In this document: positions 1-64,000 of the stretch, one piece after another
Numbering within the stretch: the stretch's first letter is position 1
How the letters are laid out: each line of letters begins with the position of its first letter
IMG/VR virus record: IMGVR_UViG_2740892427_000001
Source of the DNA: a virus
Taxonomy: Duplodnaviria > Heunggongvirae > Uroviricota > Caudoviricetes
DNA length: 64,000 bases
Reading direction: 5' to 3' (one strand)
Made by a program: the position numbers and the translations under genes
Notes under the pieces: model-generated
Databases searched by the model: none
What the model was told of the DNA's origin: nothing
Seen by the model: only the letters and a program-made list of their open reading frames with translations

Positions 1-236
1 TGACTCATTTCGCCAATCATCTGCTCCGGTGTGATACCAAGTTGCTGTGCTTTCAGCATGATCGGCGTACCGTGGGCATCGTCGGCACAGATGAAATTAA
101 CCTCGTGGCCGCGCATTCGCTGGTAACGAACCCAGACATCAGCCTGGATGTGCTCCAGCATATGGCCGAGGTGGATTGAGCCGTTAGCGTACGGCAGCGC
201 GCACGTCACCAGAATTTTCTTCGCGACTTGGGTCAT
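1..236 (-). CDS. metG: methionyl-tRNA synthetase, N-terminal part (gene continues beyond window start)
   Basis: Minus-strand ATG at 236..234; translation reads [60 protein letters not shown], the HIGH-motif N-terminus of MetG; divergent from mrp as in enterobacterial chromosomes. Confidence 0.85.
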
Positions 237-393
237 AGTAGGCATTACTTCTTTGTAGTGAAAAGGGGCTTGATAGTAACAAAATGGCCTTATGTCTGCC
301 ATGTGATAACAGCATTTCTCATAAATGATTAAATGTCGCAGCTGGAGTACACTACAAGGCGACAATTGCGCAAATTAAAATAAAGGAGACGGG

Positions 394-1494
394 ATGAGCG
401 AGTCCAAATCGCCGGATGCCCTGAGAGCAATGGTAGCCGGTACGCTGGCTAATTTTCAGCACCCAACCCTGAAACACAACCTGACTACGCTTAAAGCGTT
501 ACACCATGTTGCGTTGATGGATGACACACTGCATGTCGAACTAATCATGCCTTTCGTGTGGAATAAGCCTTTTGAAGACCTGAAAGAGCAATGTAGTGGT
601 GATCTGCTCCGTATCACTGGCGCAAAGGCTATTGACTGGAAGCTGTCGTACAACATTGCCACGCTTAAGCGCGTCAAAAACCAACCAGGCATTAATGGTG
701 TTAAGAATATTATCGCCGTAAGCTCAGGCAAGGGCGGTGTAGGCAAATCGTCCACAGCAGTAAACTTGGCACTGGCTTTGGCTGCTGAAGGTGCGAAAGT
801 TGGTATTTTGGATGCCGATATCTATGGTCCATCAATTCCAACCATGCTGGGCGCGGAAAACCAACGTCCAACCTCACCGGACGGTACTCACATGGCACCT
901 ATCATGTCTCATGGCCTGGCAACCAACTCTATTGGTTATCTGGTCACCGACGACAATGCAATGGTGTGGCGTGGACCGATGGCCAGCAAGGCGCTGATGC
1001 AGATGTTGCAGGAAACACTGTGGCCTGATCTGGACTATCTCGTTCTCGATATGCCGCCGGGCACTGGTGATATTCAATTGACGCTGGCGCAGAACATTCC
1101 TGTAACTGGTGCGGTTGTGGTAACTACGCCGCAAGACATCGCGCTGATCGATGCGAAGAAAGGCATTGTGATGTTCGAAAAAGTCGAAGTGCCGGTACTA
1201 GGTATCGTCGAAAACATGAGTGTGCATATTTGCAGTAACTGCGGTCATCACGAGCCAATTTTTGGCACCGGTGGCGCACAGAAACTGGCCGAGAAATACA
1301 ACACGCAGTTGTTAGGCCAAATGCCACTTCATATCTCTCTTCGTGAAGATCTGGATAACGGAACACCAACCGTTATTAGTCGTCCAGATAGCGAATTTAC
1401 GGCTATTTATCGTGACCTCGCAGATCGCGTTGCTGCCCAAATGTATTGGCAAGGTGAAGTAATACCTGGCGAAATCGCATTCCGCGCAGTGTGA
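394..1494 (+). CDS. apbC: Fe-S cluster carrier P-loop ATPase Mrp/ApbC
   Basis: 366 aa ORF; deviant Walker A SGKGGVGKS; CxxC near C-terminus; N-terminus close to E. coli Mrp. Confidence 0.9.
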   Translation: MSESKSPDALRAMVAGTLANFQHPTLKHNLTTLKALHHVALMDDTLHVELIMPFVWNKPFEDLKEQCSGDLLRITGAKAIDWKLSYNIATLKRVKNQPGINGVKNIIAVSSGKGGVGKSSTAVNLALALAAEGAKVGILDADIYGPSIPTMLGAENQRPTSPDGTHMAPIMSHGLATNSIGYLVTDDNAMVWRGPMASKALMQMLQETLWPDLDYLVLDMPPGTGDIQLTLAQNIPVTGAVVVTTPQDIALIDAKKGIVMFEKVEVPVLGIVENMSVHICSNCGHHEPIFGTGGAQKLAEKYNTQLLGQMPLHISLREDLDNGTPTVISRPDSEFTAIYRDLADRVAAQMYWQGEVIPGEIAFRAV

Positions 1495-1498
1495 TAAA

Positions 1499-1525
1499 AA
1501 GGTGGTGCAATGCACCACCTAAACA
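1499..1525 (-). terminator. hairpin ggtggtgcaatgcaccacc followed by T-run on the minus strand; terminator for the UmuD'-like gene
   Basis: Perfect 9-bp inverted repeat at 1501..1519; minus strand reads hairpin then TTTTTATC. Confidence 0.45.
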
Positions 1526-1531
1526 GTTCTC

Positions 1532-1921
1532 CTACATCACAGGACAATCATCAAACTCGCCACTTCTTGCGTCGTTGATAATGTGAGTGATCACACCAAA
1601 CACGGCATTGCTGCCCGTGCATCCATCATCATCCTTTGGCAATGCTTCCTTCTTACCAGTTCTTAAATCCTCCAGATGCTGACGTGGATACTTCCGGTAT
1701 CTTTTTACGCGATATTCCCCATCCAGAGCACATACAAGAAGAGATCCATCAACAGGAGTCAGTGAGGAATCGACCACCAGCAATGCACCCTGCAATATTC
1801 CCTCACGATGATGACTATCAGCCGCCCTCATGAAGTAGGTCGCTGAAGGATGTCTAATTATCTGCTGATCAAGAGAAATACGGCTCTCAGCATAATCCGC
1901 CGCAGGAGAAGGGAAGCCCAT
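1532..1921 (-). CDS. UmuD'/HumD-like SOS mutagenesis protein (S24 peptidase fold), naturally lacking the UmuD N-terminal arm
   Basis: MGFPSPAADY...SATYF..DS..VKR closely parallels UmuD/MucA from the RecA-mediated cleavage site onward; in-frame stop two codons upstream of the ATG, so no longer N-terminus is possible. Confidence 0.75.
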   Translation of the reverse strand: MGFPSPAADYAESRISLDQQIIRHPSATYFMRAADSHHREGILQGALLVVDSSLTPVDGSLLVCALDGEYRVKRYRKYPRQHLEDLRTGKKEALPKDDDGCTGSNAVFGVITHIINDARSGEFDDCPVM

Positions 1922-1937
1922 AATACTCGCCTCTTAA

Positions 1938-1957
1938 TGCTGTATATGCATACAGTA
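1938..1957. promoter_or_regulatory. LexA (SOS) box tgCTGTatatgcatACAGta upstream of the UmuD'-like gene
   Basis: CTGT-N8-ACAG consensus, 17 bp upstream of the start codon at 1921. Confidence 0.65.
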
Positions 1958-2258
1958 TATGTTGAAGCTATATATTTTTGAACTCTATCTCTTAAAAAAG
2001 ATGTTAATAAGATGCTAACTATTGAAAGGCATAAATATATACAATTCCAACAAACGTTATTTTTAACAAATTTTTACTTCCCATTGACTTTCCCAGACTC
2101 CTTGTCTGAACTAATGTCCGCGGAAACCACTTTTTCCTTTACGAGTTATCCACAAAGTTATGCACTTGCACATAGTCTCTATAAATCCTATCTTAATTCG
2201 CAAGACACTGATGTTGCGGTATTGTGGGTACATTTGGTTAAAAACGGACATTAAAAAA

Positions 2259-2284
2259 GCCCAGTTGACTAGGCTGGGCTTTTT
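2259..2284. terminator. bidirectional intrinsic terminator (gcccagttgactaggctgggc flanked by A-run and T-run)
   Basis: 7-bp stem, A6 upstream, T4 downstream. Confidence 0.5.
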
Positions 2285-2321
2285 AAAAGGAAACAGAGTT
2301 TGCGCCTCTGTTCCTGAGCCA

Positions 2322-2604
2322 TAAGTATCTGGCGACTGAGCTAAGATTAACCGAATGTACTGGATTCATCAAGAAACGTTGAGCCGTCATGCTAGGTAAT
2401 AATGACCATTTACCAAACATCGTTGTTCTCAAAGAAGATTTAAGTCCAGGTTTTTGGTGACTCTAAAACCTTACCTTAACTCGAAATCGTGCCGTAAGTA
2501 TCTGGCGACTACAGATATTGCAACTGCAAAGGCAAGCTCAAAGGTATTTGCAGCTAGGTGCGATAAAACTAAGTGAGGCCTATAGTGCTTAACTTACTTT
2601 TCAA
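2322..2604. repeat. direct repeats in the noncoding junction between chromosome and element: TAAGTATCTGGCGACT (2322..2337 and 2495..2510) and AAATCGTGCCG (2484..2494 and 2594..2604)
   Basis: Exact 16-bp and 11-bp direct repeats in a ~430-bp region with no ORF; ends with hairpin ggccccatccaaatggggcc at ~2683..2702. Confidence 0.45.
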
Positions 2605-2717
2605 AATCGTGCCGCCTATGTTCGCAATCATCGAAGCGATCATTGAGTACGTCAACCAGCGCCCATAATGCTAGTTGTTACCGGCCCCATCCAAATGGGG
2701 CCATTTTATTGTATTGA

Positions 2718-3350
2718 CTACATACTTTCTGATCTAATTGAGTTGTTCACTGCTCTGGCAATTTTCTCCCGCAATTGCTGCGTTCCGTGGTACTGAACCG
2801 CAATATCCCGCAACTCATTCACCAGTTCTCTAATCTGGTGATCTTTAAGCTCATTATTTGGGTGATGGGCAACAACTCTGGTTAATTCACCCTTGTCTTT
2901 TGCTCTTACGTATGCAGCTCTTGTGCATTCGACCCATGTATTACCGCCTACATTAACTTCGTAGATTAGGCTGGACTTATCTGTCAATTCGGAACAAATA
3001 CGGGCCGTGGTCTGGCAACTAGAGCATTCGCAGTTATCGCGGAAACCGTGATCTACCGGTCGAGAAAGAGGTTTAACTTTTTCATCCAACTTCATCACAG
3101 CATCGTGATAAGCGTTCCAGCCGTCATCTTTACCAAGTTGATAAATCTCTGAAGGCTCCATGTAGTCTATATCGCAACCTTCTTCATCTGATCTATCTGG
3201 TCGTTTCCCTGGTAATCGTTCATAAAAACGATTTCTGTCTCGACGTTCGGCTCTCAGTGCTAACGCAAGAAGTTGCTCAAGCGAGGTATTTGCACCAGCA
3301 ATAATTTCATTGAGAATATCTTCTGTGAGATCTTTCGCTACCGTGCTCAT
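2718..3350 (-). CDS. hypothetical protein with Cys cluster (CECSSC)
   Basis: 210 aa ORF, start overlaps upstream gene stop (operon); no confident family assignment. Confidence 0.5.
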   Translation of the reverse strand: MSTVAKDLTEDILNEIIAGANTSLEQLLALALRAERRDRNRFYERLPGKRPDRSDEEGCDIDYMEPSEIYQLGKDDGWNAYHDAVMKLDEKVKPLSRPVDHGFRDNCECSSCQTTARICSELTDKSSLIYEVNVGGNTWVECTRAAYVRAKDKGELTRVVAHHPNNELKDHQIRELVNELRDIAVQYHGTQQLREKIARAVNNSIRSESM

Positions 3351-3730
3351 TTATCTCTCTCAGTATGTTGCGATGGCGTAAATTTGACGACATCAAATAT
3401 TTTGGATGGCATCAACTTTATCCGCGAGCTTAGTTCGGCTCTTCTCTGTAATGCGGTTAATAATGTTTTCGTTCTGACGCCTTCGTGTATCCTCATCCCT
3501 GGCACAAGGACTACATCGCAGGGGAGATGCTCAGGTGACAAATCATTTTGGGCATCACCAATAAGTTGTGTAATCTCTCTTTCAAGCCGACCGCCTAACT
3601 CCGTTTTAGTGCAATGTTCTGACCAATCGCCAGCCTCAAGCAGCGCGAGAATGCTTAAAATATCGTCCAATAGATCAGTGGTATTATCGACTTCCTTCTG
3701 AAACTCACCGGCTACTGATTTATGCATCAT
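3347..3730 (-). CDS. hypothetical protein (possibly MazG-like pyrophosphohydrolase fold)
   Basis: 127 aa ORF, overlapping stop/start with neighbours; weak EAGDW..E motif resemblance only. Confidence 0.45.
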   Translation of the reverse strand: MMHKSVAGEFQKEVDNTTDLLDDILSILALLEAGDWSEHCTKTELGGRLEREITQLIGDAQNDLSPEHLPCDVVLVPGMRIHEGVRTKTLLTALQRRAELSSRIKLMPSKIFDVVKFTPSQHTERDK

Positions 3731-4380
3731 TCGTCATCCTCATCCGAGTCATCCTCATCACAGGATGAGAGTAGTGGGTTAGTCATTCGCCCTACTTGAG
3801 TGGCGTAGCCACGCCGACAGAGATTGCGCAGCACACTGTATATTTCGAACATCTCGGTTCGTTCATCGCCAACATCAAGCTCAGATGCTATAGCGTGGCA
3901 TTCAGTCGCGAGAGCCGATATTTTCTGAAATAACTCTGCATTATTCACTGTTCGACTCCTGCGGCGTTCTGGTAGTGGCATCCAGTGTGTGACATTGCTA
4001 ATCAGACCATATTCATTAGTTTGAGGATGGTTGCCGTTATCGTCTCCGTATTTAAGACTCTCCATAAAGCCATAATGCCTATCACCATTAACGCTCACAA
4101 AGCCGTAATAAGCAGGTATAACGCCGATCTCACACGTAACCAGTAAAGGAAAACTAGTTCTCCAATTTAGCTCGCCAATTACAGGCATTCGCTCACTACA
4201 GCTTATCCAACCATCCTTAGATGCGGCTGTATTGGCATAGGCCTTACGGTGCTTCTGTAGCTCTGCTGCAATCGCTCTCACGACTTCAACTGGTGCCCTT
4301 GCAGCAAACTCAATGTTGGTGATCAGCTCATTAAGATATTTCTCGCTTGGGTAGCATTTCTTATTGGTAAAGGTTGTCAT
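3727..4380 (-). CDS. hypothetical phage protein (DUF551-like), acidic C-terminal tail
   Basis: 217 aa ORF; W..C.ERMP and WMPLPE motifs reminiscent of DUF551; ends in DEDDSDEDDE. Confidence 0.5.
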   Translation of the reverse strand: MTTFTNKKCYPSEKYLNELITNIEFAARAPVEVVRAIAAELQKHRKAYANTAASKDGWISCSERMPVIGELNWRTSFPLLVTCEIGVIPAYYGFVSVNGDRHYGFMESLKYGDDNGNHPQTNEYGLISNVTHWMPLPERRRSRTVNNAELFQKISALATECHAIASELDVGDERTEMFEIYSVLRNLCRRGYATQVGRMTNPLLSSCDEDDSDEDDE

Positions 4381-4568
4381 TAGGCAGCTCTCTCAACAAC
4401 AAGCAATTCGTCGTAGTCATAATCAGTTTCGGAACCATCCGTACCGAACAGAGTCACTTTGTCACCGTCCATCCAGAAAGATTTAACCGCACATTGTTGA
4501 CCTTTAGATGTTATGACCACATCACCAGGTATTACGTCCTCAGCGCGAACTTCTATAGTTCTCATCAT
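4380..4568 (-). CDS. small hypothetical protein (~62 aa)
   Basis: ATGATG start overlapping the stop of the upstream gene (ATGA); the longer ORF in the track (to 4697) runs antisense-frame through the upstream gene. Confidence 0.4.
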
Positions 4569-4888
4569 GCTGATCCCTCTTTCTCTCCCCGGATAATTCT
4601 GTTGCACACATCCACGCACTCGTCGCAGATGAAAACGGCGTCCCCAGCAATTAACTTTTTGACGGCGTGCTGGGATTTGTTGCAGAAGCTGCAACAAAGT
4701 GTTCGCCTGACTGATAAGGATGGAGCGCCAGATGTCAGCCGCTCCATATCGTTCTTGCGACGCAATATCACACGGCTGAACTCAACCAGTTTCTCCGGGG
4801 ATATATCCTCCTCCGTAGCGAGCGTCTCTAGTCGTTCGAGTATGTTGAAGGCTTTTTCTTGGGTAATAGCAGAGTGCGATGTGGTCAT
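4565..4888 (-). CDS. small protein with C-terminal ClpX-type zinc-binding (ZB) domain
   Basis: C-terminus [38 protein letters not shown] parallels the ClpX N-terminal C4 zinc-binding domain (CSFCGKSQ..ICDECV..CN.II). Confidence 0.55.
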
Positions 4889-5286
4889 TTTCTTTCACCT
4901 TCAATGTTCGTGGCGCTGGCAAGATTGTCCTTGCGAAGAAGAGCGGCTATGCGCTTACTTCCATCCGAGATAACGCCCTCGTAATACTCACGCTGCTCGT
5001 TGAGTTTTGATTTTGCCAACTCCAGTTGTTTTGTTAGTTCCGCAATACGGCAAACATCGTTGATACGCGTTTCCTCTAATGCGTTGATCTCATCCAGTAG
5101 TGCCAGCACGGTTTCTGGTCCGGCCAGAAATTTGAAGGCGTTGAGGGCATCAATATCAACACCGCTATCTTTAAGTTCCTGTTCGCTTATCAGATCATCA
5201 TCAACTGGCAACATTAACAGGCGTTCCATTGCCGGAATTGCACGCTCTGCCGCCTCACGCAGTGCCTGATAGTCAATCTTGCTCAC
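4885..5286 (-). CDS. Ead/Ea22-like coiled-coil protein
   Basis: [15 protein letters not shown]-terminus typical of lambdoid Ea22-like proteins (from memory). Confidence 0.5.
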
Positions 5287-5783
5287 TGGATGACTCCTTT
5301 ACGAAGCTGTTCAGCAATACTTACGCATATCTCTGCGCCTCTAATCAGCCCCGGAACGTTCTTGTTTGGCCCAACTTCACCATCAACAAAATCAATCATC
5401 GCGTTACGAGCCATATCCACGCCCTGCGCACGTACTTCAGCCAGAAAAGCATCGGTGGCTGGAGTCTCCGTTAATTCGCTAACCCAATTATCTCCGTGTT
5501 CCTCGGCACACATCGTATCGAATGCTCGCTCAGATTCTTTCAGGGCTGCATTCTCCGCCGCTAATGCGTCTCTTTGCGCCCGCAACTTCTCAATTTCGGC
5601 AGCCATGTAGTAACCAACCATAGCGAAGACGGCAAAAGAGTTGTCTGCCTCATCAGGCGACACTGAGGCCATTAGCAGGCCATCGTAAAAATCGTGACTC
5701 CCATTGGTGATCGCCACCGCATAGGAGTCGTGGTTCTCGCGCTTGTGAATGAGAACTACGGGATTTTCGATTTTGTTACTCAT
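5283..5783 (-). CDS. hypothetical protein
   Basis: 166 aa ORF with conserved GGAAAAACACATG-type start context. Confidence 0.5.
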   Translation of the reverse strand: MSNKIENPVVLIHKRENHDSYAVAITNGSHDFYDGLLMASVSPDEADNSFAVFAMVGYYMAAEIEKLRAQRDALAAENAALKESERAFDTMCAEEHGDNWVSELTETPATDAFLAEVRAQGVDMARNAMIDFVDGEVGPNKNVPGLIRGAEICVSIAEQLRKGVIQ

Positions 5784-5921
5784 GTGTTTTTCTCTTCTTT
5801 GCTGTTACATAAGCACTACCAAGTGCTGGTTTATTTTCACAAATAAGAAAAGGTAGAAAACAATTTATTTAAGGCCACAACTTATGGCCTTTATTTATTC
5901 ATGCCGAAGGATTTGTAGCGT

Positions 5922-6302
5922 CTAATTGCCGGATAAAATGGGGTGAGGTGCTTGCCAGTAGGCTCCACCGGTCCATGTGAACCCCATGCGAATAAGAGTG
6001 TTTATTGCGGCTTTGGTAGACTCCGATTCGACACTGGCTTTTCGAAACTCTTGAACCTCTTTCGCCAACTTGTATGTAATTGTGCAGGGGACGATTGCAG
6101 CCCAGCCTTTCTCATGACTGTTAATGACCATCTGGATGTGACCATCCAGAATAGGTTGATTAGGCATGTTATTGAAAATGTCTGCCTGTTTTTGAATGTG
6201 AAGAAAAAGCCTTGCCAGCTCCATTTGCTCACTACGAGACAAGGGATTATCAAGAGGGCTTTTTGCAAAAGCGGCTATACGCTGTGCGTCAATGCCAAAC
6301 AT
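5922..6302 (-). CDS. hypothetical protein
   Basis: 126 aa ORF, stop overlaps next start. Confidence 0.45.
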   Translation of the reverse strand: MFGIDAQRIAAFAKSPLDNPLSRSEQMELARLFLHIQKQADIFNNMPNQPILDGHIQMVINSHEKGWAAIVPCTITYKLAKEVQEFRKASVESESTKAAINTLIRMGFTWTGGAYWQAPHPILSGN

Positions 6303-7006
6303 CAGCGCACCTCACCATCTTTATGGCTGGAGTTAACTTCCGCCATTAAATGTCTGACGTAATCGACAAGAGAGCCACCTGGTGGAATCTGGCATTCCTC
6401 AACTAACTGGAAGTAGATATCCGCTGCATTACGTGTATTGCTACCCGCACATATTCTTTCTTCCCGAAGTGCATGAAGCTCGTTGATCAAACGGTCACAC
6501 TCTCCGTTACGCTGATCCACAACGGCCTCAAGCTCTGCGACGCGTTCACCTGGCGTCTTACCTTCTTTGCGTTGGATGGTAACGACGAAATCGCCAATTG
6601 CAGGGACGTTGTAATCCAGCTCAAGGTAGTTTTTGGCACCGCTGCGGACGAACTCACCCGCGAACATGGTGGCGAACATCGCAGAGGCCACTTCGTCGTT
6701 GAAAAGTGACTCCAGATCTAACGGAGTCCCGGCAGCAAGAGCCTCTTTTGCTGTATCCATTGCATCCATGAACCGATCAAACTCACTAGCGCGCTTTTCC
6801 AGGTCTTTCCATTGCTCGCTCCAACGTTTGGCAACGAAGTCTATGAATGTTTTCGCGGATTCATCAAAATCCCCCTCAAACTTAACGATGCCTTTATCAA
6901 TAATGATCTGGCCTACCGCATCCTCTGCATAACCTTTCAATGTAAACTTGAAAGGAAAATCAGAATGGCCTGTGACGTTAAAATGCTCTAACTGGAGGTT
7001 GTTCAT
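6302..7006 (-). CDS. hypothetical protein
   Basis: 234 aa ORF with conserved start context catgtgtttttc. Confidence 0.5.
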   Translation of the reverse strand: MNNLQLEHFNVTGHSDFPFKFTLKGYAEDAVGQIIIDKGIVKFEGDFDESAKTFIDFVAKRWSEQWKDLEKRASEFDRFMDAMDTAKEALAAGTPLDLESLFNDEVASAMFATMFAGEFVRSGAKNYLELDYNVPAIGDFVVTIQRKEGKTPGERVAELEAVVDQRNGECDRLINELHALREERICAGSNTRNAADIYFQLVEECQIPPGGSLVDYVRHLMAEVNSSHKDGEVR

Positions 7007-7067
7007 GTGTTTTTCTCTTATCGTTTAGTTATTACATTCTTACACAAATTAAGTAAGTATTTACCTA

Positions 7068-8753
7068 TCATTTAACGCGTTTGAAAACGTATACGCTGAC
7101 TGTGATCCCTGTGTCTTCAAACTCGTTGGTAAACGACTTCCCTCTGGCATAAACGTAATTATCCATCGTCATCCAGTCCAGTATTGGCGCAGTGCCCGGC
7201 AATACTGCTACAAGACGCCCGCCGACTTTCAGATGCCCCAGCGCAGCCAGCGTGTGCTCTCTATGACGACCAAGCGAGTACGGCGGGTTCATAACGATTT
7301 TGTCGAACTGATAACCTACGTTGTCCTCAGACCACTTTATGAAGTCGCAGCAAATCGTGTTCGTATACCCTTTTCCGCGCAGGATATCAGCGAAGAGAGG
7401 TGCGATTTCTATGCAGGTAACATCTTCCAGATCGGCGTTAATATAGGCCAGAAGATCCCCACGTCCGGCTTGAGGCTCCAACAACTTCTCACCAGGCTTC
7501 AATTCAGTGGCTCTGGCAACGTACTCAGCAATCAAGCGTGGGGTAGGGTAGAACTGGTGTGATTTTGTATCCGGTATTAAACCGGTAGCCACAATCGTAT
7601 TTAGCGTATGGCCGATCTCATACGGGAACTGCCAGTGCTTTTTCTCCTGCACGCCGCCAATGAAGCTCAGTGTGCGCTCAAGCTCTTCCACCTGCGACTT
7701 CTGGAGAGCTGAATCAGAGAAGTACCATACGCCTTTGTCTTTGCTAAATCGCCCGTCACGAAGCGCAGTGCGAACCGGCACGGAGATCGTCTTCTGGATT
7801 AACCCGAACTGCTTTGGTGCCCGTGTTTTTGGCGCAGTTCGGCATGGCGCGGGAATTGCAGCAGGCATACTGTAAGCCAGCACCTCATTCAACTTCCAGG
7901 CCACGTCAGGATGTATTTCAAAGTGAACGTTGCCGTTCTTGAACATCTTCACGCGCATCAGATTTCCATCGACGTTCATCCAGTCACCGGTCTGGCAGTC
8001 GTTTGCCCGATACGCAGCTGATAGCACCTCAGCAGTGCGGTTGATGGTAATAAATTCTTTGTGCGCGAAGAAATGAAGCAAGACACGCAGATCGTCGATA
8101 TAGTCCTCTTTGCGATAGTTCACACTAACGCTGTCCCGCCAGAAATCAGAAATGCAGTCAGCGATTATCAGACGTTCGCTGAAACCGTTTGTCTTATTTG
8201 TCTTGTGCGCAGGACTCAGCGCCTTAAACAAGCCATACACGCGCTCAGAGAGATATTTGTGCCTGTCATTCAGCAAATTAAGCATCGTGGGTATGACCGT
8301 TTCTGCTTTGAACTCCGGTACACCAACGAACTCTTTAACCTTCATCTGGTAGCCGGTTCTGTCAGTTTTGATGACTTCCTGTTTGCCCTCTATAAACTGC
8401 TCGCGCCACTCATCTCGACGGGAAGCTGGCATGATCAGCAAAACGTTAGTCATGTCCGTGACCTTCCTCCAGTACTCGGCCCAAATATTCTGTTTCACCC
8501 ATTCCAGATCGACTTTATCCAACCAACCTCGATTTAAACGCGAGCGATCTTCATCTGGTCGATGGTTTAGTCTCAGCAGGCGATTAATCATGTTGTGGCG
8601 TTCGTCGCCATAAACGAAGTCGTGTACCTGATACATGAAGGCGATCTCTTTCTCGCACTCGGCCACAATTTCGTGGATGACGTTCATTTCCTGCCGATAG
8701 TCGATAGCAGTGTTTGAGTTGGCATCGTCGATGATGGAAAGGGCTGTATTCAT
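7068..8753 (-). CDS. DNA N6-adenine methyltransferase fused to a large uncharacterized N-terminal domain
   Basis: C-terminal third carries FYPTP, EPQAGRGDL (AdoMet-binding) and NPPY motifs; N-terminal ~380 aa unassigned. Confidence 0.65.
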   Translation of the reverse strand: MNTALSIIDDANSNTAIDYRQEMNVIHEIVAECEKEIAFMYQVHDFVYGDERHNMINRLLRLNHRPDEDRSRLNRGWLDKVDLEWVKQNIWAEYWRKVTDMTNVLLIMPASRRDEWREQFIEGKQEVIKTDRTGYQMKVKEFVGVPEFKAETVIPTMLNLLNDRHKYLSERVYGLFKALSPAHKTNKTNGFSERLIIADCISDFWRDSVSVNYRKEDYIDDLRVLLHFFAHKEFITINRTAEVLSAAYRANDCQTGDWMNVDGNLMRVKMFKNGNVHFEIHPDVAWKLNEVLAYSMPAAIPAPCRTAPKTRAPKQFGLIQKTISVPVRTALRDGRFSKDKGVWYFSDSALQKSQVEELERTLSFIGGVQEKKHWQFPYEIGHTLNTIVATGLIPDTKSHQFYPTPRLIAEYVARATELKPGEKLLEPQAGRGDLLAYINADLEDVTCIEIAPLFADILRGKGYTNTICCDFIKWSEDNVGYQFDKIVMNPPYSLGRHREHTLAALGHLKVGGRLVAVLPGTAPILDWMTMDNYVYARGKSFTNEFEDTGITVSVYVFKRVK

Positions 8754-8856
8754 AATTGCACCATTAAGAAGTGATTTGTTTAATGGTGCAATTATTTCAA
8801 AAATGAAAAGGTACTAAATAGAAATAAACAGGCAATCCTTCAAATAAAGGCATTGG

Positions 8857-9471
8857 CTAATCATACTTGGAGGTATTTATCACCAGAATTTTGTTTGTAT
8901 AAATCTTCTTAATATCCCATGTGACATTACCGGAATACCATTGACCGTTATATACTTGGTTTCCAGTTGCACCTGTCATTGTTACATAGACAGGTCTGTC
9001 GTAATCGGTTCGTCTATAGTTATATACCCCAACCATAGCAGGCATTACCGCACATGGATACCCCATATCTATTGTAAATTGAGGGTCAGAAATAGTGATA
9101 AGTTTCGCATCAAGGGGCATCATCTCACCGTGATACACCATTGCGCCTGCGCTGTTATACATGGCAATGCCATAGCCAGAATGTGGTAACACCATATCAG
9201 AAAAAGCATAAACTATTATTGTTCCGGGGCTACCATTTACCTGATGCAATCTGAGAGCATTGTATCCGTTACTATGCTCATGAATAAACATCATGTTCGC
9301 CTTATTACTGCTTTTTATGAAGAAAAAGCATGATTTGTTTGATGGGATTGATGTTTGAAAAACAGAACCTTTAGATGCAGACATTGTCCCTTTATTAATC
9401 AGATTTTGCGGAGTAAATTCTGGACTCATCCACAAACTTCCATCTGATTGAGTAATTGACATCCCGAACAT
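8857..9471 (-). CDS. hypothetical Tyr/Gly/Asn-rich protein in AT-rich island
   Basis: ORF in track extends to 9528; ATG at 9471 lies 2 nt after the stop of the upstream gene (TAATTATG), so two tandem genes rather than a frameshift. Confidence 0.4.
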   Translation of the reverse strand: MFGMSITQSDGSLWMSPEFTPQNLINKGTMSASKGSVFQTSIPSNKSCFFFIKSSNKANMMFIHEHSNGYNALRLHQVNGSPGTIIVYAFSDMVLPHSGYGIAMYNSAGAMVYHGEMMPLDAKLITISDPQFTIDMGYPCAVMPAMVGVYNYRRTDYDRPVYVTMTGATGNQVYNGQWYSGNVTWDIKKIYTNKILVINTSKYD

Positions 9472-9473
9472 AA

Positions 9474-9755
9474 TTATCCCCAGTATGTGTATATGTAAGA
9501 ACCAAGCCCCGTATATAAATTTGACCAACTAACCGTATTTCCATTAATAGTAACATTTGGAACAGGTAAATTGATGTAGTTGTCGTTGTTAAGAGGCATT
9601 AATGACCACACGGCATGTAGTGATTTACCCGGTGGCGGATTAGAGTACGTCTTAGAGCCTGATGACGCCGTAAATCGATCAAGAAAAAAAATAGGTGTAA
9701 GGAAGCCAGTAACGTTAATTCCTTTATTGTTGTAAATCCCTGTACCGTATGCCAT
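9474..9755 (-). CDS. hypothetical protein in AT-rich island
   Basis: 93 aa ORF; locally low GC versus flanks. Confidence 0.4.
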   Translation of the reverse strand: MAYGTGIYNNKGINVTGFLTPIFFLDRFTASSGSKTYSNPPPGKSLHAVWSLMPLNNDNYINLPVPNVTINGNTVSWSNLYTGLGSYIYTYWG

Positions 9756-9809
9756 TTTTCACCCTTGTTTTTATCAACACAATATGGCCGATCATGCGGC
9801 CATATCAGA

Positions 9810-10379
9810 TCAATTAGAGCTTTGAAAGACTTTGTGTGGTTGTGTTGCGAGGTTATGTCGATGGCTTAACTCACGCATCATGTCTTCAAGGCGACTCTTT
9901 GTGTCGTCGAGTTGGTCGGCCATTGCTCCCAAAAGCTGACGAACGGCCATCGGATCATCGCTGTTTAGTGATGGCATTTTATAACCCGCCTGAGAAGACA
10001 TAAGATTGAACGCAGACATCAACATCGTTAGAGAGGATTTAAGCCCAGCAATTTCACGATCTTTGCTGGCAATAATCGCCTCACTCTTGTTAGTGTCATC
10101 AGTTCGTTGAGTCTCGCTCACCATATCCAAAGTCGCCTGCAACTTATCAGCGCGCTCTTTTTCAGCAAGATAATGAACACCGAAATGATGTGCTAAAGCT
10201 ACAACCTGAGTTGGCTCTTCAAAGGTGGACTCAAAATTAAGTGCTGTAACCACTCTCTCAAATATGGAAACGTCTTCTATTCCTCGAAGAATGGCTAACA
10301 TTTTGACCAGTTCATTAGCATCCATTTCTTCGAATAAGGCGTTTTGTTCATCAGCTATCGCTTTGCATTTCTTGCACAT
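9810..10379 (-). CDS. hypothetical protein
   Basis: 189 aa ORF; conserved leader motif ttaaacaagttgttttc 16 bp upstream. Confidence 0.5.
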   Translation of the reverse strand: MCKKCKAIADEQNALFEEMDANELVKMLAILRGIEDVSIFERVVTALNFESTFEEPTQVVALAHHFGVHYLAEKERADKLQATLDMVSETQRTDDTNKSEAIIASKDREIAGLKSSLTMLMSAFNLMSSQAGYKMPSLNSDDPMAVRQLLGAMADQLDDTKSRLEDMMRELSHRHNLATQPHKVFQSSN

Positions 10380-10676
10380 GTGTTTTTCCTAATGCTTAAA
10401 CAAGTTGTTTTCTTATTGGCTTTATTGTGATGTGGCATAAAAGGGGAGCAAGCTAAACGTAAAGGTGCAAACTCTCTATTTCGGTCAACGAAACACAAGG
10501 GCCATTTGGCCCTTGTCATTAACACGTTGCTTTACGGACTAGCGGATAAGCGAAGTAGATCGCCAAACCAATGAGGACGCCATCAGAAATGACAGACATC
10601 ATCTTTCCCGTAAAATCCACCAACACCGCCATCACCAGAAGAGCAATGACGATCACAAGCCGGAATCTCTCAAGCA

Positions 10677-11102
10677 TTAGAGATAAGCATCCAGTGACAA
10701 CTGAAGCGCCTGGGCGATCTTTTTCAGTGCCTGCTCTTCTTGTTCACCAATGCCATCCTGATCGGCAATATCAAGGCACAGACACAGAACATCGACCGCC
10801 TCTGGAGTACCCGCAATATCAGAAAGCTCACGAATAGCCTGTGCATTAGCAGAACGAGGGGACGCTTCGTAACGAGCACGGATATTGGCGCTCATTTGGG
10901 CAATTTCACCAGCAAACGGAGAAAACGCAGGCAGAGCTGCAATTGTCTTCTCAAGAATGGCAATTTCTTTTGCGTCACATGTGCCGTCGGCATAGGAGAT
11001 CATGTACGCGCCCCACACGGTGGCCTCAACCGCATCACGGTTCTCCATTTTTTTGACTTCGATAACTGCTTTACGAGTTTTCTTTTTGAAGAAACCTAAC
11101 AT
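10677..11102 (-). CDS. TerB-like domain protein
   Basis: 141 aa; resembles TerB/DjlA-N type helical domain (low-certainty motif recognition). Confidence 0.4.
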   Translation of the reverse strand: MLGFFKKKTRKAVIEVKKMENRDAVEATVWGAYMISYADGTCDAKEIAILEKTIAALPAFSPFAGEIAQMSANIRARYEASPRSANAQAIRELSDIAGTPEAVDVLCLCLDIADQDGIGEQEEQALKKIAQALQLSLDAYL

Positions 11103-11195
11103 GTGTTTTCCTTTTGTTATTTGTCAAAACAAGTTGTTTTATAGTTTCATAAATTGCTTACGCAAAGATGGTCAATGCATATGCACTAACAGCCG

Positions 11196-11384
11196 TCAGA
11201 AATAACCAAGTACCGAACCGACTGGAAAAACAAAAATCCCAACTACACGAGCCAAGGTCATGCCAGCCTGAAACTGGAGATCGCCAGAGCAAACAAGTTT
11301 TATAATGTTCGATACCCAACCGGCGGCCATGAGGGCAAGAATTGCCAGCCAAATTTTTCCAAAGTGATTTGAAAACCAGTTCAT
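11196..11384 (-). CDS. small membrane protein
   Basis: 62 aa, two hydrophobic segments; start overlaps upstream stop. Confidence 0.4.
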   Translation of the reverse strand: MNWFSNHFGKIWLAILALMAAGWVSNIIKLVCSGDLQFQAGMTLARVVGIFVFPVGSVLGYF

Positions 11385-11632
11385 ACAACCGCCTTAGTCA
11401 CAGCATGATCCTGAGTAACCGGATGAACTTGAGGTATCGCATCCACCGTCATCCCATCCAGAGTGACAGGACGCTCTACTGGAGTGGTGGTAATTGTCGT
11501 CGACGGAGGTGTGGTGATGGATGAACCCGGCATCAAAAGGCTCTGGCCGGCTGGAACGGCTACCGTCGCCAGTGAAACTATAATGAGAACGTAGGCCATT
11601 GGTTTCAGCCTCTTTCTTTGAAAATTTTCCAT
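11381..11632 (-). CDS. small secreted/membrane protein (alternative frame to 11394..11888)
   Basis: Hydrophobic N-terminal segment MAYVLIIVSLATVAVPAG; overlaps another long ORF in a different frame, so only one is likely real. Confidence 0.3.
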   Translation of the reverse strand: MENFQRKRLKPMAYVLIIVSLATVAVPAGQSLLMPGSSITTPPSTTITTTPVERPVTLDGMTVDAIPQVHPVTQDHAVTKAVV

Positions 11633-11888
11633 TCGAACTGTCCTTGTTGTTTTTCTCCTTCACTAAAGGCCGTGTACTTTTCGCTTCGCGTGAAGAACCA
11701 GAGGCAACAATCGCCCCCACGTTCGCAACAACTGACGCTTGATTATCTAAACGTTCATTCAGCAACCGAACGGTAGTCTCTAGTTCATCAAGACGTGACA
11801 TAACACGACCGCTAAACAATTCGGCCAAAATTTGACGTAAAGAACGAGGACGTTTAGTTGCAGAAGTGAAATAGGTTTGACGTGCCAT
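11394..11888 (-). CDS. hypothetical protein (N-terminal ~90 aa convincing, C-terminal low-complexity part doubtful)
   Basis: 164 aa ORF; C-terminal S/G/C/H-rich stretch looks like out-of-frame read-through. Confidence 0.3.
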   Translation of the reverse strand: MARQTYFTSATKRPRSLRQILAELFSGRVMSRLDELETTVRLLNERLDNQASVVANVGAIVASGSSREAKSTRPLVKEKNNKDSSNGKFSKKEAETNGLRSHYSFTGDGSRSSRPEPFDAGFIHHHTSVDDNYHHSSRASCHSGWDDGGCDTSSSSGYSGSCCD

Positions 11889-12033
11889 GTGGACTCCATC
11901 CAGTGTCAGAAAGAGTTGCGGCTGGCGATTGCCAGCCGCCTTTCTCGTTCCATCCTGGAACTGTGTCTTACCGACACATTGTCATCCTGACGCTGATAAG
12001 ATACATGATTTAAAATGATAGGTAAACACTTAC

Positions 12034-12678
12034 TTACTGCTTGTTATAAACAAAACCAATATCTTTCTTGTGAGGCATATCTGCTGCTGAAAAAGCTGCG
12101 ATCTTCGCGAGTCGATCACATATTTCATTTTCACGATGCCCGGCGTGACCTTTAACCCACTTCCAGCGAACATTATGTCGACTTGCGGCCTCATCCAGAC
12201 GTTTCCACAGATCAACATTCTTTACCGGTTTTTTATCAGAAGTCATCCATCCATTACGTTTCCACCATTTCATCCACTGTGTCATGCCGTTTTTCAGATA
12301 CTGGCTATCAGAGTACAAAATAACGTTGCATGGATATTTCAAACGCTCCAGCCCGATAAGTGCGCCCATCATCTCCATGCGGTTATTGGTGGTGCTATGA
12401 AAACCATCTGAGAACTCGCGTTCCTCACCACGATACTGGAGAACGATACCGTAACCGCCCGGGCCACCCGGATTTTTAAGGCAAGAGCCATCACTAAAGA
12501 TTTTCACGGTTTTGAGCTGGGGATTGAACTCTACGACAGGCGTTGTGGGATTGGTGCGGGGAGAATTTTTGTTTTTGGCTTTTTTGCGAGTTTTTGCTTG
12601 CGATCGGGCTGGTGTCTTCGTCGTCATATAAACTCCTGAATCAAGCGCCGCGCCGATTTTTTCCTCGCGCGTGCGCAC
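12034..12678 (-). CDS. rnhA: RNase H (RNase HI family); true start may be internal
   Basis: Core KIFSDGSC...NRMEMMG...[14 protein letters not shown] matches RNase HI; first ~20 codons overlap a GC palindrome and may be 5' UTR. Confidence 0.75.
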
Positions 12679-12699
12679 ACGCGTGCGTGTTAATAATTA

Positions 12700-13200
12700 T
12701 TAAAATAAACAAATTACTTCCCAGAACAGGTTTTTATAAACCTGAACTGAACGAACGAAGTGAGTGAAGTTCACCTCGAACGAAGTGAGAGGTTGTCTTT
12801 TCAGGTAATACTCTCCCAGGGAGGTGAGTATAAAATTCCTCACCAACCTGGTCGTTTCATAACCTGAAAAGCTATGGTCTAAGTCTACTGCCAGCTTAGA
12901 CTTGGGAAGTTATGGATGACAGCACCCCAGAACCGAGATCTTCCCACACTTTATGAAGGGGAGTACTGGATTCAACCTCTCGAAACACCCCAGACTCGAC
13001 AATCATAAAGTGACCCTTGTCTCTGCTCACTTTGGTTCCCCCTTCCCCGACACCTATACGGCACCGGTTCTACGCTGGTAGTGAGCTTTTTTAAACCTGA
13101 CGCCAGTGACGCTTACCCCCACCCATCAGGTCGAGCCTCCAGTCTACGACTGGAAACTATCATATCTTAGCACTTACAATTCACTTTATGAATAGTTTGT
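12700..13200. other. ~500-bp ORF-free island with internal direct repeats and palindromes; candidate structured RNA or replication/packaging site
   Basis: No ORF of 60 aa or more in any frame; GAACGAAGTGAG x2 flanking palindrome GTGAAGTTCAC; several 5- to 7-bp stem pairs. Confidence 0.3.
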
Positions 13201-13209
13201 ACTTATCTA

Positions 13210-13464
13210 TCATTGTGATTGATTATTTTCTCGACCATGTAGTTGAACATTCAAGGCAAACACCTCATTGATCAACTCACCTAAAAGCTGTTCAACAAGT
13301 TCGCGATGCTCTCCAAGATGCAAGCACTTAATTGCCCACTCGTACAAGTTGAAAGCCTGCTCACGATCTTTCATCATTTCACGAGCCTGGGCCAGAAAAT
13401 CGCTCTCTACGAGCGCAACGACATTAGTCGGGTATGACATGTTGGTTTCCTTAAAGTGGTTCAT
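13210..13464 (-). CDS. hypothetical protein
   Basis: 84 aa ORF. Confidence 0.4.
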   Translation of the reverse strand: MNHFKETNMSYPTNVVALVESDFLAQAREMMKDREQAFNLYEWAIKCLHLGEHRELVEQLLGELINEVFALNVQLHGRENNQSQ

Positions 13465-13545
13465 AAAATCGATTTTAAAGCGTCTGGGAAGGGGTTCTAG
13501 TGGATTCTGTAGTGATGTTCAGGTCTGGAGTCTCTGATACAAAAC

Positions 13546-13604
13546 AGCCTGCTTCCGTATATTAATAATTAATATGTAGTTATTTATATATACAGAAGCA
13601 GGCT
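13546..13604. terminator. long hairpin AGCCTGCTTCCGTATAT / ATATACAGAAGCAGGCT with AT-rich loop; one of two copies of this element
   Basis: 17-bp stems with one mismatch; second copy at 61112..61169. Confidence 0.5.
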
Positions 13605-13625
13605 AATTACAGACGCCAGAACAAA

Positions 13626-14219
13626 CTAAGCAGCCTTCTTTGATGGTCTTTTTTTCCTGATCACATTCGCAGGATCATACCCTCCCAGACTTTTCATGAC
13701 GTCCAAAGGGATCTTGCTTATAGAGTGCCCAGCGTCCTGACAGAATCCTCGAAAAACAACGAGCATACTGCCACCGGGGTTGATGTTTACTTCTACCTGA
13801 CCCAAATTGACGTCAGGCTCGACAAACGCTACGCGGCCACCAGACAGAATAATCGTCTCATTCGCATACTCTGTTGCACGCTCATACCACTTTGTATCGA
13901 GGGATTGAGGAATTAGCATCACTGTTGTAACTCCGCGAGCCTGCTCACGTATAGCAGCATCAATCCAGGGGGAGATTTTGGAGTAGGGTGGATTGAGGAA
14001 GGCAATTGTACCTGGCTGTCCCCATTCAGATTTCAAAGCATCACGCTCAATGCCTATGAAATTAGGCAGCTTTGCGTTGTCCTTGTTGCAGGCAACGTCA
14101 ACATCAAATGTCACTCCAAGATAACGTTGAATGGCAGAAAACAGCCAATCAGGTGTTCTCCAGAGGTCACGAAGAGAGTTGTCGCGCTTTCGCTGTTTGA
14201 TTTTTTCGGCTGCAATCAT
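13626..14219 (-). CDS. phage-type DNA N6-adenine methyltransferase
   Basis: 197 aa; NPPY motif (FLNPPYS) and phage Dam-like layout. Confidence 0.65.
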   Translation of the reverse strand: MIAAEKIKQRKRDNSLRDLWRTPDWLFSAIQRYLGVTFDVDVACNKDNAKLPNFIGIERDALKSEWGQPGTIAFLNPPYSKISPWIDAAIREQARGVTTVMLIPQSLDTKWYERATEYANETIILSGGRVAFVEPDVNLGQVEVNINPGGSMLVVFRGFCQDAGHSISKIPLDVMKSLGGYDPANVIRKKRPSKKAA

Positions 14220-14402
14220 CTTCTTTCTCGATAGGTAAGTGATTACCTATTTTTGCATTTGATTTTATGTCTGGCAATCAAATAAAACGCGCCAGAAATG
14301 CAAACGAGAAGCTCTCTGGCGCGTTTTTGTGGTGCTGGGTATGTGATTGGCTTACCCAGCACTATAAAGCTCTCTATGGGCTTTATTTTCAGTAGGGGAA
14401 CG

Positions 14403-15212
14403 TCATCCAATAGTGTACTCCGCGACAAACTTCTTAACGATCGGTGATTCTTCGTTCAATGTTAGATTTCCACCGTCTCTAACGGCAATTCCTGTCGCTG
14501 GAAATACAGCCATCATTTGCCCAGCCTGAGTTGACGCAGTGTTAAGCGGATACGGTTTTTCTGGATTGCTCATTAAAGCAATCTTAATACTATTACTTGT
14601 AGCCTTCTTTTCTGTGAGAAGGTGTCTCATGGAAATTACCGTGTAAACACTAATATCTGGACCTCCGCTAAACCAATTAAGAAGGTTTAATATCTTATCC
14701 TTTGCTTTGACAGGCGCGTTATCGTAAGCGTCTAAGAAAATATCTTTTTCTAAGCCCGCTTTATTGAAAAACGAATCATCTTTATCACTTAAAGTAAAAC
14801 GAGGACCTCTTGCAGTACGAGCTTTTTTATTTGTATTGCTATCATTTGACTGTTGAACTTTTAATTCATCATTAACCTCAACACACTCTTCAACCTCAAT
14901 AAATCCCAATTGTTCTGGCTCGTTTTCGGCAGATTCAACACTTTCAGCGTTAATTACGTTTATAGGCTCATGCGCTAACTCCAACTCATTTAAAGCAGAG
15001 CTGAAATCACCTGCTTTTTCTTCATTGAACAGTTCTTCGGCAACATCATCAGAACTCATGGCTACGCCAGCATCGAGGCCGAGCAGCAGATCGTCAATAT
15101 CATCAGTATTTTCAACCTGTGCGGCTTTCTTTACTGGTTCATCAAGTGATTGCAACATGGCTGTCAGCTCGTCCAGATCATCATTTGTCATTACATTTTC
15201 AACCGAACTCAT
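14403..15212 (-). CDS. acidic hypothetical protein
   Basis: 269 aa, D/E-rich N-terminal half. Confidence 0.5.
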   Translation of the reverse strand: MSSVENVMTNDDLDELTAMLQSLDEPVKKAAQVENTDDIDDLLLGLDAGVAMSSDDVAEELFNEEKAGDFSSALNELELAHEPINVINAESVESAENEPEQLGFIEVEECVEVNDELKVQQSNDSNTNKKARTARGPRFTLSDKDDSFFNKAGLEKDIFLDAYDNAPVKAKDKILNLLNWFSGGPDISVYTVISMRHLLTEKKATSNSIKIALMSNPEKPYPLNTASTQAGQMMAVFPATGIAVRDGGNLTLNEESPIVKKFVAEYTIG

Positions 15213-15370
15213 GTAAGTCTCCTTCTGTTTGGTTACATTTGCGTTTCGATGGCTACATTTTGACTAAACCTATCAGGCGGAAAAGTATTAAATACAGGCA
15301 GGAAATGATTGAAAGGCGACTGTTCTTTAAAAGAAAGCCTACTTTAAACTTTTTAAAGTAGGCTTTTGTT

Positions 15371-15925
15371 TTACACAATTTCAGAGGGTAATTTAAAAAA
15401 TCCGTACTTATTACGTGCCTTAAAGAAGCATTGCATCATTAAGTTTGTGTCATATAAGGCACTATGTGCTTTGGCATGATCGTATATAAAGCCAAGAGAG
15501 AAGGCCAACTCTTCAAGGCGGGGACGTTTACCGTCTTCTGTGGCCCACAGGGAAAATATAGTGTCAATCAATGGGATGTCTGGAAGCGAAAAACCGTAAC
15601 TTTTCAGCTCATGCCTAATAAACGGAATATCGAACGCTTCGCCGTTGTGGGCTATCCAAATATCGGAAGAAGAGAGATACGAAGCGACAGATGAAGCGTG
15701 ATCGGCTAGTAACGGCTCGGCGGCTAAATCTTCAAGACTGATGCCGTGTACCGCTTGCGCTTTCGGATCGATACTGCGACGCGGGTTGAACCGCATTACA
15801 AAACTATCAACCATTGTCTGTGTCTCCAGTTCATAGCGGGTAATTGCGATTTCAATAATTTTATGACCAGCAAGGAAATCCAGTCCCGTAGACTCGATAT
15901 CGATGCCTGCAACAATCGTTGTCAT
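15371..15925 (-). CDS. DnaQ-like 3'-5' proofreading exonuclease (DEDD family)
   Basis: Exo I motif GIDIESTGL near N-terminus; 184 aa. Confidence 0.7.
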   Translation of the reverse strand: MTTIVAGIDIESTGLDFLAGHKIIEIAITRYELETQTMVDSFVMRFNPRRSIDPKAQAVHGISLEDLAAEPLLADHASSVASYLSSSDIWIAHNGEAFDIPFIRHELKSYGFSLPDIPLIDTIFSLWATEDGKRPRLEELAFSLGFIYDHAKAHSALYDTNLMMQCFFKARNKYGFFKLPSEIV

Positions 15926-15934
15926 CAGAACTCC

Positions 15935-16354
15935 TTACAACTTCTTAGCGCCCTTAAGTAGTGCGCTACGTACAAATTGAGCCGCTTTTTTCAAAGTTTC
16001 TTCACTGGTTTCACAGACAATCGGATCTTTCCACTTACCTGACACAGTGTTGAGAATATTGATTTGGTTGCTATCCAGACAAACAGAGATATAAAGCACC
16101 GTGCCACCAGCCAGCATCAAATGCATAGGAAACAGAGGCTTTTTACTGCCTTCACTGAACTGAGACATGGCGATGTTAATGGCTTCACCCACTTGTGTAC
16201 CAACAAGCCCCTGCGCAGTTTCGAATATGGCACGAATAGCCAGACGAGCCTCTCGATCGCTCATAAGCGACCGGGAATGTTCGTCCGCTACACGAATCAA
16301 AGCCTCTGTTGTTTTCCGATCCAGTTCATCTTCAAGCAACATTTCACTAAACAT
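15935..16354 (-). CDS. hypothetical protein
   Basis: 139 aa ORF. Confidence 0.45.
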   Translation of the reverse strand: MFSEMLLEDELDRKTTEALIRVADEHSRSLMSDREARLAIRAIFETAQGLVGTQVGEAINIAMSQFSEGSKKPLFPMHLMLAGGTVLYISVCLDSNQINILNTVSGKWKDPIVCETSEETLKKAAQFVRSALLKGAKKL

Positions 16355-16415
16355 TTTTTATCCTTAACCCATTTTGAGAGTTTTATTGTCGCAATGTCGA
16401 AGAGGCGAACAATTT

Positions 16416-17060
16416 CTAATGAACGGTCACTCGGCCACAGAACCGGTTTTCTATCTTTTCTACAGCGTTATCTAGCATTCTCATCACTGATCTGGCTCTT
16501 GCTTCAACTGTGCGATACCGGTTGGAAACGACGAAGGTTTGCAGATCTCCCCTTTGCGGATGCAGGTGAATTTTTGTCAGTTCCCCGCACATCAACGCAT
16601 CAATACGAGCGACATACAGACGGTCTAATGATGCTCGTTGTGACCGCAAGTAATCTCGCTCTGAGAGAGCGACCCCCGGGCGTAGGCCAGCAATGGCGTT
16701 AAAGTTTGAAATAGCAGTTTTGTGGCAAAACTTTTCGATATCGAGGGCTAACTCAATACACCGATCTTCATTTGTATGGCCGACCAAATCCAACGTGTAG
16801 GCCATAACATCAGCAGGTGTGCGATCGATAACAAAGCCTTCAACACCACGCGTAAGTAGCTCTATATGCTTTGCTATTTCCATTTGAATCTGAAGCCGCT
16901 CATATAGAGGCATAGAATCACCTACTCGAACACCGAGGCGGCTCATCAAACTTCCGACACCAGCATCCACGTAAGGGATTCCGTAATGTTTGTCGATATA
17001 TTTAGCCAGGGTTGTTTTCCCACTGCCCTGAGCACCAGTGATCCCAATCCGGTAATCCAT
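16416..17060 (-). CDS. deoxynucleoside monophosphate kinase
   Basis: P-loop GITGAQGSGKTTL; position in nucleotide-metabolism operon. Confidence 0.6.
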   Translation of the reverse strand: MDYRIGITGAQGSGKTTLAKYIDKHYGIPYVDAGVGSLMSRLGVRVGDSMPLYERLQIQMEIAKHIELLTRGVEGFVIDRTPADVMAYTLDLVGHTNEDRCIELALDIEKFCHKTAISNFNAIAGLRPGVALSERDYLRSQRASLDRLYVARIDALMCGELTKIHLHPQRGDLQTFVVSNRYRTVEARARSVMRMLDNAVEKIENRFCGRVTVH

Positions 17061-17536
17061 TACGACCTTCTGTATACGATCTGCGAAAAGCCAGGCTCTT
17101 CCTCGCTGGCTCGTTGGGTATAAGCTGTTTCAACAGGCACAAAGCCTAAGTTACGCATCATGCTTGCCGGGAAGAAGGCATCGGCGTTTGGTACATCAAC
17201 GCCGATGTGGGAGAGCCAAATCTCTTCAACATGCGGCATGAATAGCGAGTAAATTTGTTCCCCGCCAATCACCCACACAGGCTCTGGTAATCGCAACACA
17301 TCATCCACACCAGCAGGGTAGAATCCATTTGGTACAAAGCCATGAGAGCGCGTCAAAACGAGGTTATGACGCTCTGGAAGAGGGCGTTTGAGACTTTCCA
17401 TCGTTTTACGCCCCATAACGACAGTGGCGTTTTTGGTGAGTCTCTTAAATAGCTTCAGATCGGTAGAACAACGCCAGGGCAGTTCGTTCGCTATGCCGAT
17501 CTCATAGTTACGGCCAACAGCAGCGATCATCTTCAT
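17060..17536 (-). CDS. folA: dihydrofolate reductase
   Basis: MKMIAAVGRNYEIG...ELPW N-terminus typical of DHFR; 158 aa. Confidence 0.75.
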   Translation of the reverse strand: MKMIAAVGRNYEIGIANELPWRCSTDLKLFKRLTKNATVVMGRKTMESLKRPLPERHNLVLTRSHGFVPNGFYPAGVDDVLRLPEPVWVIGGEQIYSLFMPHVEEIWLSHIGVDVPNADAFFPASMMRNLGFVPVETAYTQRASEEEPGFSQIVYRRS

Positions 17537-17946
17537 TTGCTCACCTCATAGATGACCGGTCGATGGTGAGAGTCGGCTAAAGCGGCACGGAGTCGAGGAT
17601 CGTGCACCAGCGCAGCGATAAGCAGATCGCCTTTATGCTCCGCTAATGTGCGCTTAATATGCTTCTCATAACTGGTGCCATTCGGTACGAGATGAAGCCA
17701 GTCATAATCAACGCCAAAATCTTTCAGCCATCGTTTAGTTGGCGCTTCAAGAGTTTCAGAGCGGCTACTGATAAGCACCACTTCAGCCCCTGAGCGAGCA
17801 AAACCACGCAACATACGGCTGGTGGGGAAAATGAGTTCATCACCGGCAATGAGCTGGCCTGCATCCGCGTCAGATACTGATTTACGATGGCTGGCATTTG
17901 CCAGCACACCTTCAATTTCGCATAAGACATACATACCTCTTGCCAT
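17533..17946 (-). CDS. 5'(3')-deoxyribonucleotidase-like HAD-fold protein
   Basis: VLCEIEGVLA resembles the DxDGV motif of 5'-nucleotidases but with Glu in place of Asp; start set to ATG 2 nt after thyA stop rather than the longer track ORF. Confidence 0.4.
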   Translation of the reverse strand: MARGMYVLCEIEGVLANASHRKSVSDADAGQLIAGDELIFPTSRMLRGFARSGAEVVLISSRSETLEAPTKRWLKDFGVDYDWLHLVPNGTSYEKHIKRTLAEHKGDLLIAALVHDPRLRAALADSHHRPVIYEVSK

Positions 17947-17947
17947 A

Positions 17948-19051
17948 TCACACCGCCACTGGAACCTTGATCCACGGTAGAGGGTCATAGCCAAGAATTA
18001 AAACCTCGTCCCATTTGAAATCATCCAACTCTGACCATTCATGAGGGAAAATAACGACCGGATCTGAATGCTCTGGAGCCTGTCGTTTCATTAGCTCACA
18101 CACACCTTCCATGTGGTTGTTGTACAAATGCACGTCAAAGCCAAAATGCACAAATGCACCGGCCATGTGACCCGTAATCTTCGCGAGAAAATGAGTGAGA
18201 ATGCCATAGCCAGCAATATTGAATGGCATACCAACAAAAGTGTCTACGCTACGCTGTACGAGGCAGGAGTTGAGGATGCGTTTGGGGATTCCAAGTTCAT
18301 CCAGTTCAGCTTCAGTAACACTGCCGTCCATCTCCAGATCGTATAGCATCTTGGTGTAGATAGACTCGTAACCGAGGCGACTGTGTTGAAGACCAATGTC
18401 AGTTGCCATCGTTAAACGGGTTTCAAAATCCAGCTCACGACTCCACAAAGAGAAGACAAAGTGGCAAGGTGGCAGTTTCATATCCTCAAGCTCGCCTACG
18501 TTCCATGCGTTAAGCATGATGCGACGATCGGTAGGGTTCGTGCGCAGTGTATCGACAATACGCTGTAGCTGATCGATTTCACGGGACAGCACTACGCGAT
18601 CTTCACTGATACCCAGGTATCCCTCGACTTTGTACCCGCGTTCACGGAAAGTAGCGATCTTGCTCAGATATTCACTATGGCTCACGATGCGGGTATCTTC
18701 CCATCGACGCCACTGCTTACCGTAAACCGGCCCCAAATCGCCATTCTCATCGGCCCATGCATCCCAAATCTTAACGCCGTTATCCTTGAGAAATTGGATG
18801 TTGCCCGTGCCTTTCAGATACCACTCAAGTTCGACAAGTAGTGGCTTAAGATTTACCGCCTTTCCAGAAATAAGCGGCACAGTCCCACCAGTAAGCATGT
18901 AGTAAGAGGGAACGTAGCAGGTGCTTAAAGTGCCAGTGCCTGTGCGATCATCAGCCTGCACGCCGCTTTTAAGCACCGTCTCAATAACTTTTGCATACGA
19001 TGCGTTTGTTACCTGACCGTTCGTATGCTCTCGATTCAAAAGGAGTGACAC
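17948..19051 (-). CDS. thyA: thymidylate synthase (long form)
   Basis: 367 aa with ThyA-like blocks (PPCH, DxGxPFN); start codon appears to be GTG at 19051. Confidence 0.7.
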   Translation of the reverse strand: MSLLLNREHTNGQVTNASYAKVIETVLKSGVQADDRTGTGTLSTCYVPSYYMLTGGTVPLISGKAVNLKPLLVELEWYLKGTGNIQFLKDNGVKIWDAWADENGDLGPVYGKQWRRWEDTRIVSHSEYLSKIATFRERGYKVEGYLGISEDRVVLSREIDQLQRIVDTLRTNPTDRRIMLNAWNVGELEDMKLPPCHFVFSLWSRELDFETRLTMATDIGLQHSRLGYESIYTKMLYDLEMDGSVTEAELDELGIPKRILNSCLVQRSVDTFVGMPFNIAGYGILTHFLAKITGHMAGAFVHFGFDVHLYNNHMEGVCELMKRQAPEHSDPVVIFPHEWSELDDFKWDEVLILGYDPLPWIKVPVAV

Positions 19052-19221
19052 AAAAACCTCACAAAGATAAGTAATTACTTATTCATCGTGTGAGTTTACA
19101 TTCATTGAGAGAACAAGACCAGACAGATAAAAAAATGGTGGCCATAGGCCACCAAAACGAATAGTCATTCCAGAGTTTTATTACGCATGTTAAATATACA
19201 CAGATAGATAACTACCTACAA

Positions 19222-20091
19222 TTATTTTTTGATCATTCCGTACATTGCTGAGGCTTTAGCTTGCTCAACAAAGGAGGATAAATCGACATCACTATAGGTT
19301 GGAGACTTCAGAATCTTTCCATCGGAAATTCGAAAACCGATCATCTTATCGGTGCCATCAGCATGGCGGAATCCCAGATCTGAAGAGTCGTATTTGCAGT
19401 TGGCCACAGCCTGGCGACGTTCCTCAACATCAGCAGGCCATAATTTTGTCATGTTAGACCGATGAATTTCGCCAACCAGCTCGACGACATTGATACCGAG
19501 GAAATCAGCCAGTCGATAAGTCATCATGCACGCCACATAGATTTTGTTCATTACACGGCGCAGTTCCTGAATCAGCTCAGAATCCTTAACAGTCTTCTTC
19601 TCAAGTTTATCTGCCAGCTCTTCGAGCATACATGACGCCTCACGAGCTTCCTGAAATGGCATTGCCATATCATCGAAAACAGTGTTACCGGGCACAAAAA
19701 TTGTCTGCATAAAGCGATCAATGCTCTGTTCCTGCGTGTAATAGGTCATGCCGGTAGAAATACCACCTTTGATGGAGACCATCGTACCAACACCAACGTA
19801 TAAAAAGTCGGCCATTGCATCCAGCAGTTGCTCAATATCCCCATTCATTGCGGCTGGAATACCTTCCACTACAGCTTCTTCATGAATCAGGCTTGCACGG
19901 AGACGAAGCAGCTCTGGTGTCGGCATAACGCGTCTCGGATGCTGGAAGAGTTCATGAAACTGATCGACCATCTTGTAAATACTTTCAGTGGCTACACCAT
20001 GGCCTTCATGCAACTCATATGGTTCTGGCTTAAATCCAATGAGTCGATCGGTGGCAAGTTTCAGGTGGTCAGTCAGTTTGGTAAAGTTCAT
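19222..20091 (-). CDS. hypothetical nucleotide-metabolism protein (possibly MazG-like NTP pyrophosphohydrolase)
   Basis: Start moved to internal ATG at 20091 with RBS AAGAAGGA; longer track ORF overlaps nrdB in another frame. Confidence 0.4.
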   Translation of the reverse strand: MNFTKLTDHLKLATDRLIGFKPEPYELHEGHGVATESIYKMVDQFHELFQHPRRVMPTPELLRLRASLIHEEAVVEGIPAAMNGDIEQLLDAMADFLYVGVGTMVSIKGGISTGMTYYTQEQSIDRFMQTIFVPGNTVFDDMAMPFQEAREASCMLEELADKLEKKTVKDSELIQELRRVMNKIYVACMMTYRLADFLGINVVELVGEIHRSNMTKLWPADVEERRQAVANCKYDSSDLGFRHADGTDKMIGFRISDGKILKSPTYSDVDLSSFVEQAKASAMYGMIKK

Positions 20092-20168
20092 GCTAGTTTT
20101 GTTCCTTCTTAATTCTTGTGATCCATTGTGGCCCAGCGTTGCCAGGCCACATAATGCTTTGTATCGGT

Positions 20169-21311
20169 TTACAGGTCTGCAAACTGGCTTAGAGAAGCCT
20201 TGTCCACGGTAGAATCGATCTGACCTACCAGATATGTGCTTTGCTCTGCCTCTTGTGGTGCAATTTGCAGTGTGTCGGTTAACAACCACTTGTTCATCCA
20301 GACCAGCGGATCAGTGGTAACTTCTGGAAATAAAGCCTTCAGGCCAAGACGATTCATAGCCAGATTGGTTCGGTATTTTACATAGGTCTTCAGAATATCC
20401 GCGTTTAAACCAATCATCGAACCGTCTTTGAAGAGATAGTCTGCCCAGTTCATTTCTTGTTCGGCGACTGATTTCATGGTGTCGTAAATGACGTTTTCTT
20501 CATCAGCAGCAATCTCTTTCCACAATAAACCTTCGCGACCGGTACGCATGAAGCGGATCATGCGTTCAGTTCCTTCGCAATGCAGAGCTTCATCACGGGC
20601 AATAAAGCGCATAATTTTGGTGTTACCCTCAAGCAACTTCCGTTCGCCAAAGGCAAACGTACATGCAAAACTTACATAGAAACGGATCGCCTCAAGCGCA
20701 TTAATGGACACTAACGTGCGGAAAAGCTGACGGTGCAAAGGGTATGGCTCCCAGCCATATTCATTTACGTACAGACGTTCAAACTCTTTCTCACCTAACG
20801 ACTGGCGCTCGCAGGTCATCCCATAAAGCCTGTCATATTCAGCAGAGATACTGATCGCTCGGTTGATGATTTCTTCATCCGTAACAATACCGTCAAAAAC
20901 AATGCTCGGATCGTCCACCATGCCACGAATAATGTGGGTGTAGCTGCGGCTATGGATAGTCTCAGAGAAAGACCATGTTTCAACCCACGTTTCCAGTTCA
21001 GGAATAGAGATAAGCGGCAGCAGCGTTGCATTTGGGCTACGTCCCTGAACTGAATCGAGCAACGTTTGATAACGGAGATTACTCAGGAAAATGTGGCGTT
21101 CGTGGTCCCGCAGCTTCGTATTGAAGTCGATGCGATCGCTCGAAATATCAACTTCTTCCGGCCGCCAGAAGAAAGACAATTGACGTTCAATCAACTTTTC
21201 AAAATCACGGTATTTTTGTTGATCGTAACGAGCCACGTTGACAGATTGTCCGAGGAACATAGGCTCTTTGGTTGCATCATTAGCACCCAAACGGAACGTT
21301 GAATATGACAT
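20169..21311 (-). CDS. nrdB: ribonucleotide reductase class I small subunit
   Basis: 380 aa; R2-type iron/radical-site layout; adjacent to nrdA. Confidence 0.85.
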
Positions 21312-21393
21312 GTGTTTTTCCTTTTTCTTTTTTGGTGCGTTTAAACAAGTTGTTATCTTATGTGTTTAAACAAGGCTTACAAATCAAAGAGAA

Positions 21394-21412
21394 GGTGGGG
21401 ATATCCCCCACC
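21394..21412 (-). terminator. near-perfect palindrome ggtggggatatcccccacc between nrdA and nrdB (attenuator/terminator-like)
   Basis: Hairpin followed by T-rich run on the minus strand. Confidence 0.35.
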
Positions 21413-21417
21413 ATATG

Positions 21418-23733
21418 TCAGATTTTGCAGGCTCCGTCGCACTCATCTTCTGGCTCGACGGCTACAGCTTGCGTCAGTGGATTCTGCGGTTCGTCGTCAT
21501 CACGCTTTCCTGCCCCATCTCTGGTGTTGTGGTAGTAAAGCGTTTTAACTCCCATCTTGTAGGCGAGAAGCAAATCTGACAGTAGCGTCATCATTGGGAC
21601 TTTATCGCCTTCAAAGCGAGAAGGGTCATAGTTGGTATTGGCTGAAATAGCCTGGTCAAAGAACTTCTGGATGATCGCCACCTTTGTCAGATAGCCGCGG
21701 TTGTCCGGCATATCCCACAGGTATTCATACTGTTCCTTCAGTTTTTCAAACTCAGGCACGACCATCTTAACGATGCCGTCCTTAGAAGATTTCACCGACA
21801 CCGGGCCACGAGGCGGTTCGATGCCGTTGGTGGAATTAGTGATCTGGCTGGAAGTCTCGCATGGCATTTGTGCCGTCAGTGTGGAGTTGCGAAGGCCGTA
21901 TTTTGCAATACGTTCACGCAGTTCTTCCCACGGCATCTTTAACTCAAAGTTGGTTTCGCCACTTTCGTCTAATGAAGAACGGTAATGGTCGATCGGCAAC
22001 TGACCAATTGCGTACTTGGTCTGCTCAAACCAGTCACACTCACCTTTTGCTTCAGCAAGTCGGCAGCTGGCGTCAAGAAGGTAATACTGGATAGCTTCGA
22101 ACGTTTCATGCACCAGTTTATTGCCAGCGGTATCAGAATAACGAACGCCATTCTTTGCCAGGTAATAAGCAAAGTTGGTTACACCAATTCCCAGGCTACG
22201 ACGAGCTTTGGCAGGCACTTCGGCTGCCTCCATCGGATAGTCTTGATAATCCAGTAACGAATCCAGTGCAGCAACGGCATAGAACGCCACCTCTTTAAGA
22301 GACTCCAGTGAACGGATGGCTCCGAGGTTAAAAGCGGATAAAGTGCATAGCGCGATCTCACCGTTCGGGTCGTCGGTAAATGCCAGTGGACGGGTGGGTA
22401 GAGTGATCTCCATGCACAGGTTTGACTGGCGAACAGGTGCAAGAGCAGGAATGAAAGCGCCATGCTCGTTAATATGATCGACGTTCGCAATATAAATTCG
22501 GCCCGTGGACGCTCGTTCCTGCATCAGAGATGAGAACAGCTCAATGGCAGGTACTGACTTCTTGCGAATTGAATCATCGGCTTCGTATTTATGGTACAGC
22601 TTTTCAAACAGATCCTGGTCTGTGAAGAAGGCTTCGTACATATCAGGCACATCATGCGGGCTGAACAGAGTGATGTTCTCGCTTCTGACGAGTCGACGGT
22701 ACATTAGACGGTTACTCATGACGCCGTAATCAAGATGGCGAACGCGGTTTTCATCAATACCACGGTTATTTTTCACCACCAGCAGACTTTCAACCTCAAG
22801 ATGCCAAATCGGGTAAAACGCTGTTGCTGCGCCACCACGAACACCACCTTGCGAACAAGATTTAACAGCCGTCTGGAAATGCTTCAGGAATGGAATAACT
22901 CCGGTATGGGTGGCTTCACCATTGCGGATCTCGCTGCCCAGCGCACGGATACGGCCAAAACCAATACCAATTCCAGCACGACGTGAAACGTAGTCGATAA
23001 TTGCGGCTGAAGCTGCACTAATCCCTTTCAGACTATCGCCAGACTCAATCAGCACACAACTGGAGAACTGACGGGTTGGAGTACGGACGCCGGCCATGAT
23101 TGGTGTGGGCAGAGACAGTTTGAACGTACTTGTAACGTCATAGAAACCTTTGACCATCTCCATACGTGTTTTGCCAGCGCAGTCGTCTTCCCAATTCTGG
23201 AACAGACACATGCCTACCAGCATATAGATATGTTGCGGCCCCTCATGAATCTCACCAGTAACACGGTTTTGAACGAGGTATTTGCTTTGCAACTGCACCG
23301 TAGCTGCATAGCCAAAAAGATCGTCACGTTTAGGCTTAATGTAATTGCCGAGTTCTTCGATCTCTTCAAATGAATAATGTGTCAGCAAATCCTTGTCATA
23401 AACGCCCTTGTTAACGTTCTTGACAATGTGTTGGTGGAAGTTCGGATAGTCGTAACGACCGAAGGCATCTTTGCGGATTTTAAAAATGTTCAGGCGGGCA
23501 GCCACCTGCGAGTAATTTGGTGCATCTGGTGAGATCAAATCAGCGGCAGATTTAACCAAAGCCTCATGCAACTGGCTGGTGGTAATCCCATCAAAAATGC
23601 TGGCCGCAGCTCCCATTGCTACAGCGGATGCGCTTACACCACGAATGCCTTCTACGCCATACATTACGACGCGGTTGTATTTTTCTTCGGATAACGGCTC
23701 TGTTTGGCCGTTACGTTTTACGATGCTTATCAT
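21418..23733 (-). CDS. nrdA: ribonucleotide reductase class I large subunit
   Basis: 771 aa with N-terminal ATP-cone and C-terminal redox cysteines. Confidence 0.9.
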   Translation of the reverse strand: MISIVKRNGQTEPLSEEKYNRVVMYGVEGIRGVSASAVAMGAAASIFDGITTSQLHEALVKSAADLISPDAPNYSQVAARLNIFKIRKDAFGRYDYPNFHQHIVKNVNKGVYDKDLLTHYSFEEIEELGNYIKPKRDDLFGYAATVQLQSKYLVQNRVTGEIHEGPQHIYMLVGMCLFQNWEDDCAGKTRMEMVKGFYDVTSTFKLSLPTPIMAGVRTPTRQFSSCVLIESGDSLKGISAASAAIIDYVSRRAGIGIGFGRIRALGSEIRNGEATHTGVIPFLKHFQTAVKSCSQGGVRGGAATAFYPIWHLEVESLLVVKNNRGIDENRVRHLDYGVMSNRLMYRRLVRSENITLFSPHDVPDMYEAFFTDQDLFEKLYHKYEADDSIRKKSVPAIELFSSLMQERASTGRIYIANVDHINEHGAFIPALAPVRQSNLCMEITLPTRPLAFTDDPNGEIALCTLSAFNLGAIRSLESLKEVAFYAVAALDSLLDYQDYPMEAAEVPAKARRSLGIGVTNFAYYLAKNGVRYSDTAGNKLVHETFEAIQYYLLDASCRLAEAKGECDWFEQTKYAIGQLPIDHYRSSLDESGETNFELKMPWEELRERIAKYGLRNSTLTAQMPCETSSQITNSTNGIEPPRGPVSVKSSKDGIVKMVVPEFEKLKEQYEYLWDMPDNRGYLTKVAIIQKFFDQAISANTNYDPSRFEGDKVPMMTLLSDLLLAYKMGVKTLYYHNTRDGAGKRDDDEPQNPLTQAVAVEPEDECDGACKI

Positions 23734-23806
23734 GTATCACCAAATAAAGAGGGCCACTATATTTAGTGGCCCATGTTAATAGATAAGCACTTACCTATCA
23801 ATGAAA

Positions 23807-24376
23807 TCAAATGAGAGACTTAAGAACATCGCGCACCTGGCGGAACTGATCCGTTTGCATACCGGTATGGATGGCAGCCACCGCATCAGCCAAATGTTCG
23901 TTTTTGTTCACGAGAACATCCTGTCCAGATTGCTTACGACGCAGCCACGGTGCTTTAGGGTGTTTTTTCGTAGCCCACTGGATAATCTCTTCTTTCGATG
24001 TAGTAAGTTTATTGCCAACAAAATGCTTGATTTCGTTTGGAGTGACCTGGATCAATGGCTTATCCACACACGCAAGTACACCGATACAAATACCGTAAGA
24101 CGTCTGCGAACGAGAGTTTTGGCTCCCAACCGGTAGTTCACAAAAAACCATATTCGCCTTATCAATGATTGGCTTCGCAACACGCCATATTTCACTGGCA
24201 CGGCGCAGATCGTCACTGTTCACACGAACAGTCTTTTTGTTACTCCCCGCTTTAGTCTCAACAAGAGTAAGGCCGTGAATCTCAAGTTCGTCCGTTTCAA
24301 GGTCTAAAGTGCCCACAGCAAGCCCAAAGTTGCTCATAGAGGGATCAACACCAACTACGCTGATTTTTTTACTCAT
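23807..24376 (-). CDS. RuvC-like Holliday junction resolvase
   Basis: VVGVDPS N-terminus and DAVAAIHTG near C-terminus parallel RuvC catalytic blocks. Confidence 0.6.
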   Translation of the reverse strand: MSKKISVVGVDPSMSNFGLAVGTLDLETDELEIHGLTLVETKAGSNKKTVRVNSDDLRRASEIWRVAKPIIDKANMVFCELPVGSQNSRSQTSYGICIGVLACVDKPLIQVTPNEIKHFVGNKLTTSKEEIIQWATKKHPKAPWLRRKQSGQDVLVNKNEHLADAVAAIHTGMQTDQFRQVRDVLKSLI

Positions 24377-24385
24377 ATAGTCTCC

Positions 24386-25128
24386 TTACCATGTTCCCCA
24401 TAGAGGGTTTTCCAATAATCTCGCCTCCAACGAATTGGTTACTATTGCCGTTTGCAACGTTGGTTGGGGATAGTTTGCAAAGTCTGAATACTCATTTTCC
24501 TGCGTGACACGTTTATCTACGGCATGTTTAACGCCACTTGCTATGAAATGACGCATGATACCCAACAGCCTCCGACTGTCTGCACTATCGTTTGCTAAAA
24601 CATGAGGGAGCTGAAGTTCGATTTCTACCATTTCTCCATACTTACCAACAAACTGTAGTTTGTCCGCACTGTACTTTTTATCCCTCCTTTGGATAAGGAA
24701 ACCAGTAAAAGCATCACCTGGCGATGCCAAACTATCCACCCGCTTATTGGCAAGTCGAATAAGGTTCGTGAAAGCCATACAGTGATGCGCATCCATTGCC
24801 CCAAAGAACCCTTCGCTATCAATGTTAAGATCTTCAGTTTCATGGGTTGCGATAAACCCAGGCCCGACGTTGGGGAGATATCCCCCTCAACAAAAGGATT
24901 AATCAGGATCGGCGCAATACATCCAGGTGGTAGTGATTTCAAACTTTGCATCAATGGTGTCTCGGATATTAGACCAAGCAACGAGGCGAATTGTACTCCG
25001 TCAATATTGTTGCTGCCCCACAGAATACGTGGAGCCGAACCATTGGAAGTATGCCCATTGATCAGTTTTATCGACTGCATCACTGCAAATACCTGCAAAA
25101 ACTGCGAGCGGCTTAATTTAAACGACAT
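24386..25128 (-). pseudogene. gene interrupted by a frameshift at a G5 tract (two overlapping ORFs in different frames)
   Basis: Upstream frame is protein-like to ~24890, then the other frame is protein-like to the stop at 24386; switch point is the ccccc run at 24882..24886 inside palindrome GGGGAGATATCCCCC. Confidence 0.5.
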
Positions 25129-27034
25129 AGCTGCGCCCCTCTTTAACTTCCAGCGTAATAGTTTCCCGGAACCATGACTTCATCTCTTTATGGGAGATAA
25201 TCAGCACAGTACCTCGCTCGCGAGCTTTGGACTCCAGAATACCCATGAGGCGTTCAAGACCGGCTGTATCGAGTGCATCGTCAATTTCGTCGCCGATAAA
25301 CAAATCGATGTTTTTACTCGCCCGGTTACTAACCAGATCCTGCAATGCCAAAGAACACGCAATGCGAACCTTCCGCTTCTCACCACCAGAGAGGGTTTGG
25401 AACGACTTACTTGAACCTTTCTTCTGCACACTAATGTTGAATTTGTCGCGATACTCACCTTTTTTAGTGGTATCCATCGTCGACCACTCAGCAGTAATAT
25501 TCCCGTCAGACAACGTATTGAGATACTCGGCAGTGCGTGTATTCAGGAAAGGCGTAACAGACGTCAAAATATGAGAACGCACCCCGGCAGGAGAGTAGAC
25601 CTGACGAGCTTTTTCCAATAGCAACGTTTGTTCCTGAATAGCCTTCAACTCATCTTTTAAGGACTTTAAGGTAGACTTACTGGATACCAGGTTATCTTCG
25701 TGTCTGGCGATAAGAGCAATAAACGGATTAATCTCTTTTGATATACGATCGACCTCAGTACGAGCACGAGTCACAAGAGACTCAATAGCAACAACCTCCT
25801 TCTCACGATGACGCAAAGATGAGAGTTGTTTCGTAAGCTCTTCAATCCGGGCAATGATAGCCGTTACATCAGGTGTCGTTTTAACAAGGGCAGACTCAAT
25901 GCTTAACGCTTTCTCAAGATTCGTTTTGTGTTTAGCCATTGCCTCTGCAAGTGTCTTCGCCTGACCAATTTCCTGACGTGCTTGTTCAATGAAACTCTCC
26001 TTCACCGTTGATAGATCTTCTTCGCAGTAGGCTTTGCCACAAGTAGGGCATGGTGATCCCACTTTAGTACCAACCTCTTCTGCTTTGGTCTTAAAATTAC
26101 GCGCGCGGTTCATTGCATCAGCCTGACTATTTTCTGTAGCTTTGATGCTTGCCCGAATATCAGTTATCGCACCACGAACTTTGAGCAACTTGGCGTCATG
26201 TTCTTCTTTTGAGGCTAACTTTTTGCGCTCACTTTCGATTGCCTTCTCGGTATCACGTATCTGTTCGGGAAGAGTGCGGATCTCAAGTTCAACTTCCGTT
26301 AACTCAACTTCGGCACTGGCCAGCCCAGCCAGGGCATCGTCATAACGTTTAGAACGCTCTTGCTCCCATGATTCAGAGGAGGCTTTCGCTGACTCAATTT
26401 CTGACTGTGTTGCCTCAATGGTCGAGATTGTCGACTCCAATTTGGTTTTAACCACGTCCATACGTGCGGCAGCTGCGTTAGCTCGTTCACGAGCAATAGC
26501 GTAGGCGCGTGTCAGTCTGTCAACGCCAGCGGCTTCTTCTACGATGGTTTTGAGGTTTTTGTCGGACATTCCAGGTAGATCTGGCATTGCTTCCTGACTG
26601 GCGTAGATGGACGCCATGAACACCTCTTTCGATGCACCAATCAGGCGTTCAACGAACTCCTGCGTCAGCGTGTCCTTGCCTTTGGTCATGTCACCGTCTT
26701 CACCGCGGACGATCAGCCGGTTCTTGAACTCTTTGTGTTTACGGTGACGAATGATCGCGTATCTCTTGCCTTCATCCTCAACAGTCACCATTACACGACA
26801 GTTTTTCTCGTAGCCTGTAGACAGCACGTCGTCACCTTTGACTCCATGCGCAGTTTCGCCATACAGACACCACATCAGGCTGTTCATCAAAGTAGATTTA
26901 CCAGCGCCATTACTTGATGCGGAACTATCATCACTATTAACACCCTGAATGAGCACTAAACCACGCTGATCTAACTCGACCTCCGCGCTGGCGATAGCCA
27001 TAAAATTCTCAACCTGGAGCTTTAAAAACTTCAT
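25118..27034 (-). CDS. sbcC: SbcC/Rad50-like recombination ATPase
   Basis: Walker A GAGKSTL, long coiled coil, CPTCGK zinc hook, Walker B LFIGDEIDDALD. Confidence 0.8.
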   Translation of the reverse strand: MKFLKLQVENFMAIASAEVELDQRGLVLIQGVNSDDSSASSNGAGKSTLMNSLMWCLYGETAHGVKGDDVLSTGYEKNCRVMVTVEDEGKRYAIIRHRKHKEFKNRLIVRGEDGDMTKGKDTLTQEFVERLIGASKEVFMASIYASQEAMPDLPGMSDKNLKTIVEEAAGVDRLTRAYAIARERANAAAARMDVVKTKLESTISTIEATQSEIESAKASSESWEQERSKRYDDALAGLASAEVELTEVELEIRTLPEQIRDTEKAIESERKKLASKEEHDAKLLKVRGAITDIRASIKATENSQADAMNRARNFKTKAEEVGTKVGSPCPTCGKAYCEEDLSTVKESFIEQARQEIGQAKTLAEAMAKHKTNLEKALSIESALVKTTPDVTAIIARIEELTKQLSSLRHREKEVVAIESLVTRARTEVDRISKEINPFIALIARHEDNLVSSKSTLKSLKDELKAIQEQTLLLEKARQVYSPAGVRSHILTSVTPFLNTRTAEYLNTLSDGNITAEWSTMDTTKKGEYRDKFNISVQKKGSSKSFQTLSGGEKRKVRIACSLALQDLVSNRASKNIDLFIGDEIDDALDTAGLERLMGILESKARERGTVLIISHKEMKSWFRETITLEVKEGRSYVV

Positions 27035-27309
27035 ATAACACCTCTGATACCGTGTGTTAGCTTTTGGCCTTCTTTCAATCTGAACTCCGTATGCGCCGGG
27101 AAGGATCTGCGCCTCAATACGCCTTTTCTTGTTAACCTTCCAAGATAAAACGCTACGGGATTTCCTTGTGGCGGGTAGGGCTTGTGAAACATCACCGTCT
27201 GGCCTCGTTCAAGTCTTTTCATCGCGATGGCAAAGTCTCGAAAGCTCCCATAACGACTTTGCTTCACATAGCCTCCGAACTCTCCGCTTCGGTGAGGATT
27301 TCCTGACAC
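27031..27309 (-). CDS. small hypothetical protein
   Basis: 92 aa ORF overlapping the 3' end of sbcD. Confidence 0.3.
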   Translation of the reverse strand: MSGNPHRSGEFGGYVKQSRYGSFRDFAIAMKRLERGQTVMFHKPYPPQGNPVAFYLGRLTRKGVLRRRSFPAHTEFRLKEGQKLTHGIRGVI

Positions 27310-28349
27310 AAAATATCCAATTTGCTCAGATCAAATCCGCCGTCAGTATCGTGGACAATCTTGCAATAAGCAGATACCGACTCTCCCAGGCTATCGATTT
27401 TGCTGGTTTCAGTTGTGCTGGCTGTCCCTTCCATCATTGATGACTTACGGATGAAGTTGCACACGACACCTTTTGCACCCATTGTTTTGAGGATGTTCTG
27501 GTACTTAATGCCTTCTTCATCGTTCTCAATTACGGCGCGGAAACGCACGTAGTTGCCGCGAATTTGGTCATCAGCAACATCATCTTCCAGGTTAATGAAT
27601 TTAGGCGCACTGGTTTCGTAGTGACTGAAACTGCCGTCCGGGTTTACGATCATGTAGCCAGCCAGAGATCCAACATCTCCCCAATTTTGATGAGTCAGTG
27701 CACCGACACTGATAACTCCAGGAATGACCTCTTTGTGGTTGTGGTAATGCCCACTAAGCACGAGACGAAAGCCGATATCCTTTAACTCCTGCGCATCGAT
27801 ACCGACGTCAGGCATTGTTGGAATGGCTTTGTTAATGGATGTATGGATAACAACGTCATGATTGTCACCTTCTACGCTCTTACGTAATGCTTTCAGATCG
27901 CTGATAAGCTCCGCATGATTGTTACGCCAGCTAATCAGGTGGACAGTCACATCACCAATTTTTATTGAGTGTGGGCGCTTGCCACATACGATTACCACGC
28001 CGATAGAACTCAGCGATGCTGCTGCGTTGGCGCTATATACTGAATCGTTGGTTTCAAGATCGTGATTACCGGCCAGCATTACTACTGTCAGATCAAGCTC
28101 GTTGATAATCCACTTGTACGTTTCAGTTACGTAATGCAAAACAGAAGGGGACACAGTTCCTCGGACGTGAAATGTATCACCGGCAACCAACATGTACTTA
28201 CAACCGGCCTTCTTCATGGCGATGGCTGCTTCTTTCGTTGCTTCCAACTGTATTTCAAGTCTGGAGTTAAGCCCCTCAGCGTTCGTCGTGGAGAACGCAT
28301 CCCATTTGTGGTAGTGGCAGTCAGAAATGACGCCGTATGGCAAAGTCAT
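27264..28349 (-). CDS. sbcD: SbcD/Mre11-like nuclease
   Basis: Metallophosphatase motifs DCHYH, GDTFH, GNHDLE; start set to ATG at 28349, which has the conserved leader, rather than 28445. Confidence 0.75.
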   Translation of the reverse strand: MTLPYGVISDCHYHKWDAFSTTNAEGLNSRLEIQLEATKEAAIAMKKAGCKYMLVAGDTFHVRGTVSPSVLHYVTETYKWIINELDLTVVMLAGNHDLETNDSVYSANAAASLSSIGVVIVCGKRPHSIKIGDVTVHLISWRNNHAELISDLKALRKSVEGDNHDVVIHTSINKAIPTMPDVGIDAQELKDIGFRLVLSGHYHNHKEVIPGVISVGALTHQNWGDVGSLAGYMIVNPDGSFSHYETSAPKFINLEDDVADDQIRGNYVRFRAVIENDEEGIKYQNILKTMGAKGVVCNFIRKSSMMEGTASTTETSKIDSLGESVSAYCKIVHDTDGGFDLSKLDILCQEILTEAESSEAM

Positions 28350-28575
28350 GTGTTTTTCCTTTGTGGTTATTTTGATACAGATATTAAGTGTGTTTGAGAG
28401 GCGAACAATCCAGATAACACGGCCATTAAGAATGTTCACAGACACATGATTATGGCAAATTCATAGGTAAGTGAATACCTATTTTTATGGACAGCAAAGA
28501 CTTCTAGATGTTACAAGCCACTCTATAATCGCAGTCACTTAATGATGACAACCAAACGAAAAAGGAGAACTGACG

Positions 28576-29079
28576 GTGAAACGCGTAATTATAGGGACGA
28601 TGGCCATTGCTCTGATCGGATGCGTACCAAAACCACCTCAAGATGAAAAGTCAGCTGGCGGGTACGTTGATATTTACTCCACTTCAAGCGTAGCAATTGC
28701 CCAAGACAGAGCCGACAAATTGTGTGGAAGCCATGCCTATTATGTCTCTAACGACAATGATTTAACCAAAGTCATGGGTAGATACGCGCCTTCATTCCCA
28801 AAAATCAGGTTCAACTGTGATCTTGAAATGGCCGCTTATCTGGGCAGCAAAGAGGCAAAGGAGATCAAAATGAAACGCATAGAGGAAGCCTACAAGGAGA
28901 TGTACAAGGCCCAATATGAGCTGAAAGAAGTGCGCCGTAAGAACGCTGATCCGAAGAAGCTGGAGTCTTACACAGAACGCGATCCGGACGGTACTATTCG
29001 CAGCTACAGCTTCTTGAATGGCAAGTCGTGCGAATCAATCGTGTACCCAGACGGCACGGGCAAAACGACTTGTGATTAA
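28576..29079 (+). CDS. lipoprotein (plus-strand cassette)
   Basis: Signal peptide with lipobox LIGC; own terminator downstream. Confidence 0.6.
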   Translation: MKRVIIGTMAIALIGCVPKPPQDEKSAGGYVDIYSTSSVAIAQDRADKLCGSHAYYVSNDNDLTKVMGRYAPSFPKIRFNCDLEMAAYLGSKEAKEIKMKRIEEAYKEMYKAQYELKEVRRKNADPKKLESYTERDPDGTIRSYSFLNGKSCESIVYPDGTGKTTCD

Positions 29080-29088
29080 TTCTTCAGG

Positions 29089-29115
29089 AGCACCTCGTAT
29101 GGGGTGCTTTTTATT
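29089..29115 (+). terminator. intrinsic terminator after lipoprotein gene
   Basis: agcacc/ggtgct stem followed by TTTTTATTTT. Confidence 0.55.
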
Positions 29116-29551
29116 TTGGGTCGCGAAACAGCATGTCGGCCATTTGCGAGGATTTGACGTAGCACTTTGCCATCATCGGCTGACTAGGGTTTGATGCGAT
29201 CATGTCGGACACCAGCATTGACCCATAGCCTTTTCCGCGAAGCTCTTTGACAATACTGACGGCACGGAGTTCAAGTCAAGGTGCGCCAGTCGGATCGAGT
29301 GCGGCACAGAACCAGATTAGTCCTACTTTTTGTCATCAGAACGATGCAGCAGGATGTAGATAAAATGCCCGGAGTATTGGCCCCGCTCGTTCGTCTTGAT
29401 TGCCAGTCTGGTCTGCTGCTCAAAGGTTTTACCCCCCCTTTGATGTGAGGATCTCTTCGTAGAAGTGACCTTTGCGTGCGCCGTCCTCGAACTCAGCCAT
29501 GATAAAAGGCATGTCTGTCACAGTTGCTGCCCTTGAATAAAATTCACTCAT
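29111..29551 (-). pseudogene. decayed GNAT acetyltransferase-like gene (frameshift at C7/G7 tract plus further disruptions)
   Basis: Minus-strand reading MSEFYSRAATVTDMPFIMAEFEDGARKGHFYEEILTSKGG stops at the G7 run (29432..29438); C-terminal fragment in another frame has LRGKGYGSML (GNAT motif A-like). Confidence 0.45.
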
Positions 29552-29626
29552 GTATTAATCCTAAAAGCCCTCAGTGTCTTTCTAATGCACCATATTTTAT
29601 GCCTCGGTTAAACCCTGAGATTACGT

Positions 29627-30271
29627 TTAAAACGTCTCAGTGGGCTTTTTACGCGCTGCGTTTATGCTTATGACGCCAGCTTTTGGACGTGGGTCAACAA
29701 GGTTAAGCTCTTCTTCACTGTGGTATTCGAGGTCGAACTCACGTTTTACATGTCTGATGTAGATTGCGGTGAGCAGGCTATCTTTGGTCAGGAAGTGTCC
29801 GTAGGATTTGCGGATCACTTCTTCTACCTTCTCGATTTTCTCACCACCCATACAGAGATGATTAAACCGGCTGTGTTTCCGCAACATTTCGTCTACTGGG
29901 CCTGAGTAAACCTTGTCTACTTTCCCAAAACGGATGATTTTCCCTGTGTCTGCGGATACAAGGCAAATCAGCTTGTCTGGTGATAAACGATCTTGCCACG
30001 TCACACCTGAACGGAGTGTGTTGAAGTAGGGTGCATCCAATCCGATGATCGGTTTACGAAATGCGAGCAATGGAACGTACCTGATGCAACTGTTTAAATG
30101 AAAATTCACACCAGCCTTATCAAGTTTAATTCTGGTTTCGTAGATCGGGCACTTCGCCGCTATACCGCAGATGTCACAAAGCAACTTCTGCTTATTCAGG
30201 TTGGAATTTGATTCGATAGTGTAGGAGCCGTCCTCAAGACGACGAACCCAGCGCGTGCGTTTTAGATCCAT
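29627..30271 (-). CDS. hypothetical protein adjacent to replication origin
   Basis: 214 aa ORF. Confidence 0.5.
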   Translation of the reverse strand: MDLKRTRWVRRLEDGSYTIESNSNLNKQKLLCDICGIAAKCPIYETRIKLDKAGVNFHLNSCIRYVPLLAFRKPIIGLDAPYFNTLRSGVTWQDRLSPDKLICLVSADTGKIIRFGKVDKVYSGPVDEMLRKHSRFNHLCMGGEKIEKVEEVIRKSYGHFLTKDSLLTAIYIRHVKREFDLEYHSEEELNLVDPRPKAGVISINAARKKPTETF

Positions 30272-30358
30272 AATCGTTTTTTCAGTAGTTATTGGCCGAT
30301 GCTACGATAACTCATTAGGCATACCTTAATCTGCATTTGCCTGTTTTACTTATCCCAG

Positions 30359-30806
30359 TTATCCACTGGATAGATCCAAATAAGAGATCCCAAGTAAGAT
30401 CAAATAGAAGATCCAAAGAGATCCCCGATCGCCTCTAGCCGTTGCGGTTACTGGTCTGAAAGGGTGTTGCCATCCACTATGGAGAGCAAAGAAACCTCTG
30501 TAGAGAGCTGAATAACCGCTATGAAGAGTAAAACAACCACTCTGGAGAGCTGTATATATCCACTGTAGAGAGTAGAGCACATTGTCTTTTATGGATAACT
30601 TAATGACTTAATTCTTCATTAACATACTGATATACATAGATATATTTTAAACTCTACTCTTAGTCATGATTCTTATGTCCTTAAATATCCACAGAAGAGT
30701 AGAGTTACCTGTTCTTGAAATCCTCTGATTTTATCCACAGGCCCGATCCAGTAATTCAGATCACAAAGAGAACCAAAGAGACCCATAAAGACCCAATAAG
30801 ATCCCC
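30359..30806. promoter_or_regulatory. origin-type region: DnaA boxes and two GATC-rich clusters
   Basis: DnaA box-like sites at 30359..30367, 30685..30693 and perfect TTATCCACA at 30731..30739; GATC clusters at ~30373..30430 and ~30752..30806. Confidence 0.5.
30472..30573 (+). repeat. iteron array A (5 copies, 21-bp period, consensus AWCCRCTNTRGAGAGY)
   Basis: Copies at 30472, 30493, 30514, 30535, 30558. Confidence 0.75.
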
Positions 30807-30851
30807 GCCCACCTCAAACCGTTGCGCCATCTGCCTTCAGACATGATCGAT

Positions 30852-30973
30852 ATCCACTATAGAGAGCGAATAATCCACTATAGGGAGCAAAGCAACCACT
30901 ATAGAGAGGAGAAAAACCACTATAGACGGTAGGATAACCGCTGTGATGAGTGCTACTATCCACTGTAATCAGC
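30852..30973 (+). repeat. iteron array B (6 copies, 21-bp period) immediately upstream of repA
   Basis: Copies at 30852, 30873, 30894, 30915, 30936, 30958. Confidence 0.8.
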
Positions 30974-31013
30974 AAAGGCCACCAAAGCCGTCGAATAACA
31001 AGAGACATTTGGA

Positions 31014-32069
31014 ATGAGCGAAAACGGCAATAAAAACATAGCGATCGTTGAAGCATTTTCAGAAACAGATAAAAAGACAGGCGAAGTTGTTACGTTGGTT
31101 CCTAACACTAATAACACTGTTCAGCCTGTTGCTTTGATGCGTCTGGGCCTCTTCGTTCCGACGCTGAAATCGACATCCAGAGGAAGAAAGGGGCAAATGG
31201 TCTCTATGGATGCCTCTGCTGAACTCAAACAGCTGTCTCTGGCAAAAGCCGAAGGGTACGAAGACATAAGGATCTCTGGCCTTCGGCTTGATATGGATAA
31301 CGACTTTAAAACGTGGGTGGGAATAATCCACGCGTTTGCCAAACACAAGGTCGTTGGCGATACTGTCACGTTGCCGTTCGTTGAGTTTGTAAGGCTGTGT
31401 GGCATTCCGACCGCCAGGTCATCAGCGAAGTTACGCAAACGCCTGGACAGTTCGCTAAGCCGTATTGCCACAAATACCATCTCGTTCCGTAGCAAAGGCT
31501 CTGATGAGTTTTACGTAACGCATCTTGTGCAAACGGCAAAATATAGTGTCAAGCACGATACGGTCGAACTGAAAGCAGATCCCAAGATTTTCGAACTCTA
31601 CCAGTTCGACAAAAAGGTTCTTCTGCAACTCCGGGCTATAAACGAACTCTCAAGAAAAGAATCCGCTCAGGCGCTTTATACTTTTATTGAAAGTTTGCCG
31701 CCTGATCCGGCACCAATATCACTAGCTCGTTTACGCGCCAGACTTAATCTGACAAGTCGCACTATTACTCAGAATGCGACGGTAAGAAAGGCTATGGAAC
31801 AGCTGCGAGAGATAGGATATCTCGATTACACGGAAGTTAAGCGCGGAAACTCGGTCTACTTCATCATCCACTATAGGCGGCCAAAGTTACGCCAGGCACA
31901 AATATCAACAAAAATCGATAATGATGAGACGGAATATAGCCTCCCAGATGAGAATCAAGATGACATTATCGACGTTGTGCCTGACGAAAAAGAAGGCAAA
32001 ATGGTCATGTTGAGTAAAGAAGAACTGGCGCTTCTCGAAGAGTTGCGCAAGGCAAAGACTCGCAAATAG
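31014..32069 (+). CDS. repA: P1/RepFIB-type replication initiator RepA
   Basis: Blocks [51 protein letters not shown] match P1 RepA from memory; flanked by iterons. Confidence 0.85.
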
Positions 32070-32071
32070 CC

Positions 32072-32555
32072 CAACCACTGTAGTTAGTAGTAAGGCTCAC
32101 TATCCACTGTAGTGAGCCTTACTTATATCTGTAATTCGCTATCCACTATAGTGAGTATCGTTATCTGTTGATAACCACTGTAGGCAGTAGAATGCAAATA
32201 CTGAATTAAATGTTAGTGATCACTAACACTGATGAAACAAGGGCTGCGAGGTTAGTGGTCACTGGGTATCTTGGAAAATTTACTGTCTATAGTGGTTGTT
32301 GTCGCCCTCATCTTTGAGCGTATCCACTGTGGCGAGTGGATATCCACTGAAAACAGCAAAGGCTTACTCACCATAGTGGATACCCGCTGGACATCTCACT
32401 CCAATACTCACCATAGTGGTTGTTTGATGCGAATGAAAGGCTGTCTACTCGCTACAGTGGTTAGCAGATATGTAGGAAGAGAGGACTGCAGACCACAGTG
32501 GATAATGAGCTGATACGAATGCGGTGAGCTGGCTACTCACCGCAGTGGTTGGTGC
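32072..32555. repeat. iteron array C downstream of repA (~11 copies, both orientations; incA-like)
   Basis: Repeated CCACTGTAG/CACTATAGTG-type units; also palindrome GTTAGTGATCACTAAC at ~32212..32227. Confidence 0.7.
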
Positions 32556-32557
32556 TA

Positions 32558-32770
32558 TTAGTGTATTTTCTTCAACAGGCCCCAAAGTGTTCCGGCTTTT
32601 GTAGTCAGTTTTCCTGTTTCTGGATCGTACATACGCCATTCACGCCGCTGGTGGACGATATACCCATCTTCACGTTCCAGACGCTCAAGAATGCCAGGCT
32701 GCTTGAAACCCTTAGCACGCCAGTAGCCGCTTGTTTTCTCGATTTCCAGACCTGCCAGTGTTAATGCCAT
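32558..32770 (-). CDS. small hypothetical protein
   Basis: 70 aa ORF. Confidence 0.4.
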   Translation of the reverse strand: MALTLAGLEIEKTSGYWRAKGFKQPGILERLEREDGYIVHQRREWRMYDPETGKLTTKAGTLWGLLKKIH

Positions 32771-33105
32771 TATCCAACCTCCTTGCAGTCATCGAAAAGG
32801 TAGCTTTGCTGAGAAGCGTGAACGCCATAGAAGCCCTTGTATTTGTTGTATACGAAGTGGTCTTCTCCGACGCCGGTTAATTTGCCATTACGATTTGTGA
32901 GATATGGGGATGACAACACTCGATCGTCACGCACAACATAGAACTGGTCGCCGCTGTCTACGACCATCGCTCCATATGGTGCTTTTATGACGTCGGTAAG
33001 AGCGCCATTCTTAACGTCGGCTACAGACATTTCACACTGATAAACAGTGGTGTCGGCCACAACGATCGAGGAAAGGAACAACAGAGCGAATGGGATGGCC
33101 TTCAT
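32770..33105 (-). CDS. secreted hypothetical protein
   Basis: N-terminal signal peptide MKAIPFALLFLSSIVVA. Confidence 0.5.
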   Translation of the reverse strand: MKAIPFALLFLSSIVVADTTVYQCEMSVADVKNGALTDVIKAPYGAMVVDSGDQFYVVRDDRVLSSPYLTNRNGKLTGVGEDHFVYNKYKGFYGVHASQQSYLFDDCKEVG

Positions 33106-33281
33106 GCTGCCACCTCTTTGATTACATCAAATGCTGAATTAAATACGAGCACGATAGCCAAAGCGTTTATGACTACGTCGTTCACCGGGGAAAAGACTTT
33201 ACGAATGACACCGGTGAAAATGCAGTCGATGACAAAAGCTATTGAAACGATGAGTAACAAGTATTCAATAAAAATCTTCAT
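33102..33281 (-). CDS. small membrane protein (59 aa; below ORF-track cutoff)
   Basis: MKIFIEYLLLIVSIAFVIDCIFTGV...; stop overlaps downstream start (ATGA). Confidence 0.35.
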   Translation of the reverse strand: MKIFIEYLLLIVSIAFVIDCIFTGVIRKVFSPVNDVVINALAIVLVFNSAFDVIKEVAA

Positions 33282-33320
33282 GATAGGTAGATACTAACTT
33301 ATATAAATTTTACTGTAAAC

Positions 33321-33596
33321 TCACTCAAAAGTGCTGATGCTTAAAATACGCTCAAGATGTGCGGCATCTTCATCACTGATTTGTTGAGTCTCTTCTACGT
33401 ACCAACAGTTGCCGTTATGCCAACAAACACCATCATCATCAACCATCACTGAATCAGCGTCATGACCTGTATATTCAACGAGAATACGCTGGATCAGCGC
33501 GTCAGTTTCTTCGTCGTTAAGGCCATCGGCTTTGACCATAAAAAGCGGAAACACGTCATAGACAGTGCTGGTAACGATTCGAACTAAAACTCTCAT
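33321..33596 (-). CDS. hypothetical protein
   Basis: 91 aa ORF with conserved start context. Confidence 0.45.
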   Translation of the reverse strand: MRVLVRIVTSTVYDVFPLFMVKADGLNDEETDALIQRILVEYTGHDADSVMVDDDGVCWHNGNCWYVEETQQISDEDAAHLERILSISTFE

Positions 33597-33651
33597 GTGT
33601 TTTTCCTTTTGTGGTTAGTGTTTACTTATTTTGTTAGTTATGAATAGGCGA

Positions 33652-34077
33652 TCAATCTTCTTGTTTAGGGAAAAACTGTTCAATAACTCTGTCAACGGCT
33701 GTGTCTATATGGAGTAGATGCCACACAACCATATCTTTGCTTCCCATGCCTTGTGTGAATATCACGTCATACTTACGCCATGCGCAGTGGAACCAATATG
33801 CTGAGTCATCAATTGGTAAATCCTCTCCCGCCTCTTTGAAGTATTTCAGCAGCATTGCCTGCTCTGCCGTTGGCGTTGGACCTATTTCCTGAGCGTACAT
33901 ACGGATGAATCGCTGCCAGTCTGTCTCGTCGGGGGTTGGATCTGGTGGGGTCATTTCTGCGATAGCGTTTCGTAGCTGATGCGCCCAATCAGGTTCAGGA
34001 AAGCCTTTTGCTACTTCATCATCAATAACATCCAGAGCCACGTTTGCGGCATCGTAGAGTTTCTTAATAGCTGTCAT
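33652..34077 (-). CDS. hypothetical protein
   Basis: 141 aa ORF; leader motif ttaaacaaattgttttc upstream. Confidence 0.5.
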   Translation of the reverse strand: MTAIKKLYDAANVALDVIDDEVAKGFPEPDWAHQLRNAIAEMTPPDPTPDETDWQRFIRMYAQEIGPTPTAEQAMLLKYFKEAGEDLPIDDSAYWFHCAWRKYDVIFTQGMGSKDMVVWHLLHIDTAVDRVIEQFFPKQED

Positions 34078-34168
34078 GTTTTCTTATCCTTTTAAACAAA
34101 TTGTTTTCTTAATAAGATAATTGCGATAAAAAAGGCGTCCAACTGGACGCCTGAACTTTTTAGGGGAG

Positions 34169-34999
34169 TTATTTCACTGTAATGAAAGGAGTGTTAGCCC
34201 CTTGAGTCATGTACTGCGGTAACTGGCCATTCCATTTATTGATGGCTTCCAGTTCCATAACGTTCGGGTTTTGACGCAGAGCTTCACCGCGCAGACGAAT
34301 GGCGTCTGCTTCTGCTTGCGCACGAGCACGGATAGCATCAGCTTCACCATTAGCCTGTTCACGTAGCATATTCGCCTCAGCTTTACGCTGTTCGACTTCC
34401 TGCTGACGTTGCAGAGTACGCTGGTTAGCCGTTACTTTGGCGTTAATAGATTCAATGACGGTTTTTGGGTAATCAGGCTTTCCAACCCATGACAGGCTCA
34501 GTACCTCAATACCAACCGGAGACATCTCTTTCTGAATATCTTTCAGTGCGTTGTCCAGCAATTGTGCCTTACCACCGTCGATAAATGAGTCAGTGGTCAT
34601 ACGGCTGGCCAAACGGTTTAGAGAGTCGGCAATTTTCTGACGCAGATCTGATTCGGTGATATCGTCTACGCCTTTGCGATAGGTCTGGAACACCGTCGTT
34701 ACCTTGTCACGATTAACCAGATACGCAACGCCAATTTTGTGACCAATAGCAGTACCGTCACTCATCTGGAATGTGAACGGTTCGTCGTAGGTCTTCATTT
34801 GTTTGAAGGTCGGGAATACGTAAAGTTCGGTGTTAAGACCTGTCCATTGGCGACCAACGCCAACCACTTCACCAATCCCTTTGTCTTCACCTAATTTGTT
34901 TACTTTGATGCCAACGTATCCAGGCTCCACGCGATCACAGCCAGTAAGACCCATTGTGCAAATAGCCGCCAGAGCAACTGCAAGTAAACCTTTCTTCAT
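34169..34999 (-). CDS. SPFH/band-7 domain lipoprotein
   Basis: Lipobox LTGC; SPFH-like core; Ala/Glu-rich coiled-coil C-terminus. Confidence 0.55.
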   Translation of the reverse strand: MKKGLLAVALAAICTMGLTGCDRVEPGYVGIKVNKLGEDKGIGEVVGVGRQWTGLNTELYVFPTFKQMKTYDEPFTFQMSDGTAIGHKIGVAYLVNRDKVTTVFQTYRKGVDDITESDLRQKIADSLNRLASRMTTDSFIDGGKAQLLDNALKDIQKEMSPVGIEVLSLSWVGKPDYPKTVIESINAKVTANQRTLQRQQEVEQRKAEANMLREQANGEADAIRARAQAEADAIRLRGEALRQNPNVMELEAINKWNGQLPQYMTQGANTPFITVK

Positions 35000-35002
35000 T
35001 AC

Positions 35003-35203
35003 TTATTTCCCCTTTGCTTTGATTAATGAGTTGATAAACTTACGACCAGCAATAAGACCGATTACAGGAGCACCAAAACCAACGATAACTCCAAACATGA
35101 CGGCTAAATCACTCTTGGTAGAAATCAGCGACGGAACCAGTAAACCGTAGATGAGAGCCACTGAAAGGCCTGTGGTTACTGCCAATAGATAGATTTTGAT
35201 CAT
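35003..35203 (-). CDS. small membrane protein (possible NfeD-like partner of SPFH protein)
   Basis: 66 aa, two TM segments, immediately upstream of SPFH gene. Confidence 0.4.
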   Translation of the reverse strand: MIKIYLLAVTTGLSVALIYGLLVPSLISTKSDLAVMFGVIVGFGAPVIGLIAGRKFINSLIKAKGK

Positions 35204-35295
35204 GTGTTTTCCTATGTGGTTGTTATGCGAAAATAATAAGTAAGTACTTATATATTTTCAAGAGATAAAAAAGGCGTCCTGTGGACGCCTTGTGT

Positions 35296-37635
35296 TTACT
35301 CTTCTACTGACTCGGTGGGGTTGTCTTTTGCTCTTCGGTCGTCGATTGCCTGCAAAGCCGCAATGATTTCAGCCAGTGGCTTCTCCCGATACATCTCGAC
35401 GATCTGCGATTTGGTGTATTTCTTGTCACCAATTTCAACTCGCCCGCTGGCGTTCTTTGGCAGGTATCCTTCTTCCAGCATGTACTCGACGAGCGATTCG
35501 ATAACGTCGAGGCCACGAGTAGGATCGAAGTAGAATTTCCAGGTGCATTTGCCATACGGTGGTGCAACTTTGTTTTTGATGCATTCTGCGCCTACGTCCT
35601 GGCCGATCTTCTCTTTACCATCCTTCATCACCGATGCACCAAGACGGATACGTACAGAAGCGTAGAACTTCGGTGAATCGCCGCCTGGTGACGTAGTAGG
35701 GTCGCCAAACATTACACCGATTTTTGTGCGAACCTGATTCAAGAAGATGATGCAGGCGTTGTATTTGCGTGCCCACAAAGCCAGAGTAGGGAAGTTCGCA
35801 CTCGTCGCACGAGCCAGTGCCGTATTGTCGTTCATGTTTAGCTGATCTTTGTCTTTGGCAGTGCCTTCAGCCATCTTTTCGAACTTCTCGGCTTTGGAGT
35901 TCGGAACCATAGACGCAAGAGAGTCAGCCACGATACAGATAGGTGCTGATTCGGGGATAAGCTCTTCATCACGAACCAATTTAAGTATTGTGCCGATCAA
36001 CTCTACAGAGTCTTCGAAGGTATCTGGCTGCTTGTATACCCACTGACCGTCATCCTCATCTGCGTTCAGGCCATTGGCTACAGCCAGGCCAACGTCAAAA
36101 CTGTTTTCATGATCGAGGAATACCGCCAGACCATCTTGTTTTTGAGCGGAGATCATCGCTGCTGTTGCAAGGAATGTGTTGTGGCTGATAATCCCGTTAG
36201 ACCAGAAAGAGTGTGTTTCCGGCATCGCTACGTCGAACGTTGGTGCTTCACCTTCCTCAATAGCCACGACTTCGTCGTAGAACAAGTTAGAGCCAATTAC
36301 CGCTGCCAGTTGTGCAAACAGATGCTCGTTAAAACGATTCTTTCTGCCAATGAAGGAGACATAGATTTCTCGCAGTTTGTCTATTCCGACACGATCGCCG
36401 CGGCCAATAACGTGGTCTACCAGAGCGTAGTCTTCACGGGTGGTCTTGGTGAGCGACTCGTAGAGTGATTTCACTAAGCCGCTGATGTGCGGAACATAGC
36501 CTGAGTAAGTGCGGTCAAAACCAATGTCCCGTTTGGTTGCCACTGATAAACGTGCCGGAGATTCGAAACCAATCGTTGACAGAAAAAGGTCGTAATTAGA
36601 GCCACTGAATGACAGCCGGTAATATGTATTTTCATAACCCGCGACGTGTTTTTCAGAGATAGTTGACGTAATCCCCAGATTCAGGAGCATGAGGCGAATT
36701 TGCTGTAGCAGCAGCCCACTCGCGCTCACAACCTCAATGCAGCGACCATCATTGACGTGGCATTCCAGCTCAAAGTAGCCGCGAAGGAATGCAATTTGAG
36801 CCTCGCTATTGGCGCGACGCACACTCAACGGAACCTGCTTGCCAGCATCTTTCTCATACTCCAGACCATATTCTTTAAAAAGCAGCGAACGCACCTCTTT
36901 GCTAAACAGCACATGGTCTTCCGAGCCGTTATGTTTTCTCGTAACTGGCATCTTGTCTGATACCAGCGAAATGAGGCGGTAGTACTCATCCTTGATGAAA
37001 GGATCTGTGTTAGAAAAATTCACTGAATTTTCAGAGGCCACGTATCCGTCAGCAATTAAATAGCCCATCAGTTTTGCGATATTGGCATCCAGGTGCTGAT
37101 CGCCGAATTGATGTGTGCCAACCATTGAAGGAATCGTGTCGCCTACACTGATTTTTTCAGCATGTCGCCAGACGACATTACCTAAGTCGTCAACCACACG
37201 GATTGGGTGACGGAACGTAGCCTCGATATAACCGCCTGATGCCAGCTTAATACGCTTGAATTTGCGACGGTTGTTCCATGTCAGGTGTGAGGTCTTCTCT
37301 ATCACGCCATTTTCATTGATGAGTCCAACGTTATGCTCTACATCGCGAGTAGTGCATGTCGCTTTGTACCCTTCAATCTCAAACAACTCTTTCACTGTTA
37401 CCATTCCACGCTCCGTCAGCAGCATGGTGTCTGCGGTAACACATTTCCCCGCGCTTGGTGGCCCGAATACTTCGACGATACGACCACATGGGAAGCCGCC
37501 ATCGTAACGACCAGAAATAGCTTTGTTTAACGGTGGAAAGCCTGTATCAATCCAATGAGTTACTTTCTGAATTTCGTCGTTGCTACCGATTTTCTTTTTC
37601 AGAGCAAGTGCCAGTGCGGATTTTCCTTTTGCCAT
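35296..37635 (-). CDS. recA: RecA recombinase containing an in-frame intein
   Basis: Exteins read ...RIVEVFGPPSAGK / TFLATAAM...LNQVRTKIGVMFGDPTTSPGGDSPKFYASVRIRLG (RecA core); 779 aa total versus ~357 aa extein. Confidence 0.85.
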   Translation of the reverse strand: MAKGKSALALALKKKIGSNDEIQKVTHWIDTGFPPLNKAISGRYDGGFPCGRIVEVFGPPSAGKCVTADTMLLTERGMVTVKELFEIEGYKATCTTRDVEHNVGLINENGVIEKTSHLTWNNRRKFKRIKLASGGYIEATFRHPIRVVDDLGNVVWRHAEKISVGDTIPSMVGTHQFGDQHLDANIAKLMGYLIADGYVASENSVNFSNTDPFIKDEYYRLISLVSDKMPVTRKHNGSEDHVLFSKEVRSLLFKEYGLEYEKDAGKQVPLSVRRANSEAQIAFLRGYFELECHVNDGRCIEVVSASGLLLQQIRLMLLNLGITSTISEKHVAGYENTYYRLSFSGSNYDLFLSTIGFESPARLSVATKRDIGFDRTYSGYVPHISGLVKSLYESLTKTTREDYALVDHVIGRGDRVGIDKLREIYVSFIGRKNRFNEHLFAQLAAVIGSNLFYDEVVAIEEGEAPTFDVAMPETHSFWSNGIISHNTFLATAAMISAQKQDGLAVFLDHENSFDVGLAVANGLNADEDDGQWVYKQPDTFEDSVELIGTILKLVRDEELIPESAPICIVADSLASMVPNSKAEKFEKMAEGTAKDKDQLNMNDNTALARATSANFPTLALWARKYNACIIFLNQVRTKIGVMFGDPTTSPGGDSPKFYASVRIRLGASVMKDGKEKIGQDVGAECIKNKVAPPYGKCTWKFYFDPTRGLDVIESLVEYMLEEGYLPKNASGRVEIGDKKYTKSQIVEMYREKPLAEIIAALQAIDDRRAKDNPTESVEE
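36178..37443 (-). mobile_element. intein (422 aa) with LAGLIDADG homing-endonuclease motifs, inserted in the RecA P-loop
   Basis: Begins with Cys directly after GK of Walker A, ends with HN followed by Thr; internal LMGYLIADGYV and LRGYFELECHV blocks. Confidence 0.8.
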
Positions 37636-37637
37636 GA

Positions 37638-37910
37638 TCAGGCTCCTTTTGTTTCGTTGATTCGTTTTAAAGCGGCGGATTCGTCGAATACAATCGCATC
37701 GTGGTTAAGGAGTCTGGATACACGAGCGAGGATTTTTACGACCTGCTCGCTGACTAATCCAAACTCGCGATCTGTCGCTTTCATTCCGGCAGCGCCCAGA
37801 ATTGACGGCAGTGCGATGACAGCGTACTCACCGTGATAAAAGACAATCTCTTTTGCCAGTTGGGTAGGGGTGGTTGTAGCGCCATTAATAATCGATTTAA
37901 GCATTAGCAA
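37638..37910 (-). CDS. small hypothetical protein
   Basis: 90 aa ORF. Confidence 0.4.
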   Translation of the reverse strand: MLMLKSIINGATTTPTQLAKEIVFYHGEYAVIALPSILGAAGMKATDREFGLVSEQVVKILARVSRLLNHDAIVFDESAALKRINETKGA

Positions 37911-38899
37911 TACCTTTCGAATGGAAGAACAAACACTTCAAGGTCTTCAAGGAACGAACGGAAATTCAGCTCGTAGCACAGTTGCTCGAATGCTTTCACG
38001 TCACGATTGCCTTTGATTGTTTCGATTTCGGTAGGCGGAAACTTCGTCTCAATCAGGTTCATTAGCGTGATGTTTCTCTTGAACGCTTCGAGCATTCGAC
38101 AGCCTGTTTTCTCGTTGAAGGCATTCTTCGCTAGTTTGTTGAAGGCGGTCTTATGGCGTCCTTTGTCAACCACGATTGAGCCGTCGTTGATGCCGCGTAC
38201 CATCGTTGCGACACTTCCCCATTCATGCAGCAGCTCTTTCGCACCGCCAGCACCAATGCCACCAACACCGCTAATGTTGTCCGATTTATCGCCTTGTAAT
38301 GCTTTTGCTTCCAAAAATGCGCGAGGCGTGGCGAATCCTGTCAGCTCCGCAAATTGCTCAAAATTAACCTGCTTGTTTTTGGCGTCTTCACGCAGGCTTA
38401 CCCAGCTTACGTTTTCACGAACTAACTGAAGCCAGTCGCTATCGCCTGTTAACAGATAGATGTGTTCAACGGTTGGCTGCGGTGCCATGCGGGATACCAG
38501 CAGCCCGGCCAGATCATCCGCTTCTGCATCTTTTGCAATGAGTTGGGTAACTCCAAGCGCGGTCATCATTTTGAGGATGTATGGCTTCTGGATAGCAAAG
38601 CCTTCCTTCATCTTTTTCATATCAGGATCGTCGTCGCGATTTGCTTTGTAGTCCGGGTAAAAGTCGCGACGCTTGTCACTAAATCCATCCCAAAGAATCA
38701 TAGGTCGGGCATGGAGGATGGAGGCATAACGACGGACGTTCTTAACAAAGCCGAAAGCAGCCTGTACTTCCATTTCGCCGTTGTGCAATTTGTCAGATTG
38801 TTGGTGGTAATAACCCAGGCTATTGCCATCTACGAAGAGATAATTCACCGGTACATTCCTTCCAAAAAGTAAGGCGTCCGTAGAGGCCTTACTGGTCAC
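37904..38899 (-). CDS. 5'-3' exonuclease / flap endonuclease
   Basis: FVDGNSLGY N-terminal block and H3TH-like GDKSDNISGVGGIG. Confidence 0.7.
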   Translation of the reverse strand: MTSKASTDALLFGRNVPVNYLFVDGNSLGYYHQQSDKLHNGEMEVQAAFGFVKNVRRYASILHARPMILWDGFSDKRRDFYPDYKANRDDDPDMKKMKEGFAIQKPYILKMMTALGVTQLIAKDAEADDLAGLLVSRMAPQPTVEHIYLLTGDSDWLQLVRENVSWVSLREDAKNKQVNFEQFAELTGFATPRAFLEAKALQGDKSDNISGVGGIGAGGAKELLHEWGSVATMVRGINDGSIVVDKGRHKTAFNKLAKNAFNEKTGCRMLEAFKRNITLMNLIETKFPPTEIETIKGNRDVKAFEQLCYELNFRSFLEDLEVFVLPFERYC

Positions 38900-38908
38900 G
38901 TAATGGGA

Positions 38909-39937
38909 TTACAGAGAGTCCAGCTCTCTCAGTAGGTCATCCAGACCTTCATCTTCCGTCGCAGATGCGGTTGCTACAGATGTCGCTGCGACTGCTTCAG
39001 ACTCTTTGACTGATACGGCAACGGCAGCGGAACTTGCCTCTGGTTTAAATTCAGTTTCAACGGCACGGAGGATTTCTTCATCAACCAGACTGGTTGGTTC
39101 AGAAGCCGGTGTGTGCGCGGTTGCTACAGCCGTCGCTCCTTCTGTATGACCAGTGACAGAGCCAAATCCAGGTAGTGCCGCAGCCGATGTTTTCGCGGTT
39201 GAGGAAATTGCTGGTGCAGATGCTGCGGCAGTTGGTGCAGCGATGCCAATCAGACGACCCATAGTGCGAACTGTCGACAGAAGACGAGTTTCATCAGCCT
39301 GATTTGCGTATGCGATCAGATCATGCTGGGTGTTCCAGAATTTATCTTCGATATCGCCTTTGTAGACTTTACGCTTAGGCGAGACGTCATATTTGGTATC
39401 GCGACCAGAGCCAGTACGTTTAATCAGGAATGCGTAGCCTTCCTCTTTGCTCAGTGGATTGCCGATATCATCAGCGATGTCTTCGGTGATTGCTTTGCAG
39501 ATATCATCGAATACAGTAGACGGCAGCTCGATTAACTGGCATTTCTCAGCATCTGCGAAATCCTCACGAGCAGAAAGAATGCCGTTGACCAGGTAGCGAG
39601 GAGTGGCACGCATTTGACCGATGCGTTCTTCCATTGCTTTGTTACCCTTGTGACGAGCGCGACCTTCCATCACCATTTCGCATAGCTGACAAGCGCGACC
39701 GTGAGTATGTTGCTCACAAATATAAGCGTTGGTTGCTTCTTTACCTTCCTCGTTCTGATACTTAACGTAGTGCATACCGAAAGTCTGGAAGAACTTACCG
39801 TTTGGGTCGTCTTTATTCGGGAAGATGCGGATATAGTTGACGCCGTCTTTTAAGCGAGTCAGATCAACGTTGTTGCCACGTTTGGCGGCAATGTCTTCAC
39901 GAGTTTTGTTAAGCAAATCAAGTAATGTCTTAGACAT
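38909..39937 (-). CDS. T4 gp32-like single-stranded DNA-binding protein
   Basis: Zn-binding pattern CEQHTHGRACQLCE; Ala/Ser-rich linker; acidic C-terminus DEGLDDLLRELDSL. Confidence 0.6.
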   Translation of the reverse strand: MSKTLLDLLNKTREDIAAKRGNNVDLTRLKDGVNYIRIFPNKDDPNGKFFQTFGMHYVKYQNEEGKEATNAYICEQHTHGRACQLCEMVMEGRARHKGNKAMEERIGQMRATPRYLVNGILSAREDFADAEKCQLIELPSTVFDDICKAITEDIADDIGNPLSKEEGYAFLIKRTGSGRDTKYDVSPKRKVYKGDIEDKFWNTQHDLIAYANQADETRLLSTVRTMGRLIGIAAPTAAASAPAISSTAKTSAAALPGFGSVTGHTEGATAVATAHTPASEPTSLVDEEILRAVETEFKPEASSAAVAVSVKESEAVAATSVATASATEDEGLDDLLRELDSL

Positions 39938-40054
39938 GTGTTTCTCCTTGTTGTGATTTGGCCGATGGCGCTATGCGCGTTGGGCTTTCGTTCATTCGTG
40001 GCTCTTTCGAGCTGTTAAATGATAGATCAGTACTTACTTATTATCTATCAAAAA

Positions 40055-40486
40055 TCAACGGGGAGTAATAAAGCGTTCAGAGCCTAATCGCTCTAATTCA
40101 ACGATGGCCATCTTTGACGCCTGAACGATCATGTCTCGGCGATGCGAAAAGGCGGCGACAGCATGTTTGTATATGTCTGCGATGTGCCGTGCTTCATCCA
40201 ACTTCTGCCGTTTAGACAGATACTGTGGGTTTGTTTTAACCTTAGCGTCCAGTACAGACTCGTTGAACTTAATGCCGTTCATACTCAAGTTCTTACGCTC
40301 TGTGTCGTATAGCTTTGCTTCAACAGCTTCAAGGTTAAGTTTTGCCTCTGCGACATCTCGATCTGCCTGCGCTAGTTTTGACCCATACTCCATTAAAAGC
40401 CGTGGCTGTTTACGCCATACTTCCTCAAGGTTGTCGCGGTCGAACTCCAGATCGGCCATGATTTTAGAAAAAATATCAGTGTTCAC
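40055..40486 (-). CDS. hypothetical protein (possible recombination mediator, by position only)
   Basis: 143 aa helical protein next to SSB and RecA genes. Confidence 0.35.
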   Translation of the reverse strand: MNTDIFSKIMADLEFDRDNLEEVWRKQPRLLMEYGSKLAQADRDVAEAKLNLEAVEAKLYDTERKNLSMNGIKFNESVLDAKVKTNPQYLSKRQKLDEARHIADIYKHAVAAFSHRRDMIVQASKMAIVELERLGSERFITPR

Positions 40487-40693
40487 TCTAATAGGTTCCT
40501 ACTTATAAAATCTGTATCAATTATATCAAACAGAGAACGGGTTTATGGCGTCATGTCAACTTTGTTCAGGGGAAAATATTGAGATCACCGAAGATAATTA
40601 GTTGTCTTATTTTGGTAAGCTGTGCTGACCATCTTTAGGTCACATACATGAGATGGATGGGGGTGTGGCATGAACGGATGAAATTCAGTCGCC

Positions 40694-40723
40694 GTTGACA
40701 GATGTCAACACTGTGAATAGAAT
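40694..40723 (+). promoter_or_regulatory. sigma70-type promoter TTGACA-17-TAGAAT with palindromic operator GTTGACAGATGTCAAC over the -35
   Basis: Perfect inverted repeat overlapping -35; 18 bp upstream of a GGAGG RBS and ATG at 40741. Confidence 0.5.
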
Positions 40724-40740
40724 ACTATTATCGGAGGCGA

Positions 40741-40965
40741 ATGAAGCAACATCCGAATAAGCATATTCAAGCAGCCATTGACTATGCATTAAGTAAAGGC
40801 TGGATCTGGGTAGCAGCTGGTGGTGCTGCACATTGTTTTTGCAGACTGCGATGCGGTAATCCAGAAGGTGAACACAAAACTCACCAAATGAGCGTATGGT
40901 CGACTCCGGGTAATCCCGAAAACCATGCCAAACAGATCAAACGAATGGTTGATCGTTGTAAATGA
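40741..40965 (+). CDS. small Cys/His-rich protein, possibly HicA-like toxin
   Basis: 74 aa; strong RBS; weak HicA-like pattern (GW...GG.AH...P.NH..KQIKR). Confidence 0.4.
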   Translation: MKQHPNKHIQAAIDYALSKGWIWVAAGGAAHCFCRLRCGNPEGEHKTHQMSVWSTPGNPENHAKQIKRMVDRCK

Positions 40966-41025
40966 TTTCAAGGCGGCATTAGCCGCCTTTTGCAGAAACT
41001 GTCCAACTATCTTCAAAGGAAAACT

Positions 41026-41589
41026 ATGGCGCTTTATAACTTCACTCTGACGCTCTCAGGCGTATCGTATGAGACGGAAGGACTGGAAGACGCGCTGTAC
41101 CAAAACGGCTGTGACGATGCGCTAATTTGCGCATATGGAAACTCCGTCTATGTAGAATTTGACCGCGAAGCACAATCACTTGATGCAGCTATCGCATCTG
41201 CGGTCGACAATATTGAATCAGCCGGTATCGGTGCAATTGTTGAATCCGTCGACTCGGCTCTTGTGGGCTTAAGCGATATCGCGGAACTGACAGACCTGTC
41301 TCGCCAGGCAGTGGCGTTGCTCAAAGACGGTAAGCGCGGAAGCGGCGACTTCCCTTGCCCTGTACAACGCATAAAAGGCCAGTCTCCTCTCTGGGATTGG
41401 GCTGATGTGGCTGAATGGCTCATGAATAACGGACGACTTAAAGAGGGCGATCAAATTGTCCAAAATGCCCGAACTTTGAGTAAATGGAATCTGGCGCTTC
41501 GAAACAGCGTCTCGAAAGATTTCAACGAAATAGAGCAAATTGCGGAGAAACTGATTAAACGCCGCAAAGATATTGCGAAATGCGCATAA
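41026..41589 (+). CDS. possible HicB-like antitoxin with C-terminal HTH
   Basis: Start at ATG 41026 with AAGGA RBS; N-terminus YNFTLTL...YETEG and C-terminal HTH-like LSRQAVALL. Confidence 0.35.
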   Translation: MALYNFTLTLSGVSYETEGLEDALYQNGCDDALICAYGNSVYVEFDREAQSLDAAIASAVDNIESAGIGAIVESVDSALVGLSDIAELTDLSRQAVALLKDGKRGSGDFPCPVQRIKGQSPLWDWADVAEWLMNNGRLKEGDQIVQNARTLSKWNLALRNSVSKDFNEIEQIAEKLIKRRKDIAKCA

Positions 41590-41918
41590 TGATGCCCGCC
41601 AATTGGCGGGCATCTGTTCTCTGTAAAGGTGTCTGGCATCGTCTGGTTCGTTAACGTTTACTAAACCAATGGTGACAAAAATTAGTTATCTTTGAAAAAT
41701 AAAGGTTGCATGAAAAGAAGGGGTATGCGTTAATAGCATCGTTGGTTTGCAAGACAGACCTTATGTAAGCAGTTTTAGTAAAGCAGTCTCAGTTCAGTGT
41801 TATCTTCTGATTTCCCTTCTTCGTGAGTCTCCTCCTTAAGTGCCTAAGTAAGTCCCAATCTATACAGATCAAATTCTCGCCGCACTATGTGGCTCACAAA
41901 ATTAAGAAGGTAATATCT

Positions 41919-42134
41919 ATGTCTAATAAAATGACTGGTTTAGTAAAATGGTTTAACTCTGATAAAGGCTTTGGCTTTATTTCTCCTGCTGATGGCAGTA
42001 AAGATGTTTTTGTACATTTTTCGGCAATTCAGAGTAATAATTTCCGCACTTTGGAAGAAGGCCAGCAGGTCGAATTCTCTATCGAGAATGGTGCTAAAGG
42101 CCCAGCAGCAGCAAATGTCGTTGCTCTAAGCTGA
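41919..42134 (+). CDS. cold-shock protein (CspA family)
   Basis: [38 protein letters not shown] is near-identical in pattern to E. coli CspA/CspE; long 5' UTR. Confidence 0.85.
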
Positions 42135-42412
42135 TTCAACGCTGATGATCCTCATTTCTACAATAACGAAGACGGTGTAAGCCTGAGTGGATAGATTTGT
42201 AGGATTGTACAAGTTGAATAAATTAGCATGGTAAGGCCATGCTAATTAAATCGACACAACGGCCAGTTTATTCCATAAAAGTGAATTGCCCATTGTGGCG
42301 AAATGCGGGGTTGCCGCATGAATAGTCAAAGGCAGAAGCTAACTGCCGGCATGGCAAAACAAAGTGCGTAAGAGGAGTGACTTCCTCAACAAGCGCCATA
42401 ATTCTTTATAAA

Positions 42413-42435
42413 CCCGCCAACAGGCGGGTTTTCTT
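42413..42435. terminator. bidirectional intrinsic terminator (cccgccaacaggcggg + T-run) between csp and dnaE
   Basis: 6-bp GC stem, T-run downstream, A-run upstream. Confidence 0.6.
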
Positions 42436-42437
42436 TA

Positions 42438-45400
42438 TTACTTATTTATTGTCTCCGCGATATCAGCCAGAATGGCCTCCAGTCGCTCTCCTTCTTCCGG
42501 TCGGAAGTACAGGATATTCGGGTTAAATCCGTAGAAGACGGTTGCATCAAGCTCTGGGAAGTACTCCTTACGACCAATCAGATCTGATGGTTTACTCTTA
42601 TTGTTAAATAGTGCGGTTGAACGACTACCACACGTCAAAATGTAGGTTGGTCGTACAAGATTAATTTCTTCCCGCATAAAGTCTGTGAACTGGCCTATCT
42701 CGTCTTTGGTATAGTCTTTCTCTTTGTCCTTAACCTTCTTACAAACACCCGTGACATAAAGATCGCCCATGCGCAGATCTCCAACTGTCAGTAGTTTTGC
42801 CTTAAAGTCGTCGTATCCGTTCTCCATGAAGTAGCCGGTACGAGCGTCATTGCCGTTCGCATTGTCCAGAATGATCATGATTTTGGGTTTAATACCAATA
42901 GTCGGGCGTATCAACTCCTCACCCAAGCCCATTTCAGCCGCCATACGTGTCATGAGTACGTTGATTTCGGCAGAACGCTTAGGATTCATTTCGAACGGAC
43001 GTGATGCTTTAACAGCGTCAATGATGAGATTGCCCATCAGCTCAGCCTGGTCGCGCAGTCGTTCAGGATCAGTTGCTGGCAGACTGCCTGGCTCAATTGA
43101 CGCAAAAGCCCCTACTTTATGAAGCGACTCGCGTACACGACTGTTACATGCACGCTTCTCGACCGCTTCATCGAATTGTGCCACTGACTCGAATTTGCCA
43201 CCAACTTTCTCACGCGCACGCATAATTGCCTGACAACCATTTTCAGAACAGCCTTTCACAGCAGAGAATGGCGCATACAGTGCCTGACTGCCGTCTTCGA
43301 GTGTGCGGATCTCAATTCGGTTAGATGACACATTAACGTCTGGTGGCAATACGCGAATGCCATAGGTCAGCGCATCCTTCACCAGCCCCTGATGCTTATC
43401 CTCGCCCAGAATGGTGAGCGCAGCTGCGAAGAACTCAGCAGGGTAGTGCGTCTTTAGCCACATAGACTGATAACTGATTAAAGAATAAGCAACACTGTGT
43501 GATTTGTTGAAGGCATATCCACCGAACTTCTCAAAGGCGTCCCATATTTCTTGGGCTTTTTCCTTACTGAGACCTTCTTGTTCAGAGACGATCTCCACGT
43601 AGTCTATGCCGTCACTAATAGCCTCGCTGTAGCTTCTACGCTTACCGTCTGAGCAATCCAGTTTTGCGTGTTTGTGAACCTCTACAGTACCTCCATTTTT
43701 GAGTGACAGTGTCACCCAGCCTGCTTGTGCTCGTTCTACAAAATCGCTGCCGATCGCTTTCATCTTATCCATGTTCTTTTTACCGATAGCGGAACGCAGA
43801 GCGTCTGCTTCGGCCATAGAGAACCCGGCAAGTACTCGGGAACTTTGCATGATTTGTTCCTGATAGAGCAAAACACCATTAGTCTCCCGGGTGACTTCCT
43901 CAAGACGCGGATGAATTGAATGTGGAGCCATGAAGCCTTTGGCCACGGAGACATAGTCGTCCAACATGCCGGATTGGATCGGGCCTGGTCGGAAGAGTGC
44001 GGTCGTGGCGACAACGGTCTTGAAGCTCATTGGCTCGATGCCACCGCCCAGATCTTTAAGCAACTTACGCATGGGGCCGGACTCCAGCTGGAATACGCCC
44101 TGCGTGTACCCTGCAGCGAACCCATCCAGAACCTTGCGATCGTCCAGTGGGATAGCGTCGAGATTGATGTCTTCCCCGGTACTCTCTTTGATGTAGCGTT
44201 TCGCGCTATCCAGAAGATCGAGCGTTGCCAGGCCAAGCACGTCCAGCTTAATTAGGCCCATAGCCTCGCAGTAACGCTTGTCAAATGCGATACAACGCGC
44301 GTCACCACGGCGCTCAACCGGTGTACGTTCTGTCAGAGGAACACCTGCTACGATCATCCCTGCCGCATGTCTACCAAAGCCACGCATAAGGCTTTGTAAC
44401 TTGCAGGCTGCATTGAATGCATCAGGATATTTTGTTGCGTATTTGTCGAGACTTGCCAGTTGTTCGCGCAGCTCTTCCAATGGAAGGCTATCATCCTCGA
44501 CGTTCTTCAGTTCTTTTGATACCGCCATATCTGCGGACTCCACACCATAAATACGAGCGGTGTCACGTAGTGCAGATGCCGCGCCCAGATAGGTGAAGTT
44601 CGGAATGCCTGCAACGTAATCTTCGCCGTAGCGTTCATTCAGATACTCGATCACCTCATGGCGACGTGCCTGGCTGAAGTCCAAGTCCGCATCCGGCAAG
44701 TCGAGACGCTCAGGGTTGATGAAACGCTCAAACAGAAGACCGTGACGGATTGGGTCGACGTTGGTTATGCCTATGCACCACGCCACCAGAGAACCGGCAG
44801 AGGAACCACGACCAGGCCCGACAGGAATGCCAGTTTCACGGCTGTGATTCATCAGATCGCGTACCATCAGGAAGTAACCACAGAATCCCAGGCGAGTCAG
44901 CGTGTCCATTTCGTACTTTAGCCGCTCAACATAAACCCTGTTCTCAGAAGCAGGTGGTGTGTATCCAAACTCTTTTGTGGTAAGACGTTTACGCAGCCCT
45001 GCAACAGCCAGTTTCATCAGCGTTGCAGGTTCGTCGTCTGCCATCTTGGGCAGTGCTGGTGGCAATTCATGCCAGCGCCATGTGCAGGCATCGATAATGG
45101 AGTCCTGCGTTGTTGAGGCCATTGCAGCTGTTACCGGCACATCCATGCGAACGGAGAAGGCTTTAAGCGCCTCAAGGAGATGGCGACGACCATTGATGGC
45201 GTTATCTCGCTGGTGGGGGATACGCAGACGATGCGGCTGGTCGATTTTTATGTTGTTCGTAACCATGTGCGCAATGTCTTTAATGTCTGCATCGTCGATC
45301 GATTCGTAATAAGCGGGATAGAACGCCACTGGCTCTATTTTCAATGCGCTGGCTACTTTCATCGCTCGGACGTTAATCTGGTCGTAGAATGGGGTAGGGT

Positions 45401-45944
45401 GCGGATAAACCACGCTATAGAAGTTGTCTTTCCCGCCCGCTGTAATCAGTGAGCTTATGATTTTTGCAAAATCGTTGCGTTGGAACACGCTACCGATGTC
45501 GGAAGTGAGCAGGATGATGTTGCCTTTGGCATATGTAGAAACCAACTGTTCGAGCGAGAGACGCGGTACAAAGTAGAACTGTTCTCGTGTGTTGGCCACC
45601 GTCATTAGTTCGCAGATGTCGCGATATCCTTTCTCATTTTTAATTAGAGCGGTAAACGAGTAGTTACGTCCTCGCTCCAATGATTCCATACATCCCTTAG
45701 ACTCTTTAGCAAGTTTAGCCCGGTGCTCGTATGTGGGATCATCAACGATGTTTAGTTTCACACCACAAATAACCGCCATGTCGTCACCAGCGGCACGTTG
45801 TAGTGGAATAACGCTCGCAATATTCATGCTATCTGCTGAAATTACAGCGGTGTAGCCAGCTTCTCTGGCAATCTTCACCGCGTTTTCTGCTTTTAGAGCC
45901 GACTCCCCAAGTGAGAAGTCAGTTCGAACCATCAGTGCTTTCAT
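42438..45944 (-). CDS. dnaE: DNA polymerase III alpha subunit-like replicative polymerase
   Basis: 1168 aa; N-terminal PHP-like domain; PDADLDF catalytic aspartate block parallels DnaE PDIDIDF. Confidence 0.8.
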   Translation of the reverse strand: MKALMVRTDFSLGESALKAENAVKIAREAGYTAVISADSMNIASVIPLQRAAGDDMAVICGVKLNIVDDPTYEHRAKLAKESKGCMESLERGRNYSFTALIKNEKGYRDICELMTVANTREQFYFVPRLSLEQLVSTYAKGNIILLTSDIGSVFQRNDFAKIISSLITAGGKDNFYSVVYPHPTPFYDQINVRAMKVASALKIEPVAFYPAYYESIDDADIKDIAHMVTNNIKIDQPHRLRIPHQRDNAINGRRHLLEALKAFSVRMDVPVTAAMASTTQDSIIDACTWRWHELPPALPKMADDEPATLMKLAVAGLRKRLTTKEFGYTPPASENRVYVERLKYEMDTLTRLGFCGYFLMVRDLMNHSRETGIPVGPGRGSSAGSLVAWCIGITNVDPIRHGLLFERFINPERLDLPDADLDFSQARRHEVIEYLNERYGEDYVAGIPNFTYLGAASALRDTARIYGVESADMAVSKELKNVEDDSLPLEELREQLASLDKYATKYPDAFNAACKLQSLMRGFGRHAAGMIVAGVPLTERTPVERRGDARCIAFDKRYCEAMGLIKLDVLGLATLDLLDSAKRYIKESTGEDINLDAIPLDDRKVLDGFAAGYTQGVFQLESGPMRKLLKDLGGGIEPMSFKTVVATTALFRPGPIQSGMLDDYVSVAKGFMAPHSIHPRLEEVTRETNGVLLYQEQIMQSSRVLAGFSMAEADALRSAIGKKNMDKMKAIGSDFVERAQAGWVTLSLKNGGTVEVHKHAKLDCSDGKRRSYSEAISDGIDYVEIVSEQEGLSKEKAQEIWDAFEKFGGYAFNKSHSVAYSLISYQSMWLKTHYPAEFFAAALTILGEDKHQGLVKDALTYGIRVLPPDVNVSSNRIEIRTLEDGSQALYAPFSAVKGCSENGCQAIMRAREKVGGKFESVAQFDEAVEKRACNSRVRESLHKVGAFASIEPGSLPATDPERLRDQAELMGNLIIDAVKASRPFEMNPKRSAEINVLMTRMAAEMGLGEELIRPTIGIKPKIMIILDNANGNDARTGYFMENGYDDFKAKLLTVGDLRMGDLYVTGVCKKVKDKEKDYTKDEIGQFTDFMREEINLVRPTYILTCGSRSTALFNNKSKPSDLIGRKEYFPELDATVFYGFNPNILYFRPEEGERLEAILADIAETINK

Positions 45945-46128
45945 GTGTTTTTACCTTTATGGTTTTTTTGATTTTGTCATTGGGGAAGCCTACGAACTTC
46001 CCATACATCGAAATCGCAACTTCTTTTGCTGATTGGTGACAATCGGTCTTGTCTGGACATACCAGACAAGCCTTACCAGTTTCAGAAGCAGCGATAAGAG
46101 AGCCGAAACATCCTTTACGCACGATCAA
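45919..46128 (-). CDS. small Cys-rich protein
   Basis: 69 aa, CLVCPDKTDCH. Confidence 0.35.
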   Translation of the reverse strand: MIVRKGCFGSLIAASETGKACLVCPDKTDCHQSAKEVAISMYGKFVGFPNDKIKKTIKVKTHESTDGSN

Positions 46129-47360
46129 CCAAATATTTTTTGAACAACTTCACGAGCCGCTTGTGCAGAAGCTGAAGGGAGTTTGTTAATGAAAGAACGC
46201 TCAATACCTGTCACAAAGTCGCCTCGCATCATTCCAATCTTGGCCGACAACAAAAGTTCACGAGGGCCAATTGGCTGACTGATAAGGTGTTCTTCGTATC
46301 CATCGCGAACGATACCGGCAAACTTAACCATCTTTTCTGCGTATTCATCCACGATACCGGCATTTATCAACATGTTGATCTCTGCCTCTTTGCTCATGTA
46401 TTTCACATTCGAAACGATGCCAAAACGCGAAAAGTTCGCGGCGTTCTGGATGTTTGTACCCTGGTACAAGCCGGTTTCATCACCAGATCCGTTCGTGTTG
46501 CCAGTGCCAATGAAAGCAAACCGTTCATGCGGAGTAATGCGACGCCATTCTGGAGTCGCCTCTTTGATGACCAACGCTTCACCTTCCAGCACTGGCTGAT
46601 ACACGCCAAGAATCTGTGGAAACGCAAAGTCGTATTCATCCGCGAGGTAAACCCAGCCATGCTTCATTGCGAGCGCAAGCAAGCCAGGCTCGAAATACGT
46701 AGAGCCATCACGCGCCAGAATTTGCCCCGTAACATGTGCCTCTTCCATTGATGCTGTATGTTGGGCACGGATCAACGGACGATTGAGCAAAGCACATAGT
46801 TGTGTAGGCAATGACGATTTGCCTGTTCCTGCATGACCCCACAAATAGCCAGGTATGCCAAGTTCAAGCATCATGAAAATGTCTTTGATCAGTTCGAAGT
46901 CGCCATATACGTAGCCCTTCTTCACTTCTGGAACGAACTCTGGAAACGGCGTATTGACGTTGACGCTAACCATGAGCGGCGTCCCACGTTTTGTTCCGAG
47001 TTCTTTCACCGTTACATTTAGCAGTTCGTGAGCTGCGACCAGATCTGTCTTGTACTCAACTGTGCCTGTGTAGCCTGGGCTACTGGTCACGCCAGATGAT
47101 TTGGCCATTTCGCTTTTTTGCTCGGCACGTTTAGCTTGAATTGCATCAAGTGCCTTTTTCGATAGCGTTGGCTCATCTGGAAACTGTGTTGTGTACATTT
47201 TCAGTACGGTGTCAGGATCGGCATCTTTTACTGACTCAGGAATGCCCTCGCAATTACCATTGGCTACATGGGACTTAAAATAGTGAAATGATTTTCCGCA
47301 CCACTTGCAAACAAGGTAATCAGAAGGATTTTTTTCATTTTGCAGTGCAGTAGTAGTCAT
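46125..47360 (-). CDS. CobS-like AAA+ (MoxR-family) ATPase
   Basis: Walker A GHAGTGKS; pairs with downstream vWA protein. Confidence 0.6.
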   Translation of the reverse strand: MTTTALQNEKNPSDYLVCKWCGKSFHYFKSHVANGNCEGIPESVKDADPDTVLKMYTTQFPDEPTLSKKALDAIQAKRAEQKSEMAKSSGVTSSPGYTGTVEYKTDLVAAHELLNVTVKELGTKRGTPLMVSVNVNTPFPEFVPEVKKGYVYGDFELIKDIFMMLELGIPGYLWGHAGTGKSSLPTQLCALLNRPLIRAQHTASMEEAHVTGQILARDGSTYFEPGLLALAMKHGWVYLADEYDFAFPQILGVYQPVLEGEALVIKEATPEWRRITPHERFAFIGTGNTNGSGDETGLYQGTNIQNAANFSRFGIVSNVKYMSKEAEINMLINAGIVDEYAEKMVKFAGIVRDGYEEHLISQPIGPRELLLSAKIGMMRGDFVTGIERSFINKLPSASAQAAREVVQKIFG

Positions 47361-47455
47361 GCGTTTTTCCTTTGTTTTCTAATGAGCGTTCAACTTCTTA
47401 TATAAATATATCATTATCTATCGTAAGTGGTTACTTATCGTTAAGGCTGTTTTGT

Positions 47456-49564
47456 TCACTTTAAAATGATACGAGATAGTTCAGTAACTACAGATGAACC
47501 AAGACTATCAACGCTCGTTACCAGGGCATGATTTGAGTAAAATCTCTCCGGTGCGTCAGTCATGATGCCAATTGCCATCAAATCAATGTCAGTCTGCGTT
47601 TCAATTTGCTTCGCAACCGAACGCAAATGAGCGTCAAAACCTCTCCCAACAGCCCACGGCTCGCCATCGCTCAGAACAAGCATGATCTTCCTGTCCTCCA
47701 TGCGACCGGAAAATAACGATGCAAGGCTGGCTATGCTTTCACCATCCACGTTATTAAGAAGTGGGAATGTGTAGCCTACGCACCCCATACGTGAGCGAAC
47801 TTCGCGAGAATTTACCTTTTCATTCCAATTTTTGATGATAGGTAGCATTAAAGATTCAAAGCGAGAGAACTCATACTTGACAGCCTTAAGTTCTCCTGCC
47901 GCCATATGACTACCAAATGTAGTGAAGCCGGTGATAATGTTGGGAACATTTATTCGATCAAGGGCATCGGCGATGGTATATGCACTTGCAAGAGCCAATT
48001 GTATCGTTATACCCCTCATTGAACCTGATAAATCAATCACTTGTTGAACACAGGCGTTAACGGCTTTAGATTCTTCTTTTTTACGAAACACGCGATCATC
48101 ATTCATTGCTAATCTGTAGATACTAGAACCATGAATGCGCCCCCGACGCTGGCCCGGTATAAACTGAACTCTGTTTCTGCTTGCTATTGCTCGCTCCAGG
48201 TCTTTTGCCAGCGTCGACGAAACACCTGACGAAAGATGCTTTTCAATATATTTGTCGAAGAGCTGGTTGCCTTCAGGAACGATGCGATAGCGGCTGATTG
48301 GACATCCTCCTAAATCAATATCGGAGAATGTTTTAATAAGCCGTTTGATATGGGCTTCTGCCTGATCAATCGAGCCGATGAAGTCGTATGAGCGATTGTA
48401 TGGCCTGTATTCGCTTTTCGAGCTTTCTGTTAACTCGCTTTTAATCGTTTCGGATAGAGCATCTTCTGTCATGCCTCCGACTTCATCTTCTATGCTATCC
48501 AGCTCCTCTAAAGCCTCTTCCAGACTCATTTTTGACGGAGTTGGGATATCTGAAGAGCCGTCTTCTGTCGTTTTTCTTTTTTCGTGGTCAGCGGTTAATG
48601 ATTCTGACGCCGCGTTATCAGAAGCATCAGAATCTGATACCTCTTTATCATTTTCTGTATCATCGAATATTGTTTCTGATGATTCAGAATTATCTGAATC
48701 ATCACTGTTGTTATTATCATGTTTGTGCTTACTATGTGATTCTGATTTGATAGATTTGTGATTATCTAACAATGAAGGTGTCTCATGATCTTCGTTGTCT
48801 TCATTGTTTTCTCCAGAGGCATCCGTCTGGTCAGCGTCAGAAGGATCGGAAGTTTTTCCCGGAGCTGACTCCTTACCTTTGCTTTCACTTTCAGTGTCTT
48901 TGAGGATCTTAGCTATGGTCGCAGCCACCTTTACACAATCCTCGGTGCAAGACATGTTACGCACGGCCACATCGATACCATGTTCTTTTAATAATGAAAT
49001 TGGTTTCTCAATGACAGGCCAGTATTCATCCATGAAATCTACGAACGGTGCTTGGCCATCCCAGGCTCTTACAACCGGACAGAGAAAGAAGTTTAGAAAA
49101 AGCGCGCGCTGATCTTTGCCACAATAAGCAATAGCCTCTGAAGCCTTTGGTTTAAAGACTTTTTCGATTATAAGGCGCTGAGTTGCCATCAGATTACGTC
49201 TTGTTCCGTTAAAGACCTGACCCATTTTTCGCTCGATGAACACGTCTTCTAAGGCATTCCATAGCGACCAGGAAGGAACGCGTCCTTTTTCTCTCATTTT
49301 GTTGGACACACGAATATCGGTAAACAAAATGTGAGCAACCTCATGATCGAGAAATCCGCGCACAGCATTCATCAATGCCGGTGTTGCGTTATCCGGGATT
49401 GATGGGATGTTTACGAGAATTGGCTCTCCATCATCGTTATAGCGTACATAAGCGTCGTCCCCTCGTTCTGCAACAGGGATGTTTTTACCTGAAAGGAGAG
49501 CGACTACTCGTTTTACACTGTCACGGAAGTCCTGAACCTCTTTGATGGAACGTTTTTTAGACAT
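47456..49564 (-). CDS. CobT-like protein with C-terminal von Willebrand A domain and long acidic low-complexity linker
   Basis: vWA-like blocks DLSGSM ... MLVLSDGEP; ~150-aa D/S/E/N-rich region. Confidence 0.55.
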   Translation of the reverse strand: MSKKRSIKEVQDFRDSVKRVVALLSGKNIPVAERGDDAYVRYNDDGEPILVNIPSIPDNATPALMNAVRGFLDHEVAHILFTDIRVSNKMREKGRVPSWSLWNALEDVFIERKMGQVFNGTRRNLMATQRLIIEKVFKPKASEAIAYCGKDQRALFLNFFLCPVVRAWDGQAPFVDFMDEYWPVIEKPISLLKEHGIDVAVRNMSCTEDCVKVAATIAKILKDTESESKGKESAPGKTSDPSDADQTDASGENNEDNEDHETPSLLDNHKSIKSESHSKHKHDNNNSDDSDNSESSETIFDDTENDKEVSDSDASDNAASESLTADHEKRKTTEDGSSDIPTPSKMSLEEALEELDSIEDEVGGMTEDALSETIKSELTESSKSEYRPYNRSYDFIGSIDQAEAHIKRLIKTFSDIDLGGCPISRYRIVPEGNQLFDKYIEKHLSSGVSSTLAKDLERAIASRNRVQFIPGQRRGRIHGSSIYRLAMNDDRVFRKKEESKAVNACVQQVIDLSGSMRGITIQLALASAYTIADALDRINVPNIITGFTTFGSHMAAGELKAVKYEFSRFESLMLPIIKNWNEKVNSREVRSRMGCVGYTFPLLNNVDGESIASLASLFSGRMEDRKIMLVLSDGEPWAVGRGFDAHLRSVAKQIETQTDIDLMAIGIMTDAPERFYSNHALVTSVDSLGSSVVTELSRIILK

Positions 49565-49662
49565 GGCTAATCCTTTGTTATGAAAACAAATTATTTACTA
49601 GTGTGTTTAATGTAGCACTGCGCGAACAGGGAACTAAGCCATTCGCGCAGGGAGAAGAGGGG

Positions 49663-49875
49663 TTAACAGATTCTGACGGCTAAAGACCCGGAGCCGGTAT
49701 TGAGAAGCGTGAAGCGTTTGTTGTTAAGTTCGAATATAAATCCAGTTGTGTCATTCACACCAACCTGAATCTGCTCATTCGGTAGATCGGTGAGGATGTC
49801 AGCTACACACTCATCAACTAATTTCTGTACGTGTCCGATCTCAAGAGCGATTAGGCTGGAAATAGTGGTGTTCAT
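49663..49875 (-). CDS. small hypothetical protein
   Basis: 70 aa ORF. Confidence 0.4.
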   Translation of the reverse strand: MNTTISSLIALEIGHVQKLVDECVADILTDLPNEQIQVGVNDTTGFIFELNNKRFTLLNTGSGSLAVRIC

Positions 49876-50053
49876 TCAATCAGTCCATTCTAACTTATAC
49901 TATGGTAAGGAATACTACTAAAATTTGTATCAATACTGAATACATTCATATCATATGCAAGTTGATTTTCTTACCTATTTTTGGCTAATTTTTCTCCGTG
50001 CAATGGCCTTTAACCGGTCTTTTAAGTGCCTATCGAAAAAAATGATAATAGCT

Positions 50054-50097
50054 TTACAACCCTAACCTTTGATGTAATATCGGTAAGCACTTACCAG
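50054..50097 (+). promoter_or_regulatory. promoter TTTACA-16-TAATAT with palindromic operator GGTAAGcaCTTACC just downstream of the -10
   Basis: Located 30-70 bp upstream of the HTH regulator ATG; the palindrome belongs to the dispersed motif family. Confidence 0.5.
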
Positions 50098-50126
50098 AGA
50101 GAATTGAACGCGCAAAGGTTGTAACC

Positions 50127-50513
50127 ATGTCTGATAACAAGATTGAATTTATAGAAAGTCGCTACGCTGCTTTTATCGCAGGGTTGATTGAATCCTCACC
50201 TATGAGCCAGGCCCAGATAGCCAAAACAATTGGGTATAAAAACGCCAACAACCTTTCTTTAATTAAAAGCGGCAAAATTCCTTTGCCTATCGATAAGGTT
50301 CGTCCGCTGGCGCTGGCACTGGGTATTGAGCCAAGTCGTCTTATGATGATGGTGCTGGAAGAACGCCAACCCGAACTCGCAGCATTTTTATACAAAGAAG
50401 GCACTGCTCCTCTTAACGAGGACGAAAAACAGGTTCTTGCTGCATATAACGAGCGATTCGGTAAAGAGAAAGGCGCATCACAAAAGGTTGTTGAGGCCAT
50501 AAAGTCTCTATGA
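50127..50513 (+). CDS. HTH (XRE/Cro-C1 type) transcriptional regulator
   Basis: 128 aa; HTH-like MSQAQIAKTIGYKNANNLSLIKSGK. Confidence 0.6.
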   Translation: MSDNKIEFIESRYAAFIAGLIESSPMSQAQIAKTIGYKNANNLSLIKSGKIPLPIDKVRPLALALGIEPSRLMMMVLEERQPELAAFLYKEGTAPLNEDEKQVLAAYNERFGKEKGASQKVVEAIKSL

Positions 50514-51611
50514 AAAATTTACACGAATAAGCTCTGTTGATAGACGATCTCCCTTAAATTTGTGGTCAATTTCGTCTAAATCCGGTTGCTCTACGATTGA
50601 TGCGATGTACGTCGAGAAACTTTCTAAGGCGTCTCGCATCTCGTCCATATAATCGTGCCGGTCGTAGACCCGATCTATCCCCTCAAGACTGTGGTTCATG
50701 ATTTTACGTGATACCTCCTGGCTTATGCCTAATGCTGGGAAGTAACTACGCGCAGTACGGCGCAAATCTCGGGGTGTAAATGGCTCAAGCTCCATCAGTT
50801 CTGGTCGTTCCAGAATACGACGTAATGCCTGGGCTATTGCCACTTTAGACATAGGAAGGTCTTTCCCGATTTTTTTATTCGAAGGCACGAGCCACTGGCT
50901 GTCTTTACCATATTCGAACAACTCTTCAATACAAGTGCGCATTAATGAGCTTAAAGGCAGAGAATGCTCACGGGCAGATTTGTTCCTCTTGCCTTGATTC
51001 CAAACCCCACGCTTAAGATTGAACTCACTTTTTTTAGCCCGCAGTACTTCGTCAGGTCGTCTTGCGGATACAAGACATAGCCTGGCCGCCCATTTTGTAC
51101 CAGCACACACATTGAAGTAGTCCCATATATTCCAGAACACCCATACCTCTGCGTCGGTCAGCTTCCGCTCGCGAGGTGTGGGCTTTGCGCCACCGGCAAC
51201 TTTGTTAAGTGACATATCGTTTAACGGTGACACGTCTATCATCCCCTGGAAGGCGCACCAGCTAAGGAACTGCTTCATCAGAGAGAAAACGCGGCGACCC
51301 ATAACAATTTTGCCATCCAGTATTAGTGGGTTGACCAGTTGGTTCACCATGAACCTATTAATGTCACTTACTTTTACATCGGCAATGTGCGGCAAAACAT
51401 GTATCAAAATACAATGAACAGCGATCTCTGGCCGACGTCTGGTTATCAGCAGAGATAAGCGAGTGAATAACATGAATGCGTCCGAGAATCTCATGTCATT
51501 GCTGACCTGGGAGATCGTAACGGCCTGCATTTGAGATGCTCTTTCGAGATACTCTATCGCCTCTTTTGAGGTGTTCTCCGCAGCGCGTGCTCTGTCAAAG
51601 CTATTTTTCAT
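50508..51611 (-). CDS. tyrosine recombinase / integrase family protein
   Basis: C-terminal region DLRRTARSY ... HSLEG ... VYDRHDY matches the catalytic R..H..R..Y pattern. Confidence 0.6.
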   Translation of the reverse strand: MKNSFDRARAAENTSKEAIEYLERASQMQAVTISQVSNDMRFSDAFMLFTRLSLLITRRRPEIAVHCILIHVLPHIADVKVSDINRFMVNQLVNPLILDGKIVMGRRVFSLMKQFLSWCAFQGMIDVSPLNDMSLNKVAGGAKPTPRERKLTDAEVWVFWNIWDYFNVCAGTKWAARLCLVSARRPDEVLRAKKSEFNLKRGVWNQGKRNKSAREHSLPLSSLMRTCIEELFEYGKDSQWLVPSNKKIGKDLPMSKVAIAQALRRILERPELMELEPFTPRDLRRTARSYFPALGISQEVSRKIMNHSLEGIDRVYDRHDYMDEMRDALESFSTYIASIVEQPDLDEIDHKFKGDRLSTELIRVNFS

Positions 51612-51637
51612 ATGACAATCACCGAGTTACGCCGATG

Positions 51638-51657
51638 TACTGTATAAGTAAACAGTA
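51638..51657. promoter_or_regulatory. LexA (SOS) box TACTGTataagtaaACAGTA upstream of the recombinase gene
   Basis: CTGT-N8-ACAG with flanking TA, 27 bp upstream of the recombinase ATG (51611). Confidence 0.6.
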
Positions 51658-51709
51658 TATTAGGCATAGATTCTTATAGGATCAAGAGTAAAAGTAACTC
51701 ATTTTTACT

Positions 51710-51742
51710 AATGATTCCATACATAGTAGGTATGGAATCATT
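51710..51742. repeat. perfect inverted repeat AATGATTCCATAC-N7-GTATGGAATCATT
   Basis: 13-bp arms; same ATGTATGGAATCAT core recurs at ~53479 and ~54506. Confidence 0.5.
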
Positions 51743-51798
51743 TTGACGTTGTTTTTTGAATTTTAAGGGAAACGGGAGTGAGTTTGGTGGGAATAAAA

Positions 51799-51816
51799 AC
51801 GGCTCCTGTGAGCCGT
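51799..51816 (-). terminator. intrinsic terminator after glutaredoxin gene
   Basis: acggctcctgtgagccgt stem followed on minus strand by TTTTTA. Confidence 0.5.
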
Positions 51817-51821
51817 TAAAA

Positions 51822-52067
51822 TCAGAGGGTGCTGACGTATGCAGCCAGTTCTGTGTATCCGCCAATCGGTTGGCCATCGATCAGCACTTGGGGGATAGTC
51901 TCTACCGGTTTACCAACAATTTCACTTAGTTTTTCCTTGTCGATACCGGCAGTGGTGATGTCGATGTACTCATAATCACCGTAGCCATGTCCCTTTAGTT
52001 GCTTCGCCAGCTCGACCGCACGTTTGCAGTATGAGCAGTTATCTCGTCCGTAGATAGTGATCGTCAT
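51822..52067 (-). CDS. glutaredoxin-like protein (RNR reductant)
   Basis: 81 aa; CSYC active site near N-terminus. Confidence 0.7.
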   Translation of the reverse strand: MTITIYGRDNCSYCKRAVELAKQLKGHGYGDYEYIDITTAGIDKEKLSEIVGKPVETIPQVLIDGQPIGGYTELAAYVSTL

Positions 52068-52414
52068 TGCTTTGCCTCATGCCACTTTTGCTTCAGGAGA
52101 TAGCCTTCCAGGGGCCAGATTTGATCGATAGCATCTTTTCGAGCGTACTCGCGACCAACATCAAAGTTGAAGATTTCTGGTCTTACGCACGCAGATTTTC
52201 CCGTTACGGTATATCCATTTTTGAGAACCATAACGCAGAACGTTAAGAGTTTTAACGACTCATGACCTTTGTCGATATCTGTTTTTGAATTGTAAACAGA
52301 GATGAAGTTATCCCCGTGGCTGGCATCATATGCAGTGAAATAATGTTCACTTTGAATGAGTTGTTCAATGTGTTCAGGGGTGACTTTTAGTGGTGTGTTA
52401 TCTTTGCTGGTCAT
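52064..52414 (-). CDS. hypothetical protein
   Basis: 116 aa ORF overlapping glutaredoxin start. Confidence 0.45.
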   Translation of the reverse strand: MTSKDNTPLKVTPEHIEQLIQSEHYFTAYDASHGDNFISVYNSKTDIDKGHESLKLLTFCVMVLKNGYTVTGKSACVRPEIFNFDVGREYARKDAIDQIWPLEGYLLKQKWHEAKQ

Positions 52415-52555
52415 TATTTCTTCCTACAAAGTTCGTAGACTTGACTCTTTCAGTTGCAAAAAAGGGGCCGAAGCCCCTTTGAATTTTGCGCTGAAAAAAA
52501 GTGTTGCTAGGATGTTAGCAAGCTATGGTTAAGAACGTCTGCCGTAATTGTCTAT

Positions 52556-52633
52556 CACAGCGTTGAGCGGTCTGGTTTATGTTAGCGGAGTCTTAATCTG
52601 GGTGATTAAAAGGCCAAACCGCTCAACGCTGTG
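52556..52633 (-). repeat. hairpin-bounded module H1 (15-bp perfect terminal inverted repeat CACAGCGTTGAGCGG), abuts tRNA-Ser
   Basis: 78 nt; one of four related modules in the tRNA region. Confidence 0.45.
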
Positions 52634-52635
52634 TT

Positions 52636-52722
52636 TGGCGGAGAGTAATGGAATCGAACCATCATCGCTTGCGCAATGGGACGGTTTTCAAGACCGCTTG
52701 AGCACCATGCTCCCTACTCTCC
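52636..52722 (-). tRNA. tRNA-Ser (anticodon TGA), long variable arm
   Basis: Cloverleaf folded by hand: acceptor GGAGAGT/ACTCTCC, anticodon loop CTTGAAA, T-loop GGTTCGATTCC, 87 nt. Confidence 0.7.
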
Positions 52723-52822
52723 AGCTATTGTGATGGTCGGTGCTGAACTCCGACACAGGGTTGTAGCAAGCCCCGCAAAGCGCGCACTACTGTAGTTGCG
52801 GCACATCAGCCTGTGCATTCAT

Positions 52823-52901
52823 CACAACGGTAAGATCACTACCTTTCGACCAGTCATTGTGCACATGAACGACGATTAACCGTAATGATCTTATCGTTGT
52901 G
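52823..52901 (-). repeat. hairpin-bounded module H2 (terminal inverted repeat CACAACGGTAAGATCA)
   Basis: 79 nt, 16-bp stems with one G-U position. Confidence 0.4.
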
Positions 52902-52952
52902 TTGTGAAGCCAGATGCTTATCTTCTGGTTGCTTCAAAGAGCTGCACTTCCT

Positions 52953-53041
52953 CACAACGGTAAGAGCACTGGTCTGACTCTATCGATTTACGGGCTTGTG
53001 GGTCAGTATCGCCGATTCGCCCAATGCTCTTACCTGTTGTG
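52953..53041 (-). repeat. hairpin-bounded module H3 (terminal inverted repeat CACAACGGTAAGAGCA), abuts tRNA-Thr
   Basis: 89 nt, 16-bp stems with one bulge. Confidence 0.4.
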
Positions 53042-53042
53042 T

Positions 53043-53118
53043 TGGTGCCGGTTAACGGGATCGAACCGCTGACATCCTGCTTACAAGGCAGACGCTCTAC
53101 CAACTGAGCTAAACCGGC
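53043..53118 (-). tRNA. tRNA-Thr (anticodon TGT)
   Basis: Acceptor GCCGGTT/AACCGGC, anticodon loop CTTGTAA, T-loop GGTTCGATCC, 76 nt. Confidence 0.8.
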
Positions 53119-53122
53119 AATT

Positions 53123-53209
53123 TGGTGGGGAGTGATGGAGTCGAACCACCCGAGTCGCAATGACAGTAGATTTACAGTCTACCCCGCTGCCCCTACGGAC
53201 TAACTCCCC
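53123..53209 (-). tRNA. tRNA-Tyr (anticodon GTA), long variable arm
   Basis: Acceptor GGGGAGT/ACTCCCC, anticodon loop CTGTAAA, T-loop GGTTCGACTCC, 87 nt. Confidence 0.75.
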
Positions 53210-53214
53210 TAAAT

Positions 53215-53289
53215 TGGCGATGGTGGGTGGATTCGAACCACCGACCAGTTGGTTAACAGCCAACTGCTCTACCGCTGAGCTACACCATC
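53215..53289 (-). tRNA. tRNA-Asn (anticodon GTT)
   Basis: Acceptor GATGGTG/CACCATC, anticodon loop CTGTTAA, T-loop GGTTCGAATCC, 75 nt. Confidence 0.8.
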
Positions 53290-53555
53290 AATTCAGCACT
53301 GCCAGTATTTATTACTCAACAGTGCCAATCGCGACGGTTTAGTTTCTGCCAGGAAACGCACCGCTACTTGCACTTTTCGTTAGTGCCAGACGCTTTCGAC
53401 TTCGCTCAATAGTAGAAGGCAAAATCTTTAAGTAGATGATGTTTCTGAGGACAGCACCTACTTTGTAATTTATACAATGTGATGTATGGAATCATTTGTT
53501 GTGAAAACAGGCACCAATGGCAACAGTGGTTAAACCTACACAACAATCCTGTCTT

Positions 53556-53677
53556 CACAACGTTGAGGCCACTACTCCGATTGAATGTTTGCCCAACATG
53601 TTACATATCAACGCTCGCCGGTATCTCTGTGAATAGAACCTTAGAATTGATAAAAATGTAATGGCCTCAACGTTGTG
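53556..53677 (-). repeat. hairpin-bounded module H4 (16-bp perfect terminal inverted repeat CACAACGTTGAGGCCA)
   Basis: 122 nt; upstream of the tRNA cluster. Confidence 0.4.
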
Positions 53678-54081
53678 TGCTGGCTAACCATACCAGCCGG
53701 GCTACGTCGCCGCTTTTTAACCCAGTATAAACGACATAATTGAACAAAATGACGTAACAGGATGGGCGGTCAGTGGCTAAGAATCCGGGAGTCATATGGA
53801 GTTGAAAATATACCAACCGCCCATTCTGTTACTTCATCGGATAGGGCATAGTGGTTTGGCTGTCTATGCCCTATCCTGCGTTCTGCAATCACACTCGCTC
53901 AGTGTGTCCCATTTCGGTAACGAGGCTGGAAACTGACCTCGCTGGTGTTTGGCTTATTAGGCTACTGCCAGATAGACTTCTTCGTTTGCACTTGTATTTA
54001 AGTTCAAACAGTCGCGTCTCAACGAAAACAAAGTCATCTTATACATAAAAGATAAGTAAGTAAATACTTATCATGATGTTT

Positions 54082-54372
54082 CTATTCGGTTGTGACTTTT
54101 TTGATCAAGGCCACTCTACGACTAGGTGTTCTTGTGATGGTGGCAGTGAATCGTTTCGCCTGGATAGTAATGGTTTCGTTCTCCTTAAGTTGCCCGTAGC
54201 GAGTTTCCACCAGGGTGCCAAGACGCCACAGACCATCATCGATACGTTTATGACTAGCAAATTTAATCAGCAACAGTTTTACGACTAACTGACCTACGTA
54301 AAAGGCGAATGCGACTCCGGTCGCTAAGAAATAGGTGGCCAACCACCATTCCCAAGAAGTTAAATTGCTCAT
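54082..54372 (-). CDS. membrane protein
   Basis: 96 aa; N-terminal TM segment WEWWLATYFLATGVAFAFYVGQLVV. Confidence 0.45.
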   Translation of the reverse strand: MSNLTSWEWWLATYFLATGVAFAFYVGQLVVKLLLIKFASHKRIDDGLWRLGTLVETRYGQLKENETITIQAKRFTATITRTPSRRVALIKKVTTE

Positions 54373-54521
54373 TTTTTCACCTTTGTTTCATGAACTACCC
54401 GATACACACGCTTTCCGATGCACAGTGTTTTGGTTTTAAGTTCCTGCTTAATTAAATCACGACAGATGCCGAAGCCGATAAGGAAGCCACCCATAAAAGC
54501 TAATGAGATGTATGGAATCAT
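54369..54521 (-). CDS. small membrane peptide (50 aa)
   Basis: MIPYISLAFMGGFLIGFGICRDL...; stop overlaps next start (ATGA); start lies in the ATGATTCCATAC motif. Confidence 0.3.
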   Translation of the reverse strand: MIPYISLAFMGGFLIGFGICRDLIKQELKTKTLCIGKRVYRVVHETKVKK

Positions 54522-54733
54522 TTTAACACTCCTGATTCTACTAATTGCTGTAGCAATACTTTCCCTTTATCAGTTAACTGGTAGTTGGCCGAACACCACG
54601 TTTCAGAAACGTTTGCAACCAACCCTAAACGCTCTAACTTAGCTCGCGTTTTAGGCTTCCAGTACTCAGGGAACTCCGGCCACTTACTGATTTCATGAAG
54701 CGTTTCCTTCTCCCGTTTACTTAATACGATCAT
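54518..54733 (-). CDS. small hypothetical protein
   Basis: 71 aa ORF. Confidence 0.4.
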   Translation of the reverse strand: MIVLSKREKETLHEISKWPEFPEYWKPKTRAKLERLGLVANVSETWCSANYQLTDKGKVLLQQLVESGVLK

Positions 54734-54896
54734 CCTTAATCTCCTTCAGGGTGTTGGTTATTTCTACAATGCGATAAATACGACCGCGTCTTTCTATAAC
54801 ACCGCTTTTAATGTAGTCATTGATGCAACTGGACATCACCACAATACCTATGAAAAAACCAACTGCTAAAAATGCAATCATCCAGCCGAGCATCAT
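54717..54896 (-). CDS. small membrane peptide (59 aa)
   Basis: MMLGWMIAFLAVGFFIGIVVM...; starts right after ligase stop. Confidence 0.3.
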   Translation of the reverse strand: MMLGWMIAFLAVGFFIGIVVMSSCINDYIKSGVIERRGRIYRIVEITNTLKEIKDDRIK

Positions 54897-56215
54897 TCTT
54901 TATCTCCGATTCGATCTTCTGTATCGCGTAAGCAACGCGGCCATTTCAGTCGGGGGTGGCGTAAGCTGCCATCCGGTGTTTTCTCGTGACAATGAACCTC
55001 AACAATACGACCACGGTACTTCTCTTTGTTGTTCCAGATCTCGTCCAGATATTTATGCTTAATACCGCTCGCACGAACGATGACGCCGTTTTCAAGACGA
55101 ATAACAATTTTTCCAAGCGTGTTGGCAAAACCAGAGTCCGGATCGCCCGGCTCAAAATCGATAATTTCACCATCTTCTGAATCTTCGTCTTTTAACTTCC
55201 ACCAGCTGCGGGTACGTTTAAACTCGTAAACAGAGTTCGGATCTTTGCCCATCTCCCCTTCTTCGTTATCGTCCAGGCGTTTCATGAAGCGTTCGATGAA
55301 GTCTTCGTGGCTATGGATGATATAGAACGGATGTAGGTGAATGTCTTGCGCGTAGTCTTCACTGCGATCGTTTTTGAACAACGCCACGAGAATAGCCAGG
55401 CGCTCTTTCAGCTTCATACCTGTCTTTGCATACTCTTTGGATTTAGCCTGTGCCCGCCATTCCGGTAGGAAAAAGTCGAAAACATGATAAATAGCGCCAA
55501 TTGCCTGCACGTTCTTTTTGCGCAATGCAGATACGGACTGGTTAAATGAACCGGCTGTTCCTTCACCATCGAAGAAGATGTGTTTGTGGCCTGAAAGTTT
55601 GCCTAATTCGAGCATTGCTGGCTTTAGGTGATCGAGAGACGTGATTGGATTACCAGTACGAGAAAGGAAGTTAACCTCTTCCTCGTCAACAATAACCTCG
55701 CAAATTACTCGCAAACCATCGAGCTTAAGACTGCCAATCATCGGCCATTTTGCTTTAGGATTTGGCTTGAAGGGGTATTTGTCGCCTTTTTCTTTATACG
55801 GTGACGCCAGCTGCACCTCGAATTTCGGAATGGGATTTTCAAAAACCTTGTTGCATAGGCTAATCCCAACACCTGCTTTCGGGTCTTTTAAGAGGAAACG
55901 ACGGAACACGTCCTGCCCATCGGCGCACATTGACGCCACGATAGACTCAACAGCTGCTATTGCTGCGTTCCCCGTCAGCTCGCGAGAGGCCAGCTTATTC
56001 AGTACATCAATGGCTTTTTCGTCACTTGGGACGGACTCACTAAGCGGCTCTGCCACTTTGTATTTCTTTACCCCAAAACGGATGAAAGGGTTGAGCATCA
56101 ATGAAACCATGCTTTGTTCAAAGTCATCCATGTTGGCCAATGCCTCTTTTTTTGCATTGGTTCCCATAGCTTTCATTTCGTCCAGCTTATGCTTAAGTGC
56201 GATCAACTTTTTCAT
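54893..56215 (-). CDS. ATP-dependent DNA ligase
   Basis: Adenylation motif I KLDGLR; 440 aa. Confidence 0.7.
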   Translation of the reverse strand: MKKLIALKHKLDEMKAMGTNAKKEALANMDDFEQSMVSLMLNPFIRFGVKKYKVAEPLSESVPSDEKAIDVLNKLASRELTGNAAIAAVESIVASMCADGQDVFRRFLLKDPKAGVGISLCNKVFENPIPKFEVQLASPYKEKGDKYPFKPNPKAKWPMIGSLKLDGLRVICEVIVDEEEVNFLSRTGNPITSLDHLKPAMLELGKLSGHKHIFFDGEGTAGSFNQSVSALRKKNVQAIGAIYHVFDFFLPEWRAQAKSKEYAKTGMKLKERLAILVALFKNDRSEDYAQDIHLHPFYIIHSHEDFIERFMKRLDDNEEGEMGKDPNSVYEFKRTRSWWKLKDEDSEDGEIIDFEPGDPDSGFANTLGKIVIRLENGVIVRASGIKHKYLDEIWNNKEKYRGRIVEVHCHEKTPDGSLRHPRLKWPRCLRDTEDRIGDKE

Positions 56216-56694
56216 TGTTGTTTTGCCTCCATATGTTGATCGATTTGCTCATGTGTTTCTTTTGTTGTTTCTTCAAGCAACGCCGCATACACGTCAGTGA
56301 TCGCTGTTTGTGATGTGGCGCTCTTCTTAACCATGCTATTAATCGTTACACTGTCACGTTTTCGTTTTATAGTTCTGGCTTGTTTATTCCGTTCTTCAAC
56401 CTCCTTAATGAGTGCGGTCATATCTTCGAAATACAGAGATTCTCCTTTACGAATCTCTTCAACCATCATTTTTAACGCCTTGCATTTGCCTGCTTTGATA
56501 GCGGTTGCGCACGACTGGAATGAAGTTCGAGGAAGACGGTTTTCTTTGAAGGCAAGAATGGTGTGCTGGCAAACGGAGTAGCTGCAATATGCCGACTCAC
56601 CGTTTATCTTTACTTCCTCACAACGAAGTGAATAACCATTATTTCCTGAAATAGAGGGGATTTTTGACAAATCAGCTTTCACAACCACCGCCAC
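56212..56694 (-). CDS. Cys-rich hypothetical protein
   Basis: 160 aa ORF, stop overlaps ligase start. Confidence 0.45.
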   Translation of the reverse strand: MAVVVKADLSKIPSISGNNGYSLRCEEVKINGESAYCSYSVCQHTILAFKENRLPRTSFQSCATAIKAGKCKALKMMVEEIRKGESLYFEDMTALIKEVEERNKQARTIKRKRDSVTINSMVKKSATSQTAITDVYAALLEETTKETHEQIDQHMEAKQQ

Positions 56695-56749
56695 AAATAA
56701 TCTTGTACTTACCTATCATTCTTTGCGTAAAAAACGACACACTGAGAGA

Positions 56750-57532
56750 TTACCAACTTCCCCAGCTAATCATCTTGCGCTGATTGCTTTCTAAGCGATA
56801 GGGGGCAAGAAGCTCTGTGACATGATTGGTGGCGTATGATTTAGCCTCTTGCTCTATCATCGGTAATTCGTTAGCAATCCTGACCACCTTCCCAGCAAAT
56901 TCCGCCATTACGCCATCACATGCCTTCCCAGCATCAATAACGATATGCACCAGATCCAACTGGCTTTTGCACATGTCCCAAAGAGTCGAATATTCGCTCT
57001 CCCTGATTACATTTACGGCATCATTAGCCCCTTTATTAAGCAAGACTTCCAACAGGTTTGTCGGGGTAACGAAATCGGCTTTAAGTGACAATGTTCTCTC
57101 ACCTTTTATCGACCGTAAGTACTCTTCGTAGTTTTGCTTGTCTTCCAGCAAAACTAAGCTATGCATAGTTAGAAGTGATTCCTGAATAGCCTCTTCAATA
57201 ATACTGTCGTTTGGCGCACAAAAAACGGTATTTGTGTAGATCACTTTGCCATCCATCCATGCCCCAACCTGCACTTTAAGACTGATCGGGTTTTCTTTGC
57301 TAATAAAAACAACTAATGCAGAACGCCGTGCACAAGAAGGTTCACCCCATACGTGTAACTTAACCTTCAGATAAGGTAGCCCCGGTAGCGGGATCTCGAC
57401 CAAACGAGTGGCGATATGATCCATTGCTGTTTTTACGGCTTTTTCAATGATGTCTAGCCGATTGCTCTCGCTGATTTCTAAACCAGTTTTATCAATGATG
57501 TCGCAGGCTAATTTCTGAATTTCGTCTTTCAT
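56750..57532 (-). CDS. hypothetical protein
   Basis: 260 aa ORF. Confidence 0.5.
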   Translation of the reverse strand: MKDEIQKLACDIIDKTGLEISESNRLDIIEKAVKTAMDHIATRLVEIPLPGLPYLKVKLHVWGEPSCARRSALVVFISKENPISLKVQVGAWMDGKVIYTNTVFCAPNDSIIEEAIQESLLTMHSLVLLEDKQNYEEYLRSIKGERTLSLKADFVTPTNLLEVLLNKGANDAVNVIRESEYSTLWDMCKSQLDLVHIVIDAGKACDGVMAEFAGKVVRIANELPMIEQEAKSYATNHVTELLAPYRLESNQRKMISWGSW

Positions 57533-57607
57533 ACAAACTCCTAGCTAACAGATGAAAGTATTCTTACAGAAAGATAAGTAATCATCTACTTATTTTATCG
57601 GCACTTG

Positions 57608-58789
57608 TTACGATAGCGCCTTAATGCCTAAAACCTTGCTTTGCAACTCCAACTGTCTGGTATACGGTTTTGCCCGATAATAGGCTTTGATAATTTGTTC
57701 TGGCGTTGCATCGCCTGGGTCGAGTCCTTCCTCGCCCAAACACGCTACTTTGACATTAAGACCAATACTGGTCAGTCGCCTGGCTGCGGCCATAGTGTTG
57801 CGTATAGCTTGCTTTTCACTATCCCACATCATGATCACATTACGTAATCCACGCGCCTTGAGCGTCAGGAACGCGCCCAACTGATCTTCTGCATCCTGAG
57901 TGGTGTTGCCAGATAGATGCATCCCGAACGTTCCTATTGGTTCCACGTAATCACGTAATGTTTCTTCATCAAAAATAGCTCGTTTAACTCCCATAACATC
58001 GAACGCCCCCTCACAGACAACTACAGTCTGTTTGCCAACTGCATTATGGCCGTTGTAGAGAAACTTACCTGAAGCTGGAAGCTGCATAGGAAAGAGGTAG
58101 CGGCGTTCTGCTGTACCGGTAATGTCTCGTCCCTGAAATGTCTTCATTACCCCATCCAGATCGTAAACCGGTATCAGTATTCGCATATCGAATATCTGTC
58201 CTTTAACCTGATCTGTATACGGATCTACATAGGCGTGCTTGCCTTCGACGCAGTATCGTAGGTCAAAATATTTTGCCATTTCAGGTGATATGTTTCGTTC
58301 AACCAGATAGTCTGGAAGACGGCCATCTATAGGAAGCTCGTAATGACGAGGGAGTGCAACTGGCCCCTCTAACTCGACTGTGCTTGCAAGCACTAGCTCT
58401 TCTTTCTTTGGTGCCCACCCCTGGGAAAGAAGAGCGTTCTGCACATATTCCTCGAACTGTCGTCGTGATTTACCGCTGTAGTGCTTGAGGAAGACCAGCT
58501 TATTGAACTGAATCTCTTCGGGATGATCACCAGCGAAGCATTTGCCGACGCCACTGGTCAGATTGAAATATACCTTCCAGTTGGAGCTGCCGCATACCGG
58601 ACACTCCTTGATATTCACTTCACGACCGCGAGTACTCACGCCTCCACGTCGATAAACGATACCTTCAGTATCCAACCATTGTTCAAAATCTAATTCGGTA
58701 ATTAGCTCTTTCAGCTCGCTCACGATAATTCCACTTTTAACAGGCAATATTGTGACCAACCTAAATGTTGATATAACATAAAGGCTCAT
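57608..58789 (-). CDS. DNA primase (zinc ribbon + TOPRIM)
   Basis: CPVCGSSNWKVYF zinc-binding element; start set to ATG 58789, which has the conserved leader, rather than 58861. Confidence 0.7.
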   Translation of the reverse strand: MSLYVISTFRLVTILPVKSGIIVSELKELITELDFEQWLDTEGIVYRRGGVSTRGREVNIKECPVCGSSNWKVYFNLTSGVGKCFAGDHPEEIQFNKLVFLKHYSGKSRRQFEEYVQNALLSQGWAPKKEELVLASTVELEGPVALPRHYELPIDGRLPDYLVERNISPEMAKYFDLRYCVEGKHAYVDPYTDQVKGQIFDMRILIPVYDLDGVMKTFQGRDITGTAERRYLFPMQLPASGKFLYNGHNAVGKQTVVVCEGAFDVMGVKRAIFDEETLRDYVEPIGTFGMHLSGNTTQDAEDQLGAFLTLKARGLRNVIMMWDSEKQAIRNTMAAARRLTSIGLNVKVACLGEEGLDPGDATPEQIIKAYYRAKPYTRQLELQSKVLGIKALS

Positions 58790-58870
58790 GTGTTTTTCTT
58801 TTGTGGTTTGGCAAAAGAAAAGTTGTTTCACCAATGAATCAAGCGTGGAGGTGTTCTCCACGCTTATTTT

Positions 58871-60211
58871 TTAGGTAACGTCTAAGATTCGCTCAATGAA
58901 GCGCATTTGTTCGAGGTTTTGTTTAACGCGAATGCTGATCCCTCCCTGCTGGTTACGTGAACCAGCAAAGTAGAGACGAGCCTCTCCTTTCGCTTCTTCT
59001 TCTTCGGTTTTGTTGATCGTTATTACCAGGTCAGCAATACGTACTTTTTCGATGTTGTCGGCAGCGTGCATCATTGTGGCAACTTCTGACGCGCCACCTT
59101 CACGGTTTGTCTGCGATGCCGTGATCCCAGCAACGTTATGCTTGTCATAAAGAGCACGTAAATCGGTGTAGATACTACGAATGTTGGCGCGATCATCACG
59201 AAGGTCATAACTGGCACGCATCAAATCTGCGTAGTCGACAACAACCATGTCAGGTACCATGCCGTTGGCTTTCATGCTGTTAAGCATACGGTCCAGATCT
59301 GCCGGTGACATACTTCCTGACGGACGCTCAACCACCCACAAACTACCAATCCCCTTCGTGGCTCCCAACTCTGCCAACTTACGATGAACCTCATCGCGCC
59401 GTTCCACCAGCTTGGACATTTCTGTCTCCGACAATCTTGCATCAAAACGGTCGGATAAAATGGTGGTGTGAACCTCCAGCGAGAGATACAGAACATTGTA
59501 GCCAGCAAGCGTTGCGTTTATGGAAAACTCACCCATTGCGGTCGATTTACCGGATTTAGCGAACCCCATGAAGAGCACCATTTCGCGCTTTGCCCAGCCT
59601 TTTTGGTACAGCAACCTATCGAGCAGAGGGAGTCCAGTTGTAATGCTGTTTGGCACATACTCCTCTGAAGCCTCATATTCACGCGCTTTCAATCGCTCAC
59701 TTGCGGAGGTGTAGTAGTCATAGATTCCGGTCGCTTCGTTCGATCCAATCTGCTGAACCTTGGCCATGATTGCCATCGCCCCCTGAAAGTCGCCTTTCTC
59801 TTTCAGTTCAGCAGCCTTAATCAGAGCATCATCAAACGCTACACTTTTTGCGAAGGTTGATACCTGGTCAACCATGTACGAGGTATCGGACAATTTTTCT
59901 GCAAGAATGCGCTTAAACGCAGCAACAACATCGGCGAATAGTTCCTCACGGATAGTCTTATCGCGTTTCGCACGCTTAAGCATATCCAGAATTGCAGATG
60001 AAGAGGGCGCGCTCTTGTACATACGGTAATAGCCCGAAACCATATTAACCAATATGGCATTGGCCGCATTGGCAAATTGGCTAGGCACAACCAGATCTCC
60101 CGCACGAGTAAGAAACTCGTGATCACGACAAAAATATGCCGTCAGTCTGTTCTGGAAATCTTCATCAAACTCTTCGGACAGCCCGCGTCCTGTATGGCAA
60201 AGTTCGGTCAT
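58871..60211 (-). CDS. DnaB-family replicative helicase
   Basis: Walker A GFAKSGKST and RecA-like C-terminal domain; 446 aa. Confidence 0.75.
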   Translation of the reverse strand: MTELCHTGRGLSEEFDEDFQNRLTAYFCRDHEFLTRAGDLVVPSQFANAANAILVNMVSGYYRMYKSAPSSSAILDMLKRAKRDKTIREELFADVVAAFKRILAEKLSDTSYMVDQVSTFAKSVAFDDALIKAAELKEKGDFQGAMAIMAKVQQIGSNEATGIYDYYTSASERLKAREYEASEEYVPNSITTGLPLLDRLLYQKGWAKREMVLFMGFAKSGKSTAMGEFSINATLAGYNVLYLSLEVHTTILSDRFDARLSETEMSKLVERRDEVHRKLAELGATKGIGSLWVVERPSGSMSPADLDRMLNSMKANGMVPDMVVVDYADLMRASYDLRDDRANIRSIYTDLRALYDKHNVAGITASQTNREGGASEVATMMHAADNIEKVRIADLVITINKTEEEEAKGEARLYFAGSRNQQGGISIRVKQNLEQMRFIERILDVT

Positions 60212-60254
60212 GTGCTTTCCTTTGTTTTTTAAACAAATTGTTTTCTAGTATTAG

Positions 60255-61004
60255 TTAATTAGATAGGGGATCAATAAACCGCCGTGCTTCTTCCAGTTCT
60301 TCTGGAAAGTGGGCGGAAATAAGGCGCTCTGGAACGATTTCCATTAGCCAGATAGCGGAGAAAATTGCGCGTATGCGCTTGCTGCGAGGGATGGTGCGCA
60401 AACGCTCCAGAATCCACTCAAAATAGCTTTCCTGAATCGGGTTGAACTGCATGTCTCCCATATGCTTAAAGCTAACCAGAGAGTCATCCAGACGGGTTGT
60501 TGCGCGTATGGCTAATTTCTCTTCAAATATCTCAATCAGTTCTGGCTGCCACAAATGCTGTGGGCGAGGCAGCTTGTCCCACAGACGTCGTGCAGCTGCG
60601 GAAAGAACAGTGGAGATAAAGTAGTCGTATGAGCAGCAATAGCGATCCGCAAACTGGCGTGCTTTCCATAGCGACGTTTTATTGGCAGTCGACAACTCCT
60701 GATAAGGCAGGCGTTTTAACCCGGTGGTGAACGGAGCTGTTTCAAAGTGTTCGCGACCGTGCGTCAGCATGATATTTGAGTACTGACGTTTGTATGCCTC
60801 CGTAAAAAGACAGGTGGCCATGAGAGGATGCATGTCGCGGTAATCAAACCACTTCGTCTCGAAGAGTTCAGCCTCGTCTTTACAGCGCGACAAACCAATG
60901 TTTTCAGCGACCCACTTGTCCATAACAGCGGTATTCCACTCTGTCATGAAGTCGTACTGGTCGTTGTCGATGGTATCGAAAAAGATTTGGCTCATGTGGC
61001 TCAC
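60255..61004 (-). CDS. hypothetical protein
   Basis: 249 aa ORF. Confidence 0.5.
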   Translation of the reverse strand: MSHMSQIFFDTIDNDQYDFMTEWNTAVMDKWVAENIGLSRCKDEAELFETKWFDYRDMHPLMATCLFTEAYKRQYSNIMLTHGREHFETAPFTTGLKRLPYQELSTANKTSLWKARQFADRYCCSYDYFISTVLSAAARRLWDKLPRPQHLWQPELIEIFEEKLAIRATTRLDDSLVSFKHMGDMQFNPIQESYFEWILERLRTIPRSKRIRAIFSAIWLMEIVPERLISAHFPEELEEARRFIDPLSN

Positions 61005-61111
61005 CTGGTAGGTAGTTACTTACTTATCACAATGAGCGGATGATAGCGACTGGTGGCAGTTTTTGGAAGTGGAAACGGAAGGGAATGTATCTGGGAAGTC
61101 AGCAGAGAAAA

Positions 61112-61169
61112 GACCTGCTTCCGTATAAATAATAATAAGTAACTTAGTATTTATATACAGAAGCAGGTC
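61112..61169. terminator. second copy of the long conserved hairpin GACCTGCTTCCGTATA / TATACAGAAGCAGGTC
   Basis: 16-bp stems with AT-rich loop; paralog of hairpin at 13546..13604. Confidence 0.5.
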
Positions 61170-61367
61170 AAAAACCAACCCAACCTAGTTTTTAGTCTCA
61201 TGGTATGCAACCTTAAGATCTACTTCAAAACAGCTGCACGCCAGACGGTTGTAACATTGTTAAGTGTAACAAATTATTGTAGATTACTCAGGCACAGAAT
61301 AGCATCTACAACTTAAGAAACGTCCAGAAATAAACAATGTACCAATCACGTAGAAAGGGAATTAAGA

Positions 61368-62045
61368 ATGAAGGCGAATAAGTCAGCGGCACTTTTAGTT
61401 TTATTATTAGCCGGTTGCGCGCAACAAAGTAACCCACAACAAAATGCCACTGTAAAACCAATCCTAACCCAAGAAATATTGCCTTCCTCTAACGTAGAGT
61501 CAAAGGCGAAAATGGGTGACCTTGTCGTTTATAACACGTTTGTGTCCACGTTAAAAACCGACATGGTCACTCTTGGTAACGCTTCTGGTTCGATGTCTGA
61601 GATTAAAGCGGGCAACTACTGCCACGTTGGTGGTGGGGTCTACCGGAACTTTGAAGACTCAAAAGCTGTGGGCCTGAAGGCCATTACAGGGCAGGTAGTG
61701 AGCCACACTGATAACGTCAAGTATGACAAGGTCAAAAACACTATATCTCCTCCAAACACCACGACGTTCGACGCCTCCGAAATATCCATAAAATTCGCAC
61801 AAAATGTCCCCTGCCATGTAGAGAAAAAGATTGTTCAGTCTATTTCTTATAATGGTAAAAGCGGCGAAGAACTTAAATTTATTTATTCCGAAAGCTACCC
61901 ATATTTAGATGAAACTAAGACTGAGTTTTCAGTGCCTCTTTCCGATGCAAAAACCAAAGTCGAATATAAAAACCTGGCATTCAAGGTTATTGAAATGGAG
62001 GGTACTACAATCCGCTACTATGTATTACCATCTGGCAATAAATAA
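61368..62045 (+). CDS. lipoprotein (plus-strand cassette)
   Basis: Signal peptide with lipobox LAGC; convergent with flanking operons. Confidence 0.6.
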   Translation: MKANKSAALLVLLLAGCAQQSNPQQNATVKPILTQEILPSSNVESKAKMGDLVVYNTFVSTLKTDMVTLGNASGSMSEIKAGNYCHVGGGVYRNFEDSKAVGLKAITGQVVSHTDNVKYDKVKNTISPPNTTTFDASEISIKFAQNVPCHVEKKIVQSISYNGKSGEELKFIYSESYPYLDETKTEFSVPLSDAKTKVEYKNLAFKVIEMEGTTIRYYVLPSGNK

Positions 62046-62083
62046 ACTGCTTTAAAATATAGGCGCCATCTGGCGCCTTATTC

Positions 62084-62443
62084 TTAACTCTTCTTCATTA
62101 ACTCGCGTTTAATTTCATCGGTACGCATCGTGACATCGGCAGCTGTGATCGCCTCGTTAAGTTTCACGATATCCTCGATTTCCTGCGGTGATTTCTCTGC
62201 CAAATGGAAAATAGCAGCACGAATCACATCAGAGCGGGTGAACTTCTCGAAACGAGGGATGAACTTCATCATCTCCAGCAGTTCGAAGTATTCGTCTTCC
62301 AGTGACATTGTGCGGCTTTTAATTTTCTCTTTGCCACGAGTCGGGCGTCCCTGTGGTCTGACTGGTTGGCGCAAAGGAGTTGTGTTCTTAGCCGGTGCAT
62401 CAGGCTCTTTGCGCTTTGCTAGGTCACCCATTTTCATGGACAT
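62084..62443 (-). CDS. ParG/ParB-like centromere-binding partition protein
   Basis: 119 aa, basic disordered N-terminus, immediately downstream of parA. Confidence 0.4.
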   Translation of the reverse strand: MSMKMGDLAKRKEPDAPAKNTTPLRQPVRPQGRPTRGKEKIKSRTMSLEDEYFELLEMMKFIPRFEKFTRSDVIRAAIFHLAEKSPQEIEDIVKLNEAITAADVTMRTDEIKRELMKKS

Positions 62444-63111
62444 TATTCTTCTTCCTCCAGACTCAACAGATAATCTACAAATTCTTCAAACTCGGCTTCC
62501 GCCTTTTTGTCGCGCTCGCTACCGGTCATTTCAAAGATAGAACGACCAGACTCTTCCGCATCATCATAGACGTTGCGGTTATATAGATTGACTGGCGCAG
62601 ACTCGATTCCAAACGTCTCAACAATCTCTTTAGCCGCCAGAATGCGAGACACTTGTGATGGCAAAGCCGGGCACTGGTTCATGACCGCGCGGACCTTCAC
62701 TTTATCGTTTACATTACGAACATTGTCGATAATAGGATCAATGTCACGCAGAGATTTCAAATCACGACGCTTAGGACGAAGCGGGATAATGATAACGTCG
62801 GCCATCAGCATCGCTTGTCGCTGAATTTCGGAGTCAAAGCCACCAGCATCTACCACTACATACTCAGCTCTACCCTGAAGCGATTTTAGGTGCTTAATGA
62901 TGTCATCCTGAACGTATGCAAAAGGAATCAGCTCAAGGTCTTCGTTCTGTCGACGGTCTTCACACCAGCTTGTTGTCGTGCGCTGAATATCTATATCGGT
63001 AATATAAACCTTCTTCTTCTTTTTGACTTTCAGGCAAACGGCAATTTGCTGGGCAACGGTGGATTTGCCAGGCCCGCCCTTTGTGCCGCCAACCACAAAG
63101 ATCTTGGTCAT
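62443..63111 (-). CDS. parA: ParA partition ATPase (small type Ib)
   Basis: Deviant Walker A VGGTKGGPGKST; 222 aa. Confidence 0.8.
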   Translation of the reverse strand: MTKIFVVGGTKGGPGKSTVAQQIAVCLKVKKKKKVYITDIDIQRTTTSWCEDRRQNEDLELIPFAYVQDDIIKHLKSLQGRAEYVVVDAGGFDSEIQRQAMLMADVIIIPLRPKRRDLKSLRDIDPIIDNVRNVNDKVKVRAVMNQCPALPSQVSRILAAKEIVETFGIESAPVNLYNRNVYDDAEESGRSIFEMTGSERDKKAEAEFEEFVDYLLSLEEEE

Positions 63112-63429
63112 TGGAGAGTTCCCTTTGCGTATATAATTATCGTCTGAAACAACTTGTTTTCTTATATGTGATATAGCCTAAATGCCTACGGCTGCGGTGT
63201 AAAGGTTAAATGGTAGGTTGTGATTAACAATTGGCAATCATAGCTTGTATTTGTCTGTTGAAAAAAGTAACAATGACCTCTATATTACAAGTACGGTGAT
63301 ATGCCGTACACAATTTGATAATGCACACGTAATGGGCTATAGCCTTTTAAAGTAATTTTTGAGTCGAAAACTCAGTTTGAACAGAGGAGATTGATGGCCT
63401 TCCTACATCACGGCCATCAGGAGGAATAC

Positions 63430-63699
63430 ATGTCAGCACTAAAAAAGCAGCGCATCGATTTGAGATTAACCGATGACGATAAAAGCATCATCGAGGAAGC
63501 TGCCGCAATGTCTAACCAGAGCATTACTCAGTTTATGGTTAGCAGTGCATCTGAACGTGCCGTGAAAGTTATAGAGCAACACCGTAGACTAGTTCTGAAT
63601 GAAGAATCCTGGAATCTGGTTATGGACGCTATAAGCAATCCTCCGGCACCGAACGACAAGCTGAAACGAGCTGCTGATCGTCTGAAAAGCATGGAGTAG
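63430..63699 (+). CDS. TacA-like (DUF1778) antitoxin
   Basis: AGGAGG RBS 5 nt before ATG at 63430; ~89 aa; precedes GNAT toxin gene. Confidence 0.55.
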   Translation: MSALKKQRIDLRLTDDDKSIIEEAAAMSNQSITQFMVSSASERAVKVIEQHRRLVLNEESWNLVMDAISNPPAPNDKLKRAADRLKSME

Positions 63700-63706
63700 T
63701 TTACTC

Positions 63707-64000
63707 GTGAGCAATACAACGATAGAGATTTTCTCTGGAGAGAAAGATTATGATCTAAACGGTTTTGATTGCGGCGAAGAGTCACTAAACGCCTTTTTAG
63801 CCAACCACTTAAAAAGGCAGCATGAGGGAAAAATTCTTCGTGCTTATGTGCTTTGCACTCAAGAAGAAAGGCCAAAAGTGTTAGGATATTACACTTTGTC
63901 AGGTAGTTGTTTTGAAAAGGAGTCCTTACCTTCAAGAAGCAAACAAAAGAAGGTTCCTTATCGGAATGTTCCAAGTGTTACTTTGGGTAGGCTGGCTTTG
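63707..64000 (+). CDS. GNAT acetyltransferase toxin (TacT-like), truncated by window end
   Basis: GTG start; reads VSNTTIEIFSGEKDYDLNGFDCGEESLNAFLANHLK...VTLGRLA; no stop before 64000. Confidence 0.5.
   Translation, partial: MSNTTIEIFSGEKDYDLNGFDCGEESLNAFLANHLKRQHEGKILRAYVLCTQEERPKVLGYYTLSGSCFEKESLPSRSKQKKVPYRNVPSVTLGRLAL

Follow-up and report, generated by a model that had tools for sequence, protein, structure and literature searches.

In the window analysed here (the whole stretch of DNA, 64 kb), a tyrosine recombinase gene was found whose predicted promoter is overlapped by a conserved LexA operator and which lies beside a candidate recombination site. We consider this locus to be probably, though far from certainly, a Cre/lox-like multimer-resolution module that is under SOS control and serves a phage-plasmid, not chromosomal integration. 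The locus comprises the following features.

50508..51611, minus strand: tyrosine recombinase ('integrase') gene (int), 367 aa, without an arm-binding domain (Pfam PF00589, PHROG_1)
51619..51623, minus strand: Shine-Dalgarno sequence GGTGA, 7 nt before the ATG
51638..51657, unstranded: LexA operator (SOS box) TACTGTATAAGTAAACAGTA, CTGT-N8-ACAG with an A/T-rich spacer
51657..51662, minus strand: predicted -10 hexamer TAATAT of P_int, from sequence and alignment
51680..51685, minus strand: predicted -35 hexamer TTGATC, containing GATC, 17 nt from the -10
51710..51742, unstranded: candidate core site AATGATTCCATAC-ATAGTAG-GTATGGAATCATT, a perfect 13-7-13 inverted repeat
51798..51817, minus strand: terminator-like hairpin with a T-run after the glutaredoxin gene, which would insulate P_int from upstream transcription

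The window is part of a circular phage-plasmid of ~110 kb from the SSU5/pHCM2/pSLy3 supergroup, to which Escherichia phage Cyrano (pLF82) stands close. The first 25 kb of the window, apbC included, map onto plasmids of 106-121 kb at 98-99% coverage, and the apbC and metG copies of the window are plasmid-borne. Both window ends mapped to plasmids and no chromosome junction is present in the window; the earlier note had placed the gene far from such a junction, which does not exist here, as the window is plasmid throughout. The recombinase gene is carried by 252 of 5,426 complete E. coli genomes, in which all 255 copies of the gene and its upstream region are located on plasmids and none on a chromosome. 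SSU5-type phage-plasmids have been stated to be exclusively extrachromosomal (PMC9600943). An Rfam search returned tRNAs only, and the tRNAs adjoining the recombinase gene are phage-plasmid genes and not an attB.

The LexA operator is laid out as TA-CTGT-ATAAGTAA-ACAG-TA, i.e. a palindromic core with flanking TA, and departs from the ideal palindrome TACTGTATATATATACAGTA at three positions, all inside the central A/T-rich spacer. The 20-mer is unique in the window (0 expected, 100 shuffles), and only two sites in the 64 kb come within three mismatches of the ideal palindrome, where none is expected. Scored with an approximate LexA PSSM of ~25 E. coli operators, the box reaches 23.8 bits, about as high as recN and higher than recA and sulA with the same matrix; the top score in the window shuffled 30 times was 17.7 bits. 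The whole ~113-kb plasmid holds only two strong LexA sites, the other of which precedes a HumD-family (UmuD'-like) gene. The humD gene of P1 is LexA-regulated, and the second site serves as an informal positive control only. The near-consensus LexA box that had been noted before the integrase gene is thereby confirmed, except that its gap to the ATG (51611) is 26 nt (51612..51637) and not 27. From its sequence, LexA is expected to bind at 51638..51657. No published account of LexA control of this recombinase was found in the literature searched, outside which lie most subscription journals, and a prior description is possible.

The predicted -10 and the LexA box share one base, the final one of the hexamer, and the box covers the expected +1 of P_int. 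With 8 of 12 consensus positions matched, the predicted promoter (TTGATC-17-TAATAT) stayed below the threshold of 9 of our consensus scan, which therefore did not flag it; the prediction is based instead on conservation. Across 11 aligned lineages the architecture of promoter and box is conserved while neighbouring bases diverge, with CCTAATAT nearly invariant and the TTGA of the -35 kept in 10 of the 11. A service of the box to a plus-strand gene was also considered and rejected: none is encoded there in the window, and the plus-strand moron of Cyrano, CYRAN_43, is expressed constitutively at a very high level, which is not SOS-like.

The SOS box recurs, in 12 or more sequence variants, in relatives from Escherichia, Salmonella, Klebsiella, Yersinia (pMT1), Kluyvera and Serratia, positioned between -34 and -49 relative to the ATG and scoring 19-27.6 bits, while its flanks diverge. 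All IMG/VR loci with at least 74% protein identity carry it (19-27.6 bits, -44 to -49) bar two, namely a Buttiauxella-type locus and one whose upstream region has been replaced, and it is also found in a clade at 59% identity and in a Serratia element. The Nissabacter-type, Chimaeribacter, Xenorhabdus, Pantoea and Rahnella members of the family are without a box, indicating that SOS control is a lineage-specific addition and not intrinsic to the module. The box at P_int is the only strong LexA box common to the complete E. coli-type and Klebsiella pJN2-26 genomes; no homologue of pJN226_0031, the second Klebsiella gene with a LexA box, was found in the window. As the box is genuine, overlaps the promoter and is phylogenetically conserved, DNA-damage-inducible expression of the recombinase, proposed in the earlier note, is very likely, and published expression data agree with it.

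The integrase-family assignment of the gene proved real, with a PF00589 match (E=3e-10) of 40.6 bits against a cut-off of 27.1 bits. A PDB sequence search with the recombinase gave no match, and a Foldseek search with its AlphaFold2 model (pLDDT 83) matched lambda Int (1z1b, E=1.4e-7), Tn1549 Int, Xer, IntI (2a3v, a lower-ranked match) and Cre and, weakly, MrpR and YopR (8a0a, 8bj6). In an alignment of 19 sequences, comprising 16 family members and three P4-type outgroups, all sequences share R185, K211, R284 and Y316, and 17 have H307. In the catalytic HxxR motif, the 16 family members have Arg (R281) in place of the first His, the outgroups having HDLRRT, and recombinase activity is for this reason not guaranteed. 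Outside the family, P4-type integrases come nearest in sequence, at 27-34% identity across the core-binding and catalytic domains. The arm-binding domain PF13356 (DUF4102), present in the P4-type outgroups P0114-P0120, is absent from the recombinase, which scores 33.9 bits with the P4-type model PRK09692 against a cut-off of 434 bits.

A search for a cognate att or dif-like site, suggested in the earlier note, yielded a candidate that this note had missed, the 33-bp inverted repeat at 51710..51742, which starts 52 bp beyond the LexA box, upstream of the recombinase gene. A 13-7-13 repeat stands upstream of the recombinase gene in 138 of 143 family loci. Across the family the arms are of only two main types, which change symmetrically, and the spacers are of 25 different kinds; the 7-bp spacer is asymmetric, and it varies and flips even among close relatives. 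The outer edge of the repeat is precisely where homology between related plasmids ends. The full site is present in a single copy in the ~113 kb, where neither a second full site nor arm motifs bounding the variable cargo were found. The geometry, 13-bp inverted arms around an asymmetric 7-bp spacer, is that of lox and FRT sites. Judging from these patterns, the repeat is most probably the substrate of the recombinase.

Other functions of the repeat were considered. As a terminator on the int strand it was rejected, since its hairpin (-16.2 kcal/mol) has no U-run after it, and as the glutaredoxin terminator likewise, a separate one being present at 51817..51798; it might conceivably act as a terminator on the opposite strand, or have such a role in Klebsiella, whose palindrome is longer and has T8 at its flank. 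An operator of the neighbouring HTH protein was rejected as well: the repeat accompanies int in megaplasmid loci without the HTH gene (Pantoea, Rahnella, Hafnia, Erwinia), and the promoter region of the repressor has other palindromes and no arm motif.

In addition to the full site, three isolated half sites were found.

45679..45691, plus strand: half site AATGATTCCATAC(AT), within the dnaE gene (+253 relative to its start codon), oriented toward the full site
53484..53496, minus strand: half site ~195 bp before the tRNA cluster on its upstream side, oriented toward the full site
54510..54522, minus strand: half site that overlaps a 50-aa ORF at its start codon, oriented toward the full site

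The position and orientation of all three are conserved in elements of E. coli, Klebsiella, Salmonella, Serratia and the Nissabacter type, and the synonymous positions of the dnaE half site are frozen across five lineages. In clade-B phage-plasmids, which keep int and the full site, no half sites were found within +/-10 kb. A simple resolution system does not account for the three conserved half sites.

We infer the following working of the module, in which catalysis at the 33-bp site and the biological role are read from sequence. The recombinase gene would form its own transcription unit with a sigma-70 promoter whose -10 the LexA operator overlaps by 1 nt. In the undamaged cell, a LexA dimer on 51638..51657 would occlude the -10 and +1 and keep expression low; upon DNA damage, RecA-stimulated cleavage of LexA would derepress the gene. 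The product, a 'simple' recombinase without an arm-binding domain, would then act at the 33-bp site 52 bp further upstream, its job being presumably the resolution of plasmid multimers and possibly also the circularisation or exchange of genomes. SOS would in this way raise resolution capacity when RecA-driven recombination yields more dimers. The earlier note had coupled the recombinase to integration, excision or dimer resolution; the plasmid location of all 255 E. coli copies speaks against the first two, and dimer resolution survives.

Published transcriptomes and the genes on the far side of int bear on this scheme.

50127..50513, plus strand: HTH gene, 128 aa, convergent to int, whose 3' end it overlaps by 6 bp
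49663..49875, minus strand: 70-aa ORF (PHROG 2627; CYRAN_46 in Cyrano), the first gene beyond the HTH gene on the int strand

The HTH protein consists of an HTH domain only, without an S24 peptidase (autocleavage) domain. Its counterpart in Cyrano, CYRAN_45, is annotated as 'putative repressor', the repressor role being annotation only, and the convergent synteny of int and the HTH gene is kept in the phage-plasmid members. In RNA-seq of strain LF82 in macrophages at 6 h, the int orthologue CYRAN_44 rises from 6.07 to 10.30 log2, i.e. by +4.2 or ~19-fold (PMC9928086, S1/S4), which supports induction of the recombinase in an SOS-inducing environment. In the same data dinI rises by +4.4, umuD by +4.8 and sulA by +2.6 log2, the glutaredoxin gene upstream of int is unchanged, CYRAN_46 goes up together with int (by +4.7 log2), and more reads fall on CYRAN_45 as well, possibly from either strand (PMC9928086). 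The int gene ranks about 8th of 123 Cyrano genes by induction in macrophages, and Cyrano genes without a box are induced as much or more. The macrophage condition combines several stresses and the data are from wild-type lexA alone; the rise of int parallels that of dinI, umuD and sulA. No Cyrano virions are made in macrophages, where dnaE, helicase and primase are not induced; with int ~19-fold up, derepression of P_int is thus not sufficient for virions. Published work also describes a 39-fold induction of Cyrano by ciprofloxacin and the inducibility of SSU5-like elements by mitomycin C.

The same observations could be read differently. It is conceivable, though rather unlikely, that P_int is the SOS sensor for lytic induction, with recombinase output secondary or additional: the transcript would run through int, antisense through the convergent repressor gene and on into the early operon (the 70-aa ORF, CobT/CobS-like genes and dnaE), thereby lowering repressor expression and bypassing control at the repressor's own promoter. 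Induction by ciprofloxacin and mitomycin C, a putative repressor that could not be autocleaved through an S24 domain, the sharing of this one strong box by the E. coli-type and Klebsiella pJN2-26 genomes and the expression of CYRAN_46 and CYRAN_45 all speak for it, as does the 6-bp overlap of int and the HTH gene, which leaves no room for a terminator between them. However, int rises in macrophages without virions and with dnaE, helicase and primase flat, the box is missing from phage-plasmids that share the convergent arrangement, a weak terminator-like hairpin (50287..50271) lies within the antisense path through the HTH gene, and the repressor is one by annotation only. We hold it unlikely, too, that P_int is the long-sought DNA-damage input of SSU5/pHCM2/pMT1-type phage-plasmids and couples genome resolution to the lysis-lysogeny decision, which would combine an antisense transcript through the repressor gene with a recombinase-fold protein that binds the polar half sites and the lox-like site.

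Quite improbable in our view is a protein that has the recombinase fold and acts mainly as a DNA-binding regulator, comparable to SPbeta MrpR and YopR, with the repeat and half sites as its operators and SOS as a modulator. The three isolated, perfect half sites, one of them frozen in dnaE codons, the His-to-Arg replacement and the Foldseek matches to MrpR and YopR, though weak, would suit such a protein, and in relatives without a box, the right arm of the repeat overlaps with the promoter, a layout of autoregulation. Yet the other catalytic residues are invariant or, for H307, nearly so; invariant arms, a free asymmetric 7-bp spacer and homology breaks at the edge are the signature of a crossover site; and clade-B phage-plasmids do without the half sites. 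The earlier note's SOS-induced phage integrase working at a chromosomal att site has the public label 'site-specific integrase' and the relatedness to P4-type integrases in its favour, but is essentially refuted by the absence of chromosomal copies among the 255 in E. coli, the all-plasmid window, the missing PF13356, the low PRK09692 score and the extrachromosomal life of these elements; a spacer that varies and flips among close relatives is moreover incompatible with a match to a conserved attB. That the palindrome resembles a LexA site by chance or has no function is barely credible: the bare CTGT-N8-ACAG motif is indeed not significant by count (3 in the window against 0.9 expected), as 8 of 100 shuffles reach 3, but the full 20-mer scores far above the shuffles, occupies a fixed place on the -10, retains the consensus in its variants from six genera and goes with expression that parallels canonical SOS genes.

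SSU5-supergroup phage-plasmids are common in clinical Enterobacteriaceae, include the pHCM2-like replicons of S. Typhi and the pMT1-like ones of Y. pestis, can carry resistance genes and are induced by quinolones and mitomycin C. In the literature searched, most subscription journals being outside it, no description was found of how they sense DNA damage or of the role of their conserved 'integrase'. The locus offers a defined LexA operator on this universally conserved gene, and the 33-bp candidate site could furnish a new recombination tool that is lox-like and orthogonal. Should the recombinase become more abundant under SOS, recombination at this site, which marks a hotspot of cargo exchange, would be promoted by antibiotic stress as well.

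Among known systems, the promoters of integron integrases (intI1 and V. cholerae intIA) are said to be LexA-repressed, in work attributed to Guerin et al. (2009). The likeness extends to a LexA box over the promoter of a tyrosine recombinase, a gene beside the primary recombination site and variable cargo that starts on the far side of the site. The recombinase described here, however, is closest to P4-type integrases in sequence and to lambda Int in fold, and appears not to be an IntI protein, an assignment drawn from the P4-type relatedness. Integrons have attI/attC in place of a simple 13-7-13 palindrome, and neither a second full site nor a cassette array was seen bounding the cargo in the ~113 kb. 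P4-type integrases (IntS, CP4-57; NCBIfam PRK09692), the nearest sequence relatives, have an N-terminal PF13356 arm-binding domain and integrate into the chromosome, typically at tRNA genes; the recombinase here does neither.

Coliphage 186 tum is a LexA-controlled induction module. The N15 antirepressor and GIL01 are cited as further such modules in PMC11652158. In all three, as here, a host LexA box in a prophage ties SOS to the behaviour of the element, but LexA controls an antirepressor or lytic promoter there and a recombinase gene convergent to a putative repressor here. FtsK (dinH) with XerCD-dif is a precedent for the up-regulation of dimer-resolution capacity by SOS. It is chromosomal, employs two recombinases and is activated by a translocase, unlike the plasmid system here, and to our knowledge the XerCD recombinase genes themselves are not LexA-regulated.

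P1 Cre/loxP resembles the module in a phage-plasmid-borne recombinase without an arm-binding domain and in one site per genome, located near the gene and built from inverted arms of 13 bp around an asymmetric spacer. It differs in a spacer of 8 bp instead of 7 bp, and the system here has, besides, three conserved half sites at other places in the genome; the similarity to Cre is at fold level only (Foldseek E ~2e-3), and we know of no LexA control of Cre. The cre promoter is Dam-sensitive, of which the GATC in the -35 of P_int is reminiscent, and the expected role of the two systems is alike, namely multimer resolution or cyclisation.

A predicted operator for LexA, as the earlier note had proposed, lies upstream of the gene encoding a 367-aa tyrosine recombinase (Int; minus strand, 50508..51611), and 26 nt, rather than the 27 bp given there, separate it from the ATG (51611). 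The boxes considered here and the second gene preceded by one are:

51638..51657, LexA box TACTGTATAAGTAAACAGTA, single occurrence in the window
1938..1957, second strong LexA box TGCTGTATATGCATACAGTA, 23.9 bits, 16 nt upstream of the HumD-family gene
1532..1921, minus strand, HumD-family gene, 129 aa (UmuD'-like, already "processed"; NCBIfam equivalog, 219.8 bits)

Scored with an approximate position matrix of about 25 E. coli operators, the int box reached 23.8 bits, a score similar to that of recN and higher than those of recA and sulA on the same matrix; 30 shuffles of the window gave at most 17.7 bits. The bare motif CTGT-N8-ACAG is not rare in the window (3 found, 0.9 expected), but only two sites in the 64 kb have three or fewer mismatches to the ideal LexA palindrome, against none in 100 shuffles. 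Since P1 humD is LexA-regulated, the HumD-family gene can be used as an informal positive control for the scoring. Each of the two complete genomes scanned contains only two strong boxes, of which the int box is the sole one in common. The other strong box of Klebsiella phage pJN2-26 (TACTGTTTAAATGTACAGTA, 23730..23749, 23.1 bits) sits 15 nt (23750..23764) before pJN226_0031, whose 87-aa product has no homologue in the window and could be an SOS-induced effector or antirepressor.

Read along the minus strand, the region between the glutaredoxin gene and int is organized as follows:

51822, minus strand, stop codon of the glutaredoxin gene
51817..51798, minus strand, terminator-like hairpin and T-run
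51742..51710, perfect 13-7-13 inverted repeat between the hairpin and the -35 (plus strand, 51710..51742: AATGATTCCATAC-ATAGTAG-GTATGGAATCATT), sole full copy in about 113 kb
51685..51680, minus strand, TTGATC, predicted -35 of the int promoter (P_int)
51662..51657, minus strand, TAATAT, predicted -10 of P_int
51657..51638, LexA box, between the -10 and GGTGA
51623..51619, minus strand, GGTGA, followed by the ATG

This order of stop codon, hairpin, promoter, box and ATG indicates that the recombinase gene is its own transcription unit. Spaced by 17 nt, the two P_int hexamers match 8 of the 12 consensus positions, and a consensus promoter scan did not flag them; we call P_int a promoter because it is conserved. 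Read from the sequence, the box extends over the end of the predicted -10 and the presumed start site, the classical geometry of repression. Within the -35 (51680..51685) there is also a Dam site (GATC), which 8 of 11 aligned lineages share; it recalls the Dam-sensitive promoter of P1 cre.

Conservation of the box was followed across 143 loci gathered from reference genomes, assemblies and IMG/VR. Among IMG/VR loci with at least 74% protein identity, all but two have a box, scoring 19.1-27.6 bits and placed at -44 to -49 relative to the ATG; in one exception the upstream region has been replaced, and the other, of Buttiauxella type, reaches 11.4 bits. The box is also found in Yersinia pestis (a pMT1-like contig), Kluyvera, Salmonella, Klebsiella phage pJN2-26, a Serratia element (60% identity) and another clade at 59% identity. 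At least 12 distinct box sequences occur (for example TACTGGTTACTTATACAGGT, TACTGTACAAACATACAGTT and TACTGTTTATATATACAGTA); in the upstream alignment, divergence affects the 8-bp spacer and the leader, but the -10, the TTGA of the -35 and both half-sites (ACTGT/ACAGT) are retained. No box was found in relatives at 56-61% identity (Nissabacter-type, Chimaeribacter), nor in any at 45-50% (Pantoea, Rahnella, Erwinia, Xenorhabdus and others). In the box-less Nissabacter-type and Chimaeribacter loci (L009, L010, L088), the repeat lies 43-45 nt from the ATG and the -35 of a TGGAAT-17-TATGCT promoter falls inside its right arm, an overlap that suggests autoregulation by the recombinase. The predicted SOS control is thus specific to some lineages, added to an older module that looks autoregulated.

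Published expression data were consistent with this control. Misson et al. 2023 (PMC9928086) re-analysed LF82 RNA-seq, in which CYRAN_44 of Escherichia phage Cyrano (pLF82) is the Int orthologue.

Expression in LF82 (mean log2 fpkm; PMC9928086)
CYRAN_44 (Int): LB 5.63; medium 1 h 7.94, 6 h 6.07; macrophage 1 h 8.89, 6 h 10.30
dinI: LB 7.3; medium 1 h 7.5, 6 h 5.8; macrophage 1 h 9.1, 6 h 10.2
umuD: LB 5.4; medium 1 h 4.8, 6 h 4.1; macrophage 1 h 8.2, 6 h 8.9

From medium to macrophage at 6 h, CYRAN_44 rose by 4.2 log2 units; in the same data sulA rose by 2.6 and HumD-like CYRAN_98, the orthologue of the 1532..1921 gene, by 3.1. Expression of the glutaredoxin gene upstream of Cyrano int hardly changed (5.5 to 5.7); that of CYRAN_43, the adjacent moron, was constitutive and very high. 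Int ranked about 8th of 123 Cyrano genes by rise, and toxin-antitoxin and some structural genes rose equally. The expression of int agrees with LexA control but is no proof of it.

The element itself belongs to the SSU5/pHCM2/pSLy3 supergroup of phage-plasmids (PMC9928086, PMC11652158). Between 49.5 and 53.5 kb it shares 97.9% identity with Cyrano, and 156 PLSDB plasmid records cover at least 80% of this region, the best matches listed being 101-126 kb. The earlier note had placed a chromosome junction in the window; none is present, as apbC and metG are plasmid-borne and the first 25 kb, chromosome-like apbC copy included, has 98-99% coverage on 106-121-kb plasmids. Both genes lie inside plasmid pNT1F31-113kb and have Cyrano counterparts (CYRAN_99 and CYRAN_100); the metG 5' end and apbC/mrp (394..1494), in window 1..1494, imitate a junction. 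Positions 1..1922 and 41500..61167 are collinear with pNT1F31-113kb, while 1923..5830 and 61168..64000, which that plasmid lacks at the equivalent positions, are further variable regions. The four tRNAs near int (52636..53289; Ser-UGA, Thr-UGU, Tyr-GUA, Asn-GUU) are genes of the element; the Thr/Asn part is 85-92% identical to the tRNA region of P1, P7 and D6-type phage-plasmids, suggesting exchange between otherwise unrelated groups.

Int matches Pfam Phage_integrase above cut-off and PHROG_1 (integrase). Its AlphaFold2 model (mean pLDDT 83) has as top fold matches DNA-bound lambda Int, Tn1549 Int, XerA/XerH, IntI and Cre; among further matches are MrpR and YopR, SPbeta repressors that resemble recombinases, so Int could conceivably have a regulatory role on the side. 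R185, K211, R284 and Y316 do not vary, H307 is present in 17 of 19 aligned sequences, and Arg replaces the first His of HxxR in the aligned members of the family. The closest sequence relatives beyond the family are P4-type integrases (27-34% identity), which, unlike this family, carry the PF13356 arm-binding domain; the P4-type NCBIfam model gave 33.9 bits against a cut-off of 434.

The candidate for the cognate site, whose search the earlier note had advised, is the 33-bp repeat. Of 143 loci, 138 carry an equivalent repeat, its spacer also 7 bp long, at a distance of 70-190 bp upstream of the gene. The 52 distinct sites have essentially two inner-arm sequences, TGATTCCATAC and TGACTCCAGAC, always changed symmetrically in both arms, and 25 different A/T-rich spacers. 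Invariant arms with a free spacer are expected where a site need only recombine with its own copy, as in multimer resolution; an attP, which has to match a chromosomal attB, would not be expected to show this pattern. In 5,426 complete E. coli genomes, the gene and its upstream region occur in 252, with 255 of 255 copies on plasmids, and these phage-plasmid types are described as exclusively extrachromosomal (Pfeifer et al. 2022, PMC9600943). We therefore rejected chromosomal integration, and the coupling to integration or excision once suggested finds no support.

Spacers occur in both orientations relative to the gene, five pairs being seen both ways. They are inverted even between near-identical elements, namely the window and PhiR41_1 (ATAGTAG at 51723..51729 versus CTACTAT at L004 6220..6226) and L157 and L159 (TCTATAG versus CTATAGA). 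Ordinary site-specific recombination leaves spacer orientation unchanged relative to the flank, so these flips imply template switching at the palindrome or an unusual reaction.

The repeat was also considered as the operator of the HTH protein, a putative repressor encoded convergently to int (50127..50513, plus strand). This was rejected: repeat and int co-occur without the HTH gene on Pantoea, Rahnella, Hafnia and Erwinia loci, and the HTH promoter region has no arm motif, indicating that the repeat belongs to the recombinase. That region (50018..50098) has a promoter, TTTACA-16-TAATAT (50053..50080), flanked by an imperfect inverted repeat and then by a perfect palindrome of its own, GGTAAGCACTTACC (50082..50095), at which the putative repressor may act.

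Homology between related plasmids ends repeatedly at the outer edge of the repeat (Cyrano, PhiR41_1, Klebsiella elements), including in about one in four of the E. coli plasmids sampled. The adjoining interval up to the glutaredoxin gene (51743..51821; equivalents in L002, L003, L004, L085 and L086) is a cargo hotspot, empty in the window. It holds CYRAN_43 in Cyrano (184 aa, expressed 723-fold above background), a gadW-like regulator and a large gene in PhiR41_1, and other unknown genes in Klebsiella and Salmonella. In Pantoea/Erwinia loci (L012, L014, L016, L018, L038), a Fur-box-like ATGATAATGATAACAATTATCATT is conserved about 100-250 nt upstream of the repeat and presumably belongs to a neighbouring iron-regulated gene.

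Isolated perfect half sites, all pointing toward the full site, were also found:

45679..45691, plus strand, AATGATTCCATACAT, inside dnaE
53484..53496, minus strand, AATGATTCCATACAT
54510..54522, minus strand, AATGATTCCATACAT

Their position and orientation are kept in five diverged lineages (E. coli, Klebsiella, Salmonella, Serratia and Nissabacter-type elements); they are absent from Xenorhabdus and Providencia relatives. The dnaE half site lies at +253 in 5 of 5 lineages with identical codons (GGA TGT ATG GAA TCA) amid varying synonymous positions nearby, which shows constraint at the DNA level. The half sites suggest that the protein, or another factor, may also bind elsewhere as a monomer.

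We propose that LexA represses P_int, that DNA damage would derepress it and that Int would then act at the 33-bp site. The most economical role for Int would be multimer resolution at times of increased RecA-dependent recombination, the plasmid being low-copy (5.5 copies per cell for Cyrano; PMC9928086). If the parallel with Cre/lox holds, the site may also serve cyclisation or exchange between plasmids. Alternatively, SOS-driven read-through and antisense transcription from P_int could itself trigger induction of the phage-plasmid. In favour of this, int converges on the putative repressor gene with a 6-bp overlap, and CYRAN_46, the next same-strand gene, is co-induced (+4.7 log2). The putative repressor is an HTH domain only, without an autocleavage domain, and the int box is the one shared by both scanned genomes; yet ciprofloxacin induces Cyrano 39-fold (PMC9928086), and mitomycin C induces SSU5-like elements (PMC9600943). 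However, in macrophages int is strongly up, yet no virions appear and replication genes are uninduced, and the same gene arrangement exists in phage-plasmids without the box. We consider this trigger improbable and favour multimer resolution.

The recombinase and site family pervades SSU5-supergroup phage-plasmids and enterobacterial megaplasmids. A literature search that covered few subscription journals found no description of this family, nor of a LexA-controlled recombinase combined with a lox-type phage-plasmid module. Each half of the combination has a known parallel: integron integrases are tyrosine recombinases under LexA control, as is proposed for int, and P1 carries a lox-type module on a phage-plasmid, which the recombinase and repeat described here resemble.

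What the first reader, a model, noticed from the sequence alone, without database searches (positions are those of the whole stretch)
52556..53677. Four hairpin-bounded modules sharing a CACAACG-type terminal inverted repeat, interleaved with the tRNA genes
Modules H1 (52556..52633), H2 (52823..52901), H3 (52953..53041) and H4 (53556..53677) are each 78-122 nt and closed by 15-16-bp near-perfect terminal inverted repeats that all begin CACA(A/G)CG. H1 and H3 start within 2 nt of the 3' ends of tRNA-Ser and tRNA-Thr. They are not tRNAs and are too long-stemmed for ordinary terminators. They could be stable small RNAs, tRNA-processing or anti-termination elements, or miniature inverted-repeat insertions.
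Basis: seen in the sequence. Interest (0 to 1): 0.55.

Follow-up and report, generated by a model that had tools for sequence, protein, structure and literature searches.

The report
Phage RNase III processing hairpins beside tRNAs
The four hairpin modules are real and belong to a widespread, so far uncatalogued family of 20-base-pair RNA hairpins in enterobacterial phage operons, relatives of which sit where RNase III is known to cut (the DicF precursor; probably the lambda late leader), so they are most likely cutting points that separate tRNAs and other RNAs from one long transcript, not mobile elements.

Summary
H1-H4 lie at the stated coordinates, but the closing stems are 20 bp, not 15-16. 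They read best on the minus strand, which is the tRNA strand.

The window is a ~107-114 kb E. coli phage-plasmid. The modules belong to a large family: 268 instances and about 99 unique sequences in IMG/VR contigs, P1, SSU5-like plasmids, lambdoid prophages, Sashavirus, Phapecoctavirus, phage lambda and the K-12 Qin prophage.

Shared features of the family:
- Ends CACAAC...GUUGUG.
- A stem of almost exactly 20 bp.
- A frequent bulged A at position 7 and a U.G wobble at position 17.
- An unconserved interior of 30-100 nt.

When modules are oriented by the neighbouring tRNA, stems hold 97 G.U pairs against 8 A.C mismatches. Compensatory changes occur in 14 of 20 pairs. This points to selection on the RNA, not the DNA.

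Modules directly follow tRNA 3' ends, intrinsic terminators or small hairpins. The Qin member lies in the dicBF transcript. The published RNase III-dependent 5' end of the 190-nt DicF falls inside its 3' arm.

Best explanation (confidence 0.65): RNase III processing hairpins. The MITE, terminator and attC readings fail their tests. This is a new member of a known kind, of moderate interest.

The parts
52556..52633 (-). H1: 78-nt module with a 20-bp closing stem (CACAGCGUUGAGCGGUUUGG / CCAGACCGCUCAACGCUGUG). It starts 2 nt after the CCA of tRNA-Ser.
   Evidence: (minus strand -41.2 kcal/mol, z -10.7). Among E. coli and Klebsiella orthologues the stem is conserved apart from one G-C to G.U change at its last pair, while the interior diverges.
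52823..52901 (-). H2: 79-nt module (CACAACGAUAAGAUCAUUAC...GUAGUGAUCUUACCGUUGUG).
   Evidence: A homologue lies in the tRNA cluster of Phapecoctavirus DE16, with a compensatory change in the inner hairpin.
52953..53041 (-). H3: 89-nt module (CACAAC[A]GGUAAGAGCAUUGG...CCAGUGCUCUUACCGUUGUG) with a bulged A at position 7. It starts 1 nt after the CCA of tRNA-Thr.
   Evidence: The same tRNA-Thr + module arrangement occurs in P1 and DE16, and a related module sits after tRNA-Asn in the Klebsiella phage-plasmid.
53556..53677 (-). H4: 122-nt module (CACAACGUUGAGGCCAUUAC...GUAGUGGCCUCAACGUUGUG), about 270 nt upstream of tRNA-Asn and directly after a small hairpin.
   Evidence: The upstream hairpin context is shown.
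52636..52722 (-). tRNA-Ser(UGA)
   Evidence: ARAGORN.
53043..53289 (-). tRNA-Thr(UGU) 53043-53118, tRNA-Tyr(GUA) 53123-53209 and tRNA-Asn(GUU) 53215-53289.
52723..52825 (-). X element: a ~100-nt structured RNA directly after H2. It runs from GUGAUGAAUGCACAGGCUGAUGUGC at its 5' end to GUCGG-AGUUCAGCA-CCGAC-CAUCAC at its 3' end. It is a member of a family that usually follows these modules.
52902..52952 (-). S element: a 51-nt spacer hairpin between H3 and H2, a 'mini-X' closed by UUGUGAGGAAG / CUUCACAA with inner hairpin CCAGA-AGAUAAGCA-UCUGG.
   Evidence: It is conserved in P1, P7, D6, SJ46 and Sashavirus, and in the N leader of P22-like phage SPN9CC.
53498..53561 (-). Hairpin of reverse polarity (GUUGUGAAGACAGG...CCUGUUUUCACAAC). 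It shares its first GUUGUG with the 3' arm of H4.
   Evidence: I9.
52458..52524 (-). Two tandem intrinsic terminators downstream of H1 on the minus strand (52494-52524 and 52458-52480). They end the tRNA/module array.
   Evidence: Read directly from the sequence. The consensus scanner did not list them.

Best explanation
H1-H4 are RNA elements of the minus-strand tRNA operon. Each is a 20-bp double-stranded stem that serves as a processing site for host RNase III.

Proposed sequence of events:
1. The operon is transcribed as one long precursor. In 5'-to-3' order it reads: small hairpin, H4, reverse-polarity hairpin, tRNA-Asn, tRNA-Tyr, tRNA-Thr, H3, S, H2, X, tRNA-Ser, H1, two terminators.
2. 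RNase III cuts both strands near the middle of each stem. By analogy with the Qin member, the cut is about 12-13 nt from the 3' end of the module.
3. This uncouples the RNA upstream (a tRNA, or in other phages a terminator hairpin) from the RNA downstream.
4. The tRNA is left with a short 3' trailer for exonucleases to trim. The upstream piece keeps a protective half-stem. The upper hairpin with its variable interior is released.

What is shown: the structure, selection on the RNA strand, family membership, and placement at RNA junctions.
What is taken from the literature: RNase III makes the 5' end of the 190-nt DicF.
What is inferred: that this end lies inside the Qin module, that the modules in this window are themselves cleaved, and the exact cut positions.
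For: 1. Substrate geometry. Across 76 unique stems, pairing is 95-100% at 17 of positions 1-19 (83% at position 9, 94.7% at position 17), 75% at position 20 and about 48% at positions 21-22. That makes a helix of almost exactly 20 bp. The RNase III dimer accommodates about 22 bp (PMC6212723).

2. Selection acts on the RNA of the tRNA strand. With orientation set only by the neighbouring tRNA, 57 unique modules hold 1022 Watson-Crick pairs, 97 G.U pairs, 8 A.C mismatches and 13 other mismatches. The strand chosen by pairing equals the tRNA strand in 176 instances against 2.

3. Covariation. 14 of 20 pairs show compensatory changes. 96.5% of cells are paired, against 32-57% when partners are slid. 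0 of 500 shuffles reach the observed value.

4. The stem, not the interior, is conserved. In H1 orthologues from E. coli and Klebsiella, 19 of 20 stem pairs are identical and the last differs once by G-C to G.U, while the interior diverges.

5. Placement at RNA junctions. 113 instances lie within 5 nt after a tRNA 3' end. Others directly follow intrinsic terminators (lambdoid tR' after Q) or small hairpins.

6. An experimentally studied relative. K-12 Qin carries a family member at NC_000913.3 1649173-1649256, between ydfC and dicF. The 190-nt DicF species has an RNase III-dependent 5' end (PMC10448788). Counting 190 nt back from the DicF 3' end at 1649434 gives 1649245, inside the 3' arm and about 12 nt from its end. 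The same paper found that upstream ydfA transcripts vanish in a strain lacking RNase III.

7. Phage lambda. Lambda has a member directly after tR' (J02459 44787-44862). It is the only ~20-bp duplex in the late leader. Daniels et al. 1988 (Virology 167:568) report RNase III processing sites in lambda late RNA in vivo. Only the title is verified.

8. Host precedent. RNase III cleavage after tRNA metY releases that tRNA (Regnier and Grunberg-Manago 1989; title seen).
Against: - No transcript or cleavage data exist for this plasmid.
- The Qin cut is placed from the reported length of 190 nt. The mapped nucleotide is marked only by colour in the supplement and could not be read, and the paper's 813/814 numbering could not be tied to genome coordinates.
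- The lambda paper could not be read, so the position of its sites is my inference.
- RNase III has loose sequence needs, so the near-invariant CACA...UGUG ends, A11-U, G12-C and the U.G at position 17 are not explained by cleavage alone. They may mark a second partner or alternative pairings with neighbouring modules.
- Interiors of 30-100 nt are longer than a processing site needs.
- H1 is followed only by terminators, so there is no downstream RNA for it to release.
- Modules were collected by a finder that requires pairing, which inflates the percentage paired. It does not affect the G.U/A.C asymmetry.
Confidence: 0.65

Rival explanations
1. The modules are carriers of functional small RNAs. 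The conserved stem is a handle bound by a host or phage protein, or cut by RNase III. The variable interior is the active part, for example a regulatory RNA, a decoy or a tRNA-like fragment. This can coexist with the best explanation.
For: - Interiors stay 30-100 nt long instead of shrinking to a tetraloop.
- Some hold T-arm-like hairpins, such as GGGUUCGAAUCCC in the P1 module after tRNA-Thr and GUAGAGUUCGACUCUCUAC in others.
- H1 interiors keep AAGACUCCGC between E. coli and Klebsiella.
- The inner hairpin of H2 keeps its loop GUGCACA with a compensatory stem change in DE16.
- The near-invariant stem positions suggest sequence-specific recognition.
Against: - Interiors are unrelated between subfamilies and diverge fast between orthologues while stems do not.
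- No Rfam family matches.
- No common protein partner is evident across P1-like, SSU5-like, lambdoid, Sasha-like and Phapecoctavirus phages.
Confidence: 0.15
2. The stems are uncleaved stabiliser hairpins. A 5' stem-loop would protect the downstream RNA from 5'-end-dependent RNase E attack after the tRNA is cut out. A 3' stem-loop would protect the upstream RNA.
For: The modules begin 0-3 nt after a tRNA CCA end or a terminator U-tract. That is the spacing at which a 5' hairpin protects, according to established knowledge of the ompA 5' stem-loop. The stems are very stable.
Against: - The 5' end of the 190-nt DicF falls inside the Qin relative's stem and depends on RNase III.
- A perfect 20-bp duplex is an RNase III substrate in rnc+ hosts whatever else it does.
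- A hairpin abutting the CCA would block 3' maturation of the tRNA unless it were cut.
Confidence: 0.1
3. The modules are miniature inverted-repeat transposable elements, or other mobile DNA palindromes, inserted next to tRNA genes.
For: They have terminal inverted repeats. Presence and absence differ between close relatives: Cyrano lacks X-H2-S-H3, and CMS-2020a lacks S-H3. They occur in many unrelated phages.
Against: - No target-site duplications are visible at H1-H4.
- Differences between relatives begin and end in the repeated TTGTG arms. This fits unequal recombination between modules, not excision of single elements.
- Orientation is always sense to the operon (176 against 2).
- There are 97 G.U pairs against 8 A.C mismatches, which selection on DNA cannot produce.
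- No other full-size copy exists in the 64-kb window.
- No consistent target sequence precedes the modules.
Confidence: 0.04
4. The modules are cis-acting transcription elements. Either they are put-like antiterminator RNAs, or they are boxA/nut-like sites that let RNA polymerase read through the downstream terminators.
For: - They lie in operons governed by antitermination, such as the lambdoid late operon after Q and tR' and the N leader for the S element.
- H1 precedes two terminators.
- The commonest 3' arm contains UGCUCUUA, which resembles boxA.
Against: - The boxA-like string is base-paired.
- It is absent from many members (GAUCUUA, CCCUUA, CCUCAAC).
- In lambdoid phages the module follows, rather than precedes, tR'.
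- It has no resemblance to the two-stem put architecture.
Confidence: 0.04

Closest known systems
RNase III site in the dicBF transcript of the Qin prophage that creates the 190-nt DicF precursor (Faubladier et al. 1990; PMC10448788)
   Same: The hairpin at NC_000913.3 1649173-1649256 has the family ends (CAUAAC...GUUGUG), a bulge at position 7 and a ~20-bp stem. It is close to the GAAAGCGCA subfamily found in viral contigs. It sits inside a polycistronic prophage transcript, upstream of a small RNA.
   Different: It follows a protein gene (ydfC), not a tRNA. The cut position inside the stem is inferred from the 190-nt length. The published work does not describe the hairpin as part of a family.
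RNase III processing of the phage lambda late leader (Daniels et al. 1988, Virology 167:568)
   Same: Lambda carries a module of the main subtype directly after tR'. Many lambdoid prophages have the same arrangement.
   Different: No tRNA is involved. I could verify only the title of the paper, not the position of the sites.
RNase III hairpins after tRNA metY in the E. coli metY-nusA-infB operon (Regnier and Grunberg-Manago 1989)
   Same: A tRNA is co-transcribed with downstream RNA and is released by RNase III cleavage of a hairpin just downstream (title seen; details from my own knowledge).
   Different: This is a host operon with no sequence relation to the family. I did not compare the sequences.
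rRNA operon processing stems and phage T7 early-mRNA RNase III sites
   Same: Long stems bracket or separate functional RNAs in one precursor and are cut by RNase III (established knowledge).
   Different: rRNA stems pair sequences kilobases apart. T7 sites have internal loops and are cut on one strand. Neither shares the CACAAC...GUUGUG ends.
MITEs, REP/BIME elements and integron attC sites
   Same: All are 60-140-nt imperfect palindromes in intergenic DNA. attC sites also have bulged bases and a strand preference.
   Different: The modules have no duplications, no transposase or integrase context and no attC core or unpaired central spacer. Orientation is tied to transcription, and there is an excess of G.U pairs on the RNA strand.

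Membership tests
E. coli-type RNase III processing hairpin | Uninterrupted or nearly uninterrupted double-stranded RNA of about two helical turns (~20-22 bp) | tested here: met
   H1-H4 have 19-20 of 20 positions paired on the minus strand. Family-wide, pairing stops at position 20-21.
E. coli-type RNase III processing hairpin | The structure forms in the transcribed RNA strand | tested here: met
   97 G.U pairs against 8 A.C mismatches when oriented by the tRNA strand. 176 against 2 instances agree with the tRNA strand. Transcription itself was not measured.
E. coli-type RNase III processing hairpin | rnc-dependent cleavage leaving staggered ends within the stem | not testable with these tools
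   No RNA data exist for this element. The only indirect support is the Qin relative, where the 190-nt DicF 5' end is RNase III-dependent and, by its length, falls in the 3' arm.
Hairpin family CACAAC...GUUGUG (defined here) | Terminal CA(C/U)A(A/G)(C/U) / (A/G)(C/U)U(A/G)UG, a 20-bp stem, a U at position 17 usually in a wobble pair, and a variable interior | tested here: met
   All four modules fit. H1/H4 belong to the GUUGAG subtype and H2/H3 to the GGUAAG subtype.
MITE / terminal-inverted-repeat mobile element | Target-site duplications flanking the element | tested here: not met
   On the sense strand the flanks are AA/AU, AA/AU, AA/AG and CA/AA, with no duplications. No common target precedes the modules.
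MITE / terminal-inverted-repeat mobile element | Dispersed copies in either orientation | tested here: not met
   No other full-size copy exists in the window. Only a compact look-alike was found at 42255-42297. Orientation is always sense.
Intrinsic terminator | GC-rich hairpin followed directly by a U-tract | tested here: not met
   The 3' flanks are AUAGAC, AUGAAU, AGGAAG and AAGACA. The scanner lists none here.
Any Rfam family (tRNA, Y RNA/YrlA, DicF, put, ribozymes and others) | A covariance-model match | tested here: not met
   Only the four tRNAs match. Nothing else has E<0.01, and there are no meaningful matches up to E=10.
Integron attC site | RYYYAAC / GUURRRY cores, an unpaired central spacer, extrahelical bases and an integron context | tested here: not met
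   By eye, the cores match 5-6 of 7 positions. The stem is continuous with no central spacer. The elements sit in phage tRNA and late operons. I did not examine the integrase annotated about 1 kb away in the Cyrano relative.

The most novel reading that the evidence does not exclude
The hairpins and the X/S elements that follow them may form a modular RNA cassette system shared by many enterobacterial phages. In this reading the conserved 20-bp stem is a standard RNase III-cleavable holder that presents exchangeable cargo RNAs. The neighbouring X element would be a new structured RNA whose two hairpin loops pair with each other. The whole H+X cassette can replace the tRNA-Asn + tRNA-Thr pair at the same site after tR'. 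The cargo or X would then have a function of its own, for example as a tRNA mimic or decoy against host tRNA-directed defences, beyond marking cut sites in the transcript.
Probability: 0.15. Interest if true: 0.65.

Novelty: new member of a known kind. Interest (0 to 1): 0.4.

Why it matters
- **A model for phage tRNA operons.** If correct, a simple testable model explains how tRNAs in phage and phage-plasmid operons are freed from long precursors. It links three loci usually treated separately: the DicF precursor, the lambda late leader and the P1 ban/tRNA region.
- **Annotation errors.** The P1 ORFs upl and plp, and 'hypothetical proteins' in related records, overlie these RNA elements on the opposite strand.
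- **A candidate RNA family.** The hairpin family and the adjacent X element have no Rfam match and could be curated as new families.
- **Limits.** None of this changes what is known about RNase III. The gain is in cataloguing and in connecting known cases.

Tried and rejected
- **Rfam scans.** Scans at permissive thresholds of the region, of the CUS-3 late leader and of 6 kb around the finding returned only tRNAs.
- **Covariance model.** I built R1 from 49 stems joined by a GAAA loop. It cannot span the 40-100-nt interiors and did not recover H1-H4 as whole modules. It found only a compact look-alike at 42255-42297.
- **Genome scan.** 119 of 120 hits were chance matches with no stem. It says nothing about host range and serves only as a negative control.
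- **Alignment of stems.** The first MAFFT alignment mixed bulged and unbulged registers. I replaced it with bulge-aware counting and a gap-free alignment.
- **Literature.** Daniels 1988, the P1 genome paper and the RNase III review are not held. Searches for the sequence strings found nothing relevant. The P22 small-RNA paper lists no RNA with these ends. The supplements of the RNase III cleavage map are not held.
- **Ideas dropped.**
  - attC sites and CRISPR-like or retron-like repeats: wrong architecture and no associated genes.
  - boxA/nut: the motif is paired and is absent from many members.
  - Y-RNA or tRNA-like identity for the modules themselves: T-arm-like hairpins occur in only a few interiors.
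  - The 'boundary sequences' annotated in CUS-3 and Sf6: these are the conserved flanks, not the modules.

Full report
**Observation**

The region 52400-53800 holds four tRNA genes, all on the minus strand: Ser 52636-52722, Thr 53043-53118, Tyr 53123-53209 and Asn 53215-53289. Their closing stems are about 20 bp, not 15-16.

On the minus strand three of the four stems are unbroken 20-bp helices. The recurrent imperfection at position 17 is a G.U pair there and a C-A mismatch on the plus strand. Minus-strand folds have z-scores from -4.7 to -10.7.

The bracketing pattern is expected 0.03-0.04 times per window and occurs only at the modules. The 7-mer alone is not enriched. In the sense direction, H1 and H3 begin 2 nt and 1 nt after the CCA ends of tRNA-Ser and tRNA-Thr.

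The transcript order is: small hairpin, H4, a reverse-polarity hairpin (53498-53561), Asn, Tyr, Thr, H3, spacer S, H2, element X, Ser, H1, then two terminators.

**What the window is**

The spacer region is 100% identical in dozens of ~107-114 kb E. coli, Shigella and E. albertii plasmids. It is near-identical in the phages Cyrano and CMS-2020a. The window is therefore a phage-plasmid.

Relatives differ in blocks. Cyrano lacks X-H2-S-H3 and tRNA-Tyr. One CMS-2020a record has H2 abutting tRNA-Thr. Another has two different modules. The break points lie in the repeated TTGTG arms, which fits unequal recombination between modules rather than excision of single elements.

**A large family**

BLAST of the spacer found parts of it in P1, P7, D6, SJ46, Klebsiella phage-plasmids, Sashavirus, Phapecoctavirus and a P22-like phage. 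Two pattern scans of IMG/VR returned more than 170 contigs. A stem-aware finder gave 268 instances and about 99 unique sequences.

The consensus has two subtypes:
- 5'-CACAAC[A]GGUAAGRGCAUUG ... CAGUGCYCUUAYCGUUGUG-3'
- 5'-CACARCGUUGAG ... CUCAACGYUGUG-3'

The interiors are 30-100 nt and unrelated between subtypes. Pairing is 95-100% at 17 of positions 1-19 (83% at position 9, 94.7% at position 17), 75% at position 20 and about 48% beyond. The helix is therefore almost exactly 20 bp.

On 49 stems that exclude the window's own modules, 14 of 20 pairs show compensatory changes. 96.5% of cells pair, against 32-57% when partners are slid, and no shuffle reaches the observed values. Because the finder requires pairing, the percentage paired is inflated.

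The next test does not depend on the finder. With orientation taken only from the neighbouring tRNA, 57 unique modules hold 97 G.U pairs and 8 A.C mismatches. The better-pairing strand equals the tRNA strand in 176 instances against 2. Selection on DNA would treat both strands alike, so the selected object is RNA of the operon's sense strand.

Among H1 orthologues from E. coli and Klebsiella, 19 of 20 stem pairs are identical and the last differs once by G-C to G.U, while the interior diverges.

**Context**

113 instances lie within 5 nt after the 3' end of tRNA-Ser(UGA), tRNA-Thr(UGU) or tRNA-Asn(GUU). Others directly follow the U-tracts of diverse intrinsic terminators, or small hairpins.

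In lambdoid prophages the module sits immediately after tR'. That places it downstream of the Q antiterminator gene and the late promoter, and upstream of the lysis genes. In CUS-3 a module plus X occupies exactly the slot that tRNA-Asn + tRNA-Thr fill in Sf6. No Rfam family matches.

**Link to known biology**

Phage lambda itself carries a module at 44787-44862, right after tR'. It is the only ~20-bp duplex in the late leader. Daniels et al. [quoted passage not shown] I could verify only the title, so the position of those sites is my inference.

The K-12 Qin prophage has a clear member at NC_000913.3 1649173-1649256, between ydfC and dicF. The 190-nt DicF species has an RNase III-dependent 5' end, confirmed by primer extension (PMC10448788). 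Counting 190 nt back from the annotated DicF 3' end gives 1649245. This is inside the 3' arm (1649237-1649256), about 12 nt from its end, and remains inside if a few terminator U residues are included.

The same study saw upstream ydfA transcripts disappear without RNase III. That fits a protective half-stem left on the upstream fragment. The RNase III dimer accommodates about 22 bp (PMC6212723). A host precedent for RNase III releasing a tRNA from a mixed operon is metY-nusA-infB (title seen).

**Mechanism proposed**

The 20-bp stems are RNase III sites that divide the precursor.
1. A cut near the middle of the stem leaves the tRNA with a short trailer for exonucleolytic trimming.
2. It frees the downstream RNA.
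3. It releases the upper hairpin.

The near-invariant positions (1-4, 11-12, 17-18) might correspond to the contact boxes of the enzyme. That is an untested inference, and they could equally mark another partner or the alternative pairings visible between neighbouring modules (I7, I9).

**Rivals**

- The MITE reading fails on duplications, orientation, copy distribution and the G.U asymmetry.
- The terminator and attC readings fail on anatomy.
- Anti-termination has only a weak boxA-like resemblance, in a paired segment that many members lack.
- A role for the interiors as small RNAs cannot be excluded. It would add to, not replace, the processing model.

**Verdict**

The finding is real and more than chance. 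Its best reading is a known kind of element, RNase III processing hairpins in phage polycistronic transcripts. The new points are that these hairpins form one conserved, widespread and uncatalogued family, and that they are tied to phage tRNA genes. Confidence is 0.65, interest is moderate, and direct RNA evidence is missing.

Noticed in passing
window 52723-52825 (minus strand); also L179 1675-1890, L002 2998-3094: Element X usually follows a module. I found 34 unique versions of 96-212 nt. The 5' part (GUGRUGAAUGCRCAGGCUGAUGYGC) and the 3' hairpin (GYCGG-AGWUCAGCA-CCGRY-CRYCAC) are conserved, and the middle is variable. The two hairpin loops are complementary (GCUGA / UCAGC). One variant changes both loops together (GUCGA / UCGAC), which suggests a loop-loop contact. 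X has no Rfam match.
   Followed up: partly
window 52902-52952 (minus strand); L009 2501-2558; L005 2501-2575: The 51-nt spacer S (inner hairpin CCAGA-AGAUAAGCA-UCUGG) is conserved in P1-like phages and in Sashavirus. It also lies just upstream of the N antiterminator gene of P22-like phage SPN9CC. Its ends resemble those of X.
   Followed up: partly
L002 (phage P1) 2833-3414 and 3773-3853: P1 has at least four modules, plus X and S, between tciA and tRNA-Thr and upstream of tRNA-Asn. The annotated ORFs upl and plp lie on the opposite strand over these elements, and plp overlaps tRNA-Thr. They may not be genes.
   Followed up: partly
L179 (CUS-3) 1603-1890 versus L180 (Sf6) 1601-1756: At the same slot after the late terminator tR', CUS-3 has module + X where Sf6 has tRNA-Asn + tRNA-Thr. 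The flanks are shared on both sides, so these are alternative cassettes.
   Followed up: partly
window 42255-42297 (+): A compact 43-nt hairpin with the family ends (CACAACGG...CCAUUGUG; model R1 E~0.003, rough) lies in the intergenic region between convergent ORFs 41823-42134 and 42438-45944. It is followed by GCGAAAUGCGG, which resembles the start of X.
   Followed up: no
window 53835-53878: A 13-bp hairpin (GGAUAGGGCAUAG / CUAUGCCCUAUCC) is replaced in Cyrano and CMS-2020a by a different hairpin at the same place (GGAGGGAAC... / ...GUUCCCUCC). The structure is kept although the sequence is not.
   Followed up: no
window 53906-54008 (minus strand): A weak match to the 3' part of a tmRNA model (17.3 bits, E 0.025, far below the gathering score). 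It is probably chance but could be a tRNA-like fold.
   Followed up: no
window 54049-54075: A palindrome (GATAAGTAAGTAAATACTTATC) sits just downstream of the ORF ending at 54082 and upstream of the whole array. It may be an operator or promoter region for the tRNA operon. The consensus scan found no promoter.
   Followed up: no
window 8751-8796: A 46-nt near-perfect palindrome (CATAATTGCACCATTAAG...CTTAATGGTGCAATTATT), unrelated to the family.
   Followed up: no
L183 (K-12 Qin) 24436-24470: Directly after the DicF terminator the sequence reads GUGAUGUGGUGAAUGCGG, which contains the motif that starts X. The Qin dicBF operon may therefore hold more of the same module set.
   Followed up: no
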